A stretch of DNA of 63,080 nucleotides, counting the filler. It is 4 parts of 4 records of this genome, joined end to end, with 100 filler letters (N's around TTAATTAATTAA, not from the genome) between each part and the next. Parts side by side here need not be neighbours in the genome. Positions count along the whole stretch, not along the records: positions 1 to 12,743 come from SRR31156797_1511; 3 more parts are not named here. One strand, written 5' to 3'. Shown in pieces: positions 1 through 63,080 of the stretch (position 1 is the first letter of the stretch; every line of letters starts with the position of its first letter). The notes under the pieces were generated by a model that was given only the letters and a program-made list of their open reading frames with translations, was not told where the DNA came from and did no database searches. The translations under genes were made by a program, and so were the position numbers.

Positions 1-88
1 GCATGCAAAAACCTAACCGGACATCACTGATATTTTTATGTTTTACTACGTTGGTTTGAGACATTCTGAAGGGAAGAAGGAAAAGCCC

Positions 89-1120
89 ATGAAAAGACAC
101 AGTCATTTATCAAAAAGCACTCCCAGCCTGTCAGTTGGTTTTATCCTTGTCCCAAACTTTACCTTGATTGCTTTTTCAGGATTCATTGCGGTGCTCAGAC
201 ACGCTGCTGACGAGGGAGACAAAAGCCGCCAGGTTCTTTGCAACTGGACCCTCATGGCGGAAAATCTCTCTCCGATCACCTCCAGCTGCGGCGTTCAAGT
301 CGCTCCCTGGGAAACATTCAGGGATCCCGGAGAATTCGATTATCTGGTCATTGTGGGAGGCCTGCTGCCGGAACGAGGCATGTACGACAAAAAAATCATA
401 AACTATCTCCAAAAGGCAAAGGAAAAAGAAGTGACCCTGGTGGGCCTGTGTACCGGCAGTTTTTACCTGGCAAAAGCGGGGCTCATGACAAACAGAAAAT
501 GCTGTGTGCACTGGTACCATTTCCAGGATTTCATTGACGAATTTCCCACCGCCATACCGGTAACCGATGAAATTTTCATCGAAGACAGGAAGTATATCAC
601 TTGTCCCGGCGGCACGTCGGTCACCGACCTTGCCCTGTTTCTCATCGAACGCCACCTGGGAAAGGACAGGGCCGTTAAATGCCTGCGCCACCTGCTCCTG
701 GACTGGGGACGCACCCACAACCATCCCCAGATGCCCTTTACCAAAAACTACTCCGATATCTCCGACCCAAGGGTACGAAAAGCCATCTTTTTCATGGAAC
801 AGAACCTGAACGAATCCCTAACCGCTACGGATATCGCTCACCATGTGAACACAAGCGCAAGACAGATCGAGCGGCTCTTCAAAATCCATTTGGACACATC
901 ACCCCTGGCCTATTTCAGGAAGGTGCGTCTCTCTTACGGAAAATGGCTCATTGAAAACACGGAAAAATCCATTACCGAGATCGCCTATGAATGCGGTTTT
1001 TCAGACGGTTCCCATTTTTCACGATGTTTTAAATCAAAATTCGGGCAAACACCGGCAGCCGTACGAAAAACCAAGGCAATGTCAAGAGAGCAATTGAACG
1101 CTGGCCCGATACGCCTATAG
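89..1120 (+). CDS. GlxA/GbdR-like AraC-family transcriptional regulator (DJ-1/PfpI sensor domain + AraC HTH)
   Basis: N-terminal GFILVPNFTLIAF...GLCTGSFYLAKAGL...VHWYH amidase-like domain; C-terminal SITEIAYECGFSDGSHFSRCFKSKFGQTP HTH. ATG at 89 follows a purine-rich RBS (ORF track opens at 38). Confidence 0.9.
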   Translation: MKRHSHLSKSTPSLSVGFILVPNFTLIAFSGFIAVLRHAADEGDKSRQVLCNWTLMAENLSPITSSCGVQVAPWETFRDPGEFDYLVIVGGLLPERGMYDKKIINYLQKAKEKEVTLVGLCTGSFYLAKAGLMTNRKCCVHWYHFQDFIDEFPTAIPVTDEIFIEDRKYITCPGGTSVTDLALFLIERHLGKDRAVKCLRHLLLDWGRTHNHPQMPFTKNYSDISDPRVRKAIFFMEQNLNESLTATDIAHHVNTSARQIERLFKIHLDTSPLAYFRKVRLSYGKWLIENTEKSITEIAYECGFSDGSHFSRCFKSKFGQTPAAVRKTKAMSREQLNAGPIRL

Positions 1121-3202
1121 TTTAAACCGCTTTACAAGGGTCTTCAATCCAGTGGCCAATTCGGCCATCCGGGCAGCATCCCTGTTGATCTCTTCACTTC
1201 CGTCGGATACGGTTTTAGCCCCCTTGTTAACATCCATGATATCGCCTGCGATCCGGGATACCCCCCTGTTACTCTCAAGAACCGTATCACTGACATCATT
1301 GACCGATGCCGCCACCGAATTGATGTTGCCGGAGATCTCTTTTGTGACAGCCGATTGTTCTTCGATGGCCGCGGCAATGGTTGTGATCATTTCGTTCACA
1401 TCATTGATAACGGATGAAATTCCGGATATTTCCGTGGTGGTGGACTCCGCCGCCCTCTGGATTCCCGCGATTTTTGATTTGCTCCCGGTGGTCGCGCCCG
1501 CCGTCTGTTTTGCCAGTTCCTTGATCTCTGTCGCCACAATGGCAAACCCCCTTCCTGAACTTCCGGCCCGGGCCGCTTCTATGGTGGCGTTCAGCGCCAG
1601 CAGGTTTGTCTGTTCGGAGATCTCGGTGATGGTTTCGGTGATGGCGCTGATCTCCCGGGCCGCCGTCAGCAACCGGCTGACCTGATCGGTTACCTCCCGG
1701 GCCCGGCGGACCGTCTCGGTACTTATTCTGCTTGCATTTTCAGTATTGCCGGCAATTTCATTCACGGTCGCGTTCATCTCCTCCACGGAAGCGGCCACCG
1801 CCTTGACATTGTCAGAGGCGTTCTCCATGGAGGAAGCGATGTCATTGAAGGTCTTGCTCATGCCGTCGGCATCGGCGGAAAGGGAATCGGATTTCAGGGA
1901 GGTCGCCTGGCTGCTTTCGGCAATCCCGGTCGCCCCACCATGGATGGTGACGGACGCCTCGTAAATCCGCTCGGAGCTGCCGGAAATGTTACCCACCATG
2001 GCGTGAAGATGGTCCACAAACAGATTGAACCATCCGGCCAGCTCACCGGCCTCGTCCGTGGTCCTGACATTGAGCCGCCGGGTCAGGTCCCCGTCCCCCT
2101 GGGCAACTTCCTTCAATCCCCCGGTCACTTCCAGGACAGGTTTCATGAGCATGCCCGAAAACCGGATGGTCAGGGGAACGATCAATACAAGGCAACAGGA
2201 GAAGACCAGCCCCAGCAGCTTGAACATCTGAAACGTATTGTCCCAGATGATCCTGCCCGACCTGAGCACGGCAATGCCGCCTTCATGCCCAACGGCGGAA
2301 CGGAGGGGCAGATACCCCTGGAAATAGGTCTCTTCCCCCAGCCTGACGGTTCCCAGGACCATGGCCCGGCTGTTATCCCCGGCTGTCTCGGCCCTGGCGT
2401 ACCCGGGCAGGCTGCCCCGGACAAGATCTTTTCCGGCAAACAGATTCACATCCAGGCCCGTCATCTGGGTCATTGCGCTGATAAAGGCGCCGTCCAGTTC
2501 CCTGACCGCCACCACGGCCCCTACGACTTCAGATACAAAATCATCGGTCTGCGGATTGTAGCGTTCCGCGGTGACAGGCACACGAGAGGTCAGGGCCATG
2601 CGGCTGCCGATCCTTTTGATCTCCGACACCGGCTGGTCGGCCAATGGTCCGTCAAGGCGGACCGTCAAATCAAATCCGCTGACCCCCTCTGATTTTTGCC
2701 AATCCTTGGTCTCAAGGTTTTCCCCTTGCTCGAACACCATGTAATGGACAGTGGGCCGTGGAAGGGCGCAATAGAAGCCGGAGACAAGCCCGTTGTTCGC
2801 CCTTGCTTCCGAAAAAGCCGTCAGGACTCCGTCCCGGTCATACAGGCCTATCTTCCACAAACCGCAGGAGACAAGAGAATTGAACAGGATATGGGAAAGC
2901 TTTTTATAGGTGGTCCCGGTAATGGATATATCGCCGGTACCGCTGTACTCCATCAAAAATTTTATCTTACCGCCCACCTTGTTCATATCGAGCATCCGGC
3001 CGGCATCAACGGTCATCTTGGTCTGTTTTGCCTTAAGGTCGTTACGGATATTCCGACTGCCGGCTTCCAGGCTATGATAAAGAGCAGTCCGGTTCTGGCG
3101 GTAAAGCACAACGGATACAGCCAATGAAGAGGCCGCCATGACAGTACCGACAACCACCAGCACCCCAAGAGTAATCTTCTTCTTCAAATTCAACCGTCCC
3201 AT
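1115..3202 (-). CDS. Methyl-accepting chemotaxis protein (2 TM, periplasmic sensor, HAMP, MCP signalling domain)
   Basis: ISEQTNLLALNATIEAARAGSSGRGFAIVATEIKELAKQT hairpin signature; HAMP GDLTRRLNVRTTDEAGELAGWFN; two hydrophobic TM segments. Confidence 0.95.
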   Translation of the reverse strand: MGRLNLKKKITLGVLVVVGTVMAASSLAVSVVLYRQNRTALYHSLEAGSRNIRNDLKAKQTKMTVDAGRMLDMNKVGGKIKFLMEYSGTGDISITGTTYKKLSHILFNSLVSCGLWKIGLYDRDGVLTAFSEARANNGLVSGFYCALPRPTVHYMVFEQGENLETKDWQKSEGVSGFDLTVRLDGPLADQPVSEIKRIGSRMALTSRVPVTAERYNPQTDDFVSEVVGAVVAVRELDGAFISAMTQMTGLDVNLFAGKDLVRGSLPGYARAETAGDNSRAMVLGTVRLGEETYFQGYLPLRSAVGHEGGIAVLRSGRIIWDNTFQMFKLLGLVFSCCLVLIVPLTIRFSGMLMKPVLEVTGGLKEVAQGDGDLTRRLNVRTTDEAGELAGWFNLFVDHLHAMVGNISGSSERIYEASVTIHGGATGIAESSQATSLKSDSLSADADGMSKTFNDIASSMENASDNVKAVAASVEEMNATVNEIAGNTENASRISTETVRRAREVTDQVSRLLTAAREISAITETITEISEQTNLLALNATIEAARAGSSGRGFAIVATEIKELAKQTAGATTGSKSKIAGIQRAAESTTTEISGISSVINDVNEMITTIAAAIEEQSAVTKEISGNINSVAASVNDVSDTVLESNRGVSRIAGDIMDVNKGAKTVSDGSEEINRDAARMAELATGLKTLVKRFKL

Positions 3203-3900
3203 ATTTCCCCCGTCGTTTTACTTCCCTTGGTTTTTTTAAGAATCCAGGTCCAAGCCTGCATGAACATGCTGATTCCCCCCCCCAGGCAGAGGTAGATAGC
3301 CACCAGGGGGGAATCCATGGACCAGAAGGCATGGACGCTTCCAAAGGGAATAAGAATGTGTCCCCCGGGGGGAATACTGATGACGGGACCGCCTTTCAGG
3401 TGCCAGGTTCCCCTGCCGGACAGGAGATAAAGGCATTCCGAGGCCGGATGGGCGTGGGGAGGATAGTAAATGTTGGGACTGAGCAGCATCACCCCCACGG
3501 TGACGGTTGAATTGGTAAAAAGGCCGTCCGGACCGATCAATTCAAAGCAGGCGTAGTTATTTACAAAATCCTTGTTGACATTCTGCCCGCGGTATCCGGG
3601 CTCAACCAGCCACCGGAGAAACGGCGTCAGGTCTTCAAGGCATTGAACCAGATCCCGGAATCCCAGATCCCTGGCATTTTCCAGGGCCTTTTCCCAGTGC
3701 CGGACGGCCGATTTCAGCTGGGGCTCAAGCCCGGCGTAGGTGCCGAACTCCTTTTCCAACTGCGTGAATATTTCCATGATTTCATTGTACTCGGGTTCTT
3801 CCGGAAGAACGTCTTCCTTCAACCGCCGCTGAATAATCTCCAGAAACGCTTTTATGGAACCAAACACTTTTTCCTTATCTGACAAATCATTCCCCCCCAT
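3190..3900 (-). CDS. Cupin of the DddL/DddQ-like dimethylsulfoniopropionate lyase family
   Basis: FVNNYACFELIGPDG...VGVMLLSPNIYYPPHAHPASECLYLLSG...VHAF matches the DMSP-lyase cupin pattern (YPxHxHxxxE...H). ATG at 3900 follows a GGAG RBS; the longer ORF to 4143 overlaps the upstream ATPase gene. Confidence 0.7.
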   Translation of the reverse strand: MGGNDLSDKEKVFGSIKAFLEIIQRRLKEDVLPEEPEYNEIMEIFTQLEKEFGTYAGLEPQLKSAVRHWEKALENARDLGFRDLVQCLEDLTPFLRWLVEPGYRGQNVNKDFVNNYACFELIGPDGLFTNSTVTVGVMLLSPNIYYPPHAHPASECLYLLSGRGTWHLKGGPVISIPPGGHILIPFGSVHAFWSMDSPLVAIYLCLGGGISMFMQAWTWILKKTKGSKTTGEIWDG

Positions 3901-3931
3901 GTTAATGATCTCCGCAGTTGACGCCGGCAGG

Positions 3932-4660
3932 TCAAGCCGGCTGCTCGTCGGATATGCCGAGATACATCTTGCGAATATGATCGTTACCCAGAAGGTTGTC
4001 GCTGGCGTCTTCCATGGCGATCCGCCCGTGTTCCATGACATAGGCCCGGTCGGCATATCGAAGGGTGGTATCCACGTTCTGTTCCACAATGAGGACGGTG
4101 ACGTTTTCATCCCTGAGCTTGTCAATGGTTTCGAACACTGCAACCACGTTCTCCGGAGAAAGGCCCATGGAGGGTTCGTCCAGGATGATCATTTTCGGAT
4201 TACACATCAATCCCCGCCCAATGGCCAGCATCTGGCGCTCTCCGCCGCTCATGGTGCCGGCCAGCTGTTTCCGCCGCTCCTTGAGACGCGGAAAGAGATC
4301 GTAGACGTATTCCAGGTTGTTATCGATCCGGCTGCTGTCCTTGATGGTATAAGCACCCATGAGCAGGTTGTCCCTGACCGACATGGACAGAAACAGGTTC
4401 CGCTCTTCGGGAATAAAGGCAAGCCCCTGCTGGACCAGTAGGTGGGACTGCATGCCCGTGATATCTTTTTCCATGAACGACACGGCTCCGTTCATGGGCG
4501 GCAGAATACCGGTAAGGCACTTCAGGATCGTTGTCTTTCCGGCGCCGTTGGGACCGAGAATCGCCACCACTTCGCCCTTTGAAATTTTGATGGAAAGGTC
4601 CCAGATGATCTGAAGATGACCATAGCCCACATCTAAATTCTTTACTTCAAGCATATTCAC
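3932..4660 (-). CDS. ABC transporter ATP-binding protein, LivF-like
   Basis: Walker A GPNGAGKT, MSGGERQMLAIGRGL, LDEPSMGLSP, VEQN. Confidence 0.93.
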   Translation of the reverse strand: MNMLEVKNLDVGYGHLQIIWDLSIKISKGEVVAILGPNGAGKTTILKCLTGILPPMNGAVSFMEKDITGMQSHLLVQQGLAFIPEERNLFLSMSVRDNLLMGAYTIKDSSRIDNNLEYVYDLFPRLKERRKQLAGTMSGGERQMLAIGRGLMCNPKMIILDEPSMGLSPENVVAVFETIDKLRDENVTVLIVEQNVDTTLRYADRAYVMEHGRIAMEDASDNLLGNDHIRKMYLGISDEQPA

Positions 4661-4663
4661 TCC

Positions 4664-5392
4664 TTACAACTTTGCATTGGCCCCAAGATACGCCTTGGAT
4701 ACCACGGGATCTTCCGAGATTTCCCCAGGGGTCCCATCGGCGATTTTCCGTCCGAAATTCAAAACAGCGATCTGGTCACACACGCTCATGATCAATTTCA
4801 TGAGATGCTCCACGATCAGAATCGAAGTGCCGTTGTCCCGGATTCGCAGAATCAGGGATGTGATATCCACAAGCTCCGACGGGGTCAGGCCGGCCGCGAC
4901 CTCATCCAGGAACAGCAGTTTACAGTCCGTTGCAAGCGCCCGTGCAAGTTCCAGCATTTTCAACTGCATGGTATTGAGGTTCTCCGCCACCACATCATGG
5001 CCCATGGGAAACTCTACGAAATCAAGCATTTCAACTGCCCGTCTGCGGGCATCGTGGTCGCGGTGGCTCTTGCCGAACACCGACCCCACCATCACGTTTT
5101 CAAGCACGGTCATCTGGGGAAAGAACTTGACGATCTGGTAGGTCCTTGCCATGCCGAAATGGCAGCAGCGGTTGGCCTTGAATCCGGTAATATCCTTCCC
5201 GTCCAGGATGACCCGGCCCTTGGTGGGGGCATAGGTGCCCGCAATGCAGTTTTGAAACGTTGTCTTGCCCGCCCCGTTGGGACCGATCAAACCGAGAATT
5301 TCTCCCTTTTTCAAAGTGATCGACACATCCTCGACCGCCTTCAGGCCTCCAAAAAATTTACACAACCCCTGTGTTTCTAAAATGATACTCAT
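4664..5392 (-). CDS. ABC transporter ATP-binding protein, LivG-like
   Basis: FGGLKAV, GPNGAGKT, LDEVAAGL, VEHLM, C-terminal VSKAYLG. Confidence 0.93.
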   Translation of the reverse strand: MSIILETQGLCKFFGGLKAVEDVSITLKKGEILGLIGPNGAGKTTFQNCIAGTYAPTKGRVILDGKDITGFKANRCCHFGMARTYQIVKFFPQMTVLENVMVGSVFGKSHRDHDARRRAVEMLDFVEFPMGHDVVAENLNTMQLKMLELARALATDCKLLFLDEVAAGLTPSELVDITSLILRIRDNGTSILIVEHLMKLIMSVCDQIAVLNFGRKIADGTPGEISEDPVVSKAYLGANAKL

Positions 5393-5482
5393 CCATGCCC
5401 TCTATTTTTTCGGATATTTTCGCTCTCCAGCCGGAATACCGGTTGAAACAGGGGACCGGCAGAGCCGGCGCCCCTGAAAACT

Positions 5483-6775
5483 CTACTTCATGTTTGCCGG
5501 GATGGCCAGGTCGGCCGCTTTCCACTCGTCGGGCCAGATGATCTTTGCCTTACCGTCAAAATACTGGGTCACCGGGAAAATGTAGTATCCCTTGCCAACC
5601 ACCGGATCGGGGAAGGTGTCAGGGATGTACTTGTACTCTTCCATGAGCAGGCCGTCAGTAAAGGTGAGCTTGCCGGTCATGACCTGTTCCTCGGCACACC
5701 GCATCAGGGTTTCCGTGGTCAGTTCACCGTATTTTTCCAGGGTGGTTTTCAGCACCTTGATGAAAAACAGGGCCGTGTCGTGGCAGAGCCCGGCAGAGGA
5801 CGCCCCCGGCTCAAATCCGAACCGGGCCTTGAAATCATCCCGGAACTTGCGGGCCTCGGGGGTGGTCCACTGGGGAATCTGGTCCAGCACGTAGTCTGAG
5901 GCGTTTCCGGTCAGTTTGTACCACTCGCCGACCCAGCCGAGACCATCGGAAAGAATCAGGCTCTTGACGCCGATCTCCCGGCTCTGCTTGATAAAAGCGG
6001 ATACGGACGGAGGATCGGACATGGAACCGACGGCCACGGATACGCGTTTACGTTTAATCTTGGAGAGAAGGGGATAAAACTCAGTCTCACCCAACTGCAC
6101 ATACTCTTCCCCGACGACTTCCCACCCGGCTTCCTGAAACTGTTTCTTGACCGCACCGCCAAAGGCCCGTCCCCAGTCGTTGTCAACACCGTACACAAGC
6201 ACTTTCCTGGATTTGGGCTTCCATGTCCCGTTGGCGATGGCGGTCTCAAGGGACTCGATATAGCCGATGCTCAGCTTCTCGGCCAGGGGCCAGGTTTTAC
6301 CAACCCAGTATTTGTACTTTTCGGGATTGGAGTTGTACTTGTCGTTCATGATCTTGCCCGCACCAAAGCTGAAGAAATGGGGCAGCTTATATTTGGAAGC
6401 GACCTCCATGCAGGATGCGGAGACCCAGGAATGCCAGGTATTGTACCCCACATCGATCTTGTCCCGGACAATGGCCTTTTCATAGGCTTTTGCCGCTTTT
6501 TCCGCATCCGACTCCGAATCAACCCATACGAACTCCACCTTGTAATCGCCGATTTTCCAGCCGATTTCATCAAAGGCCATGGTAATGGAATTCTTAAACT
6601 CCTGCCCCACCCGGGAGGCCGGCCCGGTAAAGGGACCGATGGAACCGACCTTGAGGACCTTTTCAGCCGCCGAGGCGGAAAACGCCATGCCTGAAAGTAT
6701 CACGGCCGCCGCTATGACAAATGCAAGTCCCCTGGTTAATATGCCTGATCCAACTCTCTTTGATCTGTTTTTCAT
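5483..6775 (-). CDS. ABC transporter substrate-binding protein (LivJ/HAAT family)
   Basis: Signal peptide ending ASAA; KVGSIGPFTGPASRVG periplasmic-binding-protein type 1 start; lies among Liv-like permease and ATPase genes. Confidence 0.88.
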   Translation of the reverse strand: MKNRSKRVGSGILTRGLAFVIAAAVILSGMAFSASAAEKVLKVGSIGPFTGPASRVGQEFKNSITMAFDEIGWKIGDYKVEFVWVDSESDAEKAAKAYEKAIVRDKIDVGYNTWHSWVSASCMEVASKYKLPHFFSFGAGKIMNDKYNSNPEKYKYWVGKTWPLAEKLSIGYIESLETAIANGTWKPKSRKVLVYGVDNDWGRAFGGAVKKQFQEAGWEVVGEEYVQLGETEFYPLLSKIKRKRVSVAVGSMSDPPSVSAFIKQSREIGVKSLILSDGLGWVGEWYKLTGNASDYVLDQIPQWTTPEARKFRDDFKARFGFEPGASSAGLCHDTALFFIKVLKTTLEKYGELTTETLMRCAEEQVMTGKLTFTDGLLMEEYKYIPDTFPDPVVGKGYYIFPVTQYFDGKAKIIWPDEWKAADLAIPANMK

Positions 6776-6869
6776 CTGAATTTTTCTCCATTATTAGAAA
6801 CGCTGTTGTTTCAATTTATCTGTAAGAAAACTCACCTCAAGCCTTGTTTGGTATTTACGTCCTCCTTTT

Positions 6870-7910
6870 CTAGTGTTTTTTTATTGCCATCTCGCCCGGC
6901 ACATCCACGACATCAACGGCCTCTTGGAACTTCCCTGAAAAACGGCTGAGGATGTTTTCCCACAAGCCGGCCAGCCCCTTGGGATAGTAAATCATGACAA
7001 CGATCATCATGGCTCCGTACAGGATCAAACGAAACTCCATGAGATCCTTCATGAATTCCATGGCGGGAATCATGACCAGGGCGGCGGCAAAAGACCCCCA
7101 GATGGTTCCCCTGCCCCCGATATAGGCAATGGCCATGATCTCAACCGTATGGCTTGTATGCATCAAGGTGGGGGTCAGGATACCGATAAAATGAGCGTAA
7201 AAGCCCCCAAGAAGCCCGGCCAGGGCACAGGACACGGTGAAATTCATTACCTTGTACCGGGTGGCGTCCACCCCTGACGAGGCCGCGGCATCCAGGTCCT
7301 GTCCAATGGCCCTGAAGGCAAGGCCGATGTGGGACCGGGTAATGCAGACAAGCACAATATAGATCACGAGCACCATGACCAGTACGATGTAATAATAGGG
7401 CCAGTTTTTGACGCTCTCGAACAGCAGGGGAATGGTGATGCCGGCATACCCCTGGGTGAGATCCACCATGTTGCCCGTGGCGGACATGAGGGCCAGGGCC
7501 ACGAACCAGGTCATGCACGATGCAAAGATGCCGCCCAGCCGCAGGGTGAGAAGCCCCAGGCCAAACCCGAGAACCGCCGCCACAAGAGCGCCGAAGGGAA
7601 TGGTGATTAAAGGCGACCAGCCCAGTTTCACCACCAGCAGGCCGGAGGTGTATGCCCCCATGCCCATGAAGGCGGCATACCCGAAATTAACGATATTGAT
7701 GAAACCGGCCGTAAAATCAAAGGCCATGGCAAGGCCCGCAAACATGAGGGCCGAGATCAAAAGCCGCAGTATGAACTCATCATGTATGAACAGGGGAATC
7801 AGGGCGATCACCCCAAGAAGCCCCAGCCCCAGGGGACTCAGCCCCAGTTTTGACAGGCGTTGCTTCCACCCGCCGGTTATTGTATTCATGTTGTTTTTTT
7901 CCGTTTCCAT
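6870..7910 (-). CDS. Branched-chain amino acid type ABC permease, LivM-like
   Basis: NFGYAAFMGMGAY, GLAFRAIGQDLDAAASSGV, YIGGRGT; highly hydrophobic. Confidence 0.92.
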   Translation of the reverse strand: METEKNNMNTITGGWKQRLSKLGLSPLGLGLLGVIALIPLFIHDEFILRLLISALMFAGLAMAFDFTAGFINIVNFGYAAFMGMGAYTSGLLVVKLGWSPLITIPFGALVAAVLGFGLGLLTLRLGGIFASCMTWFVALALMSATGNMVDLTQGYAGITIPLLFESVKNWPYYYIVLVMVLVIYIVLVCITRSHIGLAFRAIGQDLDAAASSGVDATRYKVMNFTVSCALAGLLGGFYAHFIGILTPTLMHTSHTVEIMAIAYIGGRGTIWGSFAAALVMIPAMEFMKDLMEFRLILYGAMMIVVMIYYPKGLAGLWENILSRFSGKFQEAVDVVDVPGEMAIKKH

Positions 7911-7934
7911 GGTTAACCTCTCCCTTTGTTATTC

Positions 7935-8837
7935 CTATTCAACCGCACTTTTCACGCCGGAGTTTCCAAACAGTCCGCTGGGCTTGAACAGCAGAATCAG
8001 GATGATGATCGTAAGACTGATCACATCCTGCCACCCGCCGGAGAAATAGGAGTAGGTGATGGTTTCAAGCAGCCCCACGAGAAGGCCGCCGATGATGCTG
8101 CCCCCCACATTTCCCATGCCGCAGAGGATGAGCACGAACCATGACTTGTACAGGGGCTGAACCCCCATGGTGGGATAGGCCGGATTGATGGAAAGAAGGC
8201 AGGCGCCGGCAATACCGGCAAGCAGGGCGCTCAGGGCAAAGGTCAGGGTATGGATATAATTCAGGTCGATGCCCACGAGCCCGGCGCCGGTCTCATCCTG
8301 GGACACGGCCCGGATGGCGCGGCCCGTACGGGTTTTGTTCAGAAAAAAGATCAGGGAGGAGATGGAAATAACGGCAATGAGAAATCCCACTCCCCGGTCC
8401 ATGGAGATGGACATGGAGGAGATGCCACGTATGCGGCCTTCCCAGTACTGGGTAATCCCGTAATAGGTGCTGCCCCAGAAAAGCTTTACCGAATTCTGAA
8501 GGATGATGGAAATGCCCAGGGTAACAAGAAAGGAATTCATCAGCCACTGTTTTTTAGCCCGCTGGCGAAGGGGATAGAAAAACGCCTTTTCAAGGATGGC
8601 GCCAACGATAAAGGTCATCAAAGCCGCAAAAATCAGCGACGGGATGGGGCCAAGATGGAGAAAGGTAAAGGCGAAATACGCAAAATACGCCCCAAGCATA
8701 TAGAGCTCGCCATAGGCAAAATTGGCGATGTTCATCACCCCGAAAACCAGGGATAGCCCGACCGCCATGAGGGCATAGATTCCACCTCGCAATATGGCGG
8801 TGACAAGCAGATCCCACCATTCCACTAACAGTTCCAT
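7935..8837 (-). CDS. Branched-chain amino acid type ABC permease, LivH-like
   Basis: GGIYALMAVGLSLVFGVMNIANFAYGE, TGRAIRAVSQD, FKPSGLFG. Confidence 0.92.
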   Translation of the reverse strand: MELLVEWWDLLVTAILRGGIYALMAVGLSLVFGVMNIANFAYGELYMLGAYFAYFAFTFLHLGPIPSLIFAALMTFIVGAILEKAFFYPLRQRAKKQWLMNSFLVTLGISIILQNSVKLFWGSTYYGITQYWEGRIRGISSMSISMDRGVGFLIAVISISSLIFFLNKTRTGRAIRAVSQDETGAGLVGIDLNYIHTLTFALSALLAGIAGACLLSINPAYPTMGVQPLYKSWFVLILCGMGNVGGSIIGGLLVGLLETITYSYFSGGWQDVISLTIIILILLFKPSGLFGNSGVKSAVE

Positions 8838-8959
8838 AAAACACTCCTTTTAACAGCAATATTGATAATTTATCTTTACAGCGGCAAACGGACAGTCACG
8901 GATTTTCCTGGGCCCGGCCCGTCCTGAACGGATCAGAACGGTCGGCAGGCCCCCTTGTT

Positions 8960-9745
8960 TTATACATGGCCGTAGTAGTCCCTGTGGGCCACGACGGAAT
9001 AGGCATAGTCCAGCAGGGTTCCCCAACTGAAAACGGGCAGGTCGACCCGTTGCTGAACCGCCCTGGCAAAGGGCTGCATGCCCGTGCACTCGAGCATGAT
9101 GGCGCCGACATCCGGGTGTTCCCGGACCACGGTCTCGCAGGTTTTCACCATCTGCGCCTCGGCCTTGTCATAATAAATTTCCGGGCAGTCGGGCCGTTTT
9201 TCAGGATCCCAGAGATTGTCGAATTCCGTGCACCCGTACTCATCCTGGGCGCCGGCGATGACGATGTTCGAATCCGGATCGATGCCCACATTTCTCAGGT
9301 GGGTCTCCGTGAGGAACCGCTTCTGGGCGCAGACAATGCCCACCTTTTTTTTCGGTCCGATGATCTGCTGGATGAAGGGCACCTGGAGAAGGCTGGACAT
9401 GAAAGCCGGGATGTCCACGGCGCCGGCCACATCCTTCTGGAAATAGGCGAAGTAGCCGCATTCAGCCGCAATGGCGCGGCATCCCATACGCTCGAGCTTT
9501 TTTGCGGCCGCAAGGATCGGCTCCCGGCAGGGGGTCTTGTCCTGCTCCCACACCAGGGTGTGGTTGTCCACGCCCTCGCAGATCTCATACTGGATGGGAT
9601 AGGGAAAGGCGCTGGCGTTCCGGACATCCCCGGGGAACCCGGGATAGGCATCGTCCAGCACCATGATGCCGATGCCCATGCCGTAACAGGTGTGATTCTT
9701 TCGTGTCTTGATATAATTGATCGCCATATCACGGTTTAAATACAT
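8960..9745 (-). CDS. Aspartate/glutamate/hydantoin racemase superfamily protein
   Basis: PGDVRNA motif and the two catalytic-type cysteines AECGYF and LECTGM. Confidence 0.8.
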   Translation of the reverse strand: MYLNRDMAINYIKTRKNHTCYGMGIGIMVLDDAYPGFPGDVRNASAFPYPIQYEICEGVDNHTLVWEQDKTPCREPILAAAKKLERMGCRAIAAECGYFAYFQKDVAGAVDIPAFMSSLLQVPFIQQIIGPKKKVGIVCAQKRFLTETHLRNVGIDPDSNIVIAGAQDEYGCTEFDNLWDPEKRPDCPEIYYDKAEAQMVKTCETVVREHPDVGAIMLECTGMQPFARAVQQRVDLPVFSWGTLLDYAYSVVAHRDYYGHV

Positions 9746-9772
9746 GTTTCTCTCCTTTCTGAAATATCAATG

Positions 9773-11197
9773 TCAGGCAACCGCCGCCGGGAGTTCCAGG
9801 AGTTCCGGGGAGATCCCCAGGCCCAGGAGGAAATCCTTCAGTCCGGCCCTGGCGCCGGGATCCAGTTCCGGCTGCCTGTAGCCGCCCGCCATGGCCTCGG
9901 CCATGGCCGTAATGGCGGCCATATTATTCGGATCGTTCAATGTATCCGTACCGGGCCGGTTGTGGCTCAAGGGAGAAATGAACGGCACGGTCCTGCAATG
10001 TTTCATGGTGTGGGGGCTTGTGAGGAACTCACCGCCGGGCCCGGCCTTGCTGATGACGTCAAACCCGAGGGCGTCATCATCCATGGCCGGTCCCGCCATG
10101 AGATAATCGATCATGTCCATGATCTCGAGATCCACGATAAACTGTTCAAAGGACATGGCGCCGTAACTCTCGAGGATTCCGGCGGAGTGAAGAATGAAAT
10201 CGGTTCCGGAATCACAGGCCGACAACATGGAGAGCATGCTCTCGTACCCGCTCTGGACGGAGACGCACCTTGCGTCGTTGCTGGTGCCGCCGTTCCGTGA
10301 AGGCAACCCGTATTTCCGTGCCAGGGCCGAGCAATAGCGGGACTGGATGGCAAACCCGGGGGACCCGATGGAAATGCCCCCGGTGCGAAGGTCGGCGGTT
10401 GTCGCCTGGAGGCCGTAAATCACCGGCGTTCCCGGCCTGACCATCTGGGCGAAGGCGATGGCGGCCAGGGCTTCGGCATTGCCCTGGGCGATATTGCCGG
10501 CAAGGGTGACCGGACCGGTGGCGCCCGCCATGGGCCCGGGGGAAAGGATCAGTGCCTGGCCGTGGCCGGCAACGATCCGGATGGTGTTAAGTGCATTGGC
10601 ATCTACCTGGAGGGGACTGAGGGTGTTCACCAGGGTCAGGATCCTGGGTTTTTCAGTAAAGGACCGACGACCGTTGAAAAGGATCCGGCCCATCTCCATG
10701 ACCCGCTCAACCTCCGTGGCCGTGCCCGGGATTCCCATGATCACCTTATCGGAGAGGTTAACCGTGGCCCAGAGCATGAGGGGCGTGGCAAAGGCCGCCG
10801 GAATATCCCCGGGCTGGACCAGGATGCCGCCGTTGATCTTGAAACGGTCGCTCTGGTGCACAAGCTTCACGAACTTCACATAATCATCGAAACAGGCGGT
10901 CCGTTTCGCGCCGTCCCGGTCAACCATGGAAGGGCAGCCGTAACCGGCGGCATAATGGGAGGTCCCCGCCCCCAGGGTCATGTCGTGTTCGGGATTCCTT
11001 GCAAGCAGGGTAAACCGGCCAGGGGCCTTTCCCACGAAATCCATCACCTGGTCTTCGGTAAAAAAGGCCGTGTCTCCAGATAATTTGACACCGTTCTTCG
11101 CCAGGATCTCCAGGGCCCGGGGATCCAGGAAACGGATCCCCACCCGTTGGAGAATCTCCATGGACGTCCGGTGGATCTTGTCGACGTTCTCTTTCAC
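9773..11197 (-). CDS. MttB (trimethylamine methyltransferase) superfamily corrinoid methyltransferase, no pyrrolysine
   Basis: KIHRTSMEILQRVGI, GATGPVTLAGNIAQGNAEALA, PGTPVIYG, GPGGEFL..HTMKH; uninterrupted ORF. Confidence 0.9.
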   Translation of the reverse strand: MKENVDKIHRTSMEILQRVGIRFLDPRALEILAKNGVKLSGDTAFFTEDQVMDFVGKAPGRFTLLARNPEHDMTLGAGTSHYAAGYGCPSMVDRDGAKRTACFDDYVKFVKLVHQSDRFKINGGILVQPGDIPAAFATPLMLWATVNLSDKVIMGIPGTATEVERVMEMGRILFNGRRSFTEKPRILTLVNTLSPLQVDANALNTIRIVAGHGQALILSPGPMAGATGPVTLAGNIAQGNAEALAAIAFAQMVRPGTPVIYGLQATTADLRTGGISIGSPGFAIQSRYCSALARKYGLPSRNGGTSNDARCVSVQSGYESMLSMLSACDSGTDFILHSAGILESYGAMSFEQFIVDLEIMDMIDYLMAGPAMDDDALGFDVISKAGPGGEFLTSPHTMKHCRTVPFISPLSHNRPGTDTLNDPNNMAAITAMAEAMAGGYRQPELDPGARAGLKDFLLGLGISPELLELPAAVA

Positions 11198-11206
11198 GGG
11201 ATCTCC

Positions 11207-12643
11207 CTATTCGGATTTGCGCCCTTCCAGGTCGGCGGCGATCTTGTCCAGTTGGGCAAGGATCCCGGCGTCCAGCTCCGGCACTTTGTGATTGGCAAGG
11301 ATATCGTCCATTTTTGCGTGGATATTTTTCCTCACCTCGGATTCATCGGGATTTTTCATCTTTCTGCTGAACAGGTCGGGATAAAAGATGTTCCGGAAGT
11401 TTTTCATGGTGTGGGGCTCATTGAGGTATGCACCGGCCGGGCCGACCTTTTCGATCATTTCAAGGACGAGGTCGTCGGTATCCACGGATACGCCCCGGGT
11501 ATAATGTTTCAGCATCTCGATGATCTCGTTGGAGAGCACCACCAGTTCGGGATTCACACTGTTGCAATGATCGGAAACCCCCACGTCATGGATGATGTTG
11601 GCCCGGGACAGCAATGTGGAGAAAATTTCCATGGTGGCCTCGGCGGTGGCCTGCTCATCCAGGAATTTCGCATCGGTGCAGCCGGCGGTGCCGTAAAAGG
11701 GAAGACCGTAGGAATTGACGATCTCGGAGGCCGCCGCCACCAGGAGATGAAACTCCACGGCGCCGTAGCTGCCGATGGTGGTCCGCATGTCCATTATCGA
11801 GGGCATGGCGCCGTAAATAAAGGGAGCGCCTTCGCTAACCAGCTGGGTCAGCACAAGGCCGGTCAGGGCCTCGGCATTGCACTGGGCAAGGGTGCCGGCA
11901 AAACTCAAGGGAGAGGTGCCGCCCATCATGCAATAGGGCATATAAACCACGGGAATCCGGTTCAGGGCGCTGATATACAGTTTTTCCGTGCTCTCCTCGG
12001 GATGGGTCAGGGGCGGAATGGGCTCGCAATAGTTGAAAATAAAGGGTTTTTCCTGGAGCTTGCCAAGGCCCCCGGCCACGACGGCGGCGATATCGATCAC
12101 TTCCTGGAGGGAATCGATGTCGTTGGTGGAAAAATTGATGGTCTTGCTGAAGTGCTTGACCGTCTCGATAAAAGAGATCTGGGTCTGGATATCGGGCCTG
12201 ACATCCTTGGACATGCCGACACTCAGAACAAAATGGATGTTCTCGAGGGCATCGGCCAGGGTACACATGGTCTTTGTATCCTCTTTCAGAAAATTCCTCA
12301 CCTTGCCGGTGCCGGGATCCACAAATTCCAGCTGATCCGAATGGGTACCGAAGTAAACCTGATTCTCCCGGTTGATGGTCATGGCGACCTCGCCGGCCCG
12401 GTTATAGAGCAAAAGCTCCTTTGGCACCGTTTCAAGCGCCTTGTTCACAAGGGCCTCGGGAATTTTGACAAGGCCGTTTTCATCCACCTGGCACCCGGCC
12501 TTGGCAAAGGCCTCGAGCCCCCGCTTGCCGCCCACCTTCATGCCCACCTTTTCCATGAGGTAGATGCTTGCCTCATGGATCTTCTTGATTTTCTCGGGAC
12601 CGAGAATATTAAAATCAATATTTCGCTGTGCTGCTATTCCCAT
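11207..12643 (-). CDS. MttB superfamily corrinoid methyltransferase, no pyrrolysine (second, divergent paralog)
   Basis: KIHEASIYLMEKVG, GGTSPLSFAGTLAQCNAEALTG, GAPFIYG, VGPAGAYLNEPHTMKNFR; ATG at 12643 follows GGAGG. Confidence 0.9.
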   Translation of the reverse strand: MGIAAQRNIDFNILGPEKIKKIHEASIYLMEKVGMKVGGKRGLEAFAKAGCQVDENGLVKIPEALVNKALETVPKELLLYNRAGEVAMTINRENQVYFGTHSDQLEFVDPGTGKVRNFLKEDTKTMCTLADALENIHFVLSVGMSKDVRPDIQTQISFIETVKHFSKTINFSTNDIDSLQEVIDIAAVVAGGLGKLQEKPFIFNYCEPIPPLTHPEESTEKLYISALNRIPVVYMPYCMMGGTSPLSFAGTLAQCNAEALTGLVLTQLVSEGAPFIYGAMPSIMDMRTTIGSYGAVEFHLLVAAASEIVNSYGLPFYGTAGCTDAKFLDEQATAEATMEIFSTLLSRANIIHDVGVSDHCNSVNPELVVLSNEIIEMLKHYTRGVSVDTDDLVLEMIEKVGPAGAYLNEPHTMKNFRNIFYPDLFSRKMKNPDESEVRKNIHAKMDDILANHKVPELDAGILAQLDKIAADLEGRKSE

Positions 12644-12743
12644 CTCTTCCTCCAAAGGGGCAGGCCTGACCTGACGGGCAGGCCTGCCGGACCTGAATTT
12701 CTCTGCTATGTTGCCGTATAAACGCCTTTTACAGGGATTTTAC

Positions 12744-12843
12744 NNNNNNNNNNNNNNNNNNNNNNNNNNNNNNNNNNNNNNNNNNNNTTAATTAATTAAN
12801 NNNNNNNNNNNNNNNNNNNNNNNNNNNNNNNNNNNNNNNNNNN
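12744..12843. other. Artificial contig linker (N44-TTAATTAATTAA-N44)
   Basis: N runs around a six-frame stop cassette; abrupt switch from GC-rich to AT-rich DNA. Confidence 0.98.
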
Positions 12844-12996
12844 ATTCCAAATGGAGTAAGACTCTTTTTTATATGCATTTATTTAATATCTGGTTTATTA
12901 AATTCTACTCATACGGAAAATACATCCGTTAACTCTTACTTAAGGTTTTTTAACCTATATTTTCCAACAATTTACTTGAGTTTTATCCACTTTGTT

Positions 12997-13004
12997 TATC
13001 TTTG
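12997..13004 (+). promoter_or_regulatory. Bacteroidota housekeeping promoter -7 box (TAnnTTTG)
   Basis: TATCTTTG ends 6 nt before the ATG at 13011. Confidence 0.55.
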
Positions 13005-13010
13005 TAGGCT

Positions 13011-14975
13011 ATGAAACAATATTTCATAATATTAGTATTTGTATTCGCTTTAACCAATAATTTGGTAGCACAGAAAACTCTTGGAAGTAGACCTAATGCA
13101 GGACAATCTAAAGGGGCATCCCAGGATGATCAAAACCAACTTGATAGTTTGGGGTATAATGTTGAATCTGTAATTAGAGCTTGGAAACTTTCTAATTTTG
13201 CTACAATAAAAAAGTCAATTGAGCTTGATACCATTCTAGGTGAAATTCAAAATTACAATCCGATTTATCAAAAAAGTATATCTAATTCTTATCTTGGAAA
13301 CCTTGGTTCTGCCTATCAGAGTAATGTTTTTATAGATAGAGTTACGGATGACTCATTTTTGTTTTTTAAGCCCTACAGAGCTTATATTATGAAACCGGAA
13401 GATGTGGTCTTTTTTAATACAACCACGCCATATACAAAACTATCCTACGAAACTGGTGGTCCAAAAGGACAGTCGGAGAATTTACTGAGAGCGATGCAGA
13501 CTCAGAATATAAATCCTTATTGGAATTTTGGTATAAATTATGACTTGATTTCTAGTGATGGTCAATATCAAAATCAGAAAACCAAACTTTATGATTTTAC
13601 TTTATTCTCATCATACAAAAAACGTGAGTACGGATTTGATATAGTTCTTAATACAAATCGAATGAGTATTGAGGAGAATGGAGGTGTTTTTCGAGATTCG
13701 TTAATTACAGATACGAATGAGGATGCAGAAAATATTCAGGTTAATCTTGACCAGGCTAGTAGTAGGTTGACTAATTTTAATTTTTTCATGAATCACTCTT
13801 ATGGTATCGGTAAGGAAACTGAGCTTGTTCATGAAGAGGATACTACTTATTCTTATGCCATAGATTTATTTTATTCTTTAGATTACGAAAGTAATAGCTG
13901 GAGATATAAGGATGATAATTTGACAACTGATTTTTACGATCAAAAACTTTTAGATCAATCATCCACTTTTGATAAGGTTGAACAATCTACGTTAAGAAAT
14001 ACTTTTCAAATCGTATTTAATGAAAATGAGAATAAATGGATTCGTTTAGGTGCCAGATTTGGTATTATTAATGAGTTCACCAATTACAATTTAAGAAGAA
14101 ATGTGAGTGAATACTCTTGGCAGCAGCAGGATGAAAAAATTCACAACAATCAATTGCTTGTTAACTTTTTCAGTAAATCTGGCAAATCAATTAACTGGAA
14201 TGCTACGGGAACATACTATTTTGAAGGATATAAGCAAAATGATTTTAAATTAAATTATGAACTAACAAAGTGGATTGGAGATAAAAATGAAAACCATGGT
14301 TTCTTAGTAAATGGTAAATTAGAGTCAAAAACTCCTGATTTTATTTTGGAAGAATACTATGGAAATCATCAAAGTTGGAAAACGGATTTTGATAAGATTA
14401 CCAGTTTGCAAGTAGCTTTGGAATATTTTAATAAGAAATATAATTTCAAAATTGGTGCAAATTTTACTCAGTTAGATAACTATACTTATTTCAATTTAAA
14501 TGCTCTTCCGGAACAAGCGAATAGTGGAATATCTGTTTTTACGGGATATCTTGAGAAAAAATTTCAACTCGGTAACTTTCATCTAAACCAAAAGTTGGTT
14601 GGTCAAAATAGTACTAATGAAAATATTTTACCGCTACCAAGTTTATCTATTTACAGTAATAACTATTATAAAAATGAATTTTTCAATGGCGCATTAGGCT
14701 TTCAAGCAGGTATAGCCGTTCGATATAATACAGCCTTTTATGCTCCTGATTACATGCCCTCAACAGGACAGTTTTATTTGCAGAACGAGAAAGAGTTAGG
14801 CGATTATCCAAAGATTGACTTGTATGTTAATTTTAGGATTAAAAGAACACGTATCTTTGTTATGTATGAGCACGCCAATTCTTCTATTGGTAGCAAAAAT
14901 TATTTTACTACTAATCATTACCCATTAAATCCAGCTATGCTAAAGTATGGCTTGGTTTGGACATTTTACAATTAA
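13011..14975 (+). CDS. Putative outer-membrane porin (Bacteroidota putative-porin family)
   Basis: Signal peptide, YLGNLGS, alternating beta-strand pattern, C-terminal aromatic strand KYGLVWTFYN. Confidence 0.75.
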   Translation: MKQYFIILVFVFALTNNLVAQKTLGSRPNAGQSKGASQDDQNQLDSLGYNVESVIRAWKLSNFATIKKSIELDTILGEIQNYNPIYQKSISNSYLGNLGSAYQSNVFIDRVTDDSFLFFKPYRAYIMKPEDVVFFNTTTPYTKLSYETGGPKGQSENLLRAMQTQNINPYWNFGINYDLISSDGQYQNQKTKLYDFTLFSSYKKREYGFDIVLNTNRMSIEENGGVFRDSLITDTNEDAENIQVNLDQASSRLTNFNFFMNHSYGIGKETELVHEEDTTYSYAIDLFYSLDYESNSWRYKDDNLTTDFYDQKLLDQSSTFDKVEQSTLRNTFQIVFNENENKWIRLGARFGIINEFTNYNLRRNVSEYSWQQQDEKIHNNQLLVNFFSKSGKSINWNATGTYYFEGYKQNDFKLNYELTKWIGDKNENHGFLVNGKLESKTPDFILEEYYGNHQSWKTDFDKITSLQVALEYFNKKYNFKIGANFTQLDNYTYFNLNALPEQANSGISVFTGYLEKKFQLGNFHLNQKLVGQNSTNENILPLPSLSIYSNNYYKNEFFNGALGFQAGIAVRYNTAFYAPDYMPSTGQFYLQNEKELGDYPKIDLYVNFRIKRTRIFVMYEHANSSIGSKNYFTTNHYPLNPAMLKYGLVWTFYN

Positions 14976-15065
14976 GAATTCTTAAAAATAACCAAGAATT
15001 TATATCAAATAATCTTGGTTTGAGACCTGATAATTTCTAATTTAATATTAGAAAGGGAGAATTAT

Positions 15066-16490
15066 ATGCCACAATTAAAATATATAAAACTTGTTATACC
15101 TTTGATTTTCATGGTATTTCTTCAAACTTGCAATCAGCATAGGAAAATGGCTGAAATGCAAATGCAAGAGAAGCCAATCGTGGAATTAAAGCATGTAAAG
15201 TTGCGAGGAAAACTGCGGGTTATAACAGATTACAACTCGACAAACTACTTTATATATAAAGGTAGAACCATGGGATTTCAGTACGAGATGCTGCAGGCTT
15301 TAGCCAAACATCTTGGAGTGAAGTTAGAATTGACTGTTAATAATGATCTGCTTTCTTCTTTTACAGCATTAGAAAATGGAGAAGTTGATGTGTTGGGTAT
15401 GAATTTGGCAGTTACCAAAGATAGAATGGATAAGTTCAATTTTACAGTACCTCACAGTCAGTCCAGACAAGTATTGATTCAATTAAAAGATTCAATACAG
15501 TCTAGCTCTTATATTTCAAGCCAGAATCAATTGGTAGGTAAGCACATTCATGTATCAGAGGCTTCTTCTTTTGAAGAACGACTTGAAAGCCTATCACAAG
15601 AACTTGGTAAAGAAATTCTAGTTGAAACGGAAAAATTAGAAGTTGAACAGTTAATATCTAAAGTAGCTAAGGGAGAAATAAAATATACTATTGCCGATGA
15701 AAATGTAGCAATGGTAAATCAAGCTTATTATCCTGAAATCGATATTAAGACACCTGTTAGTTTCCCACAAAATTTAGCCTGGGCTCTGCGTAAAGGAACA
15801 AATCACTTAACTCAGGATATAAACATGTGGTTAATTGATTTTCAAAAATCCAGAGAATACAAGCGTATTTATCGGAAGTATTTCAGAAGTTCCAGGATTG
15901 AGGAAATGTTATTAAGTGAATATTTTACTTTAAAAAGTGGTAAAATATCAGAATATGATGAATTATTGAAAGAAAAATCAAAAATTGTAGATTGGGATTG
16001 GAGATTATTATCTGCCCTGGTTTATCAAGAATCTAACTTTAACCCAAAGGCGAGATCATGGGTTGGAGCCTTTGGCTTGATGCAACTGATGCCGGAAACA
16101 GCTTATAGATATGATGTAGATACTCTATCATCGGCAAGAGACAACGTTGATGCAGGTGTTAGATATCTAAAATATTTGGAAGGAAAATTGGATAAAACAC
16201 TTGATGATAAAACTGATCGTCTTCAATTTTTATTGGCATCGTATAATGTTGGATTAGGTCATATTTTGGATGCTCGCCGTTTGGCAGTAAAGAATGGTAA
16301 AAATCCTGACCAGTGGAAAGGTAGTGTAGATTATTACTTATTGAATAAAGCCAAACCTGAATTTTATAATGATCCTGTTGTGAAATATGGATATTGTAGA
16401 GGAGAAGAGCCATATCTGTACGTAACTAAAATTTTGGACCGTTACGCACATTATAAAAATATGGCACTAACTGATCAATCTGGCTCTTAA
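15066..16490 (+). CDS. mltF: MltF-like lytic transglycosylase (solute-binding domain + SLT domain)
   Basis: GKLRVIT...MGFQYE SBP domain; WDWRLLSALVYQESNF, GAFGLMQLMP, ASYNVG SLT motifs. Confidence 0.85.
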   Translation: MPQLKYIKLVIPLIFMVFLQTCNQHRKMAEMQMQEKPIVELKHVKLRGKLRVITDYNSTNYFIYKGRTMGFQYEMLQALAKHLGVKLELTVNNDLLSSFTALENGEVDVLGMNLAVTKDRMDKFNFTVPHSQSRQVLIQLKDSIQSSSYISSQNQLVGKHIHVSEASSFEERLESLSQELGKEILVETEKLEVEQLISKVAKGEIKYTIADENVAMVNQAYYPEIDIKTPVSFPQNLAWALRKGTNHLTQDINMWLIDFQKSREYKRIYRKYFRSSRIEEMLLSEYFTLKSGKISEYDELLKEKSKIVDWDWRLLSALVYQESNFNPKARSWVGAFGLMQLMPETAYRYDVDTLSSARDNVDAGVRYLKYLEGKLDKTLDDKTDRLQFLLASYNVGLGHILDARRLAVKNGKNPDQWKGSVDYYLLNKAKPEFYNDPVVKYGYCRGEEPYLYVTKILDRYAHYKNMALTDQSGS

Positions 16491-17135
16491 AAATATTTCT
16501 CGTAGTTCCGATAAGATCATTGCTGTTGCACCCCAAACTTTATGACCTTTTGCATTGAAGTAAGCTGCATGTATGGTCATGCCATTTTTATCGAAACTAA
16601 ATTCATTAATATTATCAATTGATAATAGTTTTTGAATAGGCATTTCAATAATTTCTTCCACTTCAAATTGATTTAATTTGAAAACGGGTTTTTCTTCACA
16701 ATAGCCAATAACAGGAAGTACCATGAAGTTACTTACAGGAATGTATAGTTCGGTTAAGGAGCCTAGAATTTTAATCTTTTTAATTTCAACACCTAGTTCT
16801 TCATTTGTTTCACGAATTGCAGTATCTATTCTGCTTGTATCACTTTTTTCGGTTTTGCCTCCTGGAAGGCTAATTTGCCCACTATGGCTAGTGTTCCCTG
16901 TGGTTCTTTTTATAAAAGGAAGATATATTTGCCCATCCTTAGGGTAAAAAAGTAGCAAAACACTGCTGTCTCTTGCTATATTTGGATTACTTTTTTTTAA
17001 GGCATGTTCACGAATAGATGGTGACATTTTTTTTTGAGCATCGAAGCCAGGAAGACCATTTTTAAGCTGATTATTAATAGCTTCAGTAAATTTTTGCAAA
17101 TCAATTTTTGTATCCAATATATTCATAAATATCAT
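16467..17135 (-). CDS. Nudix hydrolase, CoA pyrophosphatase type
   Basis: HSGQISLPGGK...AIRETNEELG Nudix box; VWGATAMIL. Confidence 0.9.
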   Translation of the reverse strand: MIFMNILDTKIDLQKFTEAINNQLKNGLPGFDAQKKMSPSIREHALKKSNPNIARDSSVLLLFYPKDGQIYLPFIKRTTGNTSHSGQISLPGGKTEKSDTSRIDTAIRETNEELGVEIKKIKILGSLTELYIPVSNFMVLPVIGYCEEKPVFKLNQFEVEEIIEMPIQKLLSIDNINEFSFDKNGMTIHAAYFNAKGHKVWGATAMILSELREIFLRARLIS

Positions 17136-17204
17136 TTTCTAATCTTACTTAAAGATAAGTATAAAGTTAGCCTGAAATGTCAAAATATCATTAATCTTTG
17201 CATT

Positions 17205-17230
17205 AAAAAACCCGGCTGTTAAACCGGGTT
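17205..17230 (-). terminator. Intrinsic terminator after gatD
   Basis: Minus strand AACCCGG-loop-CCGGGTT followed by a U tract, 5 nt after the gatD stop. Confidence 0.7.
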
Positions 17231-17235
17231 GAGAA

Positions 17236-18618
17236 TTATTTTCTAAAATTTTTGACAAACTGTTCAACCTCCGGAACACCTCCCTGATACAACAAATATC
17301 CATTATATGGTTCTCGTTTGGTGATTTCATCATTAATAGGTGTTTCCATGATTTTAATTACCTCTTCACGATCCTTGGTTTGTCCCAATGCCCAACCAAG
17401 TTTAATGTAGGCTGCTTCAGGTAGCATATTGTCCAAAGGAATTACACCCATTGCCATTAAATCACGACCAGTATCGTAAACAAACATATGTGTATAACCC
17501 CAAAGAGTTTGTACAGTCATAAAAATATTAACTCCTTTTTCCACTGCTCGTTTTATTGCTGGATATACAGGTTTGTTCACATGTCCGAGACCAGTTCCAG
17601 CAATTATTATCCCTTTGTATCCGCAATCAACCAAAGCGTCAATTACATCGGGTTGCATGTTAGGATAGTAATACAGAATGGTAACTTTTTCTTCGAAAAA
17701 TGGTAGGATGGTTACATTCCTATCTTTTCTTCGATGATTGTACTTTTTCTTTATTGCTTTTACCCCATTCCTGGTTACAGTTGCCAATGGTGTATCTCCA
17801 AGAGTTCTAAATGTTGAACGATAACTGGAGTGCATTTTTCTTACTCTGGTTCCTCGGTGAAGGAAACCATATTCGTCTGAAGTAGGTCCAAACATACAAA
17901 CCATCACTTCAGCAATATCACCATGTCCGGCAGCTATTGCTGAATGCATAAGATTAAGTGCGGCATCGGAAGAAGGACGATCCGATGATCTTTGCGAACC
18001 AACCAATACAATAGGCACAGGTGAATTTTGAACCATGTAAGTTAAAGCTGCTGCCGTATGATGTAAGGTATCGGTACCATGTGCAATAATAATTCCTTCA
18101 ATACCATTCTCAATTTCTTTACCAATTGCAATTGCAAGAGCGATGTATTGTTTTGGTCCCATATTTTCACTAAAAACAGCAAAAACTTTTTCCGTTGTTA
18201 AGTTGCAGATATCGGCTAATTCTGGCACAGAACCGTATAATTCCCCTGGAGAAAATGCTGGAATCACAGCACCTGTTCTGTAATCTAATCGGGAAGCTAT
18301 TGTTCCTCCGGTACCAAATAATTTTACAGCTGGCTGACCTTCAGTGTAAGGAAATTCTTTTTCAGGAACTTTATAATTGGCTTTTTTATAACCGGTTTCC
18401 TTCATCTCCTCAATTGTATTCACATTTATTCCAATATTATATCCTGTGGAAATTTTGAGAACAATATGTTGATCATCATCATTTTCAGCACGAGGTAATA
18501 TGGTACCGTCGAATTCTCCTCTTGTTGTTAATATGTGAGTTTTACCCCATACTCTTACATTGTATTTTTTTAGGGTGGCTAATGCTTTTCCCTTATATCC
18601 TTGAAACAAATCTTCCAT
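17236..18618 (-). CDS. gatD: Glu-tRNA(Gln) amidotransferase subunit D (archaeal-type, asparaginase-like)
   Basis: GatD-specific N-terminal domain (GTILPR...HIVLKISTGYNIGI); GTGGTIASRLDYRTGAV, HGTDT, GSQRSSDRPSSDA, HRGTRVRKMH. Confidence 0.9.
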   Translation of the reverse strand: MEDLFQGYKGKALATLKKYNVRVWGKTHILTTRGEFDGTILPRAENDDDQHIVLKISTGYNIGINVNTIEEMKETGYKKANYKVPEKEFPYTEGQPAVKLFGTGGTIASRLDYRTGAVIPAFSPGELYGSVPELADICNLTTEKVFAVFSENMGPKQYIALAIAIGKEIENGIEGIIIAHGTDTLHHTAAALTYMVQNSPVPIVLVGSQRSSDRPSSDAALNLMHSAIAAGHGDIAEVMVCMFGPTSDEYGFLHRGTRVRKMHSSYRSTFRTLGDTPLATVTRNGVKAIKKKYNHRRKDRNVTILPFFEEKVTILYYYPNMQPDVIDALVDCGYKGIIIAGTGLGHVNKPVYPAIKRAVEKGVNIFMTVQTLWGYTHMFVYDTGRDLMAMGVIPLDNMLPEAAYIKLGWALGQTKDREEVIKIMETPINDEITKREPYNGYLLYQGGVPEVEQFVKNFRK

Positions 18619-20591
18619 TATTGCAGACGTTTATCAATGATTTGACGTAAATCTCTTAATTCAATATTCCCAATAGCTTGTTTGTGCAATTGACCCATAA
18701 TCCAGTTGGCAGCATCTTTTTTCTCTTCTGATTTTCGAATGTCTTTGTATTTTTCAGCTAAAAAATCGATGGGTGCTGCTAGTTCTTCCATGCTTCGCTT
18801 TTTAAATTTTAAGGCTGTAAGCATTGAATTGAATTCCATTTTTGGGTGATCGTACAAAATAGGAAGTAAATATCTTGCAATATTTGGATGTAATTTTTGT
18901 TCGTGAATAAATTTAAAAAGACCTATTAACTTTCGGTTATTGAGTTCGGCATTTGTTCTTTTTTTGCCAATAATGTTTTTAAATGTGTGTCCGAAGAAGA
19001 TAGAAATTCGTTTTGGATCAAATTTAAAACGAGTGTATATTTCTTCGATTACCGGATATAAATTTTTGCTTAAAATAAAATGATAAGCATCTACAGGAAC
19101 TCCCCATTTTACTAATAAATTAATTCTATCTGATGTATCTTGAGGCAGATCTTTTCGTAACTCGTCAATATATGTGTCTGATAGTGGTATTGGTGCAGAA
19201 TCAGTATCAGGATACATTCTGTCAGCGCCAGGTAATACTCTTTCAAAGATAGTTGTACCATCTATTAGAGATTTTCTTGTTTCATTTGGAACACCATCGA
19301 ACACCATCAGGCAACGTTCATCAATAGTTTCTATAGCAGTTTTAACATCTGCTTCGTCACCCCAAATAATTAATTGAGCATCTTCATCAGTTGCCTGTAA
19401 TTCACTTTTTATTTTATTGAAATCATCTTTGGATAATGGAAAATCATCTTGTTCGTTGTGAATCATATTTGGCAACTCCAAACAAGCTATAACCTTTAAT
19501 CTTTGAGATATTTCATTTGCAAATACTTGTCCTGGTTGAGTAAAGTGAGATAATAATCCTTTAAACTTAGCTAAGTTTATGGCAACAATTTTATGCTTTT
19601 TATCTTTGCAATCTATCAGTGGCTGGTAAGAGAAATTGAAATCGTGAATATCCAATTCAGAGTATTTTATTTTCCACTCTTCTTTTGTTATTCTTTCTAA
19701 TAATAGTTTTCGGATATGCAATAAAGCCCATTGACGAAAAGCTTCGTTATGTGACAATTCAGGAATCCATTTGTTATGAGCAACGCCTTTAATTTCAACT
19801 CTGGATCCTCCTCTGCAGCTCACATTAACATCTTCGCGACCAGCTCCCATTCCTGTTCGAACCAATCCAGTACTTCTGTTTAAAAATCGGATGTATTCAG
19901 CGGCTTCGCGGAGTTCGTCCGGAGTATTTAATTCAGGAGCAGTTACCGTTTCAATTAAAGGTGTACCTAATCGATCAGTTTTGTACCATCTTTCATGAGC
20001 AATATCTGCTATTTCACGACAAGAATCTTCTTCGATACTTAGCTGAATGATATTTACCTTTTTATTGCTAAGTTGTATGTGTCCATTAACACCTAGAATT
20101 GCAGTTCTTTGAAAACCGGTAGGAATGCTACCATCAAGATATTGCTTTCGGGTAATGTGCACTTCACCAACTATATTCAATTTGCACATAAGAGATATTT
20201 TTAGAGCAATCCCCAATGCTTCATGATTGATTTTAAAAGGTGGTGTGTCATCTACTTCGTAGGTACAAGCAGTCTCGTTGTTAATTCTGTAAATAATGTT
20301 CTTACGGGTTTTAAATTCCATAAGAGCAGTACCATCGTATCCGCCTAGTTCGCTCATGGCAGGTCGCATGTGGCGAATTACTTCAGCATCGTAATCTTCA
20401 TTTGTCTGGAAAACTCCGCAAGGACAATGGCAAAACAACTTTTCTTTGGTTGCAAGTTGTTGGTGAACTTCTAAACCCGACATAAAGCCAATTCGGCGGT
20501 AATCTTCAGGCTTTGCATACCTGCGATCTACATAGCCAATTTGTTGTCGGGAGAGTTCGTAATTTGAGTTGGGTTTAATCTTTGTACTCAT
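18618..20591 (-). CDS. gatE: Glu-tRNA(Gln) amidotransferase subunit E (archaeal-type)
   Basis: GLEVHQQL..KLFCHCP, RPAMSELG, DGSIPTGFQRT, DRLGTPLIE, LPGADRMYPDTD and the GatE-type AspRS-like insertion; stop overlaps the gatD start (TAATG). Confidence 0.9.
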   Translation of the reverse strand: MSTKIKPNSNYELSRQQIGYVDRRYAKPEDYRRIGFMSGLEVHQQLATKEKLFCHCPCGVFQTNEDYDAEVIRHMRPAMSELGGYDGTALMEFKTRKNIIYRINNETACTYEVDDTPPFKINHEALGIALKISLMCKLNIVGEVHITRKQYLDGSIPTGFQRTAILGVNGHIQLSNKKVNIIQLSIEEDSCREIADIAHERWYKTDRLGTPLIETVTAPELNTPDELREAAEYIRFLNRSTGLVRTGMGAGREDVNVSCRGGSRVEIKGVAHNKWIPELSHNEAFRQWALLHIRKLLLERITKEEWKIKYSELDIHDFNFSYQPLIDCKDKKHKIVAINLAKFKGLLSHFTQPGQVFANEISQRLKVIACLELPNMIHNEQDDFPLSKDDFNKIKSELQATDEDAQLIIWGDEADVKTAIETIDERCLMVFDGVPNETRKSLIDGTTIFERVLPGADRMYPDTDSAPIPLSDTYIDELRKDLPQDTSDRINLLVKWGVPVDAYHFILSKNLYPVIEEIYTRFKFDPKRISIFFGHTFKNIIGKKRTNAELNNRKLIGLFKFIHEQKLHPNIARYLLPILYDHPKMEFNSMLTALKFKKRSMEELAAPIDFLAEKYKDIRKSEEKKDAANWIMGQLHKQAIGNIELRDLRQIIDKRLQ

Positions 20592-20682
20592 TTTGGGCTT
20601 AGGTTATTTTTAACCGTAAAAAGTACAAATTTTAAAAAGTTTAAGAAATGATTTAATTCAGGTTTAATACTTTATAATAAAA

Positions 20683-21174
20683 CTATTGCATGAATGGTAG
20701 TCTTATTTTATAGCCTTTATTCTCGATATCATCGTGGATTTTTTTACCTATAGTCTGTCCCCAAATCATACCTGCCTGCATGCTTTCATTGGTAATTTCG
20801 GGTATTTTTTTAGCAATTCTTTTGCCAGCTTCAGATTCAAAAAAAGCTATCATTGCTCGAACATCTTCATGCGAAAGATTTTTTTTATATACTGGAACAA
20901 TCATTTCCATTAAATCATCAATTGATGTATTTAAAAACTCTTTTTCGGCTTTTTGCCAATATTCAGAAGGAATATTAGATTCCTGCGATTTAAAATGAAT
21001 AATCATTGTTTTTACAGATTGTTCGAAACTAGCAGAGGATCCGTTAATTTGAAAAAGATGCTTAATATCTTTTGTAAAAGCATCATCACCATTTTTATTA
21101 TTGGCATGAGTAACTCCAGAAAAAAATAGTAGAACTAAGGAGACTATGAGAATTGGTTTTAGATTTTTCATCAT
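20683..21174 (-). CDS. DUF2059-like exported protein
   Basis: Signal peptide; VPVYKKNLSHEDVRAMIAFFESEAGKR...GMIWG pattern. Confidence 0.75.
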   Translation of the reverse strand: MMKNLKPILIVSLVLLFFSGVTHANNKNGDDAFTKDIKHLFQINGSSASFEQSVKTMIIHFKSQESNIPSEYWQKAEKEFLNTSIDDLMEMIVPVYKKNLSHEDVRAMIAFFESEAGKRIAKKIPEITNESMQAGMIWGQTIGKKIHDDIENKGYKIRLPFMQ

Positions 21175-21206
21175 TTTGTGATTTGATTGATTACAAAAAT
21201 CAAAAA

Positions 21207-22007
21207 TTATTTCGTTAAATACAATAAATCAGTTATTTGTTTGGTTATTAACTTTCGCATAGCTGCATCCTGTTTAGATTTAATATCCATATTTAGTGCG
21301 AAAAAATAAACATTGTCATTTTTTTCGATGTAACCTACATACCAACCAATTTGACGCTCTACTCTTGCTGCCCAACCAGTTTTGGCTCTAATCGTGTAGT
21401 TGGGATTTTTCTCAACAATCATGATATCTTTTACTATTTCCTGATTTTGTTTTGAAAAAGGTAGTTCATTCAAATAAAGACGTTTTAAAAAATCAATTTG
21501 TTGATTTGCACTTATTCGAATTTCACCATTCAACCAAAAAGTATCAATATTACCTCCTATATTTTTATTTCCATAGTTGGCAGCTTTCACCCAATGTAAC
21601 ATCTTTTCTTCACCAATACGTCTGGCTAATTCCTGATAAAACCAAACTACTGAGTATTTTATTCCAGATTTTAAATCGTGATCTCTATTCCACTCATTTA
21701 CGAAGCGCTTTTTTTCGTCCCATTTAATGATTTCATTCTCATCTGTAATAACTTTGGTTTCCAGGGCAATCATCGAATTAATGATTTTAAAAGTTGAAGC
21801 TGGCAAAAAAACAGAATCTAATCGTACAGAATTATAATCCAATGATTTGTTGTTTTTAAAATCATGAATGATAAAACAACCTATAGTATTTTCTTTCTCA
21901 AAAATCTTTTGAATATCACTTGTTGTGAATCGTTCAAGAACTGATTTTTTCGGAATATCACAACCGATAAATGTTAATAAAATGGATAGAAGGATAATAT
22001 TTCTCAT
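21207..22007 (-). CDS. Class D (OXA-like) beta-lactamase, probable lipoprotein
   Basis: PASTFK, YSVVW, YGN, FWL and KTG motifs; lipobox-like FIGC. ATG at 22007 preferred over the overlapping upstream start. Confidence 0.85.
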   Translation of the reverse strand: MRNIILLSILLTFIGCDIPKKSVLERFTTSDIQKIFEKENTIGCFIIHDFKNNKSLDYNSVRLDSVFLPASTFKIINSMIALETKVITDENEIIKWDEKKRFVNEWNRDHDLKSGIKYSVVWFYQELARRIGEEKMLHWVKAANYGNKNIGGNIDTFWLNGEIRISANQQIDFLKRLYLNELPFSKQNQEIVKDIMIVEKNPNYTIRAKTGWAARVERQIGWYVGYIEKNDNVYFFALNMDIKSKQDAAMRKLITKQITDLLYLTK

Positions 22008-22011
22008 GAAT

Positions 22012-22899
22012 TTAAGCACTTAACAATTGACAATCTTGTTTTTTGTAAATGAACCAAAATAGGATAATAGATGCTAAACAAAGCAAGCTGGCAAGTAATG
22101 ATCCTTCGAAACCAAATTTACCACCAGTAAGTAATTTACTGCCAGTTATGGTTTGAGAAATTAAATTGTCGGTATTTGTTCCGCTAACTTCAAAACCAAA
22201 AATTGGTCCTTGAAAAAAGTTCCAGCTAAAATGTAAAGCCAATGGAAACCATAAGTTTTTTGTGAAAATATAACCAATTCCCAATAAGATTCCAGCAAGG
22301 AAAATATTAGTAACACCTACAATTGAAACGCTTGGATTAAGTAGGTGTAGTATTGTGAAAAATAAGGAAGATAGAATCAAAGCAATGTATCTATTCATTG
22401 AATCCATAAAGTTTGGAAGAATATATCCGCGTACAAACACCTCTTCGTTTACTGATACAAGCGTAAATAAAAATACGGATTGCAATAGACTTGCAAAACT
22501 AAAATGAATTGAATCAATTGTTAGATTACCGTTCGCCCATAAAAGGATTGTACCTAATCCCATCATTATAAATCCTGCAAGTAATCCATAAAGGATATTT
22601 TTAGACTGATTTTTTAGCGAAAATCCTAACTCGATGAATGCTTTTCGATCAATATATTTAGTGAAAATCCAAACAATAAATAAGGTGCCAAGTGTTCCTG
22701 AAAATTGAGTTGTTAGCATCAATCCATCTGACATATTTACATTTTGTAGGCTTTCTAAATTTAGATTTCCGGTAATTGCATTATGCAGAATTAAGCCAAT
22801 TAGCTGAAAAATACCAGTGGCAATAAAGAATGGGATTATAATAAGTAATGCACGTAACCAGCCTTTTTTAATAGCTGGGTTTTGGATTGATTCATTCAT
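22012..22899 (-). CDS. CPBP (Abi/CAAX) family intramembrane glutamic endopeptidase
   Basis: EEVFVRGY, FTILH, HFSWN, GFEG motifs; multiple TM segments. Confidence 0.88.
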   Translation of the reverse strand: MNESIQNPAIKKGWLRALLIIIPFFIATGIFQLIGLILHNAITGNLNLESLQNVNMSDGLMLTTQFSGTLGTLFIVWIFTKYIDRKAFIELGFSLKNQSKNILYGLLAGFIMMGLGTILLWANGNLTIDSIHFSFASLLQSVFLFTLVSVNEEVFVRGYILPNFMDSMNRYIALILSSLFFTILHLLNPSVSIVGVTNIFLAGILLGIGYIFTKNLWFPLALHFSWNFFQGPIFGFEVSGTNTDNLISQTITGSKLLTGGKFGFEGSLLASLLCLASIILFWFIYKKQDCQLLSA

Positions 22900-22956
22900 G
22901 ATTTAGTACATTGATTAGTTATTTGTAAAGTTAACAAAGTATATACATCATTTAAT

Positions 22957-22987
22957 AAAAAAAGCTTGCTTCAAAAGAAGCAAGCTT
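22957..22987 (-). terminator. Intrinsic terminator after gdhA
   Basis: AAGCTTGCTTC-aaaa-GAAGCAAGCTT perfect stem next to an A run (U tract on the minus strand). Confidence 0.75.
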
Positions 22988-23007
22988 AAATTATATTCAA
23001 GAACTAT

Positions 23008-24375
<1,368 letters not shown>

Positions 24376-24584
24376 TTAAGTTAGACATGATTCATTTTGG
24401 GTGTAATTAGAAAGTAGCCTTTTGGATAACTACTTACTCTATTAAAGGTATGAAAGAAATCATTTAAGGTCAAGCTGTTAGATGTCGTTTAATTTTTTTA
24501 AATTTAGAAGAGCCCACAAATAGTACACGAGTCAGGAAAATTGAGCTTTAATTTTTATTGTATCTACGTAAGAAACCCAAAACT

Positions 24585-27500
24585 ATGAGTTCAGAAGTTG
24601 ATAAAAACCCAGGAATCAATAAAATACTAGCCGAAAATATTGAGCGTTTGAAAGAATTGGCTGCAATTAATCAAACTACCGGCATTATTAAAGAAGGAAA
24701 ATCAATAGAAGACACACTTCAGCAAATCTGTTTTATTTTACCGCGTGCCTGGCAATATCCAGAATTTACAGTTGCCAGAATTATTTTTGATGGACAGGAA
24801 TATTTAAGTTCTGGTTTTCGTTTGTCGCAGTGGACAATGACTCAAGAATTTATGAGTATTGATAATAGAAGCGGTAGAATTGAGATATGCTATGTAAAGA
24901 AATTTCCTACTATCGATGAAGGTCCATTCTTGAAAGAAGAGAGGCATTTGGTAGAAAATTTGGCTAATATTATTGTTGGTTATATCAATAGTGAAACGGG
25001 AAAACAATTATTGTCGAGAGTTAAGGAAGATGTTGACGATACTAAAAAAGAAATAGTTGGTCCGTATGTTCCCGTTACCAATAGAAAATTACTCCAGAAC
25101 TTTCTGAATAAAAATAATGCAGATAGAGATATCTATCATGATTTGATGCCTTTTAAGGTGAAAGAAATTTTATTGGTAGCAAACCTGTACGATGCATATT
25201 GTATTGAGAGAGAAGGTAAATTTTCGGAGCAAATTTTAGGTGAGTATCATCAATTAAATTTGACATCAATGCCGAGGGTAACAGGTGTTTCTACACTTGA
25301 GGAAACTATGGAACAGTTGCATACCAAGCATTTTGATATGATTATTTTAATGGTTGGTGTGGATAAGAATACTCCTATTGAATATAGCGAAAGAATTAAA
25401 AAAGAGTTCCCTTACATCTCAATTTTCCTTCTTCTTAACAATGATGCAGATATTGCTCTTTTTGAAGAACAAAGAACCGAATTAACAGGTGTGGATAAAA
25501 TATTCGTGTGGAATGGAGAGTCTCAGGTGTTTTTTGCCATGATAAAATCTTTGGAGGATAAAGTAAATGTTGATAATGATACAAAAATAGGTCTCTCAAG
25601 AGTTATACTGTTAGTTGAAGATTCAGCCAAATATTATTCTAGGTACATGCCGATGTTGTATCAAAGTGTTTTGGCACAAACACAACGAATAATTGATGAT
25701 GTGAGCACTGATGCACAATATAAGATTCTTAGATTAAGAGCACGACCAAAAATACTATTAGCTTCGAATTATGAGGAAGCTATGAATATCTACCATAAGT
25801 TTCGAGAATTTTTACTGTGTTTAATATCTGATGTGAAATTTAAAAAAGAAGGAGTATTCGAAGAAGATGCAGGTATTCAGTTGGTAAAGGAAATAAAAGG
25901 GGTTTATCCCAATTTGCCTGTAATACTGCAATCATCGGATGTTACCAATGCGGCTTTTGCCTTTAAATTGAAATGTAGTTTTATCAATAAGAATTCTGAA
26001 ACATTACGTCATGATATTCGATTGTTTATTCGTCAGTTTTTAGGCTTTGGTGATTTTGTTTACAAGGACGCCGATGGAAATGAAATTGCGACAGCAAAAT
26101 CACTAAAGGAGTTTGAAGAATATTTATATCATATTCCAGCTGAATCTTTGGTTTATCATGCCAATAAAAATCATTTTTCACTTTGGTTAATGGCTCGTGG
26201 AGAGATACGTATTGCTAAAATGATTGCACCATATAACATCAGTGATTTTAAATCGGCTGAAGATGTAAGGGATTATCTGATAAATGTGATTCAAAATTAT
26301 CGAAACGAAAAAAACAAAGGAAAGGTTGTTGAATTCAATACAGATCATATTTTAAATGCTCATAATATTGTCACTCTTTCTACAGGATCATTAGGAGGTA
26401 AGGGGAGAGGACTTGCCTTTATCAATTCTATGCTTTTCAATTTAGATTTAAGCAGGTATGTAAAAGATATCAATATAAAAGCCCCGATGACGGCTGTGAT
26501 TGGTGTGGATGAATATGAATCATTTTTAGATCGAAATAACTTACTGGACAAGACTAAAGAAATATACGATTATAAGGAAGTTCAGCAGTTGTTTTTAGCT
26601 TCAGATCTCACCATTCGTTTGGTTCAAAAAATTCGAATCTTACTTATGAATTTTGATCAACCATTGGCTATTCGATCTTCTGGATTGTTTGAGGATTCGT
26701 TATTACAACCTGTGGCAGGTGTTTTTCAGACGTATTTGGTTCCAAATAATCATCCTGATTTAAACCAACGAGTAAAGCAGGTTACTGATGCTATAAAGCT
26801 AGTTTATGCATCAATTTTCTCCGAAGAATCTCGAGCAAATGTAAATGCTTTAAATTATAAGATTGAAGAAGAAAAAATGGCGGTAGTCATTCAGGAAGTG
26901 GTGGGAAACAGATATAAAGATGCCTTCTATCCGCACATTTCGGGAGTAGCTCAGTCGTATAATTACTATCCTTTTGGGCACATGAAACCTGAGGAAGGAT
27001 ATGCTGTTATAGCTGTTGGCTTGGGTAAATATGTGGTTGATGGAGAAAAAGCATTCCGTTTTTCACCTGTTTTTCCAACCATAGAGAACAATTCGCCTAA
27101 AGATCAGTTTAAGAATTCTCAGGTTGAGTTTTATGCTGTCGATCTTAAGAAGCAGGATATCGATTTAATGGAAGGAGAAACCGCAGGTTTAATTCGATTG
27201 GATATCGATGATGCGGAAGAGCATGGAAATTTAATGCATTGCGCTTCGGTTTATAATTCTGTGAATGATACGATAAGTCCGGGATTGGATGCTTATGGTC
27301 CAAGAATTATCAATTTTGCTAATATTCTAAAGTACGATTATGTTCCATTGGCAAAAACCATCGAAATGGTTCTGGATATTGTAAAAGAAGCTATGGGTTC
27401 GCCAATAGAAATTGAATTTGCTGTTGATTTAAGTAAGGATAAAGATGGCAAGGCTTCTTTTTACTTGTTGCAGATAAAACCTTTAATTGGGAATGTTGAC

Positions 27501-28046
27501 GATTACAATGTGAAATTAGAAGAGGTGGATAGAAATAAGCTTTTGCTTCTATCTGAAATGAGTATGGGAAATGGTTTGGTCGATGATGTGGTGGATGTAA
27601 TTTACATTTCTCCAGATCAATTTCATAAGGACATGACTCTTGATATTGCATCGGTTATTTCATCGGTGAATGAAAAAATGAGGTATCAGAATAAGAATTA
27701 TATTCTTATTGGACCAGGAAGATGGGGAACCCGAGACAGATGGATTGGTATTCCTGTAAAATGGAATGACATTTCCAGCGCCAAACTAATTGTGGAAACC
27801 AGTTTCGAAGATTATCCTCTAGAAGCTTCTTCTGGTTCGCATTTCTTTCACAATGTTACCTCAATGAATATTGGCTATTGCTCTATTCATCATCATTCAG
27901 ATACTTCCTTTGTTGATTACGATTTACTAAGAAAACAAGATTTAGTAGCCGAGTATGGCGCCGTAAAACATATACGATTTAAAAAGCCTTTAACTATTAA
28001 AATGGATGGCAAAAAACGATTGGCAATTGCCAATTGGAACTTTTAA
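24585..28046 (+). CDS. Multidomain PEP/pyruvate-binding (PEP synthase/PPDK N-terminal ATP-grasp) protein with GAF-like and receiver-like domains
   Basis: GSLGGKGRGL, LAIRSSGLFED, MAVVIQEVVG, GLGKYVV, IEIEFA, LLQIKP ATP-grasp motifs; LLVEDS...ISDV...LQSS...FINK receiver; no pyruvate-binding TIM barrel. ATG at 24585. Confidence 0.8.
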   Translation: MSSEVDKNPGINKILAENIERLKELAAINQTTGIIKEGKSIEDTLQQICFILPRAWQYPEFTVARIIFDGQEYLSSGFRLSQWTMTQEFMSIDNRSGRIEICYVKKFPTIDEGPFLKEERHLVENLANIIVGYINSETGKQLLSRVKEDVDDTKKEIVGPYVPVTNRKLLQNFLNKNNADRDIYHDLMPFKVKEILLVANLYDAYCIEREGKFSEQILGEYHQLNLTSMPRVTGVSTLEETMEQLHTKHFDMIILMVGVDKNTPIEYSERIKKEFPYISIFLLLNNDADIALFEEQRTELTGVDKIFVWNGESQVFFAMIKSLEDKVNVDNDTKIGLSRVILLVEDSAKYYSRYMPMLYQSVLAQTQRIIDDVSTDAQYKILRLRARPKILLASNYEEAMNIYHKFREFLLCLISDVKFKKEGVFEEDAGIQLVKEIKGVYPNLPVILQSSDVTNAAFAFKLKCSFINKNSETLRHDIRLFIRQFLGFGDFVYKDADGNEIATAKSLKEFEEYLYHIPAESLVYHANKNHFSLWLMARGEIRIAKMIAPYNISDFKSAEDVRDYLINVIQNYRNEKNKGKVVEFNTDHILNAHNIVTLSTGSLGGKGRGLAFINSMLFNLDLSRYVKDINIKAPMTAVIGVDEYESFLDRNNLLDKTKEIYDYKEVQQLFLASDLTIRLVQKIRILLMNFDQPLAIRSSGLFEDSLLQPVAGVFQTYLVPNNHPDLNQRVKQVTDAIKLVYASIFSEESRANVNALNYKIEEEKMAVVIQEVVGNRYKDAFYPHISGVAQSYNYYPFGHMKPEEGYAVIAVGLGKYVVDGEKAFRFSPVFPTIENNSPKDQFKNSQVEFYAVDLKKQDIDLMEGETAGLIRLDIDDAEEHGNLMHCASVYNSVNDTISPGLDAYGPRIINFANILKYDYVPLAKTIEMVLDIVKEAMGSPIEIEFAVDLSKDKDGKASFYLLQIKPLIGNVDDYNVKLEEVDRNKLLLLSEMSMGNGLVDDVVDVIYISPDQFHKDMTLDIASVISSVNEKMRYQNKNYILIGPGRWGTRDRWIGIPVKWNDISSAKLIVETSFEDYPLEASSGSHFFHNVTSMNIGYCSIHHHSDTSFVDYDLLRKQDLVAEYGAVKHIRFKKPLTIKMDGKKRLAIANWNF

Positions 28047-29287
28047 TCGAATTGAATTGCTTTTGAAGGACTGATTTTTGTAATCAGATATGATGGAATT
28101 AAAAGCATAGAAACAGTCGCAATTAAACTACCAATATTTAAAAGAATAAGGTGACTCATTTTGAGATTGATTGGAACCGTTTCAACGTAATAACTCGTTG
28201 GATCAAGCGGAATGATTTTAAAATAGTGTTGTATCAGGCAAATTGAAATGCCAATTACATTGCCCCAAATCATTCCTTTTCCAATAATCATTGAAGCTTG
28301 GTAAAGGAATACTTTTCGGATGGACCAGTTGGCAGTTCCAAGTGCTTTTAGGATGCCAATCATACTGGTTTTTTCAAGAATAATAATCAGTAATCCTGAT
28401 ATCATATTAAATCCTGCAACTAATATCATTAAACCTAAAATTACCCAAACATTAATGTTTAGCATTTCGAGCCAACTAAAAATTTGAGGATATTTTCTAT
28501 CAATACTTCTTACTTTTAAGCTTGCACCATCATCGGTAAACGTACTTGCAGTACTTTTTCTTATTACTTGAGTAAGATCAGATAATTCATTAAAATCATC
28601 AATGAAAATCTCATATCCACTTACTTCATGATCTTCCCAATCATTCAGTTTTTGAATATGACGCATATCGCAAATCAGAAAAAGTTTATCGAATTCTTCC
28701 ATTCCGGTATTGTAAATTCCGGTAACGATAAATCTTCTTTGTCGAGGTGGCTGTTGAATAAAATATACCGATAATTTATCGCCAATATGTAAATTTAATA
28801 GGGAAGATAATTTTTCAGAGATTAAAATGTCATTACTTTTTATGCTATTGGAAAGTTGAATGGTATCTCCAGCAATTAGGTGCTTTTTAAAAAAACTCCA
28901 ATCATAATCATTGGCAACCCCGTTTAAAACAATTCCTTGAATATCCGATTTTGTTTTTAAAATTCCGGGTTTTGTAGCAAAGGTTTGTATGTGCTTAACT
29001 CCCTCAATGTTTTCAATTGATCTGATATCTATTACATTCTTATCTATTGGTTGAGTTTCGAAAGAAGAATTATTATCGTAATTGGTAATCTGAATGTGAG
29101 AACCAAAACCAATCACTTTATTCGTAATCTCCGACTTAAAACCTGTAACAATAGCAACAGCTAAAATCATTACACAGATCCCAAGAGAAATACTAACTTT
29201 AGCAATACTTATAATAGGATGAGAAATGTTTTTTTCTCCCTTTTCAGCAGATGTAATCTTTTTGGCTATAAATAGTTCTAGGTTCAA
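28043..29287 (-). CDS. LolC/E-like (FtsX-family) ABC transporter permease
   Basis: AIVTGFKSEI, LEKTSMIGILKALG, YYVETVP, ISPSKAIQFD. Confidence 0.85.
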   Translation of the reverse strand: MNLELFIAKKITSAEKGEKNISHPIISIAKVSISLGICVMILAVAIVTGFKSEITNKVIGFGSHIQITNYDNNSSFETQPIDKNVIDIRSIENIEGVKHIQTFATKPGILKTKSDIQGIVLNGVANDYDWSFFKKHLIAGDTIQLSNSIKSNDILISEKLSSLLNLHIGDKLSVYFIQQPPRQRRFIVTGIYNTGMEEFDKLFLICDMRHIQKLNDWEDHEVSGYEIFIDDFNELSDLTQVIRKSTASTFTDDGASLKVRSIDRKYPQIFSWLEMLNINVWVILGLMILVAGFNMISGLLIIILEKTSMIGILKALGTANWSIRKVFLYQASMIIGKGMIWGNVIGISICLIQHYFKIIPLDPTSYYVETVPINLKMSHLILLNIGSLIATVSMLLIPSYLITKISPSKAIQFD

Positions 29288-29358
29288 ATTGAAGTTATTT
29301 TTGTTGAGAATAAGACAAAAGTAGTAATTTCATGTTAACCTAATGGAAAATTCGTAAA

Positions 29359-30558
29359 ATGAAGACTTTTTTAAGATGCAATTTGTTTGCTTTATTATTG
29401 TTATTGAACTCTTTTGCTAACGGCTGTGCTGTGGAATCCGAGAAAAGGATTGAGTGTGGTGCCGATAATATTGAAGAATATTTGCCTTTATTGAAAGGTA
29501 AAAAAATTGCAGTTGTAGCAAATCCATCATCTTTAATAAAGGATGTGCATTTAGTAGATTATTTAATTGATCAAAAAATAAAAATCAAAAAAATATTTAG
29601 TCCGGAACATGGTTTTAGAGGGAAAGCTGATGCTGGAGAGAAAATTAAAAATGCTAAAGATAAATTAACAGGAATTCAAATTGTATCGCTATATGGTAAG
29701 CATTTTAAACCATCAATTTCAGATGTTAGAGGCATTGATGTGATGCTCTTCGATCTGCAGGATGTTGGCGTGCGTTTTTATACCTACATATCTACTTTAC
29801 ATTACGTAATGGAGATTTGTGCCGAACAAAATATTCCTTTAATTGTACTGGATAGACCTAATCCTAATGCACATTATATCGATGGACCAGTTTTAGATAT
29901 GCAACATTCTTCTTTTGTAGGAATGCACCCTGTACCCGTTGTATATGGTATGACTATTGGCGAATATGCCAAAATGATTAATGGAGAAAAATGGTTGAAA
30001 AACGGTGTTCAGTGCGACTTAAAGGTAATTGCTTGTAAAAATTGGAGCCGTGATCAGGTATACCATTTGCCAGTTAAACCTTCTCCTAATTTACCAAATT
30101 CATTGTCAATTACACTATATCCATCTTTGTGTTTTTTCGAGGGGACATCGGTTAGTGCGGGTCGTGGAACCGATCATCCATTTCAATGTTATGGTCATCC
30201 ACTAATGAAAGAATCTGATTTTACTTTTACACCCAGAAGTATATCTGGGGCAAGTAAATATCCAAAATTTAAAGGTGAAAAATGCAATGGATTTGATTTG
30301 CGATTGGTGAATGAAGATACTTTTAGAAATAGGAAGAAATTGGATTTGTCTTTTTTAATGACTGCCTATTCGCAATTAAAAGAAAAAGAAAAGTTTTTCA
30401 ATGCTTTTTTTAGAAATTTAGCAGGATCAAATCAGTTAAGACAACAGCTTGAAAATGGAGTTTCTGAAGAGAAAATAAGGAAAAGCTGGAATGAAGATTT
30501 GAACAATTTTAGAGTTATAAGGAGCAAGTATCTTATTTACCCTGAGGTGAAAAAATAG
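29359..30558 (+). CDS. DUF1343 / NamZ-like exo-beta-N-acetylmuramidase
   Basis: FSPEHGFRG, SLYG, FDLQDVGVRFYTYISTL, LDRPNPN, YGMTIGE, PSPNLP, GRGT. Confidence 0.88.
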   Translation: MKTFLRCNLFALLLLLNSFANGCAVESEKRIECGADNIEEYLPLLKGKKIAVVANPSSLIKDVHLVDYLIDQKIKIKKIFSPEHGFRGKADAGEKIKNAKDKLTGIQIVSLYGKHFKPSISDVRGIDVMLFDLQDVGVRFYTYISTLHYVMEICAEQNIPLIVLDRPNPNAHYIDGPVLDMQHSSFVGMHPVPVVYGMTIGEYAKMINGEKWLKNGVQCDLKVIACKNWSRDQVYHLPVKPSPNLPNSLSITLYPSLCFFEGTSVSAGRGTDHPFQCYGHPLMKESDFTFTPRSISGASKYPKFKGEKCNGFDLRLVNEDTFRNRKKLDLSFLMTAYSQLKEKEKFFNAFFRNLAGSNQLRQQLENGVSEEKIRKSWNEDLNNFRVIRSKYLIYPEVKK

Positions 30559-30694
30559 ATTGGAATTTGATTTATACCTATTGTTTTAAACAGTGATTAG
30601 AATGATAAGATTAGTAAAATTCAGATCTAATAATTTAGAATTTTTCAAAATAATCGGTAAATTTAAGGGAGTAACAACCGAAAACTGAAAGAAA

Positions 30695-31276
30695 ATGGCA
30701 TTTACCTTACAAATTGGCGATATAGCTCCGGAATTTAATTTGATTGCAACAGATGGTATTAAATACAAACTATCCGATTTTAAATCTTCGAAACTTTTGG
30801 TTGTATTTTTCACATGCAATCATTGCCCGTATGTTATAGGTTCGGATGAAGATACAAGGGCAATAGCTGAAAAATATATACCTCATGGTGTTGAATTTAT
30901 TGGCATTAATTCGAATTCCCCTAATACATATGAGGAAGACGATTACGACCATATGGTAACCCGAATGGAGGAAAATGAATTTCCGTGGGTTTATTTATAT
31001 GACGAATCACAGGAGGTTGCCGTTAATTATGGTGCATTAAGAACACCTCATTATTACCTTTTTGATAGTGATAGGAAATTGATATATACTGGAAGAGCTG
31101 TTGATAATCCAAAAGATACATCAAAAGTTCAGGTTCGGGATTTAGAAAGAGCAATTGATGAAAATTTGGCAGGAAAAAAAATCTCCGAACCGGTTACCAA
31201 TCCCATTGGATGTAATGTGAAATGGGATGGGAAAGACAAACACTGGATGCCAGCAGACGCCTGCGATTTGTTGTAA
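30695..31276 (+). CDS. Thioredoxin-fold AhpC/TSA family protein
   Basis: [32 protein letters not shown]. Confidence 0.88.
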
Positions 31277-31296
31277 AGAATTTACATAAATTATTG

Positions 31297-31324
31297 AAGC
31301 AGTACTTTTAGTACTGCTTTTTTT
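31297..31324 (+). terminator. Intrinsic terminator
   Basis: AAGCAGTAC-ttta loop-GTACTGCTT followed by T run. Confidence 0.75.
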
Positions 31325-31334
31325 ATGAGCAAGC

Positions 31335-31362
31335 GCAACCAAATCAATTGTTTAGCATCTAA
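31335..31362 (+). promoter_or_regulatory. Candidate ECF-sigma promoter (GCAAC-N16-CATC)
   Basis: GCAACC at 31335 and CATCTAA at 31356, with 16 nt between AAC and CATC; lies just after a terminator and about 30 nt before the lipoprotein ATG. Confidence 0.4.
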
Positions 31363-31392
31363 TAGATAATTTAACCAACCAAATTAATAATC

Positions 31393-31893
31393 ATGAAAAC
31401 CAAATTTCTATTGATTTACCTCATATTTCTTTCTGTTTTGATTCCCTCATGCGATAATGAAGATGATAGTATGATTGTTGAGTTTAATGAGGATGAATTT
31501 TTAAGCAATAGAGAGAAGTGGAACAATTTAGAACTTCAGAATTATTCTTATGAGTATTCTAATTCAGGTTATTCTTATACGGGCATATCATCACATGTAA
31601 AAGTGATTGTTTCAAATGGAAATGAAATTAGTGTGAGTGAATTAAAAGAGAATGGAATTCAAGATCCAGATAAATATATAATTAATGATTTATTTGAAGA
31701 AATAGAAGCTAAATATCAAACTGATGGTATGCTTGATGAATCCAATGAGGTATATCTTGAAGAAATTGAAATACAGTATGATGGACAATTTTATTATCCT
31801 ATTGAAATACATTACATATATCATATTCCCGATGGAATGGTTGGAGTTTGGAATATGCACCAATACATTAGCAATTTTGCCTTTGAAGATTAA
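31393..31893 (+). CDS. Acidic lipoprotein, hypothetical (DUF6174-like)
   Basis: Lipobox LIPSC followed by acidic residues; EKWNNLELQNYSYEY...YYPIEI pattern shared with the next gene. Confidence 0.65.
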   Translation: MKTKFLLIYLIFLSVLIPSCDNEDDSMIVEFNEDEFLSNREKWNNLELQNYSYEYSNSGYSYTGISSHVKVIVSNGNEISVSELKENGIQDPDKYIINDLFEEIEAKYQTDGMLDESNEVYLEEIEIQYDGQFYYPIEIHYIYHIPDGMVGVWNMHQYISNFAFED

Positions 31894-31974
31894 AAAGAAA
31901 ATTTAAGTAGCTCATGTTTAAATGGAATTCGATTATTCTGCATATAAGTAATTTAACCAACTAAATTGATAATC

Positions 31975-32487
31975 ATGAAAACCAAATTTCTATTATTTTG
32001 TACGTTATTTCTTTCTGTTTTGATCATGTCATGCGATGATAATGATGATGAAAAATTCGAAGCGCTTTTAGATGCTGGAATCCCGGAAAAGGTTGTGTTT
32101 GATGAAAAGACACATCTAGAAAATTTAGAAAAGTGGAATGATCTAAACCTGCAGAATTATTCTTATGAATTTGGATATTCTCCAGAAATGGATTTTAAAA
32201 TAGAAGTAAGAAGTGGTGAGGTAGATGATGTAGAAATATTGGGTTCACCTACTCCAAATTATCTAACAATTAATCAAATTTTTCAGGAGATTAAAGATGC
32301 TTATCCTGAAAATGGAGAGATTAAATTGGTTGAAGGAGACATTTCCTACCTTAAGGAGATCAAAGTAGTCTACAATAGTGAATATTTATACCCGGAAGAG
32401 GTGAAGTTTATTTATGGTGTTACAGAACCTGTTGAGATTGATGGTTTCTTTCATAGATTTATAAGTAATTTCCAACTCGAAGAATAA
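31975..32487 (+). CDS. Acidic lipoprotein, paralog of the previous gene (DUF6174-like)
   Basis: Lipobox LIMSC; EKWNDLNLQNYSYEF...YLYPEEV; ISNF C-terminus shared. Confidence 0.65.
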   Translation: MKTKFLLFCTLFLSVLIMSCDDNDDEKFEALLDAGIPEKVVFDEKTHLENLEKWNDLNLQNYSYEFGYSPEMDFKIEVRSGEVDDVEILGSPTPNYLTINQIFQEIKDAYPENGEIKLVEGDISYLKEIKVVYNSEYLYPEEVKFIYGVTEPVEIDGFFHRFISNFQLEE

Positions 32488-32510
32488 TTAATAAACTGAA
32501 AAATATAGAT

Positions 32511-32536
32511 GGCTCCATGAAAATGGAGCCTTTTTT
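32511..32536 (+). terminator. Intrinsic terminator
   Basis: GGCTCCAT-gaaa-ATGGAGCC-TTTTTT. Confidence 0.8.
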
Positions 32537-32666
32537 ATTGTGCTTAATATTCTAAATATTAAAAATGAACTTAAAAGAACATTCTACTGCATTATTATGA
32601 GTTGGTTTAAATTCAGGTTAAAAAATATTATATTCAAACCTTAAATTAACCTTTTTAATTATTGAT

Positions 32667-33158
32667 ATGAAGAAACTTACTTTAACTCTATTGCTAATTG
32701 GGGTTGCAATAGTTAGCTCTTTGGCGCAAAAAAAAATGCCGGAAACTGCAGTTAAAACGCTGGCGGGAGAGAGTGTTAATGCAAATCAATTTACTAACGA
32801 TGGAAAACCAATTGTAATAAGTTTTTGGGCAACATGGTGTAAACCCTGTCTAAGCGAATTGTCGGCATTTAACGATGAATATGATGATTGGTTTGAAGAA
32901 ACCGGACTAAAAATTATTGCAGTATCAATTGATGATGCTCGTACAAGTTCACGTGTAAAAAGTTTGGTATTGGGAAAAGATTGGCCGTTTGAGGTTTATT
33001 TGGATTCCAATCAGGATTTAAAAAGGGCTTTAAACATTGTGAATGTTCCCCATACCTTGATTTTAAATGGAGACGGAGAAATTGTATGGGAGCATACTAC
33101 CTATAATCCTGGAAGTGAAGAGGAAATAATTGAACAAGTTCGTCAATTGATAAAGTAA
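32667..33158 (+). CDS. TlpA-family disulfide reductase (exported)
   Basis: Signal peptide, SFWATWCKPC, cis-Pro loop NVPHT. Confidence 0.9.
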   Translation: MKKLTLTLLLIGVAIVSSLAQKKMPETAVKTLAGESVNANQFTNDGKPIVISFWATWCKPCLSELSAFNDEYDDWFEETGLKIIAVSIDDARTSSRVKSLVLGKDWPFEVYLDSNQDLKRALNIVNVPHTLILNGDGEIVWEHTTYNPGSEEEIIEQVRQLIK

Positions 33159-33188
33159 ATCGTTAAAATAAATTTAATACCTAACCAA

Positions 33189-34787
33189 ATGAATAGAATA
33201 TACATCTGCCTTTTAGTTATTCTAACAATCACAAGTGGTTCTCTTTTTTCTCAGGAGAAAGGAACCTTATCAGGAAGTTTCGAAAGTAATAATCAAATAT
33301 ATAGAGATGATAGCAAAATTGGAGCTAGAGCACCTAAAGACAATTTTGGATCGAACAATTACTTAAAGTTGAATTATAATTATGGAAAGTTTCAAGCTGG
33401 TGTCCAGTATGAAGCCTATTTACCTCCATTATTAGGATATGATTTTAATTTGGATGATGAAGGAATAGTACACAAATATGTTTCCTATCAGGATAAAGAT
33501 TTAGCGATTACAGTTGGTAATTTTTATGAGCAATTTGGAAGTGGACTGCTTTTTAGAGCATGGGAAGATCGACAATTGGGTTTAAACAATTCTCTTGAAG
33601 GTGTCAATATTAGGTTTAGACCAACTAATTATATTAGCTTAAAAGCTGTATACGGTAAACAACGCAAATATTTCGATACCGGAGAGGGAAAAATTAGAGG
33701 AATTGATGGTGAATTAAACGTACTTGAAGGATTGGAAGTTGAAGGGAATTCGATCTTGATTGTAGGTGGTGGATATATAAATCGATATCAGGATTATACT
33801 GGTCCTGTAGAAGATTTCCCATCAAGTGTAAATGCCTGGTCTGCAAGAGTTGACTTTTCTTCAGGGAAAAGTGCAGTGCAGGTTGAGTACGTGAATAAAG
33901 GAGAAGATGGAAATTCGGCAACTCCTCAAATAATATCAAAAGGAGAAGCTTTGCTGGCTAATTATAGTTACACTCAGAAGGGGTTAGGTTTAAATTTCTC
34001 TTTTAGAAGATTGGAAAATATGACCTTTAGATTGGAAAGAGAAGCTGTTAATAACGAGTTGTTTGTGAATTATTTGCCAGCCAATACAAAGCAGCATAAA
34101 TACAGCCTTGCCAATTTGTATCCATATTCAACTCAAGCAATGGGCGAAATAGGTGGTCAGGTAGATTTTGTATATACCCTAAAGAAAAAAACAGCTTTGG
34201 GTGGAAAATATGGAACGAGAATTTCTTTAAATTATTCGCACTACAATAAGTTGGAAGGAACACAGGTTGATGGTGTGTTTTATAAGGATTCGGAATTTTT
34301 AGGTTTTGATGGCACTAAATTGTATCGTGATTTTAATGTTGAAATTCAAAAGAAGTGGTCAAAGCGTTTCAAATCTCACTTCACATTCATGAACCTTGAA
34401 TACAATAAAAGTGTAATTGAAGGAGGCGATAAAGGTTTGGTGAAAGCCAAAATCTTTATTACTGATATGCAGTACAAACTTAAAAAAGGGAAAGCAATAC
34501 GAGCTGAACTACAATATTTAAGTACAAAACAAGATATGCAAGATTGGATGGCAGGGACAGTTGAATATAACATTGGTAGTCGCTGGTCTTTCTTTGTTTC
34601 AGATATGTACAATTCTGGTAAAACAGATGTCCATTATATCAACTTAGGAGGTAGCTATGTGAAAAAATCTACTCGATTTTCTTTGAGTTATGGAAGACAA
34701 AAAGAAGGTTTACTTTGTGTAGGAGGTGTTTGTAGAATGGTACCTGCAGCAAGTGGTTTTAGCCTTAGTTTGAGTAAAAGTTTTTAA
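33189..34787 (+). CDS. DUF6029-like outer-membrane beta-barrel protein
   Basis: Signal peptide, GNFYEQFGSGL, C-terminal CVGGVCR...SLSKSF; follows TlpA. Confidence 0.7.
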   Translation: MNRIYICLLVILTITSGSLFSQEKGTLSGSFESNNQIYRDDSKIGARAPKDNFGSNNYLKLNYNYGKFQAGVQYEAYLPPLLGYDFNLDDEGIVHKYVSYQDKDLAITVGNFYEQFGSGLLFRAWEDRQLGLNNSLEGVNIRFRPTNYISLKAVYGKQRKYFDTGEGKIRGIDGELNVLEGLEVEGNSILIVGGGYINRYQDYTGPVEDFPSSVNAWSARVDFSSGKSAVQVEYVNKGEDGNSATPQIISKGEALLANYSYTQKGLGLNFSFRRLENMTFRLEREAVNNELFVNYLPANTKQHKYSLANLYPYSTQAMGEIGGQVDFVYTLKKKTALGGKYGTRISLNYSHYNKLEGTQVDGVFYKDSEFLGFDGTKLYRDFNVEIQKKWSKRFKSHFTFMNLEYNKSVIEGGDKGLVKAKIFITDMQYKLKKGKAIRAELQYLSTKQDMQDWMAGTVEYNIGSRWSFFVSDMYNSGKTDVHYINLGGSYVKKSTRFSLSYGRQKEGLLCVGGVCRMVPAASGFSLSLSKSF

Positions 34788-34802
34788 GAATTGAATCATA
34801 AG

Positions 34803-34839
34803 AAAAAAGAGCTGCTTGATCATTCAAACAGCTCTTTTT
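34803..34839. terminator. Bidirectional terminator between convergent genes
   Basis: AAAAAAGAGCTG...CAGCTCTTTTT. Confidence 0.75.
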
Positions 34840-34860
34840 GTATATCTATACCTAGAAACT

Positions 34861-35724
34861 CTAGTCAAAAGCTTGATCAGAACCTATTTTAACGATTTGA
34901 GCATTTAATACATTCTTACCACCTTTTTCAACTACAAAAGCGACGATGTAACAATTCTCTTTCTTGTAATTTTCCAAACCGATTTCAAAATCAGCTTCAC
35001 AAATTTTTCCTGCTTTGGTATAATCTTCAGGAATAACATCTCCATAAACATCAGTTGCCGATTTTCTAAGGACATTAGCATGCTCAAAATCAACAATAGG
35101 ATTTCCTTTTTGATAATATGGAGAATTGCTTTCGTCATTATAGTAATTGGCTTGATTAGCGATTACTTTATCTTCAACAAGATAAATTGCGTAATCTACA
35201 CTTTTAGAAATGTCAGCACTAAAACCAATTTGAATTTTACCTTTTACCATTTCATTTTCAATGCTTGTTAGTAAGGCTATACCCAAATCCATATCTTTAG
35301 TAAGATTACTTTGAAGGTCATTGTATTTTTCAGTCCATGTTTTTAATCGATTTACTTTTGCGGTAGGAAATCCTGTGATATTAAATTTTTCAAGCATGTT
35401 TTTTACATGAGTATAACCCATATCACTATCATCGTGAATTCCAATTCCAATAACATTACGATTTTTATAAACTGCATCTTCCATTGCGTGTGCAACTCTT
35501 GGACAGTAACCACACCAAGTCCCGGTGTAATCTTCTAGAAGTATTTTTGTGGTGAAAGCCGTAGGAGCTACCTCGGTGCTTAAAGCTACATTTGCATTCT
35601 TTCTTGCTTCAGTTGGAGTAGGATCCGGAGTAATCGTATCATCATCGCTACTGCTACTACAAGAACTCGTAAAAAGTCCTAAAATTAGAATGGCTGGCAG
35701 AAACCATTGTTTAAATTTTTTCAT
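34861..35724 (-). CDS. Omp28-related thioredoxin-fold lipoprotein
   Basis: Lipobox TSSC; LLEDYTGTWCGYCP, GFPT, HANVLR. Confidence 0.82.
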   Translation of the reverse strand: MKKFKQWFLPAILILGLFTSSCSSSSDDDTITPDPTPTEARKNANVALSTEVAPTAFTTKILLEDYTGTWCGYCPRVAHAMEDAVYKNRNVIGIGIHDDSDMGYTHVKNMLEKFNITGFPTAKVNRLKTWTEKYNDLQSNLTKDMDLGIALLTSIENEMVKGKIQIGFSADISKSVDYAIYLVEDKVIANQANYYNDESNSPYYQKGNPIVDFEHANVLRKSATDVYGDVIPEDYTKAGKICEADFEIGLENYKKENCYIVAFVVEKGGKNVLNAQIVKIGSDQAFD

Positions 35725-35856
35725 GTGATTGATTAGTGTTAATTAATAATAAATTAATTCTCTTTGTCTTAAAAATAAGAACAAAACTTTAGAAGACAAA
35801 TTATTGGGGTTTTTCGTGGATAAAATCAGCGGAACTTACTATTTGGTTAATCTGCA

Positions 35857-35888
35857 TAAAAAAACGGCTCCAATATCTGGAGCCGTTT
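35857..35888 (-). terminator. Intrinsic terminator after the aminotransferase gene
   Basis: A run + AAACGGCTCCA-atatc-TGGAGCCGTTT. Confidence 0.75.
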
Positions 35889-35911
35889 AATGATATAATA
35901 TCTTGTATTAA

Positions 35912-37111
35912 TTACAATGTTCTTCCAGGATAAACTTTTAAAGCTGCATCTAGAGTTTCCATAGCATTAGCCAAATCTTCTTTCTTTAATACGTAGGCTA
36001 TACGAACTTCGTTTTTACCTAAACCTGGTGTTGCATAAAATCCTGTAGCAGGAGCAACCATTACAGTTTGGTTGTTGTGTTCAAATTCTTCCAAAATCCA
36101 CTGTGCAAATTTATCTGCATCGTCAATTGGAAGTTTTACAACAGTGTAAAAAGCACCCTTTGGAAGAGGACAATAAACACCTTCCATTTTATTTAAAGCT
36201 TCTACCATAAAATCACGACGAGCGATATATTCATCGTAAACTTCATCGAAATATTCTTTTGGAGTATCTAATGATGCTTCAGCAGCAATTTGTCCAAAAG
36301 CAGGAGGACACAAACGCGCTTGAGCAAACTTCATTGCAGTATCAATTACCTCTTTGTTTTTGGTAATCATAGCACCAATACGCACACCACATTCAGAGTA
36401 ACGTTTCGACACAGAATCCATCATTACAACATTTTGCTCAATACCTTCCAGATTCATAGCTGAAAAATGCTCTTCTCCACCATAACAGAATTCACGATAA
36501 ACTTCATCAGAAAATAAGAACAAGTCATGTTTGATAACCAATTCGCGTAACTGATTCAATTCTTCTTTAGAATACAAGTAACCTGTTGGGTTGTTAGGAT
36601 TACAAATAACAATAGCCTTTGTCTTAGGAGTCATCAATTTTTCAAACTCTTCAATTGCAGGTAAGGCAAAATCGTTCTCGATATTTGATGTAATTGGCAC
36701 AACTTTAACACCAGCAGCAATAGCAAAACCATTGTAGTTAGCATAGAATGGTTCAGGAATTAAAACTTCATCACCAGGATTTAAACAAGTCATCAAAGCA
36801 AAAGTGATAGCCTCAGAACCACCAGTGGTAATCAACATCTCATTCTCATTGACATCAATACCGATATTCTGGTACATTTTAGCCAATTTCTTACGATAAG
36901 AAACATTACCTGCTGAGTGAGAATATTCAATTACTTTCTCAGTACAGTTTCTGATTGCATCCATTGCAACTTCAGGAGTTTTAATATCAGGTTGACCAAT
37001 GTTCAAGTGATAAACGGTTCTACCTTTAGCTTTTGCGCCTTCTGCATAAGGAACCAATTTACGAATTGGTGACTCAGGCATCAATCTTCCTTTGTCTGAA
37101 ATTTGTGGCAT
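35912..37111 (-). CDS. PLP-dependent class I/II aminotransferase (aspartate aminotransferase-like)
   Basis: HLNIGQPD, CNPNNPTG, SDEVY, DSVSKRYSECGVRIG. Confidence 0.92.
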   Translation of the reverse strand: MPQISDKGRLMPESPIRKLVPYAEGAKAKGRTVYHLNIGQPDIKTPEVAMDAIRNCTEKVIEYSHSAGNVSYRKKLAKMYQNIGIDVNENEMLITTGGSEAITFALMTCLNPGDEVLIPEPFYANYNGFAIAAGVKVVPITSNIENDFALPAIEEFEKLMTPKTKAIVICNPNNPTGYLYSKEELNQLRELVIKHDLFLFSDEVYREFCYGGEEHFSAMNLEGIEQNVVMMDSVSKRYSECGVRIGAMITKNKEVIDTAMKFAQARLCPPAFGQIAAEASLDTPKEYFDEVYDEYIARRDFMVEALNKMEGVYCPLPKGAFYTVVKLPIDDADKFAQWILEEFEHNNQTVMVAPATGFYATPGLGKNEVRIAYVLKKEDLANAMETLDAALKVYPGRTL

Positions 37112-37145
37112 TTGTTGTGTGTTTAAGTTTTTAATTTTATAAAAA

Positions 37146-37253
37146 TTAAGTGCCTAAAATACTTGGAGTGCCTATAATACTTAGAGTTATATCGGAAGAT
37201 GAAATCATTTCAATTTATAACTTTAAGTACTTGTAAATACCTTAAGTACTTAG
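37146..37253. repeat. Degenerate 9-bp tandem repeats in two inverted blocks
   Basis: aagtgccta/aaatacttg/gagtgccta/taatactta/gagtt from 37148, and an inverted block aactttaagtacttgtaaataccttaagtacttag ending at 37253. Confidence 0.6.
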
Positions 37254-37505
37254 AAACTCGATTCTGCCAAAAGTATATAAAAAACTAGGTAAAAAAAATG
37301 ATTTTTCATGCTTTTCAACATCGCTTTAAAAATCTGACTTTTAGGAAGTCGCAGTCTTTTATTTTCAAGTATGAAACTATTCCAGTCTGATATTTATTTA
37401 TTCACTCATTTTATTGTCATTCAGTGAAGTAATATCCCACAGAATTTCTTAATTTTGAGCCAAATTTTTTTGAAAATATAGAATTAATAAAATATAGTTA
37501 AACAA

Positions 37506-37569
37506 ATGGAAATCCCAACTAAGTACAATCCTGCAGAATCGGAGGACAAGTGGTATAAGTATTGGATGG
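37506..37569 (+). CDS. valS: Valine--tRNA ligase, 5' fragment truncated by contig end
   Basis: MEIPTKYNPAESEDKWYKYWM resembles the ValRS N-terminus; only 21 codons visible. Confidence 0.65.
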
Positions 37570-37669
37570 NNNNNNNNNNNNNNNNNNNNNNNNNNNNNNN
37601 NNNNNNNNNNNNNTTAATTAATTAANNNNNNNNNNNNNNNNNNNNNNNNNNNNNNNNNNNNNNNNNNNN
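37570..37669. other. Artificial contig linker
   Basis: N44-TTAATTAATTAA-N44. Confidence 0.98.
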
Positions 37670-37747
37670 GTTACCAATATCAAAAAAACGGTAACGACGA
37701 TAACGAAATGGTTGGTGTACTTGGAAATATAGGCAGATTGTTTTCAT
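37670..37747 (-). CDS. Glycoside hydrolase family 57, 5' fragment truncated by contig end
   Basis: MKTICLYFQVHQPFRYRRYRFFDIGN contains the GH57 xHQP motif; directly downstream of the glycosyltransferase. Confidence 0.75.
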
Positions 37748-37761
37748 ATCTAATTGATTTA

Positions 37762-39060
37762 TTAGTTAAGCTCCATCTCAACAACAGAGTCATATACTTC
37801 TTTTACTTTTTTAGCTGAGTCTTCCCATTTTAAAGACTCTACTTCACTTTTACCATGATGAATAAACATTTTTGAAAGTGAAGGGTATTTTAGTACACCA
37901 TACATAGCATCTGCCATAGCATCAATGTCCCAAAAGTTTGTTTTGATAGCGTGTTTTAAAATCTCAGCAACACCCGATTGATAGGATATTAAGACCGGAA
38001 CATTACTTTGCATTGCCTCTAAGGGAGAAATACCGAAAGGTTCCGAAACAGATGGCATAACATACAGGTCGCTCATTCGTAACATGGTAAAAACATCTTC
38101 GCCCTTTAAGAAACCGGTAAAATGAAACTTGTCTGTAATTTTTAATTCAGCTGCTCGGCGAATCATTTTTTCCATCATGTCTCCACTTCCAGCCATTACA
38201 AAACGAACATTCTCCATTTTTTGTAGCACTCGATAAGCTGCTTCGATAAAATATTCAGGTCCCTTCTGCATAGTAATCCTACCTAGAAATGTTACGATTT
38301 TTTCGTTAGCATTCTTTTTAATAGGAAGTTCAGTACTCGATTCCTTAGGCTCTACAGCATTGTAAACAGTGACTACTTTATCCGGATGGACACCGTATTT
38401 TTCAATAACTATATTTCGGGTCAGATTACTAACTGTAATGACTTTATCAGCAGCATGTAAACCTCTTCTTTCAATATCGTAAACAGTTGGATTCACACTA
38501 CCTCCACTACGGTCAAAGTCTGTAGCATGTACATGAACTACTAATGGTTTTCCTGAAGCTTCTTTAGCTGCTATTCCAGCAGGATAAGCCAACCAGTCAT
38601 GCGCATGAATTACATCAAAATCATTGTCTTGAGCAATCACACCTGCAACCAACGCATAATTTGAAATCTCATGTAATAAACCTTCTCCATATTTTCCGGT
38701 AAAGTTTATTTTTCCTTCTTCATCTGTTTGAACAATTTTCTTTTCCCCTTCTACTTTAACTTTAGTCAGTTTGTAATAGTCTTCCGGATCTACATAGGGA
38801 ATAATGTGTGTATCCACTTCGATGTAATCCATTTCTTTTTGAAACTTCTTGAAGTCTATTTTTCGCTGGCGAATAGAAATATTATTTGCTCCTGTGAGTT
38901 TAATAGAGCTTTGGTCTTCGTCTCCATAAGCTTTAGGAACTACAAATTGAACATCAAGATCCTTAACATGTGATAAGCCTCTTGTTAAACCGTAACACGC
39001 TGTACCAAGTCCACCTGTAATATGAGGTGGAAACTCCCAGCCAAACATTAATACCCTCAT
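37762..39060 (-). CDS. Glycosyltransferase family 4 (glycogen synthase-like)
   Basis: MFGWEFPPHITGGLG, HAHDW, GRITMQKG, SEPFGISPLEAM. Confidence 0.9.
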   Translation of the reverse strand: MRVLMFGWEFPPHITGGLGTACYGLTRGLSHVKDLDVQFVVPKAYGDEDQSSIKLTGANNISIRQRKIDFKKFQKEMDYIEVDTHIIPYVDPEDYYKLTKVKVEGEKKIVQTDEEGKINFTGKYGEGLLHEISNYALVAGVIAQDNDFDVIHAHDWLAYPAGIAAKEASGKPLVVHVHATDFDRSGGSVNPTVYDIERRGLHAADKVITVSNLTRNIVIEKYGVHPDKVVTVYNAVEPKESSTELPIKKNANEKIVTFLGRITMQKGPEYFIEAAYRVLQKMENVRFVMAGSGDMMEKMIRRAAELKITDKFHFTGFLKGEDVFTMLRMSDLYVMPSVSEPFGISPLEAMQSNVPVLISYQSGVAEILKHAIKTNFWDIDAMADAMYGVLKYPSLSKMFIHHGKSEVESLKWEDSAKKVKEVYDSVVEMELN

Positions 39061-39061
39061 A

Positions 39062-40990
39062 TTAGCTATATTTTTCTATTAGTTTTAAAATTTTAAGAAC
39101 GCCAGCCACGTTCCATGCCATACTAACTGCACCTTTTCCCGTGTGTGGAGGATTTCCATTGTAGTATTCGGAAAGGGTTCCGATACAATGATGAACCATT
39201 TCATCTTCAAAATTTTCGCTTATTCTTTTTATATGGCTGATGCCACTTTGTTTGTGCAGCTTCAAATAACCTTCTGAATAAAAAGAAGCCAGCCATGGCC
39301 AAACAGCTCCCTGATGAATTCCCAATTCCCTGACATGAGCAGATCCTTTTATCTCACCTTTATAATATGGATCCTGTGGTGATAAGGATCTTAAACCTTT
39401 AGGCGTTAATAATTCTCTTCGAACTATATCGATAACGGCTTTCTTTTGTTCATTAGAAAGAGGAGAAAATTCAAAAGCGGTTGTAAACACCTGATTCGGT
39501 CTAACGGAACTGTCCTTAAAATCACCGTCTACTAAATCAAATAAATACTTGTTTTTTTCGTTCCAAAATGTTTCAATAAATGAGGCTTTTACTTTTTCTT
39601 CTATAGGTTTAAATTCTTCAATTATTTCTGGTTCATTATGCAAGTCAGCCATTTGTAAAGTCATACATATAGCGTTGTACCATAGTGCATTTATTTCAAC
39701 ACATGCACCGTTTCTTGGTGTTACGGCAACATCGTCACATATAGCATTCATCCAGGTTAGTGGTACTTTCTCATCGGATGAATAAAGTAAGCTGTTTTCA
39801 AGTAGAGTTACATTGTTAAAGCGGTTGTTCAGAAAACCTCTGAGAATAGTTAGAAGTAGATTTTTATACTTCTTCCAAAATTCTTTCATGCAAGATTTCC
39901 CCCAGCATTGTTGCAAAGTCCAGAAAAACCATAATGGTGTATCTACTTCTTTAATGTCTATAATGTCGTCACAGTTAAAGATATGATCTATTTCTTTCGC
40001 AGAAGTTTCTAATACTTTACGAAATAGCTCAGGATCCTGCAGCGATTCAGTTAAAAGAGGAACAGATATTAATGTATCTCTCAAACGGTCTTTATACCAG
40101 TGGTATCCTGCAACCATGGTAGTAACTTTACCATTTTCTACAAAAAACTGAGAAGCAGCATTAAGCAGGTTGTTATAAACGGAATCCCGAGGAATTCTAT
40201 TGTCAACCTCTTTGGTAAATTTAGCTTTAAAACCGCCGGTTTTAAACTCTTTTGTTCCAGCAGAAACAATAATACTTTCTCCTTTTTTTATCTCGACTTC
40301 AAAATATCCTGGGACATATAAATCTTCTTTGAATTCATATCCGCGATGCTCTTCCTTAATATATTCTACGCCTCTGTACCAATCTGGTATGGCAACAAAT
40401 TCATTTGGTTTAGAAAGTTGTATAAATAATTCAGGTAGGTTAGGATACATTTTAAGACTAATGCCATTATCAACTACATTATATTTGGTATTGGCAGCCA
40501 AATTCTGGTGTGTCAATTCATGAACACTTCTGTTAGCCAGAAAAGGTTTAAACTTTAAAATAGTATCAGAGTTTGCTTCCAGCAAGGTGTACTTTAACAA
40601 TACTTGCTCTTCTTGTGCTACAAGTACTTCTTCTACGCCGAGTAAAACACCACCAACCCTGTAAACCTTACGAGGTATAATGTCAAACTCCAACTCACGT
40701 ATATATTTATGGCCTTTGGGTTCAAAATGACTCCCGTGGTATTTTCTAATGCCTAAGTTAAATTCCTTTTCGTGTTGCACTACAGTTACATCAAGTGAAC
40801 TGAGCAGCACATGCCTGGTCATATTGTACTCTGGAATTGGACAGACCAAAAGTCCGTGATATTTTCGGGTATTACACCCAATTATACTCGAACTGGAATA
40901 CGAACCGGCCCGATTGGTTCTTAAAATCTCTTTGTAAAGAGACTGCTCCAAATTAATGAGTTTAGATTTTTCAAATGTTAAGTAGGACAT
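39062..40990 (-). CDS. Glycogen debranching enzyme / amylo-alpha-1,6-glucosidase family
   Basis: NTRKYHGLL N-terminal domain; VEINALWYN, RPNQ, GLRSLSP, HQGAVWPW. Confidence 0.85.
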   Translation of the reverse strand: MSYLTFEKSKLINLEQSLYKEILRTNRAGSYSSSSIIGCNTRKYHGLLVCPIPEYNMTRHVLLSSLDVTVVQHEKEFNLGIRKYHGSHFEPKGHKYIRELEFDIIPRKVYRVGGVLLGVEEVLVAQEEQVLLKYTLLEANSDTILKFKPFLANRSVHELTHQNLAANTKYNVVDNGISLKMYPNLPELFIQLSKPNEFVAIPDWYRGVEYIKEEHRGYEFKEDLYVPGYFEVEIKKGESIIVSAGTKEFKTGGFKAKFTKEVDNRIPRDSVYNNLLNAASQFFVENGKVTTMVAGYHWYKDRLRDTLISVPLLTESLQDPELFRKVLETSAKEIDHIFNCDDIIDIKEVDTPLWFFWTLQQCWGKSCMKEFWKKYKNLLLTILRGFLNNRFNNVTLLENSLLYSSDEKVPLTWMNAICDDVAVTPRNGACVEINALWYNAICMTLQMADLHNEPEIIEEFKPIEEKVKASFIETFWNEKNKYLFDLVDGDFKDSSVRPNQVFTTAFEFSPLSNEQKKAVIDIVRRELLTPKGLRSLSPQDPYYKGEIKGSAHVRELGIHQGAVWPWLASFYSEGYLKLHKQSGISHIKRISENFEDEMVHHCIGTLSEYYNGNPPHTGKGAVSMAWNVAGVLKILKLIEKYS

Positions 40991-41175
40991 TAGCTGTATT
41001 CGTTTACTATGGTTGCAATATGATAAATAAGATTGTTACTGAAATCTATAATTTAAATTGTATGATCAATTGTAAATAAGCTTTTAACAACAGTAATATA
41101 TAAATAAAATATGAAAAAAATATTTAATACTAGTTAAAAAGTATATATTTTAAATATAGTAATATATTAAGAAAA

Positions 41176-42162
41176 TTAAATAATATTATTTCTTAAGAAT
41201 ACTATCTCATCTGAGAAGTCAACGCTGGGGTACTTGACTTTCAGTTCCTCAATCTTTTTCTGTTGTTTCTTAAGAAAATTTTGATGTGAATCCGACGTTG
41301 GATTAATGGCTTTGTGACTAAAGGCCTTTTCTAAATTAAGCATCTCTTTTTTATAATGCAATGTATTTGCAGAAAAAAAACAATTTTCAAATTTTTGCCA
41401 AATGTATTCTACAGCCGTTGGGCTGGGGTGAAGCATGTCGTCCGCGTAAAAACGATAATCTCTTAAGTCATCAGTAAGTAGTTCGTATGCAGGAAAATAA
41501 GTGCATTTTTCAAACTCCATACATAGCTGGTTAATAGCTAAGAGTAGAGTTGATTTACTAATTTGGTTACCATTGGCTCCATCTTTCCAATGTCGAACCG
41601 GACTTACTGTAAAAACAATATTTAGTTCGGGGTTAAAATCAAGTAGTTTTTTAATAAGTTGTTGGTAAGTGGATACAATATTATCAATACTTAAAATATA
41701 ACGATTAAAATCCCTAGCTGGATATTTGTGACAGTTGGATACGATTTTCTGAGTTTTTATTAACTCGTAAACCCATGCGGTACCAAAAGTGATAAATAAG
41801 TACTTTGTCTCTTTTAAATGGGTGTACGAGATCTCCGTAGCTTCGTGAATATTTCTTAGGCACTCTTCTTTGTCAGGATGAGAAAAAGAACCATGATGGT
41901 TAAAGCTTAGCCAAAGCGAATTGTGGTAGTGTAAATTTTTGTCGCTAAATTGTTTTCGTTCAATAATGGCTCTTAATGTATTGCTAACACTCATAGGATT
42001 ATAAATAATACCATAAGGATTAACAATAGCAGGGAGTTTGATTTTTTTGCATTTGTCTCCCATGTTTTCGGCAAAGCATGAGCCGATAAACATGATTTTT
42101 GAATTGAATTCTATTGGGTTTTCCGAGGGCGTTACGGCTATCTCAGTTCTAAATGTTTGCAT
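41176..42162 (-). CDS. GSCFA domain protein (SGNH-like)
   Basis: IGSCFA, TVSPVRH, SKSTL, YFPAYE..DDLRDYRFY..DMLHP. Confidence 0.88.
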   Translation of the reverse strand: MQTFRTEIAVTPSENPIEFNSKIMFIGSCFAENMGDKCKKIKLPAIVNPYGIIYNPMSVSNTLRAIIERKQFSDKNLHYHNSLWLSFNHHGSFSHPDKEECLRNIHEATEISYTHLKETKYLFITFGTAWVYELIKTQKIVSNCHKYPARDFNRYILSIDNIVSTYQQLIKKLLDFNPELNIVFTVSPVRHWKDGANGNQISKSTLLLAINQLCMEFEKCTYFPAYELLTDDLRDYRFYADDMLHPSPTAVEYIWQKFENCFFSANTLHYKKEMLNLEKAFSHKAINPTSDSHQNFLKKQQKKIEELKVKYPSVDFSDEIVFLRNNII

Positions 42163-43027
42163 GTGTTACAATAATTTTATCCAAGTATTTCTTTACTTGC
42201 TTAAAGATAAAATTATTGTTGGCATCCAATGGGACTTCGTGCGTGTAAAAATCTATTTCTATAAGTTTTGTGGCTAATGGATGTTTATCGCAAAGTTGTT
42301 GGCTTGCATTAAAGCTGGTAACCGGATCGTTTTTACTGTGTACAATAATAGTAGGAATATGACAGCAGCTCATGTCAGAAAGAAGCTGATTTCCAAGAGT
42401 ATTAATCATCATAAATAAACGCGCACTTATTCTTTTGTGAATGAGAAGGTCTTCTTCTTTGGGAGTAGAACGGTTTTCTGATTGGTTTTCCTGAATGGTG
42501 TTATTGGGTTTTACTTTGGATGAAAAGCTAAATGATGGTAGCATATAGCTTAGTAATTTAAGGCTGTTAAATTTGATGGGACTTATAGGGTGGGAGAGTT
42601 GAAACCAGGGAGCAGTTAATACAATACCTGAAAACATATATTTATTAATAGTTGCATATTTTAGAGCAATTGCTCCACCCATGCTATTGCCAAAAATAAG
42701 TTTGGGAAGATCTGATGAGAAGATGTTTTCCGCAAAAGAAATACAGGCATCAATATCGTCCTGATAAGCTTTAAAATTTTTAACGTGACCTCTTTTTCCT
42801 TCAGACATACCATTTCCTCTTAAATCAATTCCTATTGAAGCGATTTGTTCCTGAGCAAATAATTTAGCAGGTTCATAAAAACGCCCGGAATGACCACCTA
42901 ATCCATGAACAAATAAAACCAGCGCTTTAGTTTCACCAACAGGTTTTAAATAGTGTCCGTATAAATTAGTTCCGTCCTTTGATTTTGTTTTAAAGGTTGA
43001 GAATTGAGTGTTTGCCATGCTTAACAT
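42149..43027 (-). CDS. Alpha/beta hydrolase (lysophospholipase/monoglyceride lipase-like)
   Basis: VHGLGGHSGRF, DLRGNGMSEG.RG, nucleophile elbow GNSMGG. Confidence 0.82.
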   Translation of the reverse strand: MLSMANTQFSTFKTKSKDGTNLYGHYLKPVGETKALVLFVHGLGGHSGRFYEPAKLFAQEQIASIGIDLRGNGMSEGKRGHVKNFKAYQDDIDACISFAENIFSSDLPKLIFGNSMGGAIALKYATINKYMFSGIVLTAPWFQLSHPISPIKFNSLKLLSYMLPSFSFSSKVKPNNTIQENQSENRSTPKEEDLLIHKRISARLFMMINTLGNQLLSDMSCCHIPTIIVHSKNDPVTSFNASQQLCDKHPLATKLIEIDFYTHEVPLDANNNFIFKQVKKYLDKIIVTHANI

Positions 43028-43064
43028 TAAAAAGTAACTGATGTATCAGCAGGTAAAATAAAAG

Positions 43065-44009
43065 CTATTTTTCGGAATCATCCATGATAAAATCCAGATT
43101 TCTCCTGATTCCTGTATATTTTGCTCTTTTAACAGCAGATTTTTTAAAATAATCACTGAACTGTTCCGGACTTAGATTATGCCATTCATCTTTAGACAGC
43201 TTTAATACTGTATATACAGGTTTAAGTTCAGCGTGTTTATGTGGTCTGGACTTCCATGTCCATGGGCATACTTCCTGGCAAATATCACATCCAAATACCC
43301 GGTTGGCCATTTTGCCTTTAAACTCTTCCGGTATTTCACCTTTGTTTTCAATGGTTAAGTAGGAAATGCATTTATTGGCATCTAAAGTACGCGGATTGAT
43401 CAAGGCTTTTGTAGGGCAGGCATCAATGCATCGCGTACAGCCTCCACAGGCTTCTTTTATAGGTGCATCAGGTTCTAATTCCAGGTTAATGATTAGTTCG
43501 GAAATAAAAACATAGCTACCTAGTTTTTTATGAATAAGATGGGTGTTTTTACCTATCCAGCCTAAGCCTGCTTTTACTGCCAGACTTCTTTCTAAAACAG
43601 GAGCTGAATCTACAAAACACCGACCATCCAGATCAGGGTAAATTTCATCTTTTATAAAATTAAATAGCAGTTTTAACTTATCCTTTATCACGTAATGGTA
43701 ATCCTGACCATAGGCGTAGCGTGCAATAATTGGAGCATCAGGATGAGTCTGCTTTTCTTTTGGATAGTAATTGGTGAGTAAAACAATGACTGTTTTGGCA
43801 CCTTCAACGAGTTTTGAAGGATCTACTCTTTTTTCAAAATGGTTGGCCATGTAATGCATCTGGGCATTTCTGTCATGATCCAACCAATCTTTTAATATTT
43901 CTTTTTCTACTGTGAGTTCTTCTGCTTTTGCAAAACCACAGGCATCAAAACCCAGTTCAAGGGCTTTGTGCTGAATGATTTCATTGTATTTGCTTTTAAG
44001 CAAATTCAC
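43065..44009 (-). CDS. queG: tRNA epoxyqueuosine(34) reductase
   Basis: ARYAYGQDYH, VDSAPVLER, CGGCTRCIDACPT, FGCDICQEVCPW. Start uncertain (GTG at 44009 chosen to avoid overlap with the upstream gene). Confidence 0.9.
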   Translation of the reverse strand: MNLLKSKYNEIIQHKALELGFDACGFAKAEELTVEKEILKDWLDHDRNAQMHYMANHFEKRVDPSKLVEGAKTVIVLLTNYYPKEKQTHPDAPIIARYAYGQDYHYVIKDKLKLLFNFIKDEIYPDLDGRCFVDSAPVLERSLAVKAGLGWIGKNTHLIHKKLGSYVFISELIINLELEPDAPIKEACGGCTRCIDACPTKALINPRTLDANKCISYLTIENKGEIPEEFKGKMANRVFGCDICQEVCPWTWKSRPHKHAELKPVYTVLKLSKDEWHNLSPEQFSDYFKKSAVKRAKYTGIRRNLDFIMDDSEK

Positions 44010-44013
44010 TGAA

Positions 44014-44331
44014 CTAAAGTAAACCCAGTTCCAGCATAGCCTCTTCCGAAAGCATATCTTTGGTCCAAGGTGGATCAAAAGTTAAATTCACATCCACATG
44101 CGTTACGCCTTCTACTGCACTTACTTTATCAAAAACCTCCTCTGGCATTGACTCAGCAACAGGACAATTTGGAGAAGTGAGTGTCATTACCACAGTAGCT
44201 TTCCCCTCTTCGTTTACATTAACCTCGTATATTAAACCCAAATCGTAAATATTTACCGGTATTTCAGGGTCAAATATGGTTTTTAATGTACTCACTATTT
44301 CTTCTTCGATTGATAAAAATTCGTTGTCCAT
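44014..44331 (-). CDS. DUF59 / SufT-like Fe-S cluster assembly protein
   Basis: DPEIPVNIYDLGLIY, MTLTSPNCP, FDPPW. Confidence 0.9.
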   Translation of the reverse strand: MDNEFLSIEEEIVSTLKTIFDPEIPVNIYDLGLIYEVNVNEEGKATVVMTLTSPNCPVAESMPEEVFDKVSAVEGVTHVDVNLTFDPPWTKDMLSEEAMLELGLL

Positions 44332-44433
44332 AACTAATAGTATCAAGTATCAATGATCGAGCAGAAAGAAGGTATTCTTTTTACAAGATTAGATACGGTT
44401 TATATTCTTATAACAATTCAAACCTTTTAGGGT

Positions 44434-44856
44434 TTAGGCTTGCTTGGCTTTAAATGCAAGGGCAAATAATCTCATTTGTTTAATCATGGCTACCAAACCA
44501 TTCGAACGAGTTGGCGATAAGTGTTCTTTTAGTCCTACTTCATCAACAAAAGACAGGTCGCTTTCCATAATATCATCCGGTGTTTGACCTGATAAAGCAC
44601 GAATCATCAATGCAACAATTCCCTTTACAATAATCGCATCGCTATCGCCCATGTAAAATACCTTACCGTCTTCCATCCAGGCATGTAACCATACTTTAGA
44701 CTGGCAGCCATCCAGTAAATTCTGATCTAAACGATATTGATCATCATAGGGTTCTAAATCATTGCCTAATTCAATCAGATAAGCATATTTATCCATCCAC
44801 TCATCAAAGGAGCTAAATTCTTCAACTATCTCTTCCTGTATTTCTTTAATTGTCAT
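44434..44856 (-). CDS. sufE: Sulfur acceptor SufE
   Basis: GCQSKVW, DSDAIIVKG, LSPTRSNGL. Confidence 0.93.
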   Translation of the reverse strand: MTIKEIQEEIVEEFSSFDEWMDKYAYLIELGNDLEPYDDQYRLDQNLLDGCQSKVWLHAWMEDGKVFYMGDSDAIIVKGIVALMIRALSGQTPDDIMESDLSFVDEVGLKEHLSPTRSNGLVAMIKQMRLFALAFKAKQA

Positions 44857-44914
44857 CTTAATATACTGTATGATGATGTTTTATAAGTTTGCAAAGATGC
44901 GAATTTTAAACCCG

Positions 44915-46138
44915 CTACCCAAATATCATAGCCACCTTTGAAATGCCCTCTACCAAGCGATCTATCTCCTCTTTTGTATTGTAAATAGCAAAGGAAGCTC
45001 TTAATGTACCGGGTATTCCGTAATAATCCATAATAGGTTGTGCGCAGTGGTGACCAGTTCGCACTGCCAATCCCATTTTATCCAGCATCGTACCCATATC
45101 AAAGGGGTGAATGTTATTCACTAAGAAAGAAATAACACTGGCTTTCTTATCGGAAGTACCGTATATTTTCATTCCCGGTATGCTCAAAAATTTTTCTGTG
45201 GCGTATTGGAGCAATTCATCTTCGTACTGATAAATATGATCCACACCTATTTCTGCTACAAAATCAACGGCTTCACCCAGGCCAATAGCTCCGGCAATAT
45301 TTGGTGTTCCTGCTTCGAATTTAAATGGCAACTCATTGTAGGTTGTTTCCTCAAAAGTTACTGTTTTAATCATTTCGCCACCACCTTGCCAGGGCTCCAT
45401 TTCGTTTAATAGCTTTTCTTTACCATATAATACTCCGGTTCCTGTTGGTCCATATATTTTATGACCGGAAAAAACCATAAAATCCAAACCCAATTCCTGC
45501 ACGTCAACTTTAATATGCTGAACAGCCTGGGAAGCATCAATCATAACTAAACTGTTGTTGCCATGTGTTGCTTCTATGATTTCTTTAACCGGATTAACTG
45601 TTCCTAATGCATTGGAAACATAGGTTACCGCAACCAGCTTTGTTTTTGGAGAAAGTAGTTTTTTTAACTCATCAATAATTAATTCTCCTTTTTCATTGAT
45701 GGGAATGACTTTTAAAACCGCTTTTCTTCGTTTACACATCATTTGCCAGGGCACAATATTGGAATGGTGCTCCATGGTGGAAATGATGATTTCATCACCT
45801 TCTTCGATATAGGTTTCTCCAAAAGAATTGGCTAAAAGATTAATTGCTCCAGTTGCTCCTGAAGTAAAAATTACTTCGTGTGAATGCGCCGCATGAATAA
45901 AGTGCTGAACCTTCTCTCTGGCGTTTTCGTAGGCCAGCGTTGCCTGGTTACTCAAATAATGAACCCCACGATGAATATTGCTATTGAGGGTTTCGTATAC
46001 TTCATTCACTTTTTTTACTACCCTGTCAGGCTTATGCGTAGTGGCCGCATTATCAAAGTAGGCCAATGGCTTACCGTGAATGACACTATTCAGAATAGGA
46101 AATTGTTTGCGTATGTTGTTTATATCTATTTTAGTCAT
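44915..46138 (-). CDS. sufS: Cysteine desulfurase SufS
   Basis: YFDNAAT, MEHHSNIVPW, FSGHK, RTGHHCAQP. Confidence 0.95.
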   Translation of the reverse strand: MTKIDINNIRKQFPILNSVIHGKPLAYFDNAATTHKPDRVVKKVNEVYETLNSNIHRGVHYLSNQATLAYENAREKVQHFIHAAHSHEVIFTSGATGAINLLANSFGETYIEEGDEIIISTMEHHSNIVPWQMMCKRRKAVLKVIPINEKGELIIDELKKLLSPKTKLVAVTYVSNALGTVNPVKEIIEATHGNNSLVMIDASQAVQHIKVDVQELGLDFMVFSGHKIYGPTGTGVLYGKEKLLNEMEPWQGGGEMIKTVTFEETTYNELPFKFEAGTPNIAGAIGLGEAVDFVAEIGVDHIYQYEDELLQYATEKFLSIPGMKIYGTSDKKASVISFLVNNIHPFDMGTMLDKMGLAVRTGHHCAQPIMDYYGIPGTLRASFAIYNTKEEIDRLVEGISKVAMIFG

Positions 46139-46144
46139 CGGTTT

Positions 46145-46410
46145 ATTGGTCAATAGTTGATTGTCATTGGTTAATAGTCAGTAAAAAAAATAGAGCCATT
46201 AATTTTCGGTAAATAGTTACATCTACAAATAAAATGTTTTAGGTGTCATTTACCAATGACTAATGGCTACTGACCAATATATTGAAAAACAGTTTTCAGT
46301 TAACAGTTATCAGTAAATAGTTAACAGTAAGTAGTTAACGGTTATCAGTCTTTGGTATTTTATAAAGAGGACTGTTTACTGTAAACTGCAGACTGTTCAC
46401 TGTAAACTGT
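46145..46410. repeat. Two long hairpins built from short-period (heptamer-type) repeats in the sufD-sufS gap
   Basis: Nine cagt-type heptamers at 46290-46350 opposed by six actg heptamers at 46371-46410; a second pair attggtca/gtcattggt (46145-46171) with accaatgac/tgaccaat (46252-46278). Confidence 0.8.
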
Positions 46411-46411
46411 A

Positions 46412-47806
46412 TTACATGCAGGAATATCCTTTTTCGCTATCTTGCCCGCAAAGAACACAGCTGTTACATTTGTTAAGTTCTCCACGGAAAACATGTTCAA
46501 CTAAGTCCCTGATTTGCTCTCTTACTGCTTCAACACGAATTTTCTCTACTGCTTCGTAAGCAAAAGCATACATCAATAATATTCTAGATTCGTCTTTGCT
46601 AATTCCTCTTGAACGCAAATAAAACATGGCTTTTTCATCTAACTGACCAACGGTAGCTCCATGAGAACACTTTACGTCGTCGGCATAAATTTCCAACATA
46701 GGCTTAGTGTTCATCTTAGCCGTATCTGTCAAGAGTAAATTATCATTTCTCTGAAATGCATTTGTTTTTTGTGCATCAGGACGAACCATAATTTTACCGG
46801 CAAAGGCACCTGTCGCAGCATCATCTAACACGCCTTTAAATAACTCCTCGCTATAGCAATTTGGTTTTGCATGATCGATAAAAGAGAAGTTATCTACATG
46901 TTGGTTTTTGTCAGAAATGAATAATCCATAAACATGCGATTCGCAGTGCTCGTCGTCCATGTTGATATAGATGTTGTTTCTGGTTAAACCGGTATGTAAA
47001 GTCAGGTTGTGTGTTAACACACTCGAATGTTGCTTTTGTTTTACAAAAACAGAAGAAATATTAGATGTTAAATTATGCTGATTCTGAATGTTATAAATAT
47101 CAAAAACGGCATTTTTATCAGCAAATACTTCGGTAACACCTGAAAGTAAAAACTTCTTATCTGAAAGCGTATGCTCGCAAAGCATAATTTTAGCCTGTGC
47201 GTTTTCCTCTACTACAACCAGGTTTCTTGGAAATGCCATCAGGTTTTTATCAGAATGCATAATGTTTACAATCTGAATAGGGCTTTCAATAACAACTCCT
47301 TTAGGAATATAAATAAAGAATCCATCCTGTGCAAAAGCAGTGTTTAGAGCAACTAAACTATCTTCTTCATTTTTAGCGTACTGATTGTAATGTTTCTCGA
47401 TTAACTCAGGGTGAGTTTTTGAAAACTCAGCTAAACTTCCTACCAGTACACCTTCCGGTAATGAATCCGGCACCTGGTTTTTGCGATAATACCAACCATT
47501 AATTAAATAGATGGTAATGGCTTCCAGTTCGTGCACATTACAATTGAACACTTCGCTAAGGTCTTGTTTAAAAACCTCATGTTCAAAATCATATTCGTAA
47601 TCGCCCTCAAAAACAGGACGCATATCGGTGTATTTATAATTTTCAACTTTTTTATTAGGAATTCCTTTTTCCTCAAAAAGCTGAATGGCCTTATCTCGTT
47701 GACTGGCAATAATGTCAGAAACAGGCTTATTTAGCTGTTCTTTACTATCCGCCAACAGCGAAACATATTTTTGTTCTAATTTTATTTCTGTACCCACAAT
47801 GCTCAT
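46412..47806 (-). CDS. sufD: Fe-S cluster assembly protein SufD
   Basis: ENYKYT, LNTAF, KPMLEIYADDVKCSHGATVG, FYLRSRGI. Confidence 0.93.
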   Translation of the reverse strand: MSIVGTEIKLEQKYVSLLADSKEQLNKPVSDIIASQRDKAIQLFEEKGIPNKKVENYKYTDMRPVFEGDYEYDFEHEVFKQDLSEVFNCNVHELEAITIYLINGWYYRKNQVPDSLPEGVLVGSLAEFSKTHPELIEKHYNQYAKNEEDSLVALNTAFAQDGFFIYIPKGVVIESPIQIVNIMHSDKNLMAFPRNLVVVEENAQAKIMLCEHTLSDKKFLLSGVTEVFADKNAVFDIYNIQNQHNLTSNISSVFVKQKQHSSVLTHNLTLHTGLTRNNIYINMDDEHCESHVYGLFISDKNQHVDNFSFIDHAKPNCYSEELFKGVLDDAATGAFAGKIMVRPDAQKTNAFQRNDNLLLTDTAKMNTKPMLEIYADDVKCSHGATVGQLDEKAMFYLRSRGISKDESRILLMYAFAYEAVEKIRVEAVREQIRDLVEHVFRGELNKCNSCVLCGQDSEKGYSCM

Positions 47807-47833
47807 CTTAACAAAGGTTTAAAAGGTTTTCAA

Positions 47834-48586
47834 TTAATCTTCGAATTGCTTTTTAATCCAGTCGTAACCTTTTTCTTCCAGTTCCAGTGCCAATTCTTTA
47901 CCTGCAGACATTACGATTCTTCCTTTGTATAAAACGTGAACGTAGTCAGGTACAATATAATCCAATAATCGCTGGTAGTGAGTAATAACAATGGTAGCAT
48001 TGTCTTTTGACTTAAGCTTGTTAACGCCATTAGCTACAATACGTAAGGCATCAATATCTAAACCAGAATCTGTTTCATCCAAAATAGCAATTTTAGGTTC
48101 AAGCATTGCCATCTGAAAAATCTCATTTTTCTTTTTCTCACCACCGGAAAAACCTTCGTTTACAGAACGGTTAGTTAAGTTTGAATCAATCTCAACTAAT
48201 TTCTTTTTTTCGCGCATTAGTTTTAAAAACTCACTGGCGCTATATGGTTTTTCGTTTTTGTATTTACGATGCTCGTTAACGGCAGTACGCATAAAGTTTA
48301 CCATGCTCACACCCGGAATCTCAACAGGGTACTGAAAGCTATAAAATAACCCTTCGCGAGCACGATCTTCTGCAGGCATATCTAAAAGATCCTTACCATT
48401 AAAACTGGCGCTACCTTCAGAAACGTCAAATGTTTCGCTTCCGGCTAATACCGATGACAATGTACTTTTACCAGATCCATTAGGTCCCATAATGGCATGT
48501 ACTTCTCCGGGTTTAATTGTAAGGTTGATTCCTCTTAATATTTCTTTATCTTCTATTTTGGCGTGTAAATCTTTTATTTCCAGCAT
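47834..48586 (-). CDS. sufC: Fe-S cluster assembly ATPase SufC
   Basis: MGPNGSGKST, FQYPVEIPG, FSGGEKK, LDETDSGLDID. Confidence 0.96.
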   Translation of the reverse strand: MLEIKDLHAKIEDKEILRGINLTIKPGEVHAIMGPNGSGKSTLSSVLAGSETFDVSEGSASFNGKDLLDMPAEDRAREGLFYSFQYPVEIPGVSMVNFMRTAVNEHRKYKNEKPYSASEFLKLMREKKKLVEIDSNLTNRSVNEGFSGGEKKKNEIFQMAMLEPKIAILDETDSGLDIDALRIVANGVNKLKSKDNATIVITHYQRLLDYIVPDYVHVLYKGRIVMSAGKELALELEEKGYDWIKKQFED

Positions 48587-48668
48587 TCTTCTTAATGTTA
48601 AAAGTTTGTAAAGTTGAAAGTTTGTAAAGTCTTTTAATCTAATGTCTTTGATCTCTGATCTAAAAAGA

Positions 48669-50117
48669 CTACCCTACACTTCCTTCCAGACTAATTTGTA
48701 ATAATTTTTGTGCTTCAACAGCAAATTCCATTGGTAGCTGATTGATGACTTCTTTTACATATCCGTTTACAATCAGGCCAACAGCATCTTCCGTTGATAA
48801 ACCTCTGGTATTACAATAGAATATCTGATCTTCTCCAATTTTGGATGTAGTGGCTTCGTGTTCAACCACTGCACTGTTGTTGTTTATTTCCAGATATGGG
48901 AAAGTATGCGCTCCACATTTATCTCCCATTAACAGTGAATCACATTGAGAGAAGTTACGTGCATTTTCTGCTTTTTTATTCACTCTCACCAAACCACGAT
49001 AACTGTTTTGGCTTTTTCCTGCTGATACCCCTTTAGAAACAATCAGGCTTCGGGTATTTTTACCAATGTGAATCATTTTTGTTCCAGTATCTGCTTGCTG
49101 GTAGTTATTGGTAACGGCTACCGAATAAAACTCACCTACAGAATGGTCTCCCATTAAAACGCAACTTGGATACTTCCAGGTAATGGCAGACCCGGTTTCC
49201 ACCTGTGTCCACATTACTTTAGAATAATCTCCTTTACAAACAGCTCTTTTGGTTACAAAGTTGTAAATACCACCTTTCCCTTCTTTATCACCAGGATACC
49301 AGTTTTGAACTGTAGAGTATTTTACTTCTGCACGTTCCATGGCTACAATTTCTACAATAGCAGCATGTAACTGGTTTTCGTCTCTTTGTGGAGCTGTACA
49401 GCCTTCCAGGTAGCTAACGTAGCTGTCGTCATCCGCTACAATTAATGTTCTTTCGAACTGACCTGTATTTACAGCGTTAATCCTAAAGTAAGTAGATAGT
49501 TCAATCGGACATTTCACTCCTTTAGGGATATAAACGAATGAGCCATCACTAAATACAGCACAGTTTAAAGCTGCAAAATAGTTGTCGGTGTAAGGCACTA
49601 CAGAACCCATGTATTTTTTAATCAAATCAGGATATTCCTGTACCGCTTCACTGAAGCTGCAAAAAATAATTCCCTTTTCAGCTAATGTTTCTTTAAAGGT
49701 AGTCTTTACCGATACGCTATCCATTACGGCATCAACTGCTACGCCAGCCAATACTTTTTGTTCTTCCAGCGGAATGCCCAACTTATCAAATGTTGCCTTT
49801 AGTTCAGGATCAACATCGTCCATGCTTTCCAGTTGCGGCTTTTGCTTTGGGGCAGCGTAATAAATAATATCCTGAAAATCTATTTCAGGGATATTTAATT
49901 TAGCCCAGTCCGGTGACTTCATACTTTTCCAGTGCTCAAATGCTTTGAGACGGAATTCAAGCATCCAATCCGGTTCGTTCTTCTTTGCAGATATTAAACG
50001 GACAACCCCCTCATCCAATCCCTTGGGAATAGTCTCAGTTTCAATATCTGTGGAGAAACCGTATTTGTACTCATTACCGGTTACTTCTTCTAATATCTTA
50101 TCTTGATTTTCTGCCAT
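48669..50117 (-). CDS. sufB: Fe-S cluster assembly protein SufB
   Basis: [46 protein letters not shown]. Confidence 0.96.
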
Positions 50118-50214
50118 AATCTACTCCATATTGTTTATCCGTTAACAACTTAAAAATACTAAGGTTCATTACCTTTTGTTATGTTGAATAAAATTCTTAA
50201 ACCGTTAGAAGCTG

Positions 50215-50263
50215 CAAAATTAACAAACTATTTAGATTAAATAAAATTAAGCCTTTCTAAATA
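50215..50263 (-). promoter_or_regulatory. sufB promoter -7 box with adjacent Fur-box-like AT-rich site
   Basis: TAATTTTG on the minus strand (50215-50222); ATTTAGATTAAATAAAATT at 50230-50248 and inverted TATTTAGA...TCTAAATA ends. Confidence 0.5.
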
Positions 50264-50765
50264 AGACGTGGCTCATTGCAGTTGTGAATCAACAATATAT
50301 GTTGATTGATGACAGCCCTGAAAAAATAACAGATATAATTTATCTGTATTTTGGGGGGTTTATTGAGTGGTTAGGAAAGAAGGTGGTTAAATTACTGTTT
50401 GTTCTAATTTCAGGGTGTTTAATTTTAAATTGTTTGTTAATATCGTGTCTGAGGTTTTGAATTGAAAGTAAAAGTAGGTAAAATAATAGTAAAATGTAAA
50501 TATTTATCCTTGATGTCCGTCAGTTTTAGATTTTTTTAAGAAAATAGCGTTCTAATACTAAAAAGTTATATCTGTTGTTATTGTGTATCAATTCAGATGT
50601 TTATGCACGTGTTTGTTCTTACTTCAAAAAAAAGTTTTAGTTGAATCTTTTATAAACTTTAAAACTTTGGAAAAGGGATCGTCTGTTATAACAAGAAGAA
50701 ATAGGTCAATTTGCAGTGCTCGATAGTTTGTCATTTTTTATATTTTTATCGGCAATTGAATTTTT

Positions 50766-51350
50766 ATGATATCCGTCTTTTCTAAAAATAAAATAGCTTC
50801 AGACGAGGCTTTAATTCAAAAATATCAGATTACCAATAATTTGGATGTGCTGGGTGATTTATACAATCGCTATATTGATTTGGTATTCGGAGTTTGTTTA
50901 AAGTATCTTAAGAATAAAGATGATGCACAAGATGCCGTTATTCAGATTTTTGAAAAGATTGTTGTGGCCTTAAAGGATGCGGAAGTGGATAATTTTAAGC
51001 CTTGGTTGTATGTGGTAGCTAAAAACTATTGTCTGATGCAGCTTAGAAAACTGAAGCATAATGAAGTTTCTGTGGATGATGATCTTTTTAAAGCAGAAAG
51101 ATTTGTGGAATTAGGAGAAGAAATGCATCCTATAGATAAAGAGGATAAAGACAAGAATGAAGAGGCTTTAAAAGATTGTATTGATAAGCTAAAAGTTTTG
51201 CAAAAAGAAAGTATAGAACTTTTTTACTTTAAGAAGTTAAGTTATCAGGAAATTTCTGATAAAATGAATGTTGACATTAAAAAAGTGAAGAGTTATATTC
51301 AAAATGCCAAGCGAAATTTAAAAATGTGTTTAGAACGCCATGCGCAATAA
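50766..51350 (+). CDS. ECF-type RNA polymerase sigma-70 factor
   Basis: DAQDAVIQIF, FKPWLYVVAKN, LSYQEIS..M....VKSYIQNAKRNL. Confidence 0.92.
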   Translation: MISVFSKNKIASDEALIQKYQITNNLDVLGDLYNRYIDLVFGVCLKYLKNKDDAQDAVIQIFEKIVVALKDAEVDNFKPWLYVVAKNYCLMQLRKLKHNEVSVDDDLFKAERFVELGEEMHPIDKEDKDKNEEALKDCIDKLKVLQKESIELFYFKKLSYQEISDKMNVDIKKVKSYIQNAKRNLKMCLERHAQ

Positions 51351-52692
51351 GGATGAAAATATGCTGGAAATTATCAGGTATTTGAACAATCAAATGTCTG
51401 ATCAGGATCGGTATGCCTTTGAGCGAAAAATGCAGGTAGATCCTTTTTTAGCCGATGCAGTTGAGGGATATGAGCAATTGGGCGTGGATGAAATGAAGAA
51501 GGAATTGGCTACGCTTACAACAAGGTTCCAAGGGCGACATAGAAAGATAATTCCGGTTTGGCTGAGAGTGGCGGCAGGTATTGCTCTGTTATTGGGAGTA
51601 GGCTCCTTATTTTTAATTACGTCAGATAGTGAAAAGCACGAATACCTGAGTCAGCAAACAGAAATACCGGTTGAGAGAGTTGAGGAAAACAAAGAGCCTG
51701 AAGTTTCGAATTTGAACTTATCAGAAAACGCAGAGCTTGAATTGACAAAGGAAATAAACGAAGTGTTGTCTGATGAAGAAAAGGTAGTTATAGAAAAAGG
51801 AGAGGAAGAACTAAGTGAGGTAGAAAGTAGACAATTTGCTGTGGCTAAGATGCAAAAGTCAGATAGTGGTGTAAATATTCGATCTAATCAACAAGTAGAC
51901 TTGTCATTAAAATATAATGGAAATGCAGTAGGAGCAGAAAAACCTTTGTATGGAAAATTAACCCCTCCCAAGACTGTAGATGGAAGTGGTACGGGTGAAG
52001 TGATGGAGATAAACATAAGAGGAATGGAGTCCAAACAAAGAGATACGGCCTGGATTGCATTCAGAGGTAGGGTGGTGGATGCGAATGGCATGCCGCTATC
52101 TGGTGCTCAGGTATCACATTCAAAAATAAGTCAGCTAAATCATTCACAAAATCAAAAGCAAAGTGCCATCCTGACAGATAATGAGGGTAATTTTGAAATT
52201 GAGGCACCAAAGCAAGGTGCTGTGTTGGAAATATCCAGTGTTGGATTTAAAGATAAACTGGCTATATCGAAGATTGATAGTATGGGAGATGTGATTTTAG
52301 AAGAAGAGGTCTATGCCTTGAATGAGCAAGCAGAAATCAACGATGCTGATGGTCAATATCAGGCCAAAAATAGTAAGGCTAAAAGAAGTGAGATAGCTAC
52401 AAGTAATCAAGCTACTCCTAAGATTGGGATTGAAAAACTTGTGAAAAGATTAGAAAGGGAATTTCAATATCCAGATGTAAGTAAGAAATCGCTTGTAACT
52501 ATAAAACTGGAAGTATTTGTTCATCCTGATGGAGCAGTGGATAGTGTTAAATGGGAGCAAGAGTGGGATGCTGAATTAACACGAAGAATTAATCTTTATT
52601 TAAGTCAACAAGAGTGGCAGGTGGGCACTATAAATGAAATGCCTGTTAAGAGTTCTTGTCTTCTGACATTTCAGCTTAAGGGTGATCGATAA
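51340..52692 (+). CDS. Probable membrane anti-sigma factor with carboxypeptidase-regulatory-like and TonB-C-like domains
   Basis: N-terminal FERKMQVDPFLADAVEG, one TM, GRVVDANGMPLSGAQV...TDNEGNF..SSVGF, C-terminal FVHPDGAV; overlaps the sigma gene. Confidence 0.65.
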   Translation: MRNKDENMLEIIRYLNNQMSDQDRYAFERKMQVDPFLADAVEGYEQLGVDEMKKELATLTTRFQGRHRKIIPVWLRVAAGIALLLGVGSLFLITSDSEKHEYLSQQTEIPVERVEENKEPEVSNLNLSENAELELTKEINEVLSDEEKVVIEKGEEELSEVESRQFAVAKMQKSDSGVNIRSNQQVDLSLKYNGNAVGAEKPLYGKLTPPKTVDGSGTGEVMEINIRGMESKQRDTAWIAFRGRVVDANGMPLSGAQVSHSKISQLNHSQNQKQSAILTDNEGNFEIEAPKQGAVLEISSVGFKDKLAISKIDSMGDVILEEEVYALNEQAEINDADGQYQAKNSKAKRSEIATSNQATPKIGIEKLVKRLEREFQYPDVSKKSLVTIKLEVFVHPDGAVDSVKWEQEWDAELTRRINLYLSQQEWQVGTINEMPVKSSCLLTFQLKGDR

Positions 52693-52753
52693 ATTGTAAA
52701 GGTTTAAAGGATAAAGGGAGAAAGGAGAATGGAACAGGGAGTTTATAATATAT

Positions 52754-52790
52754 AAAAAGAGGCAGTAAAAATTACTACCTCTCTTTTTTT
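52754..52790. terminator. Bidirectional terminator between convergent genes
   Basis: AAAAAGAGGCAGTAA...TTACTACCTCTCTTTTTT. Confidence 0.65.
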
Positions 52791-52798
52791 ATCTCGAA

Positions 52799-54022
52799 TT
52801 ATTCTTCAATGTTATAGCCAAATTCTTTTAAGTGATCCCAGTATTTCGGATATGATTTAGAAACAACTGCCGGATCATCTACTTTTACATGGTCAATGGC
52901 AGAAACGGCAGGAGCAAAGGCCATAGCCATTCTGTGATCTTTATAGGTAGCAATGCAAGGCGTTTCATCTTTTTCGCATGTTTCACCATTCCAGCTTAAG
53001 TCATCCACCTGATTAGATTGTAACACAAAACCCATTTTTTTCAACTCATCAATTAAGGCATTGATACGGTCTGTTTCCTTAATTTTTAGCGTTTGTAAAC
53101 CGGTAAATTGAAATGGAACGCCCAAGCAGCAGCATGTAACAGCAAAGGTTTGTGCTAAATCTGGTTGCTCAATAAAATTATAGGTGAATTTATTCACTGT
53201 TTTACCAGTGTGTTTTAATATCAATCCCTTATTCGTGAATTTATAGTCTACTCCAAGTTGTGTAAATAATTCAGCAACCTTGGCGTCTCCTTGTTCACTG
53301 TATCTTTTTACGCCTTGCAGGTTTAGCTCGCAACCTTTGTTAAGCGCTGCAATCTCAAACCAATATGAAGCTGCACTCCAGTCCGCTTCAACTGTAAAGT
53401 CGGTTGGCTCATATTTGCCTTCCGGTACAGAAATAACATTGCCGTTCCATTCGCTTTTGATGCCGAATGTTTCCATCATCTTTAAAGTAAGCAAAATGTA
53501 AGGGCGCGAAATTATTTCTCCTGTTAAGCTTAGTCTTAAGCCATTTTTCATAGTGGGGCCAATCATCAATAAAGCCGAAATGTACTGGCTACTAACGTCG
53601 CCGGCCAGCTCTAAATCGCCACCTTCTAAAGCGCTACCAAATATTTTTAATGGAGGATAACCTTCTTTTTCGATATATTCAATTTTAGCACCCAGTTTAT
53701 TTAGAGCTTCCACTAAAATTTTAATTGGACGTTGTTTCATTCTTTCAGAACCGGTAATGGTCCATTCGCCCACGATTTTAGATAGGAATGCAGTTAAAAA
53801 ACGCATGGTTGTACCTGCAGCTCCAATATCAAATGTACTGCTGTCAGAGTTTAATGCTTTTAGCATCAATTGTGTATCGTCGCTATCTGACAGGTTTTTG
53901 ATTGGTTTAGCGCTGTATGCCAGAGCATTTAAAATAAGTGCCCTGTTGCTTATACTTTTTGATGTAGGTAAGGCAACCGTATAGGTTTTATTTTCTTTAG
54001 GTGCTGAAACTGTATATTGCAT
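52799..54022 (-). CDS. aroA: 3-phosphoshikimate 1-carboxyvinyltransferase
   Basis: SKSISNR, AGTTMRF, SSQYISALL, KETDR, DHRMAMAF, KSYP. Confidence 0.95.
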   Translation of the reverse strand: MQYTVSAPKENKTYTVALPTSKSISNRALILNALAYSAKPIKNLSDSDDTQLMLKALNSDSSTFDIGAAGTTMRFLTAFLSKIVGEWTITGSERMKQRPIKILVEALNKLGAKIEYIEKEGYPPLKIFGSALEGGDLELAGDVSSQYISALLMIGPTMKNGLRLSLTGEIISRPYILLTLKMMETFGIKSEWNGNVISVPEGKYEPTDFTVEADWSAASYWFEIAALNKGCELNLQGVKRYSEQGDAKVAELFTQLGVDYKFTNKGLILKHTGKTVNKFTYNFIEQPDLAQTFAVTCCCLGVPFQFTGLQTLKIKETDRINALIDELKKMGFVLQSNQVDDLSWNGETCEKDETPCIATYKDHRMAMAFAPAVSAIDHVKVDDPAVVSKSYPKYWDHLKEFGYNIEE

Positions 54023-54049
54023 AATAACTAATTTCTGATGTAATATGAT

Positions 54050-55117
54050 TTACAGGTTTTTGTAGAAAGATAAAGCTTCAAAAATCTCTTCTTTTGTACA
54101 AGTCTGGTTAATCTTGATAGAACCAATATCTTCCAGTAAAGTGAAGTTAATTTGGTTTTTCTCGTTTTTCTTGTCGTGAGTCATTAAAAAATACAACTCG
54201 TCGAAATCCTTTTCTTCAAAAGAAAACGTTCCGTAAATAGATTTAATGATTTGGTTGATTTCTTCGATTTTGGCCATAGGAAAACCGCATTTTTTGTGTC
54301 CAAAATAAAGTTCTGCAATCATTCCATAAGCTACTGCATATCCGTGAAGTATCGGCTTATTGGCTTCCATGGCAAAGCTTTCGAAAGCATGACCGATGGT
54401 GTGTCCGAAATTTAATGATTTACGGATATTCTGTTCGGTAGGATCTTCCTTTACAAAGTGTTCTTTGATGTGAATGGAATTCACCACCAATGGTTTTAGG
54501 TTTTCTACCGAAGTGTTTTTGATATCGATATCTTTCAGCTCGTTCCAGGTGTCTTCGGAATAAATTAAAGCGTGTTTAATCATCTCTGCAAAACCTGAAG
54601 CAATGTTTTCTTTATCTTGAGTCGTAATAAAATCATTACAGACTAAAACGGCAGAAGCATGTTTAAATACCCCTATTTCGTTTTTAAAACCGTAAAAATT
54701 GATGCCAGTTTTACCACCTACACTAGCGTCAACCTGACTTAATAGAGTAGTAGGAACATTAATAAAGTCAATACCACGTTTGAACGTTGCTGCAGCAAAA
54801 CCTCCCAGGTCACAAGGCATTCCGCCGGCCAGATTCACAAGGATAGATTTTCTGTCAGCGCCATTAGTACTTAAAAAATGCCATACTTTGGAAATGCTTT
54901 CCAGATTTTTATTCTGATCACCTTGTTCAATCACGATGATATTGTCCTCATTAAGTTCAGGAAGGCCTTTTATTTTAGGGTAGCAGAATTCGTAAGAACC
55001 TTTATCAGCTAAAAAAAATACTTTTCCTCTGCTGTAAGTATTAATAAGTTCAGATAAGTCACTTTTTAAATCATCGGCACCATATACCTTTGATTCGCTA
55101 TCTTCAATAACCTGCAT
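54050..55117 (-). CDS. aroB: 3-dehydroquinate synthase
   Basis: DLGGFAAATFKRG, PTTLLSQVDASVGGKTGIN, LNFGHTIGHAFE, HDKKN. Confidence 0.95.
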   Translation of the reverse strand: MQVIEDSESKVYGADDLKSDLSELINTYSRGKVFFLADKGSYEFCYPKIKGLPELNEDNIIVIEQGDQNKNLESISKVWHFLSTNGADRKSILVNLAGGMPCDLGGFAAATFKRGIDFINVPTTLLSQVDASVGGKTGINFYGFKNEIGVFKHASAVLVCNDFITTQDKENIASGFAEMIKHALIYSEDTWNELKDIDIKNTSVENLKPLVVNSIHIKEHFVKEDPTEQNIRKSLNFGHTIGHAFESFAMEANKPILHGYAVAYGMIAELYFGHKKCGFPMAKIEEINQIIKSIYGTFSFEEKDFDELYFLMTHDKKNEKNQINFTLLEDIGSIKINQTCTKEEIFEALSFYKNL

Positions 55118-55511
55118 TAAATATTTGTATTTGCGTTAAATTTCTGAGCGCAAAAATAGTTAAAAAAGGCTGGCTGGATATATAATTGATACTAAAAAGT
55201 ATGAATACTTACTTATTTATTACAAAAAGATAGGTGCTGCTTAGAGTTTTTATTTGTTCTGCATGTTTGTGTCGATAGTTGGATTTGAAAAAGTAACCGT
55301 AAAATTACAGTTATACTTTATCTCAGGTAAAATGGGTGATACAGTAGAATTTTATGCTAGCTGAGCATTTTTATTTTAACCTATAAAACCAGCTTTTTGC
55401 GAACAACATACAAATAGTTAGTCTGAATGGGCATAAAAAGGTCAGATAATTTGTGTTTTTGGAAGTAAGATGACCAATAAGAGTGTTGAAAAGTAAGAAC
55501 TGTGATTTTTG

Positions 55512-55661
55512 TTCGAGTCTTCTTCGGGTCTTGTTCGCAAATCCTTCGCAAAGCTTCGATGGTTGTTCGATATGGCTTCGATAAAGCTTCGCTATAGGCT
55601 GCCGAATAAATAGCGAAGTGCTTTGGGAGAAAGTGAGGAGAGGGAGCGAAGTTGGGACGAA
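55512..55661. repeat. Helically phased TTCG / CGAA array (~11-bp period)
   Basis: TTCG at 55512, 55523, 55534, 55545, 55555, 55566, 55577, 55588; CGAA at 55603, 55614, 55647, 55658. Confidence 0.85.
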
Positions 55662-55771
55662 CATAAAGAGGTTGGGAGTGTAAAAAAAGAGACTGTCAAA
55701 ATTATAACAGTCCCTATTTTATAAAAAAATATTCTTCTTACCCAAGGTGAAGAATAATTTTCCGGAAAAAA

Positions 55772-56278
55772 TTATTGCGGAGTTGGGACGCAAGGCCCAA
55801 TTGCAATAGGTATCTGAGTAATCATAATGCCATTGCCTCTATCCAATAATTTTAATGCAGCCAAGCCAATGCCTAAACCAACCACAAGGGGTGCTGCTTC
55901 AGGGCCGCAAGCTGCTGTAATTGCTGTAACTAAGGCGCCAACGTCTTGAACATTTTCCATAATTGAATGGCTGATGTATAAACGATCACCATATGGGATG
56001 CCCCATTTTTTAAGTACGCTAAATTTGGTTACGCCTCCACTGGCTGCTTTAAGGGTTGTGGGTTCTGTTGATAAAGATGATAATTCAGCAATGACTGAAG
56101 GATCGTTGTTTAACAGGCCTCTAAGTTTAGATTTGGCAACTGCCTTATCAGTCTCTGCTACTTTTAGAGAGCTTAAGGTAGCATCAACGTCATTTTGGTT
56201 TAAAGCAAGTACTTTTTTTAATCCATCAACAATCATTTCAGGAGTTACTTCTGTTGTCATAGTTGGTGTAGTTGTCAT
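55772..56278 (-). CDS. Hypothetical protein with a hydrophobic Gly/Ala-rich C-terminal hairpin (bacteriocin-like)
   Basis: 168-aa ORF with an AT-rich Bacteroidota-type leader and downstream hairpins; GGVTKF..KWG..RLYISH...DRGNGI..PQ. Confidence 0.6.
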   Translation of the reverse strand: MTTTPTMTTEVTPEMIVDGLKKVLALNQNDVDATLSSLKVAETDKAVAKSKLRGLLNNDPSVIAELSSLSTEPTTLKAASGGVTKFSVLKKWGIPYGDRLYISHSIMENVQDVGALVTAITAACGPEAAPLVVGLGIGLAALKLLDRGNGIMITQIPIAIGPCVPTPQ

Positions 56279-56412
56279 TTTAAATAATTTTAAATGGTTA
56301 ATAAAAAATAGTCATAGTTTGACTTGTTTACTATATAAAAGTTAGGGGTGTATTTAAGTGAAGTCAATAGAATAATTGATTTATTTTCACTAGCCTCCGG
56401 AAGTCGTAATTT

Positions 56413-56512
56413 NNNNNNNNNNNNNNNNNNNNNNNNNNNNNNNNNNNNNNNNNNNNTTAATTAATTAANNNNNNNNNNNNNNNNNNNNNNNNNNNNNNNN
56501 NNNNNNNNNNNN
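56413..56512. other. Artificial contig linker
   Basis: N44-TTAATTAATTAA-N44; GC rises afterwards. Confidence 0.98.
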
Positions 56513-56611
56513 GACAAGGCTGCCCGCATCTATCTGGAACGGTGCGCGCGCTACATGGTGAAAGGTGTTCCCGAGGACTGGACCGGGGTGGAAGCCTTGA
56601 CCAAAAAATAG
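56513..56611 (+). CDS. 3' fragment of a probable adenylate/guanylate cyclase
   Basis: DKAARIYLERCARYMVKGVPEDWTGVEALTKK* resembles the C-terminal tail of class III cyclases. Confidence 0.55.
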   Translation, partial: DKAARIYLERCARYMVKGVPEDWTGVEALTKK

Positions 56612-56820
56612 TTCACGCTTTTGCCCTCGGGATTTGCGCTGTTTTCATCAGCTGTTTGTGTAGAGGCGATAATCAGACCTGGAATTCAATTTTTTGATAA
56701 CAGTCTTTATGTTCTGCTTGAATCGTTCAATGTTCGTTTTAGAGCGTAAGAATTCAGCTCACCAGCGATTGATTTTTCCAACATTTTGATCGAGGAAAAC
56801 TTGATCAAGTTCCGATATGG

Positions 56821-58119
56821 TCATTTCTCCGCTTTTGAAAAAGAGATTACTGCCCCATAAGCAGTAGCCACAGCAAGACCGGAACCGCATTTCATACGCA
56901 TCCAGTCCTGATGGCCCAGGATGGAACCTGCTGCAAAAAGATTAGGAAAATGGGGAACACCTGCTTTGTTCAGAGGGCGGAACGTATGATCTGTTTCAAG
57001 CCCGGCTTGGTTGATACGATGCCCCCTTGTATCCAAAAGGTCCTTTCGGTGCCACTCTTTTCGTTCTTTCGGCTGGAAAACCGGCAGATCAAAAAGGGCC
57101 TCTCGAATTCCTTTTCGGCTGGCCTGAAGCCCTCCGCCCAAAAAACGACCCGTGGCAAGGATCACTGCTTTGGCTTGAATCCGTTGGTCTCGTCTCTTGG
57201 TATCCAAATGAAGGGTGAAGTTTTTCTGGTCACTTCGGTCTACACTCAACACCTGTTCTTGAAGGAACATGCGAACCCCTTTTGCCTGTAGACCCTCCTC
57301 AAAAACCTCTTTGAGCCTTAAACCCGGCACTGACGGTGGAATGGTGGAAATTTCAAACATGGGAAGTCCCATCTCTTTTTCCAATTCGGACAAAATTTCA
57401 TGGGAATGGCGAAGCCCCAAAATGGAAGGGATTCCCACTACAACCGCATCCTTAATATGGGGCTTGATCGCTTGGAGGAGTTGTTGACGTGCTTCCCGCC
57501 TCTCCAAAACCCGTGCGGTAATCTCCCCGGCAAAAAATTCTCCACCGCCATGGTTTCCAGGAAATGAAATCCGGGCCGCCCGTAAACCCGGCCAGCGGTC
57601 TTTTTGTGTGGTCATGATCCGGCGGGCACTGAAATCCTTTAACCCCAAGAAGTCGATCAAAAGGGTGGGAAGCCTTTTTTCAAAGGCCTGCACACCATTC
57701 CACATGGTTTTGGGCACGCCATAGGTGGTTTTCACCGTTCCCAGTGAGGTGATTAACGTGGCATTTTGATCCCTGTGCCGGCAATAGGGAAGCCTGTTGT
57801 CTGTAAGAAAATCAAACAGTTCCTTGAAGGCGGCAAGGATGCTCTCTTTTTTCAGGTGGGCAAAGGGATGCATGGGAAGGTCGGTCGCCAACCGTTCCAT
57901 GGCGGCCCAGGGGTCTGTCCAGATTCTTTTCTCTTCCATGGGATGAACGCCCAGGAGGTCCAACAGGCCGCTGGAAAGAAGGATGCCTTTGGGGCGGCCG
58001 ATCTGAACTACCTTGAGTTCTCGATTGGCGGCAAAAAGGGCGGCCGCCATGCCGGCCATTCCTGTCCCGATGACCGCCAGATCACACGGTATGGTTTCTG
58101 AATGGGTCATGTGTTGCAT
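56821..58119 (-). CDS. glpB: Anaerobic glycerol-3-phosphate dehydrogenase subunit B
   Basis: VIGTGMAG, SSGLLDLLG, PPSVPGLRL, LATGRFLGGGL, KCGSGLAVATA. Confidence 0.9.
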   Translation of the reverse strand: MQHMTHSETIPCDLAVIGTGMAGMAAALFAANRELKVVQIGRPKGILLSSGLLDLLGVHPMEEKRIWTDPWAAMERLATDLPMHPFAHLKKESILAAFKELFDFLTDNRLPYCRHRDQNATLITSLGTVKTTYGVPKTMWNGVQAFEKRLPTLLIDFLGLKDFSARRIMTTQKDRWPGLRAARISFPGNHGGGEFFAGEITARVLERREARQQLLQAIKPHIKDAVVVGIPSILGLRHSHEILSELEKEMGLPMFEISTIPPSVPGLRLKEVFEEGLQAKGVRMFLQEQVLSVDRSDQKNFTLHLDTKRRDQRIQAKAVILATGRFLGGGLQASRKGIREALFDLPVFQPKERKEWHRKDLLDTRGHRINQAGLETDHTFRPLNKAGVPHFPNLFAAGSILGHQDWMRMKCGSGLAVATAYGAVISFSKAEK

Positions 58120-59711
58120 TTAAACTCTTTCTTGATATTTTCCGGTATCCCGGCGCTTCCCCTTAGCTCTAACCCGAAAAGTCCGCAGTGCATGGCCTCC
58201 AGGAACTCTGCCCGAACCATCTGGCCATTCAAAAGAATGGGCCGTTGCCCCTTCCATCGCTCATTAAGAAAGGCGCGAATATGGTCCAATCCCTTCTCGG
58301 AGGTCAGTTCCCCTTTCTCCAGCATGTGGGCGTCGGTACGGATACTGCAAAAAGTCCCCTGACAGGAACCTTTCCCCAGTCGACTTCTAAGGGCCACCGC
58401 CTCAAAGTTCGGCAACCCTCCCTGCTGGCGAATGGAGGCCGTGATGCCGTCCACAACACTCCCGGGTACCATTTCGCACTCACAAAGGAGGGCATCTTTG
58501 GAATCGCCCCTTTTCATATACATCTTCGGGGCACGCCCCGGGTAGGACCAACCGCTGCTTTCGGTTTTGGGCAAGGGGAGGATACGGGTCCGGCAGGGAA
58601 CGGAAACCCCCAGTTTTTTGCAGACCAGATCGGCGGTCTTCTCCGCCATTAACCGATAAGTGGTAAGCTTTCCGCCGGTGATGGTGACAAAATTTTTTAC
58701 CCCGTCACGGCTGTGGTCAAAGATATTGAATCCCCGGCTGACGGACCGATCATCTCCGGTGGTTTCCATCTGTACCAGAGGGCGTACACCGGCGTACGCC
58801 CTGATATAACGAGCCTCCTCCAGAATAGGGACCATGGCGGCCCCTTCCTCGATAATATGGTCCACCTCTTCCACCGTGGGACCGATATTCTCCAGGGAAG
58901 GAACCCTTAACGAGGTGGTCCCAAGGATGGAAACCGTACCACCGGGCGCCAGGATGTCGGCATCAGACGGCGGCCGGAGCCGGCTGATGACCCGATCCGT
59001 CACCCTGTGGGAGGTCACCAGCAGGGTCCCCTTGGAATAAAGGATACGAACCGAAATCCCCGCAAGGGCGGCAATCTCACCGGCCCACGCGCCGGAGGCG
59101 TTTACCACCAGATCGGCGATCACCGTTTTTTCTCCGCCCATGTGTTTGCTGAAAAGGTGAACGGTCCGGATACGACCTCCCTTTATCCCGAAACCCGTTA
59201 CCGGCGTGTAGGGCAAAAAAGAGGAACCCAAGCTCTGGGCGTGGGCCATATTTTCCAGAGACAGCCGAAATGGATCGATGGACGCATCCTCCACGGCATA
59301 GGCTGCAATGGTCTTCTGAGAGAGGGTCGGCTCCATTTCCCGGGCTTCATGGGGGGAGATTTCATGAACGGGAAGCCCCGCTTTTAGGCAATATGAAGGG
59401 AAATCAGCAATATAGTTTTCATCATCCCCCTGGACCGCAACAAAAAGCCCGCCCGTGTCTTCTATGCATTGGGGGGCCAGACGTTTCAGTATAACGCTTT
59501 CTTCCCTGCATTCCTTGGCCGAAGCCGTATCATTGGACACATAACGGGCGCCACTGTGCAGATAACCATGGTTGGCGCCTGATGCTCCGGCATTGATATC
59601 CATGCTTTCAGCCAGGATACAGCCGACACCCCGCAACGCCAGGTCCCGTGCCAGACCGGTTCCCGTGGCGCCGCCGCCGATGATCAAAACTTCGGTCTTT
59701 AGGGGAAGCAT
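58107..59711 (-). CDS. glpA: Anaerobic glycerol-3-phosphate dehydrogenase subunit A
   Basis: IIGGGATG..RDLALRG, NHGYLHSGARY, YAGVRPL, GGKLTTYRLMAE, C-terminal CECE...CQGTFC Fe-S domain. Confidence 0.92.
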   Translation of the reverse strand: MLPLKTEVLIIGGGATGTGLARDLALRGVGCILAESMDINAGASGANHGYLHSGARYVSNDTASAKECREESVILKRLAPQCIEDTGGLFVAVQGDDENYIADFPSYCLKAGLPVHEISPHEAREMEPTLSQKTIAAYAVEDASIDPFRLSLENMAHAQSLGSSFLPYTPVTGFGIKGGRIRTVHLFSKHMGGEKTVIADLVVNASGAWAGEIAALAGISVRILYSKGTLLVTSHRVTDRVISRLRPPSDADILAPGGTVSILGTTSLRVPSLENIGPTVEEVDHIIEEGAAMVPILEEARYIRAYAGVRPLVQMETTGDDRSVSRGFNIFDHSRDGVKNFVTITGGKLTTYRLMAEKTADLVCKKLGVSVPCRTRILPLPKTESSGWSYPGRAPKMYMKRGDSKDALLCECEMVPGSVVDGITASIRQQGGLPNFEAVALRSRLGKGSCQGTFCSIRTDAHMLEKGELTSEKGLDHIRAFLNERWKGQRPILLNGQMVRAEFLEAMHCGLFGLELRGSAGIPENIKKEFKCNT

Positions 59712-59716
59712 ATGGC

Positions 59717-60514
59717 TTAACTCTCAAAAGCGCCGGCTCTGTAGGCTTTCAAGTAGTCTCCGCAGAATTCGTCTTTCCCATTCAGAGTCTCCGCAACGGT
59801 GATGTTGGCCATCATCCGTTTGTCCAGGGGGTCGATGATGGCGCCATCCAGTCCTTTGGCAATGGCCATGGTCATGAAAGTCCTGTTCATCAATTTCCTT
59901 TCAGGAAGACCGTAGGAAATATTGGATAATCCGCATATGGTGTGAACCCCTTCAAAGGTTGTCATAATGCTTGAAACAGCGTTCAGGAACTCAATACCGA
60001 AGGTATCGTCCGTGGAAATGGGTTGAACCAGCGGATCCACGTAAATGTTATTCAGGGGAACATGATTTTGGACCAGCCCGTTAATCAACCGGTCCGCGAT
60101 TGCCATCCTGTCCTCTGTGGTTTTCGGCATGCCCTTATCGCTCATGCAAAGGGCGATCACCTTCAAATCGGTTCCGGCCACCAAGGGAAGAATATTCCGG
60201 TAACGTTCTTTTTCAAGGGATATGGAGTTAACCATGGCCGTCCCCTCATGGACCCCCAAGGCCCCTTCGAGAGCTTTGGGATCCGGACTGTCCAGGCAGC
60301 AGGGAAGGTCGACCTTTTTCTGAACCGTCTGAACCAGCCATTCCAGATACGCTTTTTCTTTTCCAACAAATATTCCAGCGTTTACATCAATATAATGGGC
60401 GCCGGCCTCTGCCTGATCGCCCGCAATTTTCTGAATAGCCTTTTCATCCTGGGCCTCAATGGCCTCGGCAATACGCTTTCGGCTGCAATTGATGAGTTCT
60501 CCCACTAAAATCAT
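59717..60514 (-). CDS. Methyltetrahydrofolate:corrinoid methyltransferase (AcsE/MT2-like pterin-binding)
   Basis: GELINCSR, DVNAG, LDSPDP, NSISLE, YVDPLV, GLSNISYGLPER, AIIDP. Confidence 0.88.
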   Translation of the reverse strand: MILVGELINCSRKRIAEAIEAQDEKAIQKIAGDQAEAGAHYIDVNAGIFVGKEKAYLEWLVQTVQKKVDLPCCLDSPDPKALEGALGVHEGTAMVNSISLEKERYRNILPLVAGTDLKVIALCMSDKGMPKTTEDRMAIADRLINGLVQNHVPLNNIYVDPLVQPISTDDTFGIEFLNAVSSIMTTFEGVHTICGLSNISYGLPERKLMNRTFMTMAIAKGLDGAIIDPLDKRMMANITVAETLNGKDEFCGDYLKAYRAGAFES

Positions 60515-60549
60515 GATAATGTTCGTCCTTTGAATTGCTGTTTGGTTTG

Positions 60550-60906
60550 TTACTTTTTAACGATGTTCATGGAAATATCCCCGGGTAGGGCCAGGTTCGC
60601 CGCAACATATACGGCTTTGCACGCCCCTGCCGGAACAACACAGGCCTCGCAGCAACCTTTTTTAACCAATATGGATCGCGCTGCCTCTAAAATGATGTTT
60701 TCCTCTGGACTAAGCGTTTGGTAAGCGTCTATGGGCATCATTTCATTTATGCGCTCCGCCAGTAGTAGCATTGTTTCGCACTGGGTTTGAAATTCCAGGC
60801 TAACAGTTACACCGTCATCGCTTATGGCGGATATCTGGACAGGAAAATTGCAGATCCCGGGATCAATTTCCACTTGGACTTTCATTTTAGAAACCTCTCT
60901 TGACAC
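60550..60906 (-). CDS. Small Cys-rich protein (DUF6951-like)
   Basis: DPGICNF, QC, CCEACVVPAG..KA..VAANLALP; start may be the second Met (MKVQV). Confidence 0.65.
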   Translation of the reverse strand: MSREVSKMKVQVEIDPGICNFPVQISAISDDGVTVSLEFQTQCETMLLLAERINEMMPIDAYQTLSPEENIILEAARSILVKKGCCEACVVPAGACKAVYVAANLALPGDISMNIVKK

Positions 60907-60915
60907 ATTCTCCGA

Positions 60916-61188
60916 TCATCCCCAGCGCGCAATAATGAACATATAGACAAGAGACAGCCCCAAACCGATCCATTGGGTTAAATCGGTAAACCCAAGCCAG
61001 GCAAGATTGATAAATGCGGCCCCCAGAATCCCGATAAAAAACCGGTCGCCCCGCGTGGTACGGATGGGCAGAAAGCCTTTTCGAGGAATGGTCGGGGATT
61101 TAATTTCCCAGACCGCCATTCCCACAAGGGATAAAATGATGACCGAAAAAAAGATCGCAACAGACGGGGTCCATACCATCCATTCCAT
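60916..61188 (-). CDS. DUF2160 small membrane protein (GlpU-like component of glycerol ABC systems)
   Basis: MEWMVWT...RKGFLPIRTTRGDRFFIG; start taken at the MEWM Met just after the permease stop. Confidence 0.8.
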   Translation of the reverse strand: MEWMVWTPSVAIFFSVIILSLVGMAVWEIKSPTIPRKGFLPIRTTRGDRFFIGILGAAFINLAWLGFTDLTQWIGLGLSLVYMFIIARWG

Positions 61189-61189
61189 A

Positions 61190-61987
61190 TCAAACCCTTC
61201 CCAATGCAAAACCTTTGGCAATATAGTTCCGGACGAACCATATGACGATGGCGCCCGGAACGATGGTCAAGACACCTGCGGCCGCAAGCATTCCCCATTG
61301 AATCCCATCCGCTGCCACGGTCCGGGTCATAACCGTTGCGATGGGTTTTGCCTGGGTCGATGTGAGGGTCCTGGCAAGGAGGAGTTCCACCCAGCTGAAC
61401 ATGAAACAGAAAAAAGCGGCAACCCCGATACCGGCCCGAATCTGGGGAATGAAAATGCGGATGAAAAAACGGGGGAAACCGTAGCCGTCCAGATAGGCGG
61501 TTTCGTCAAGCCCCCTGGGCACGCCCGACATAAACCCTTCCAGGATCCAAACGGAAAGGGGAATATTAAAGAGGGTGTGAGCAAACGCCACGGCCCAGGG
61601 TGTATCAAAGAGACCCACCGAGGAGTAGAGCTGAAAAAACGGCAGCAGAAAGACGGCTGCGGGACACATGCGGTTGGTCAGAAGCCAGAAAAAAAGGTGT
61701 TTATCGCCTGTAAACTCATAGCGGGAAAAAGCGTAGGCCGCAGGCAAGGCAACCGTCAGAGAGAGGACCGTATTGATCACCACATAGGTAATTGAGTTTA
61801 GATACCCCGTATACCAGGCGGGTGTCGTAAAGATCGTCCAATAATTCTGAACCGTAAAGTCCTTTGGAAATAGCGTGAAACTTCCCAGGATTTCCACGCT
61901 GGTCTTAAACGACATATTGACCAGCCAGTAGATGGGAAGCAGCAAGAGAACAAAATACACAATCAGGAGCATGGATCGCTTTTTCAT
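61190..61987 (-). CDS. Carbohydrate ABC transporter permease (GlpQ-like glycerol permease)
   Basis: LPIYWLVNMSFK, FFWLLTNRM, EAA-loop LDETAYLDG, YIAKGFALGRV. Confidence 0.88.
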   Translation of the reverse strand: MKKRSMLLIVYFVLLLLPIYWLVNMSFKTSVEILGSFTLFPKDFTVQNYWTIFTTPAWYTGYLNSITYVVINTVLSLTVALPAAYAFSRYEFTGDKHLFFWLLTNRMCPAAVFLLPFFQLYSSVGLFDTPWAVAFAHTLFNIPLSVWILEGFMSGVPRGLDETAYLDGYGFPRFFIRIFIPQIRAGIGVAAFFCFMFSWVELLLARTLTSTQAKPIATVMTRTVAADGIQWGMLAAAGVLTIVPGAIVIWFVRNYIAKGFALGRV

Positions 61988-62064
61988 GATTTCACCGCCA
62001 AATGCAACTGTTTACGTTTGTGGATTAAATATAGAGTCCAACCCGGGATTTCCAGGGGTTTTTG

Positions 62065-62096
62065 GCCCCGGTGTCAAGATGAGAAAACACCGGGGC
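62065..62096. other. Intergenic GC-rich stem-loop after the solute-binding protein gene
   Basis: GCCCCGGTGT-N12-ACACCGGGGC perfect 10-bp stem; no U tract on the minus strand. Confidence 0.5.
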
Positions 62097-62130
62097 TTGA
62101 TCCAAACGGATTATTACAACAAACCGTTAT

Positions 62131-63080
<950 letters not shown>

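Follow-up and report, generated by a model that had tools for sequence, protein, structure and literature searches.

The locus described here places two MttB-superfamily methyltransferases beside a racemase-like protein, an importer, and a relative of dimethylsulfoniopropionate (DMSP) lyases, and the question it raises is whether these genes act together on one methylated compound and, if so, on which. Betaines and DMSP are major osmolytes of marine sediments. A sequence-only reading of the window (the whole 63,080-nucleotide stretch of DNA analyzed, filler included) had joined uptake, chemotaxis, corrinoid demethylation, and a lyase-like step into one catabolic cluster. Of that proposal, the uptake and corrinoid demethylation genes, their synteny, and an onium substrate are supported, while chemotaxis as a conserved part is not and the DMSP-lyase step is weakened. 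We assign a probability of roughly one half to the reading that the locus is a catabolic operon of a Desulfobacteraceae-type anaerobe for the import and stepwise corrinoid demethylation of a member of the glycine-betaine class, an N-methylated onium that bears a carboxylate. In our view, its most interesting part is the uncharacterized pair formed by the methyltransferase MttB-B and the racemase-like protein.

Locus organization and conserved gene order

The window consists of four contigs joined via N44-ttaattaattaa-N44 spacers, and contig 1 (positions 1–12743) carries eleven genes, all of which clear the Pfam cut-off for at least one domain (Table 1). All eleven had been called in the sequence-only reading and were recovered at or near the places given there. 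The single co-oriented run that it described is also present, as ten genes follow one another on the minus strand with gaps of 3–122 nt, and the convergent regulator faces them on the plus strand. Contig 1 stops at 12743, and the suspected contig break past the MttB end is therefore real. When contig 1 was scanned for promoters and terminators, the counts stayed at chance level, with 5 promoter-like sites where 7.9 were expected and 21 terminator-like sites where 15.8 were expected; the scan therefore does not define the boundaries of the operon.

Table 1. Features of contig 1, in window coordinates.
Feature	Position	Strand	Domains or remarks
GlxA/GbdR-like AraC-family regulator	89..1120	+	DJ-1_PfpI + HTH_18
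Methyl-accepting chemotaxis protein (MCP), 695 aa	1115..3202	-	HAMP + MCPsignal
DddQ-like cupin (Cupin-DLL superfamily)	3190..3900	-	PF16867 DMSP_lyase
LivF-like ABC ATPase	3932..4660	-	ABC_tran
LivG-like ABC ATPase	4664..5392	-	ABC_tran + BCA_ABC_TP_C
Periplasmic substrate-binding protein (SBP), cluster-B type	5483..6775	-	Peripla_BP_6
LivM-like permease	6870..7910	-	BPD_transp_2
LivH-like permease	7935..8837	-	BPD_transp_2
Asp/Glu/hydantoin-racemase-superfamily protein, 261 aa	8960..9745	-	PF01177 Asp_Glu_race, NF005679
MttB-A, non-pyrrolysine MttB superfamily, MtgB (glycine betaine) type	9773..11197	-	MTTB (PF06253)
MttB-B, non-pyrrolysine MttB superfamily, separate clade	11207..12643	-	MTTB (PF06253)
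Short repeated palindromic element, contains GGCAGGCCTGCC	12657..12695	-	between upstream-gene stop and MttB-B start
3' end (~12 codons, ...KGVYTAT and stop) of gene cut by contig end	12706..12743 (codons 12706-12741)	-	

Conserved synteny had been suggested as a check, and the gene order does recur in one uncultured Desulfobacterium MAG (L001). This genome carries 10 of the 11 genes in the same order at 73–92% amino acid identity (regulator 79%, LivF-like 87%, LivG-like 92%, SBP 89%, LivM-like 82%, and LivH-like 92%). The order common to both is MttB-MttB-racemase-LivHM-SBP-LivGF-cupin with a convergent regulator. The window and L001 come from close relatives, and the shared order may thus reflect simple descent. 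The MCP gave no tblastn match in L001, and homology between the two loci stops just past the cupin stop codon. With no MCP in the one other complete locus, chemotaxis is not a conserved part of the cluster.

Two further genes are found in L001, an opine-dehydrogenase-family gene upstream of MttB-B and a corrinoid protein gene beside the regulator. The former ends in ...EGVYTEK and a stop about 50 nt before MttB-B, and its product matches PF02317 (Octopine_DH) with 111.7 bits. The gene cut by the end of contig 1 is probably of this type, an identity that is suggestive only, since four consecutive residues alone are identical at the same position. The palindromic pattern between this gene and MttB-B has two matches in the window (0.09 expected), one of them at 12677–12688, and one in L001 at the corresponding place (833–845). 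It was not found upstream of the L001 corrinoid gene, and no shared operator can accordingly be claimed.

The L001 corrinoid protein contains B12-binding_2 and B12-binding domains, scores 205 bits against MtbC and 190 bits against MtgC, and is encoded divergently from the regulator. It had been suggested that a cognate corrinoid protein may lie beyond the contig break; one of the cognate type does lie just outside the locus in L001, at the regulator end rather than the MttB end. No methyl-corrinoid:tetrahydrofolate methyltransferase (MT2) or activase (RamA) was detected in contig 1 or in the 20 kb of L001. A MeTr-like gene is present on contig 4 of the window, which cannot be linked to contig 1. 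Of a complete system comprising the substrate methyltransferase (MT1), corrinoid protein, MT2, and activase, contig 1 holds the MT1 genes only.

Two divergent MttB paralogs

Both methyltransferases belong to the MttB superfamily (PF06253), with MttB-A scoring 399.3 bits and MttB-B 247 bits against the MTTB profile (cut-off 25). Against the pyrrolysine-type profile (NCBIfam trimeth_pyl, TIGR02369), MttB-A reaches 259.6 bits and MttB-B a higher 353.7 bits, both below the cut-off of 525, and both reading frames are uninterrupted; neither is of the pyrrolysine type. The two proteins are only about 25% identical and fall into different clades, a divergence that the earlier reading had overlooked. 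The most likely start of MttB-B is the ATG at 12643, which is preceded by GGAGG (relatives measure 475–478 aa), and a TTG at 12655 is less likely.

MttB-A scores 356 bits against Desulfitobacterium hafniense MtgB (9yce/2qne) and 134 bits against the pyrrolysine-type MttB 7xcl. At MtgB positions Y97, R312, H348, and F356 it has Y, R, H, and Y, in the window as in L001, and it carries Ser at the pyrrolysine position. According to the available text of PMC13080624, these four residues bind glycine betaine in MtgB, as judged from mutagenesis and a ligand-bound structure, and an F356Y variant has wild-type kinetics; the four are described there as a minimum set and no proof of specificity. The tetrad favors an N-betaine over DMSP, and among N-betaines the MttB-A residues would favor glycine betaine. 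The available text of PMC6855144 gave no identity values usable for calibrating MtgB orthology.

MttB-B scores 214 bits against MtgB and 176 bits against 7xcl. At MtgB positions 97, 312, 317 (the pyrrolysine site), 348, and 356 it has His, Tyr, Cys, His, and Cys, and the MtgB tetrad is thereby replaced with H, Y, H, and C. Across 119 homologs, His at 97, His at 348, and Cys at 356 are each present in all 119, position 312 is Tyr in 102 and Phe in 17, and Cys occupies the pyrrolysine site in 118. MttB-B shares Tyr at the R312 position with 7xcl, but it has no in-frame UAG and carries Cys at the pyrrolysine position. The carboxylate-binding Arg (R312) that it lacks is conserved across all characterized non-pyrrolysine members covered by the available text of PMC13080624. 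A literature search combining the MttB superfamily with zinc and cysteine returned no report of a metal site in any member.

We tentatively suggest, as a possibility with the odds against it, that MttB-B represents an uncharacterized and widespread clade in which His/Cys/His/Cys replaces pyrrolysine and the cation-pi/Arg pocket, for a metal-assisted demethylation of non-quaternary donors. The clade would form a fixed pair with the racemase-like protein, and in this lineage the pair would have come together with an importer, an enzyme of the MtgB type, and a DddQ-like cupin for the complete anaerobic use of a betaine or sulfonium osmolyte. The methyl donors could be dimethylglycine, sarcosine, or N-methylproline, or else thioethers (MMPA or methionine, for example).

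The racemase-like protein and its link to MttB-B

The racemase-like protein matches PF01177 with 34.1 bits (cut-off 31) and NF005679 with 287.5 bits (cut-off 231). A Foldseek search with its AF2 model (pLDDT 80) retrieved hydantoin, aspartate, and allantoin racemases (E~1e-8), with arylmalonate decarboxylase also near. C96 and C220 do not vary across 22 sequences, and their positions after strands 91–94 and 213–218 of the model suggest that they may be the catalytic pair. The profile, the two-domain fold, and the two cysteines place the protein in the Asp/Glu/hydantoin racemase superfamily. A PDB sequence search gave spurious chromodomain matches only (E at least 0.037).

The protein has 1874 homologs, and the best 120 of these are all 75–92% identical to it and come from Desulfobacterales, Sporomusa, and Maledivibacter. 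When the best 120 homologs of the racemase-like protein and of MttB-B were compared by eye, 14 pairs were found with the same source and an equal-sized contig; co-location is read from contig size, and ten of the 14 pairs are on contigs of at most 25 kb. This indirectly suggests that the two genes widely share a contig in anaerobes, among them Desulfobacterales and Sporomusa. That the widely conserved partner is the racemase-like gene rather than the cupin had also gone unremarked in the earlier reading.

Distant homologs (33–39% identity) on alphaproteobacterial plasmids lie alongside transporters and FAD-dependent oxidoreductases. An oxidoreductase of this kind is within 10 kb of the racemase-like gene in 7 of 8 loci and adjacent to it in 4, and ETF and purU are also present in 2 of the 8. 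The best plasmid match, from Planktothrix (54% identical), sits in a secondary-metabolite-like cluster and was not used. No literature tying a racemase to MttB, betaine, or corrinoid demethylation was found, the nearest work being on lactate racemase.

The DddQ-like cupin and the DMSP reading

The cupin scores 99.4 bits against PF16867 (cut-off 27), its best PDB sequence matches are DddQ structures (5cu1, 4b29, and 5jso), and its AF2 model (pLDDT 89.7) is closest in fold to DddQ 4b29/5cu1/4la2 (TMt 0.67–0.78, E 1e-15 to 1e-13). Profile and fold thus assign it to the Cupin-DLL superfamily described by Lei et al. (preprint 10.1101/161257), with which it shares the metal residues H, H, E, and H (H151, H153, E157, and H192). 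Six hallmark residues were taken from the available part of that preprint (H, H, E, and Y in motif 1, H in motif 2, and a trailing W/Y), whose DddY numbers (E274, Y277) disagree with its printed motif and were not relied upon. Two of the six are changed. At Glu+2, where 134 of the 147 aligned sequences carry the hallmark Tyr, this cupin has Leu and its subclade Leu or Ile, and the residue that follows is a Tyr; the Trp column after motif 2, Trp in 119 of the 147, is Cys. The resulting subclade, 'ECLY/SGRGTWH/HAFW/YLC', has 12 members among the 147 and bears a Trp after the last His (HAFW). A 38% identical cupin in an Ardenticatenaceae genome (L002) has histidine-phosphatase neighbors and no methyltransferases; it retains the canonical ExY and W, which places it outside the subclade and makes it uninformative on it.

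The cupin is rare (5 clusters; 6 representatives at E<=1e-30), and with so few known sequences it may be a recent passenger. Downstream of a G9 run (3275–3283), the reading frame is lost for its last ~30 codons: the gene as assembled runs to 3190, and a +1 shift in G9 leads to a TAA at 3236–3238. The shift affects the tail only, behind the conserved core.

It is this cupin on which the DMSP reading rests. In its full form, that reading has DMSP or S-methylmethionine imported and then demethylated by MttB-A to a thioether (MMPA or methionine) and by MttB-B to a thiol via a His/Cys metal site, with the cupin as a lyase or a lyase-like side route. We consider it quite improbable. The PF16867 match and the DddQ-like fold speak for it, and so does the conserved His/Cys/His/Cys pocket of MttB-B, which resembles the Zn sites used by methyltransferases that act on thiols and thioethers. 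Our racemase-like protein shares 89% identity with that of Desulfocicer (formerly Desulfobacterium) niacini, and demethylation of DMSP to MMPA occurs in marine Desulfobacterium strains and in acetogens grown on betaine. S-Methylmethionine as the substrate would also be in keeping with a racemase and an importer of the amino-acid type. Against this stand the full glycine-betaine tetrad of MttB-A, the GbdR-like regulator, and the two altered hallmarks of the cupin subclade. Moreover, none of acuI, acuK, acuN, or prpE-type genes is found among the Pfam- or NCBIfam-annotated neighbors in contig 1 or L001, so that the nearby acrylate-utilization genes of a bona fide DMSP lyase are lacking. DddQ, the nearest solved relative, is itself reported to be a very poor DMSP lyase, and the Tawfik group argues in the available part of the preprint 10.1101/161257 that this activity is probably promiscuous. 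No MttB-family DMSP methyltransferase appeared in the titles and abstract openings of literature naming MttB and dimethylsulfoniopropionate, and a search for tetrahydrofolate-linked DMSP use by Desulfobacterium gave nothing usable. The DMSP reading is weakened by this evidence, and the cupin is probably a divergent relative of DMSP lyases rather than a DMSP lyase itself.

Transporter, regulator, and chemotaxis protein

All five Liv-type importer components are present. The LivF-like ATPase matches ABC_tran with 110 bits and NCBIfam LivF with 254 bits (cut-off 441), and the LivM-like and LivH-like permeases match BPD_transp_2 with 119.7 and 133.6 bits, respectively. The SBP scores 135.7 bits against Peripla_BP_6 and only 38–41 bits against LivJ and urea SBP equivalogs; at 38 bits against a LivJ-type cut-off of 477, it is not a LivJ/K equivalent. 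Its best solved relatives are urea-binding proteins (44 bits), and its distance from every solved or named SBP counts against the betaine-class reading. Known betaine importers usually belong to families other than the Liv-type ABC systems.

The regulator (HTH_18 81 bits, DJ-1_PfpI 52 bits) shares its two-domain architecture with the GATase1-AraC regulators GbdR, CdhR, and SouR of Pseudomonas. GbdR is its best NCBIfam equivalog (NF052371), but at 228.7 bits, well under the cut-off of 480, the protein is not a GbdR ortholog. Together with the MtgB-like MttB, this GbdR-type regulator supports the onium or betaine substrate proposed earlier. The MCP (MCPsignal 110 bits, HAMP 36 bits) has a periplasmic sensor of ~280 aa with a sub-threshold CHASE4 match only (20.7 bits against 26.2). 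PDB searches with the SBP, the regulator, and the opine dehydrogenase retrieved distant relatives only, and the ESM Atlas returned a generic family name only.

Discussion

The analysis shows which genes are present and in what order, the families to which they belong, the residues that they carry, and which of them co-occur, and from these we infer every substrate and reaction. In the reading that we prefer, the Liv-type ABC system would import a betaine-class compound, and MttB-A would move the first methyl group from the quaternary nitrogen to a Co(I) corrinoid protein, presumably the one encoded just past the regulator in L001. MttB-B, with its His/Cys/His/Cys pocket and without either the cation-pi pair or the Arg that binds the carboxylate, would then demethylate a different and probably non-quaternary donor, for which the product of the MttB-A step is the obvious candidate. 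The racemase-superfamily enzyme, the opine-dehydrogenase-family enzyme, and the DddQ-like cupin may process the demethylated amino or imino acid, with the gene set governed by the GbdR-like regulator.

Which betaine would be used depends on the part of the locus considered. Neither glycine betaine nor any product of its demethylation is chiral, and the tightly linked racemase would be without an obvious role if glycine betaine were the substrate. A chiral betaine (such as proline or hydroxyproline betaine) would accord better with conservation of the racemase, with the transfer of two methyl groups, and with a cupin of the DddQ type. However, MtgB barely uses proline betaine (PMC13080624, available text), which argues against a chiral betaine for MttB-A. 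In roseobacters, dddQ is reported to adjoin epimerase-like and dimethylglycine-dehydrogenase-like genes, a context interpreted as proline- or hydroxyproline-betaine catabolism (preprint 10.1101/161257, available part). The present cupin likewise sits with racemase-type and N-demethylase genes, although its neighbors belong to different, oxygen-independent families.

It is also conceivable, but in our judgment unlikely, that the functional unit is limited to MttB-B, MttB-A, and the racemase-like gene, with the importer serving ordinary amino acids and the cupin and MCP being lineage-specific passengers. The absence of the MCP from L001, the undefined operon boundaries, the frameshifted cupin 3' end, and a tiny, lineage-restricted cupin family beside a widespread racemase and MttB-B are all compatible with such a mosaic. 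On the other hand, the genes share one strand and short gaps, a Shine-Dalgarno sequence precedes the cupin, and the cupin frameshift is confined to the tail. L001, too, keeps the transporter and cupin between the racemase gene and the regulator, and a cupin (P0001), a racemase-like protein (P0156), and an MttB-B (P0276) from the same source all report one 17,636-bp contig.

In the preferred reading of one betaine-class operon, one of the closest known systems is the glycine betaine:THF methyltransferase system MtgBCA of D. hafniense (MtgB = DSY3156, 2qne/9yce), with which the locus shares an MttB-A homolog with equivalents at all four betaine-binding positions and, in L001, an adjacent small MtgC/MtbC-type corrinoid protein. 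Unlike MtgBCA, it has a second, very different MttB paralog and no adjacent MT2 (MtgA), and it adds racemase-superfamily, DddQ-like cupin, opine-dehydrogenase-family, and GbdR-like genes. 'Ca. Formimonas warabiya' DCMF also pairs two MT1 paralogs, both MtgB-type, in a betaine-induced cluster, and its authors suggest a possible division of labor, with betaine handled by one and dimethylglycine by the other (PMC9768040, available text). In contrast to the present locus, the DCMF cluster encodes an MT2, corrinoid proteins, and OpuD transporters of its own and feeds sarcosine to a selenoprotein reductase; the available text of PMC9768040 mentions no racemase, cupin, or opine dehydrogenase. The Liv-type ABC importer likewise sets the locus apart from other betaine clusters in the sources available, which use BCCT-type carriers (in DCMF, OpuD).

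The locus provides a second, oxygen-free context in which a DddQ-type cupin lies beside a racemase and N-demethylases, and this bears on the function of DddQ-like proteins. It also calls for caution before cupin genes of this kind in sediment metagenomes are scored as DMSP lyases. For methylamines that are not quaternary, methanogens depend on pyrrolysine. Our literature search turned up no corrinoid enzyme with specificity for dimethylglycine or sarcosine, and none had been identified according to the available text of PMC9768040. The MttB-B clade of sulfate reducers and acetogens, with its His/Cys pocket and its link to a racemase, is a testable candidate for these later demethylations.

Results

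Every gene named in the sequence-only reading, which had proposed an anaerobic catabolic island for a DMSP- or betaine-type compound, was found in contig 1 by gene calls and Pfam/NCBIfam matches. The locus fills all of this contig, which is truncated at either end. Ten genes lie on the minus strand with intergenic gaps of 3–122 nt, and the top NCBIfam equivalog of the convergent regulator is GbdR, at 228.7 bits and below the cut-off of 480.

Features of the four contigs and the studied operon
Feature	Position	Strand	Remark
Contig 1	1-12743		GC 0.548
DJ-1/PfpI + AraC regulator	89-1120	plus	
MCP	1115-3202	minus	695 aa
Cupin	3190-3900	minus	PF16867 'DMSP_lyase', 99.4 bits
LivG-like and LivF-like ATPases	between SBP gene and cupin gene	minus	
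Peripla_BP_6 binding protein (SBP)	5483-6775	minus	
LivH-like and LivM-like permeases	between racemase-like gene and SBP gene	minus	
Asp/Glu-racemase-superfamily protein	8960-9745	minus	
MttB-A	9773-11197	minus	
MttB-B	11207-12643	minus	
Spacers	12744-12843, 37570-37669, 56413-56512		stop in all frames
Contig 2	12844-37569		GC 0.332
Contig 3	37670-56412		GC 0.359
Contig 4	56513-63080		GC 0.522
GlpB and GlpA, anaerobic glycerol-3-phosphate dehydrogenase genes	contig 4, within 56821-60906		583 and 570 bits
Methyl-THF:corrinoid methyltransferase, then DUF6951 gene	contig 4, after GlpB/GlpA, within 56821-60906		265 aa

The 63,080 bases, in which the four contigs are joined by N44-ttaattaattaa-N44 spacers, are probably a mixture of two organisms, for example via bin contamination, because the GC content of contigs 2 and 3 (0.33–0.36) differs from that of contigs 1 and 4 (0.52–0.55). 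Contig 2 starts with a Porin_10 gene (501 bits) and a gene with both SBP_bac_3 and SLT domains. The contig 4 methyltransferase scores 345 bits against NF005719 (cut-off 259) and 199 bits against MeTr (2yci). Because contigs 4 and 1 are alike in GC content, this gene could be the missing MT2 from the same organism, on a contig unlinked to contig 1.

Two loci came out of a genome scan that used the cupin aligned with its five relatives as query. One, from an Ardenticatenaceae genome, was dropped as an informative relative, as it has a canonical-motif cupin from another clade and unrelated neighbour genes. The other, L001, lies on a complete chromosome of an uncultured Desulfobacterium and retains the order of the window (MttB-B, MttB-A, racemase-like, LivH, LivM, SBP, LivG, LivF, cupin, and convergent regulator) at 73–92% amino-acid identity. 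The MCP is absent from L001, where DNA homology breaks off just past the cupin stop and picks up again at the regulator 3' end. In L001 a gene of the Octopine_DH family (111.7 bits; 52 bits to CENDH 1bg6) terminates 50 nt upstream of MttB-B. Such a gene probably precedes MttB-B in the window's organism too, because the last 12 codons at the contig 1 end (...KGVYTAT*) resemble the L001 C-terminus (...EGVYTEK*). A corrinoid protein had been suggested to lie past the contig break, and L001 does encode one (210 aa, B12-binding_2 and B12-binding domains; 205 bits to MtbC and 190 bits to MtgC), although it lies past the regulator end of the contig, divergent from the regulator. Downstream of the corrinoid gene (L001 12927-18094 and 18687-20591) are DUF1722/2-thiouracil-desulfurase, PNPOx-like, and split AcnX genes; a succinyl-CoA:acetate CoA-transferase (642 bits) and an aldehyde:ferredoxin oxidoreductase are also encoded there. 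As a weak lead, the split AcnX genes, which lie some 4.5 kb away, point toward hydroxyproline-type metabolism.

A GGCAGGCCTGCC palindrome lies inside a short direct repeat (CAGGTC..GGCCTGCCC, twice) at 12657-12695, between the upstream gene stop and the MttB-B start, and a similar GGCAGGCTCTGCC occupies the equivalent spot in L001 (833-845). The pattern matches twice in the window versus 0.09 expected, and a search upstream of the L001 corrinoid gene found none. It could be an operator or RNA element.

The two MttB paralogs share about 25% identity and are not duplicates. MttB-A scores 356 bits to the D. hafniense glycine betaine methyltransferase MtgB (9yce/2qne), 239 to 4yyc, and 134 to Pyl-MttB (7xcl). 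According to the available portions of a 2026 JBC study combining mutagenesis with a ligand-bound structure, MtgB holds the quaternary nitrogen of glycine betaine by Y97 and F356 and its carboxylate by R312 and H348, the F356Y variant retains wild-type behaviour, and R312 is kept in every characterised non-Pyl MttB member (PMC13080624). At these four positions (Y97, R312, H348, and F356) MttB-A has Y, R, H, and Y in both the window and L001, and as aligned it carries the minimum motif published for a glycine betaine enzyme in the same portions of that study (PMC13080624).

MttB-B matches MtgB at 214 bits and 7xcl at 176, and it outscores MttB-A against the Pyl-MttB profile (353.7 versus 259.6 bits). 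In MttB-B, MtgB positions 97, 312, 348, and 356 are occupied by His, Tyr, His, and Cys, and a Cys is aligned to the 7xcl pyrrolysine. Among 119 homologs of 60–88% identity, positions 97 and 348 are always His and position 356 is always Cys, while position 312 is Tyr in 102 and Phe in 17, and the Pyl site is Cys in 118 and Ser in one. In MtgB or MttB these signature positions all lie along the substrate pocket, and a His2Cys2 metal site in MttB-B is a reasonable suggestion from the residue pattern; the literature searched contained no description of a metal site in any MttB-superfamily member.

For the racemase-like protein, 1874 homologs reach E<=1e-10; the best 120 are all 75–92% identical to it, with named sources including Desulfocicer (formerly Desulfobacterium) niacini (89%), Desulfococcus, Desulfobacula, Desulfosarcinaceae, Sporomusa carbonis, and Maledivibacter halophilus. 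Its C96 and C220 are invariant in 22 aligned sequences, and its AlphaFold model (pLDDT 80.2) is about equally near to hydantoin, aspartate, and allantoin racemases and arylmalonate decarboxylase (TM 0.55–0.64), which supports a predicted racemase-type fold and two-base mechanism.

When the best-120 tables of this protein and MttB-B were compared by eye, 14 pairs shared a source and an equal-sized longest contig, and ten of these contigs were at most 25 kb (4568, 7200, 10636, 11585, 13385, 14242, 17636, 20191, 22683, and 24722 bp). A 1710-bp match was excluded, as its sources differ and the two proteins are too big to fit. The 17,636-bp contig is also that reported for the cupin homolog P0001, and the cupin homolog P0003 and MttB-B homolog P0279 are both reported on a 395,967-bp contig. 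Matching source and contig size indirectly indicate that the racemase-like gene and MttB-B stay together well outside this lineage, with the cupin associated with them solely in close relatives. Close relatives of the cupin are few: five clusters at E<=1e-5 in a search of 5.8 billion proteins, and, among 1.84 billion cluster representatives, 6 matches at E<=1e-30 and 1186 at E<=0.001. This rarity, together with the missing MCP in L001, would suit a mosaic in which just the racemase gene and the two MttB genes form a unit; the tight gene spacing and retained gene order argue against such a mosaic, which is unlikely.

More distant racemase-like homologs (33–39% identity) occur in 160 plasmid records, mostly alphaproteobacterial. 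In seven of eight inspected plasmid loci a FAD-dependent or FAD-binding oxidoreductase lies within 10 kb, directly adjacent in four; an amino-acid ABC or TAXI-TRAP transporter adjoins the gene in six, and in two an 813-aa FAD-dependent oxidoreductase is also present together with ETF and purU. A pattern of importer, racemase-type enzyme, and C-N oxidoreductase or demethylase thus recurs in aerobes with other parts. The nearest plasmid-borne homolog (54% identity; Planktothrix agardhii NIES-204 plasmid1, 62905-63690) is beside glycine amidinotransferase, flavin oxidoreductase, sterol-desaturase-like, O-methyltransferase, and P450 genes, a biosynthetic-looking neighbourhood unlike the catabolic contexts.

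The only strong solved sequence relatives of the cupin are DddQ structures (5cu1, 3.5e-18; 4b29, 9e-15; 5jso, 6e-8; next match 0.02), and its model (pLDDT 89.7) finds the same structures at E 1e-15 to 1e-13 and generic cupins at about 1e-8. The available text of the preprint that introduced the Cupin-DLL superfamily lists six hallmark active-site residues, argues against a DMSP-lyase function for most members, and reports extremely low DddQ activity (10.1101/161257). Of 147 aligned family members, 12 (the window protein and P0001-P0011) form a subclade that retains the four metal-site residues and shares HAFW and SGRGTWH motifs. This subclade has Leu or Ile at the hallmark-Tyr column (Tyr in 134/147), with Tyr one residue on, and Cys at the hallmark-Trp column (Trp in 119/147); these coupled changes mark it as a putative separate specificity group. 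Because of these changes, and because contig 1 and L001 contain no recognisable acrylate-utilisation genes, we do not class the cupin as a DMSP lyase. Catabolism of DMSP or another sulfonium by the operon is improbable. In its favour, DMSP is reported to be demethylated by marine Desulfobacterium strains and betaine-grown acetogens, and Cys/His sites like the MttB-B pocket are typical of thiol and thioether methyltransferases; the cupin residues, regulator type, and MttB-A motif argue against it.

The cupin gene has one base fewer than L001 in a nine-G run (3275-3283, within 3236-3283 of the minus strand). The tail encoded in the assembly, GGGISMFMQAW..., runs into the start of the MCP; the other frame gives NQHVHAGLDLDS*, agreeing with the C-terminus of the relatives, with a stop at 3236-3238. 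Model confidence falls to 52–63 across this tail, and either a homopolymer sequencing error or a true frameshift lies behind the conserved core.

Discussion

What is established directly is the gene content and order, the family assignments, the residue patterns, and the co-occurrence, and from them we infer all of the chemistry; the best-supported reading is that the operon serves to take up an N-methyl carboxy-betaine and to demethylate it step by step in a corrinoid-dependent way. MttB-A would remove the first methyl, from the quaternary nitrogen, and MttB-B would act on another donor, most simply the leftover tertiary or secondary amine. The demethylated amino or imino acid would then be handled by the racemase-type enzyme, the opine-dehydrogenase-family enzyme, and the cupin, with the GbdR-like protein regulating the whole set. 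In the available text on strain DCMF, two MT1 paralogs of one cluster are proposed for betaine and dimethylglycine, and the dimethylglycine enzyme is described as unidentified (PMC9768040).

Two substrates compete within this demethylation scheme. Glycine betaine suits the MttB-A residues, yet it leaves no role for the racemase. Proline or hydroxyproline betaine has exactly two N-methyls, a stereocentre, and an imino-acid product that may be oxidisable by an opine-dehydrogenase-type enzyme; there is precedent among DddQ neighbours, and this substrate would give every gene a role. The window cupin resembles DddQ in the company of its neighbouring genes: roseobacter dddQ adjoins epimerase-like and dimethylglycine-dehydrogenase-like genes, for which the available preprint text suggests proline- or hydroxyproline-betaine catabolism (10.1101/161257). 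Against proline betaine, the available portions of the MtgB study report that MtgB barely accepts it (PMC13080624).

The component protein families and betaine demethylation by MtgB-type systems are already known. Within the literature searched, and as far as these searches reach, what is new is the MttB-B clade signature, the conserved pairing of MttB-B with a racemase-superfamily gene, and the association, in Desulfobacteraceae, of this pair with genes for a DddQ-type cupin, a Liv-type importer, and an opine-dehydrogenase-family enzyme.

Follow-up and report, generated by a model that had tools for sequence, protein, structure and literature searches.

The two-subunit amidotransferase GatDE, an alpha2-beta2 complex whose subunits are encoded together, has been described as specific to Archaea, and reviews up to 2022 still call it archaea-only (PMC9499178 among the sources). 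This archaeal restriction has been used in arguments about the gene content of LUCA and about why Archaea, no species of which encodes GlnRS (PMC9499178), never gained that enzyme (PMC9499178, PMC2330236). According to PMC2330236, the first base pair and the D-loop are the kinds of feature by which amidotransferases discriminate among tRNAs; archaeal GatDE recognises A1-U72 of tRNA(Gln), and this first-pair filter keeps tRNA(Asn) out. GatD is characterised there by a catalytic Thr nucleophile and a Thr-Asp-Lys triad, and the Mg ligands His15, Glu157 and Glu184 of GatE are essential in M. thermautotrophicus.

We studied a predicted gatE-gatD operon in a window of 63,080 nucleotides, filler included. 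The original prediction had recognised that GatDE is regarded as archaea-specific, and had assigned the DNA to one Bacteroidota chromosome. The latter assignment is wrong, as the window consists of four unrelated contigs with N/TTAATTAATTAA linkers between them, which derive from different organisms and range from 33 to 55% GC. The comparison with "flanking Bacteroidota genes" is therefore valid only within the 24.7 kb contig, where the operon is indeed AT-rich like its surroundings, and does not hold across the whole window. The features are as follows.

1-12743: contig 1, 54.8% GC
12844..37569 (strand.): operon-bearing Marinifilum contig, 24.7 kb, 33.2% GC, with linkers at 12744-12843 and 37570-37669
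17203..17230, strand -: terminator-like hairpin of 9 bp with 5 G-C pairs (17230-17209), then TTTTTT, 6 nt past the gatD stop
17236..18618, strand -: gatD, 460 aa, predicted glutaminase subunit of asparaginase fold that carries the GatD N-terminal domain
18616..18620, strand -: TAATG stop/start overlap of gatE and gatD, read from the sequence
18618..20591, strand -: gatE, predicted tRNA-dependent kinase/amidotransferase subunit, 657 aa, with cradle domain, an insertion of ~160 aa and YqeY-like tail
37670-56412: contig 3, 35.9% GC
56513-63080: contig 4, 52.2% GC

The host of the operon is a marine Bacteroidales bacterium of the genus Marinifilum, and the proteins of the 24.7 kb contig are 92-100% identical to those of an uncultured Marinifilum sp. 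locus, with a single exception at 72%.

Family membership was judged by the NCBI curated equivalog cut-offs for GatE and GatD. The GatD protein scores 494.9 bits on TIGR02153 (cut-off 324) and 493.1 bits on PRK04183 (cut-off 310), and matches the Pfam families GatD_N (44.9 bits, cut-off 25.7), Asparaginase and Asparaginase_C. The N-terminal domain and catalytic motifs that had been read from the sequence (GGT, HGTDT, RKMH) are thus confirmed: GTGGT (102), HGTDT (180) and RKMH (260) are present in the translation, GTGGT, HGTD and RKMH are the same in 1ZQ1 chain A (P. abyssi) and 2D6F chain A (M. thermautotrophicus), and none of the 26 bacterial GatD sequences aligned has lost the catalytic Thr, Thr-Asp and Lys motifs (26/26). 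The GatE protein scores 471.7 bits on NF003107 (cut-off 456) and 419.5 bits on TIGR00134 (cut-off 319.55), while the highest-scoring GatB model gives it 137.5 bits, below that model's cut-off of 338. A grouping with GatB and ordinary asparaginases, the case that was to refute the prediction, is accordingly contradicted by the GatD and GatE models. All four expected GatE motifs (GLEVH, IEED, PLIE, GRED) occur in the translation, and GatB_N (residues 38-475, i.e. 438 residues over 274 profile positions) and GatB_Yqey (538-656) are the Pfam matches. The predicted AspRS-like insertion, which GatB lacks, is upheld by its length and by an alignment that runs without a break along 2D6F chain C (residues 2-618), whereas GatB chains align in two separate stretches around the insertion. 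It resembles the Pfam GAD domain only weakly (14.2 bits, cut-off 23.4).

In the alignment to 2D6F, H43, E187 and E214 occupy the positions of the three Mg ligands of M. thermautotrophicus GatE, and they are conserved in 98%, 100% and 100% of 43 bacterial rows and in 98-100% when 83 archaeal representatives are included. Between these two sets, 66 columns carry an identical residue at at least 90% in both clades. A patch of H74, P77, Y85, T88, L90, M91, F93, K94 and K97 is conserved in the bacterial clade and varies in archaea. NCBI already names these bacterial proteins GatE, which agrees with the expectation that automated labels would exist without a functional description.

The junction reads caaTAATGgaa, with a single base common to the stop codon of gatE and the start codon of gatD, and points, as originally read, to translational coupling of the pair within one operon. 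The terminator proposed for the operon was likewise found in the hairpin and T run behind gatD; across the region such terminator-like sites are not in excess (2 observed, 2.8 expected). Contigs from RNA libraries (four marine-sediment runs of two studies) cover both genes, and the junction itself is spanned by two of them, X2 record 13 (18432-18722) and X1 record 4 (18497-18647). RNA-library contigs are absent from parts of the operon and from the DUF2059 gene, which is uninformative. Elsewhere, gatE is followed directly by gatD in 13/15 loci of a second Bacteroidota lineage, and the pairing is complete in another set of related loci (11/11).

The phylogenetic check that had been proposed was carried out for GatE, and places the bacterial sequences in one large monophyletic clade with 100% support, with relatives that carry labels from many other phyla. 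Within the order, GatE occurs in 139 of 301 genomes (46%), and within the phylum in 16 of 401; a long stem (0.58-0.61) leads to the Marinifilum-type subclade. Free tree searches recovered bacterial GatE as sister to Heimdallarchaeota (96-100% support). This placement, and with it an Asgard donor, is insecure, because constraining the archaea to monophyly yields a tree that is just as likely (delta lnL 0.13, p-AU 0.499; p 0.815 against the quick tree; AU test on an alignment cut from 94 to 45 rows). An Asgard-like donor and a position as sister to all archaea would hence be equally likely roots (AU p = 0.50).

Could the operon be a foreign or a dead element? A window in which the contigs come from different organisms and range from 33 to 55% GC invites the suspicion that archaeal DNA reached a bacterial contig by mis-assembly or mis-binning, or that the operon is a newly gained island, but the operon lies inside one contig of uniform composition (GC 0.35 in the operon region, 0.332 for the whole 24.7 kb). 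Gene order around gatE-gatD is kept in 10/10 Marinifilum loci, those of cultured species and of a closed 4.76 Mb chromosome included, and this conservation excludes mis-assembly. Together with the monophyly of bacterial GatE and an identity of only 29-39% to the nearest archaeal representatives, it refutes any such origin, for which we see practically no chance; the lineage appears, as had been supposed, to be an old and ameliorated bacterial one that is resident and syntenic in Marinifilum. A decaying, functionless relic would fit the absence of GatE from half of the order, yet it is refuted by the dN/dS ratios, which are as tight as those of gdh: gatD has 0.019-0.027 and gatE 0.026-0.062, while gdh has 0.008-0.029 and the NUDIX and DUF2059 genes that flank the operon have 0.08-0.24. 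Purifying selection acts strongly on gatD and gatE, which retain all catalytic residues; their reading frames are intact and their coverage by RNA-library contigs also speaks against decay, which we consider highly improbable. Sequence comparison establishes the identity and intactness of the Marinifilum GatDE and its membership of a large bacterial clade, and a real, functional enzyme in this genus is almost certainly what the operon encodes.

The tRNA-charging background was inventoried in related GatE-positive genomes, all of them Bacteroidota and distinct from the window's own assembly, and thereby covers the checks suggested for glnS, gatCAB, asnS, GluRS and the tRNA(Gln) 1-72 pair in those relatives. 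GlnRS (glnS over the cut-off) and AsnRS were always present (20/20 genomes each), and AsnB was found in 5/5 Marinifilum-type hosts. Each genome has a single bacterial GluRS, and in 19/19 of the enzymes examined an Arg occupies the position of T. thermophilus Arg358, which marks the discriminating type, albeit by a lineage-dependent rule: mutation of this residue to Gln made the T. thermophilus enzyme non-discriminating (PMC2978374), while the rule did not hold for H. pylori GluRS1 (PMC3927822). Little Glu-tRNA(Gln) is consequently predicted in these hosts. In the closed Marinifilum chromosome the two tRNA-Gln(UUG) genes carry U1-A72 and lack the archaeal A1-U72; tRNA(Gln) thus combines a weak 1-72 pair with a 7-nt D-loop, tRNA(Glu) has G1-C72 and an 8-nt D-loop, and tRNA(Asn) also has U1-A72.

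GatB is present in only 17/301 genomes of the order and in 0/5 Marinifilum-type hosts. That GatDE compensates for a loss of GatCAB was rejected, because GatE and GatB are not associated in the order (GatB in 8/141 GatE-positive and 9/160 GatE-negative genomes) or in the phylum (14/16 GatE-positive, 341/401 overall). Cross-reading the two counts for the order leaves 151/301 genomes with neither. No dedicated tRNA partner was found among 79 tRNA matches of the closed chromosome (150 of 440 candidates scored), no tRNA gene in 19 loci scanned up to ~8 kb on each side of gatE, and no conserved neighbour hinting at a substrate across the gatE loci scanned. The neighbours seen are sporadic: glnS and an ammonium transporter (once each), PhoH/PIN together with aldehyde dehydrogenase (five times), and NUDIX (twice, with the window included).

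Since the hosts examined possess GlnRS, AsnRS and a GluRS of discriminating type, the archaeal way cannot be their only route to Gln-tRNA, and on the evidence of these gene inventories bacterial GatDE would be an accessory amidotransferase. Of the original alternative, that the enzyme either makes Gln-tRNA as in archaea or has been repurposed, the first arm could accordingly hold only as an additional route, with GlnRS in all hosts examined. We favour, with a probability of roughly 0.55, a genuine, resident and selectively maintained GatDE that acts as an accessory Glu-tRNA(Gln) amidotransferase beside GlnRS. In the mechanism suggested by the conserved catalytic residues, the tail and cradle domains of GatE would bind the aminoacyl-tRNA and GatE would phosphorylate the side-chain carboxylate with Mg-ATP; the asparaginase-fold GatD would free ammonia from Gln or Asn, which would be tunnelled to GatE and amidate the activated carboxylate. 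Amidation of this tRNA-dependent kind is quite probable. Conversion of Glu-tRNA(Gln) to Gln-tRNA(Gln) would be the likeliest reaction and is the least certain step, the odds that Glu-tRNA(Gln) is the main substrate being about even. The enzyme might clear Glu-tRNA(Gln) that GluRS makes in error or under particular conditions, or might keep up the supply of Gln-tRNA when free glutamine is scarce. Retention of the tRNA-binding tail and of the insertion in GatE speaks for this reading, as do the weak 1-72 pair and the D-loop length that set Marinifilum tRNA(Gln) apart from tRNA(Glu); against it stand the missing canonical need in all 20 hosts, the discriminating-type Arg of 19/19 GluRS, a host tRNA(Gln) without A1-U72, the half of the order that does without any amidotransferase, and the loci scanned, which hold neither a tRNA gene nor a telling conserved neighbour.

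More tentatively, bacterial GatDE could be a distinct, dispensable amidotransferase with a substrate or role of its own, serving in rescue or proofreading of misacylated tRNA or acting on another aminoacyl-tRNA, and would then not be an enzyme of Gln-tRNA(Gln) synthesis as archaea have it. About half of the order retains GatDE, although direct charging of both tRNA(Gln) and tRNA(Asn) seems to be within reach of all its members. A shift to Asp-tRNA(Asn) or another misacylated tRNA, by which the enzyme would take over part of the GatCAB role that most of the order has lost, strikes us as unlikely. U1-A72 in both tRNA(Gln) and tRNA(Asn) of Marinifilum means that a first-pair filter (PMC2330236) would not separate them, and the scarcity of GatB, the H74-K97 patch and the long stem of the Marinifilum-type subclade are all compatible with such a shift; but with AsnRS and AsnB these hosts have no need of a tRNA-dependent route to Asn either, GatE occurs independently of GatB, and the retained insertion domain has been modelled to clash with ND-AspRS (PMC2330236). 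Still less probable is a role apart from tRNA, i.e. amidation of a carboxylate on another carrier or metabolite, or mainly a regulated asparaginase/glutaminase. Such a role would accord with the lack of a visible canonical need and with the patchy spread over 46% of the order, whereas the YqeY-like tRNA-binding tail and the entire cradle are retained and conserved, GatD and GatE remain paired in 13/15 and 11/11 loci, a conserved biosynthetic neighbour is missing, and archaeal GatD is inactive without its tRNA substrate (PMC2330236).

The Marinifilum operon is ordinary within its clade; what matters is the clade as a whole and the pattern of co-occurrence. A large and old bacterial clade undermines the status of GatDE as an archaeal signature, and if the stem of the bacterial clade holds the root (AU p = 0.50), GatDE would have been present in early Bacteria and the signature status used for LUCA would be wrong. 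Moreover, the occurrence of GatDE alongside GlnRS, AsnRS and a GluRS of the discriminating type puts an amidotransferase into a cell predicted not to make its substrate, a puzzle for which Marinifilum fragile and M. flexuosum, among other cultured strains, offer an experimental system.

Compared with archaeal GatDE (2D6F and 1ZQ1), the Marinifilum enzyme has the two subunits and the domain order in common, with full-length alignments of 288.6 and 270.8 bits for GatE and 372.7 and 383.7 bits for GatD, respectively. It also shares the Mg ligands and the catalytic Thr, Thr-Asp and Lys residues, and its proteins pass equivalog models built on archaeal sequences. By contrast, the bacterial form is a separate monophyletic clade with its own conserved patch at residues 74-97, its hosts possess GlnRS, AsnRS and a discriminating-type GluRS, tRNA(Gln) of Marinifilum has U1-A72 in place of the archaeal A1-U72, and the order as a whole can dispense with the enzyme, which 46% of its genomes have. 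The bacterial GatCAB is related through GatB, a paralogue of GatE, both being kinase/amidotransferase subunits with a YqeY-like tail (PMC2330236). In both families the substrate is a misacylated tRNA whose first base pair is weak; they differ in that Marinifilum GatE stays below the GatB cut-off, GatB structures align to it in two stretches, and the ammonia donor of GatDE is an asparaginase fold instead of the GatA amidase, with no gatC needed. The GatCAB retained in Deinococcus, Thermus and Bdellovibrio supplies asparagine, a rationale that does not obviously apply to GatDE given AsnB in the Marinifilum-type hosts. In those three genera an amidotransferase is likewise kept beside GlnRS and AsnRS (PMC4206432).

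Three linkers, each a run of N around TTAATTAATTAA (positions 12744-12843, 37570-37669 and 56413-56512), divide the window into four contigs:

1-12743, contig 1, 54.8% GC
12844-37569, contig 2, 33.2% GC, the contig carrying gatDE
37670-56412, contig 3, 35.9% GC
56513-63080, contig 4, 52.2% GC

For contig 1 the two Marinifilum genomes searched offer no meaningful match and contig 3 resembles these at only 66-74% DNA identity, so the contigs derive from different organisms. Contig 3 (37670-56412) is collinear with the Marinifilum chromosome at 1,805-1,814 kb, a region located some 12 kb downstream of gatDE in that genome, and given its low identity represents a related yet different Bacteroidales organism from the same sample. 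Treating the window as one chromosome is therefore unsafe, and only contig 2 bears on the GatDE finding. It harbours two genes:

18618-20591, minus strand, gatE ORF, 657 aa
17236-18618, minus strand, gatD ORF, 460 aa

The gatE stop and the gatD start have one base in common (caaTAATGgaa), and a 9-bp hairpin with a T run starts 6 nt past the gatD stop. GatD passes the curated GatD equivalogs (494.9 bits, cut-off 324) and possesses the GatD_N domain. GatE passes both GatE equivalogs (471.7 bits, cut-off 456; 419.5 bits, cut-off 319.55) and stays below the cut-off of all GatB models (best 137.5 bits, cut-off 338). Alignments to the two solved archaeal complexes, 2D6F and 1ZQ1, cover both proteins over their full length. 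The ORFs, shared base, hairpin, equivalog scores and structure alignments together confirm the originally predicted gatE-gatD operon with TAATG overlap and terminator, and the identity and functionality of GatDE are as secure as sequence analysis permits.

All 26 GatD sequences retain the catalytic motifs, the residue following HGTD being the sole variation. In GatE, the bacterial and the archaeal clade share the dominant residue (≥90% in each) at 66 alignment columns, among them the three Mg ligands (H43, 98% and 99%; E187 and E214, 100% in both). A further 26 columns are conserved in bacteria only, and nine of these fall within residues 74-97. The original prediction had considered RKQYLDGSIP a departure from the archaeal form; this holds for Q150, which is bacteria-specific, but not for R148, K149, D153, G154 and S155, which are common to archaea as well.

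The window GatE shares 99% identity with its counterpart from an uncultured Marinifilum sp. (135.7 kb contig); compared with GatE of M. fragile, M. breve, M. flexuosum, M. caeruleilacunae and a closed Marinifilum chromosome of 4.76 Mb, identity is 81-83%. Ten Marinifilum loci keep the order porin, MltF-like, NUDIX, gatD, gatE, DUF2059, class-D beta-lactamase-like, CAAX protease and GDH, with a few genes absent at locus ends or where an ORF found no match. An artefactual origin of the operon is ruled out by the near-identical GatE and this conserved gene order, the closed chromosome included. The class-D beta-lactamase-like protein, three genes upstream of gatE (21207-22019, minus strand, 270 aa; Pfam Transpeptidase, 146 bits), is kept in nine of the ten loci at 63-92% identity. 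Across the genus, GatD is 92-94% identical, like GDH, and the neighbours 64-80%. Nei-Gojobori dN/dS ratios are 0.019-0.027 for gatD and 0.026-0.062 for gatE, with the comparison to the uncultured Marinifilum sp. locus (L001) unsaturated, inter-species dS near saturation and three saturated pairs yielding no ratio; the constraint on gatDE is as tight as that on a core metabolic enzyme. RNA-library contigs from four marine-sediment libraries of two studies, in which DNA carry-over is possible, match gatE and gatD at 90-100% identity, and two of them span the gatE/gatD junction.

Of 1.84 billion representatives searched with GatE, 588 matched at E ≤ 1e-30. From the best 150 of these, 118 of 560-720 aa were kept and 32 shorter or longer ones dropped; with the window protein and seven named Bacteroidota proteins the set comprised 126 rows. 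FastTree separated a 43-row from an 83-row clade with support 100. Among ten representatives checked in the former, three carried organism names, all bacterial (two Deltaproteobacteria and CSSED10-310); among ten in the latter, five did, all archaeal (Heimdallarchaeota, Thorarchaeota, Hodarchaeales, Parvarchaeota/Jingweiarchaeum and Thermoplasmatota). A deltaproteobacterial GatE used as query found relatives at 47-68% identity labelled as several further bacterial phyla (Aminicenantes, Desulfaltia, Bradymonadales, KSB1, Krumholzibacteria, Calditrichaeota, Ignavibacteriae and Planctomycetes), which are known by label and not by tree placement, and metagenome-bin labels can be wrong. One GatE labelled 'Omnitrophica WOR_2 bacterium' (P0107) falls within the Bacteroidota subclade and probably stems from a mis-binned contig.

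When rooted with GatB from Bacteroidota genomes, all bacterial GatE rows form one clade, both in a 94-row tree (46 rows, SH-aLRT 100; 8 of 15 phylum-sample GatE sequences and 6 of 12 GatB loci included) and in a 45-row tree (19 rows, 100/100). Bacterial monophyly is thus solid. In free searches a Heimdallarchaeota sequence adjoins this clade (support 96, 97 and 100/97) and archaeal GatE is monophyletic in 0 of 200 bootstrap trees. A tree constrained to archaeal monophyly is equally good (delta lnL 0.13, p-AU 0.499; p 0.815 against the quick tree), and the two would differ only in where the long outgroup branch attaches. With both equally good, the data are compatible with either direction and age of the split. 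The phylum sample contains two Bacteroidota GatE lineages, the Marinifilum type on a long stem (0.58-0.61) and a second type grouping elsewhere within the bacterial clade (94-row tree); the window locus is an ordinary member of that clade.

Of 401 genomes sampled from the phylum, 16 have a GatE over the cut-off; for the Marinifilum order as the search tool delimits it, the figure is 139 of 301 (141 at E up to 1e-30). Among control genomes, only the four archaea gave matches. Eight GatE matches (G484, G574, G509, G503, G620, G622, G466 and G198) contain one in-frame stop (TAA or TGA); in G198, where the ORF still has its full length of 635 aa, the stop probably precedes the true start by a short distance. 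Among the 15 second-type loci, 13 have gatD immediately after gatE, the remaining two having an intervening ankyrin-repeat gene (L119, G198:C87, 2699-3565) or ending at a contig edge, and the other neighbours are variable. A single one of the 15 (L117, G058:C45:503000-520000) has a Gln-tRNA gene as neighbour, glnS adjoining gatD-gatE convergently.

GlnRS (over cut-off) and AsnRS occur in all five Marinifilum-type and all 15 second-type hosts, and AsnB in the five Marinifilum-type hosts, where GatA over cut-off is found in none. GatB is likewise found in none of these five, whereas 14 of the 15 second-type hosts possess it, against a background of 341/401 in the phylum and 17/301 in the order. 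Cross-reading the genome lists revealed no association of GatB with GatE within the order (8/141 GatE-positive and 9/160 GatE-negative genomes); 151 of the 301 genomes have neither, so half of the order gets by with no amidotransferase. Judging from these gene complements, direct charging of both tRNA(Gln) and tRNA(Asn) is within reach of every host examined. Each has one bacterial GluRS, and 19 of 19 full-length sequences (the partial G005 copy excluded) have Arg where the T. thermophilus enzyme has Arg358. According to PMC2978374, Arg358Gln renders the discriminating T. thermophilus enzyme non-discriminating, but the same change lacks this effect in H. pylori GluRS1 (PMC3927822). Because of this exception the residue is only suggestive of a discriminating host GluRS. 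In Marinifilum, glnS and the single gltX are adjacent and convergent (L014/L020, G001:C1:1886760-1890926), glnS being closely preceded by a tRNA-Cys gene; the pairing recurs in G002-G005 and several second-lineage hosts (e.g. G046, G306, G158).

On the closed Marinifilum chromosome at least 79 tRNA hits were typed (150 of 440 candidates scored). U1-A72 is found in tRNA-Asn and in both tRNA-Gln(UUG) genes, the latter with a D-loop of 7 nt; in tRNA-Glu and tRNA-Asp the pair is G1-C72. According to PMC2330236, archaeal GatDE uses A1-U72 for recognition and discriminates against additional D-loop bases. No tRNA genes were found near gatE in 19 loci scanned up to ~8 kb on each side. Elsewhere on the chromosome, seven identical tandem tRNA-Lys(UUU) genes are spaced by ~110 nt (L053/L057, G001:C1:218338-219072). 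The most economical reading is that bacterial GatDE would serve as an accessory, tRNA-dependent amidotransferase with Glu-tRNA(Gln) as its substrate; action on a different tRNA and a role outside tRNA metabolism are both live alternatives.

Databases already name bacterial proteins GatE, and among the papers listed by full-text searches (GatDE with bacteria and Bacteroidetes, with horizontal gene transfer, and alone from 2015) no title or abstract dealt with bacterial GatDE. Attention is merited by the bacterial GatDE clade and its constant coexistence with GlnRS rather than by the single locus. In the literature, GatDE is termed an archaeal signature protein (PMC2330236, 2008) and said to occur only in archaea (PMC8007984, 2021).
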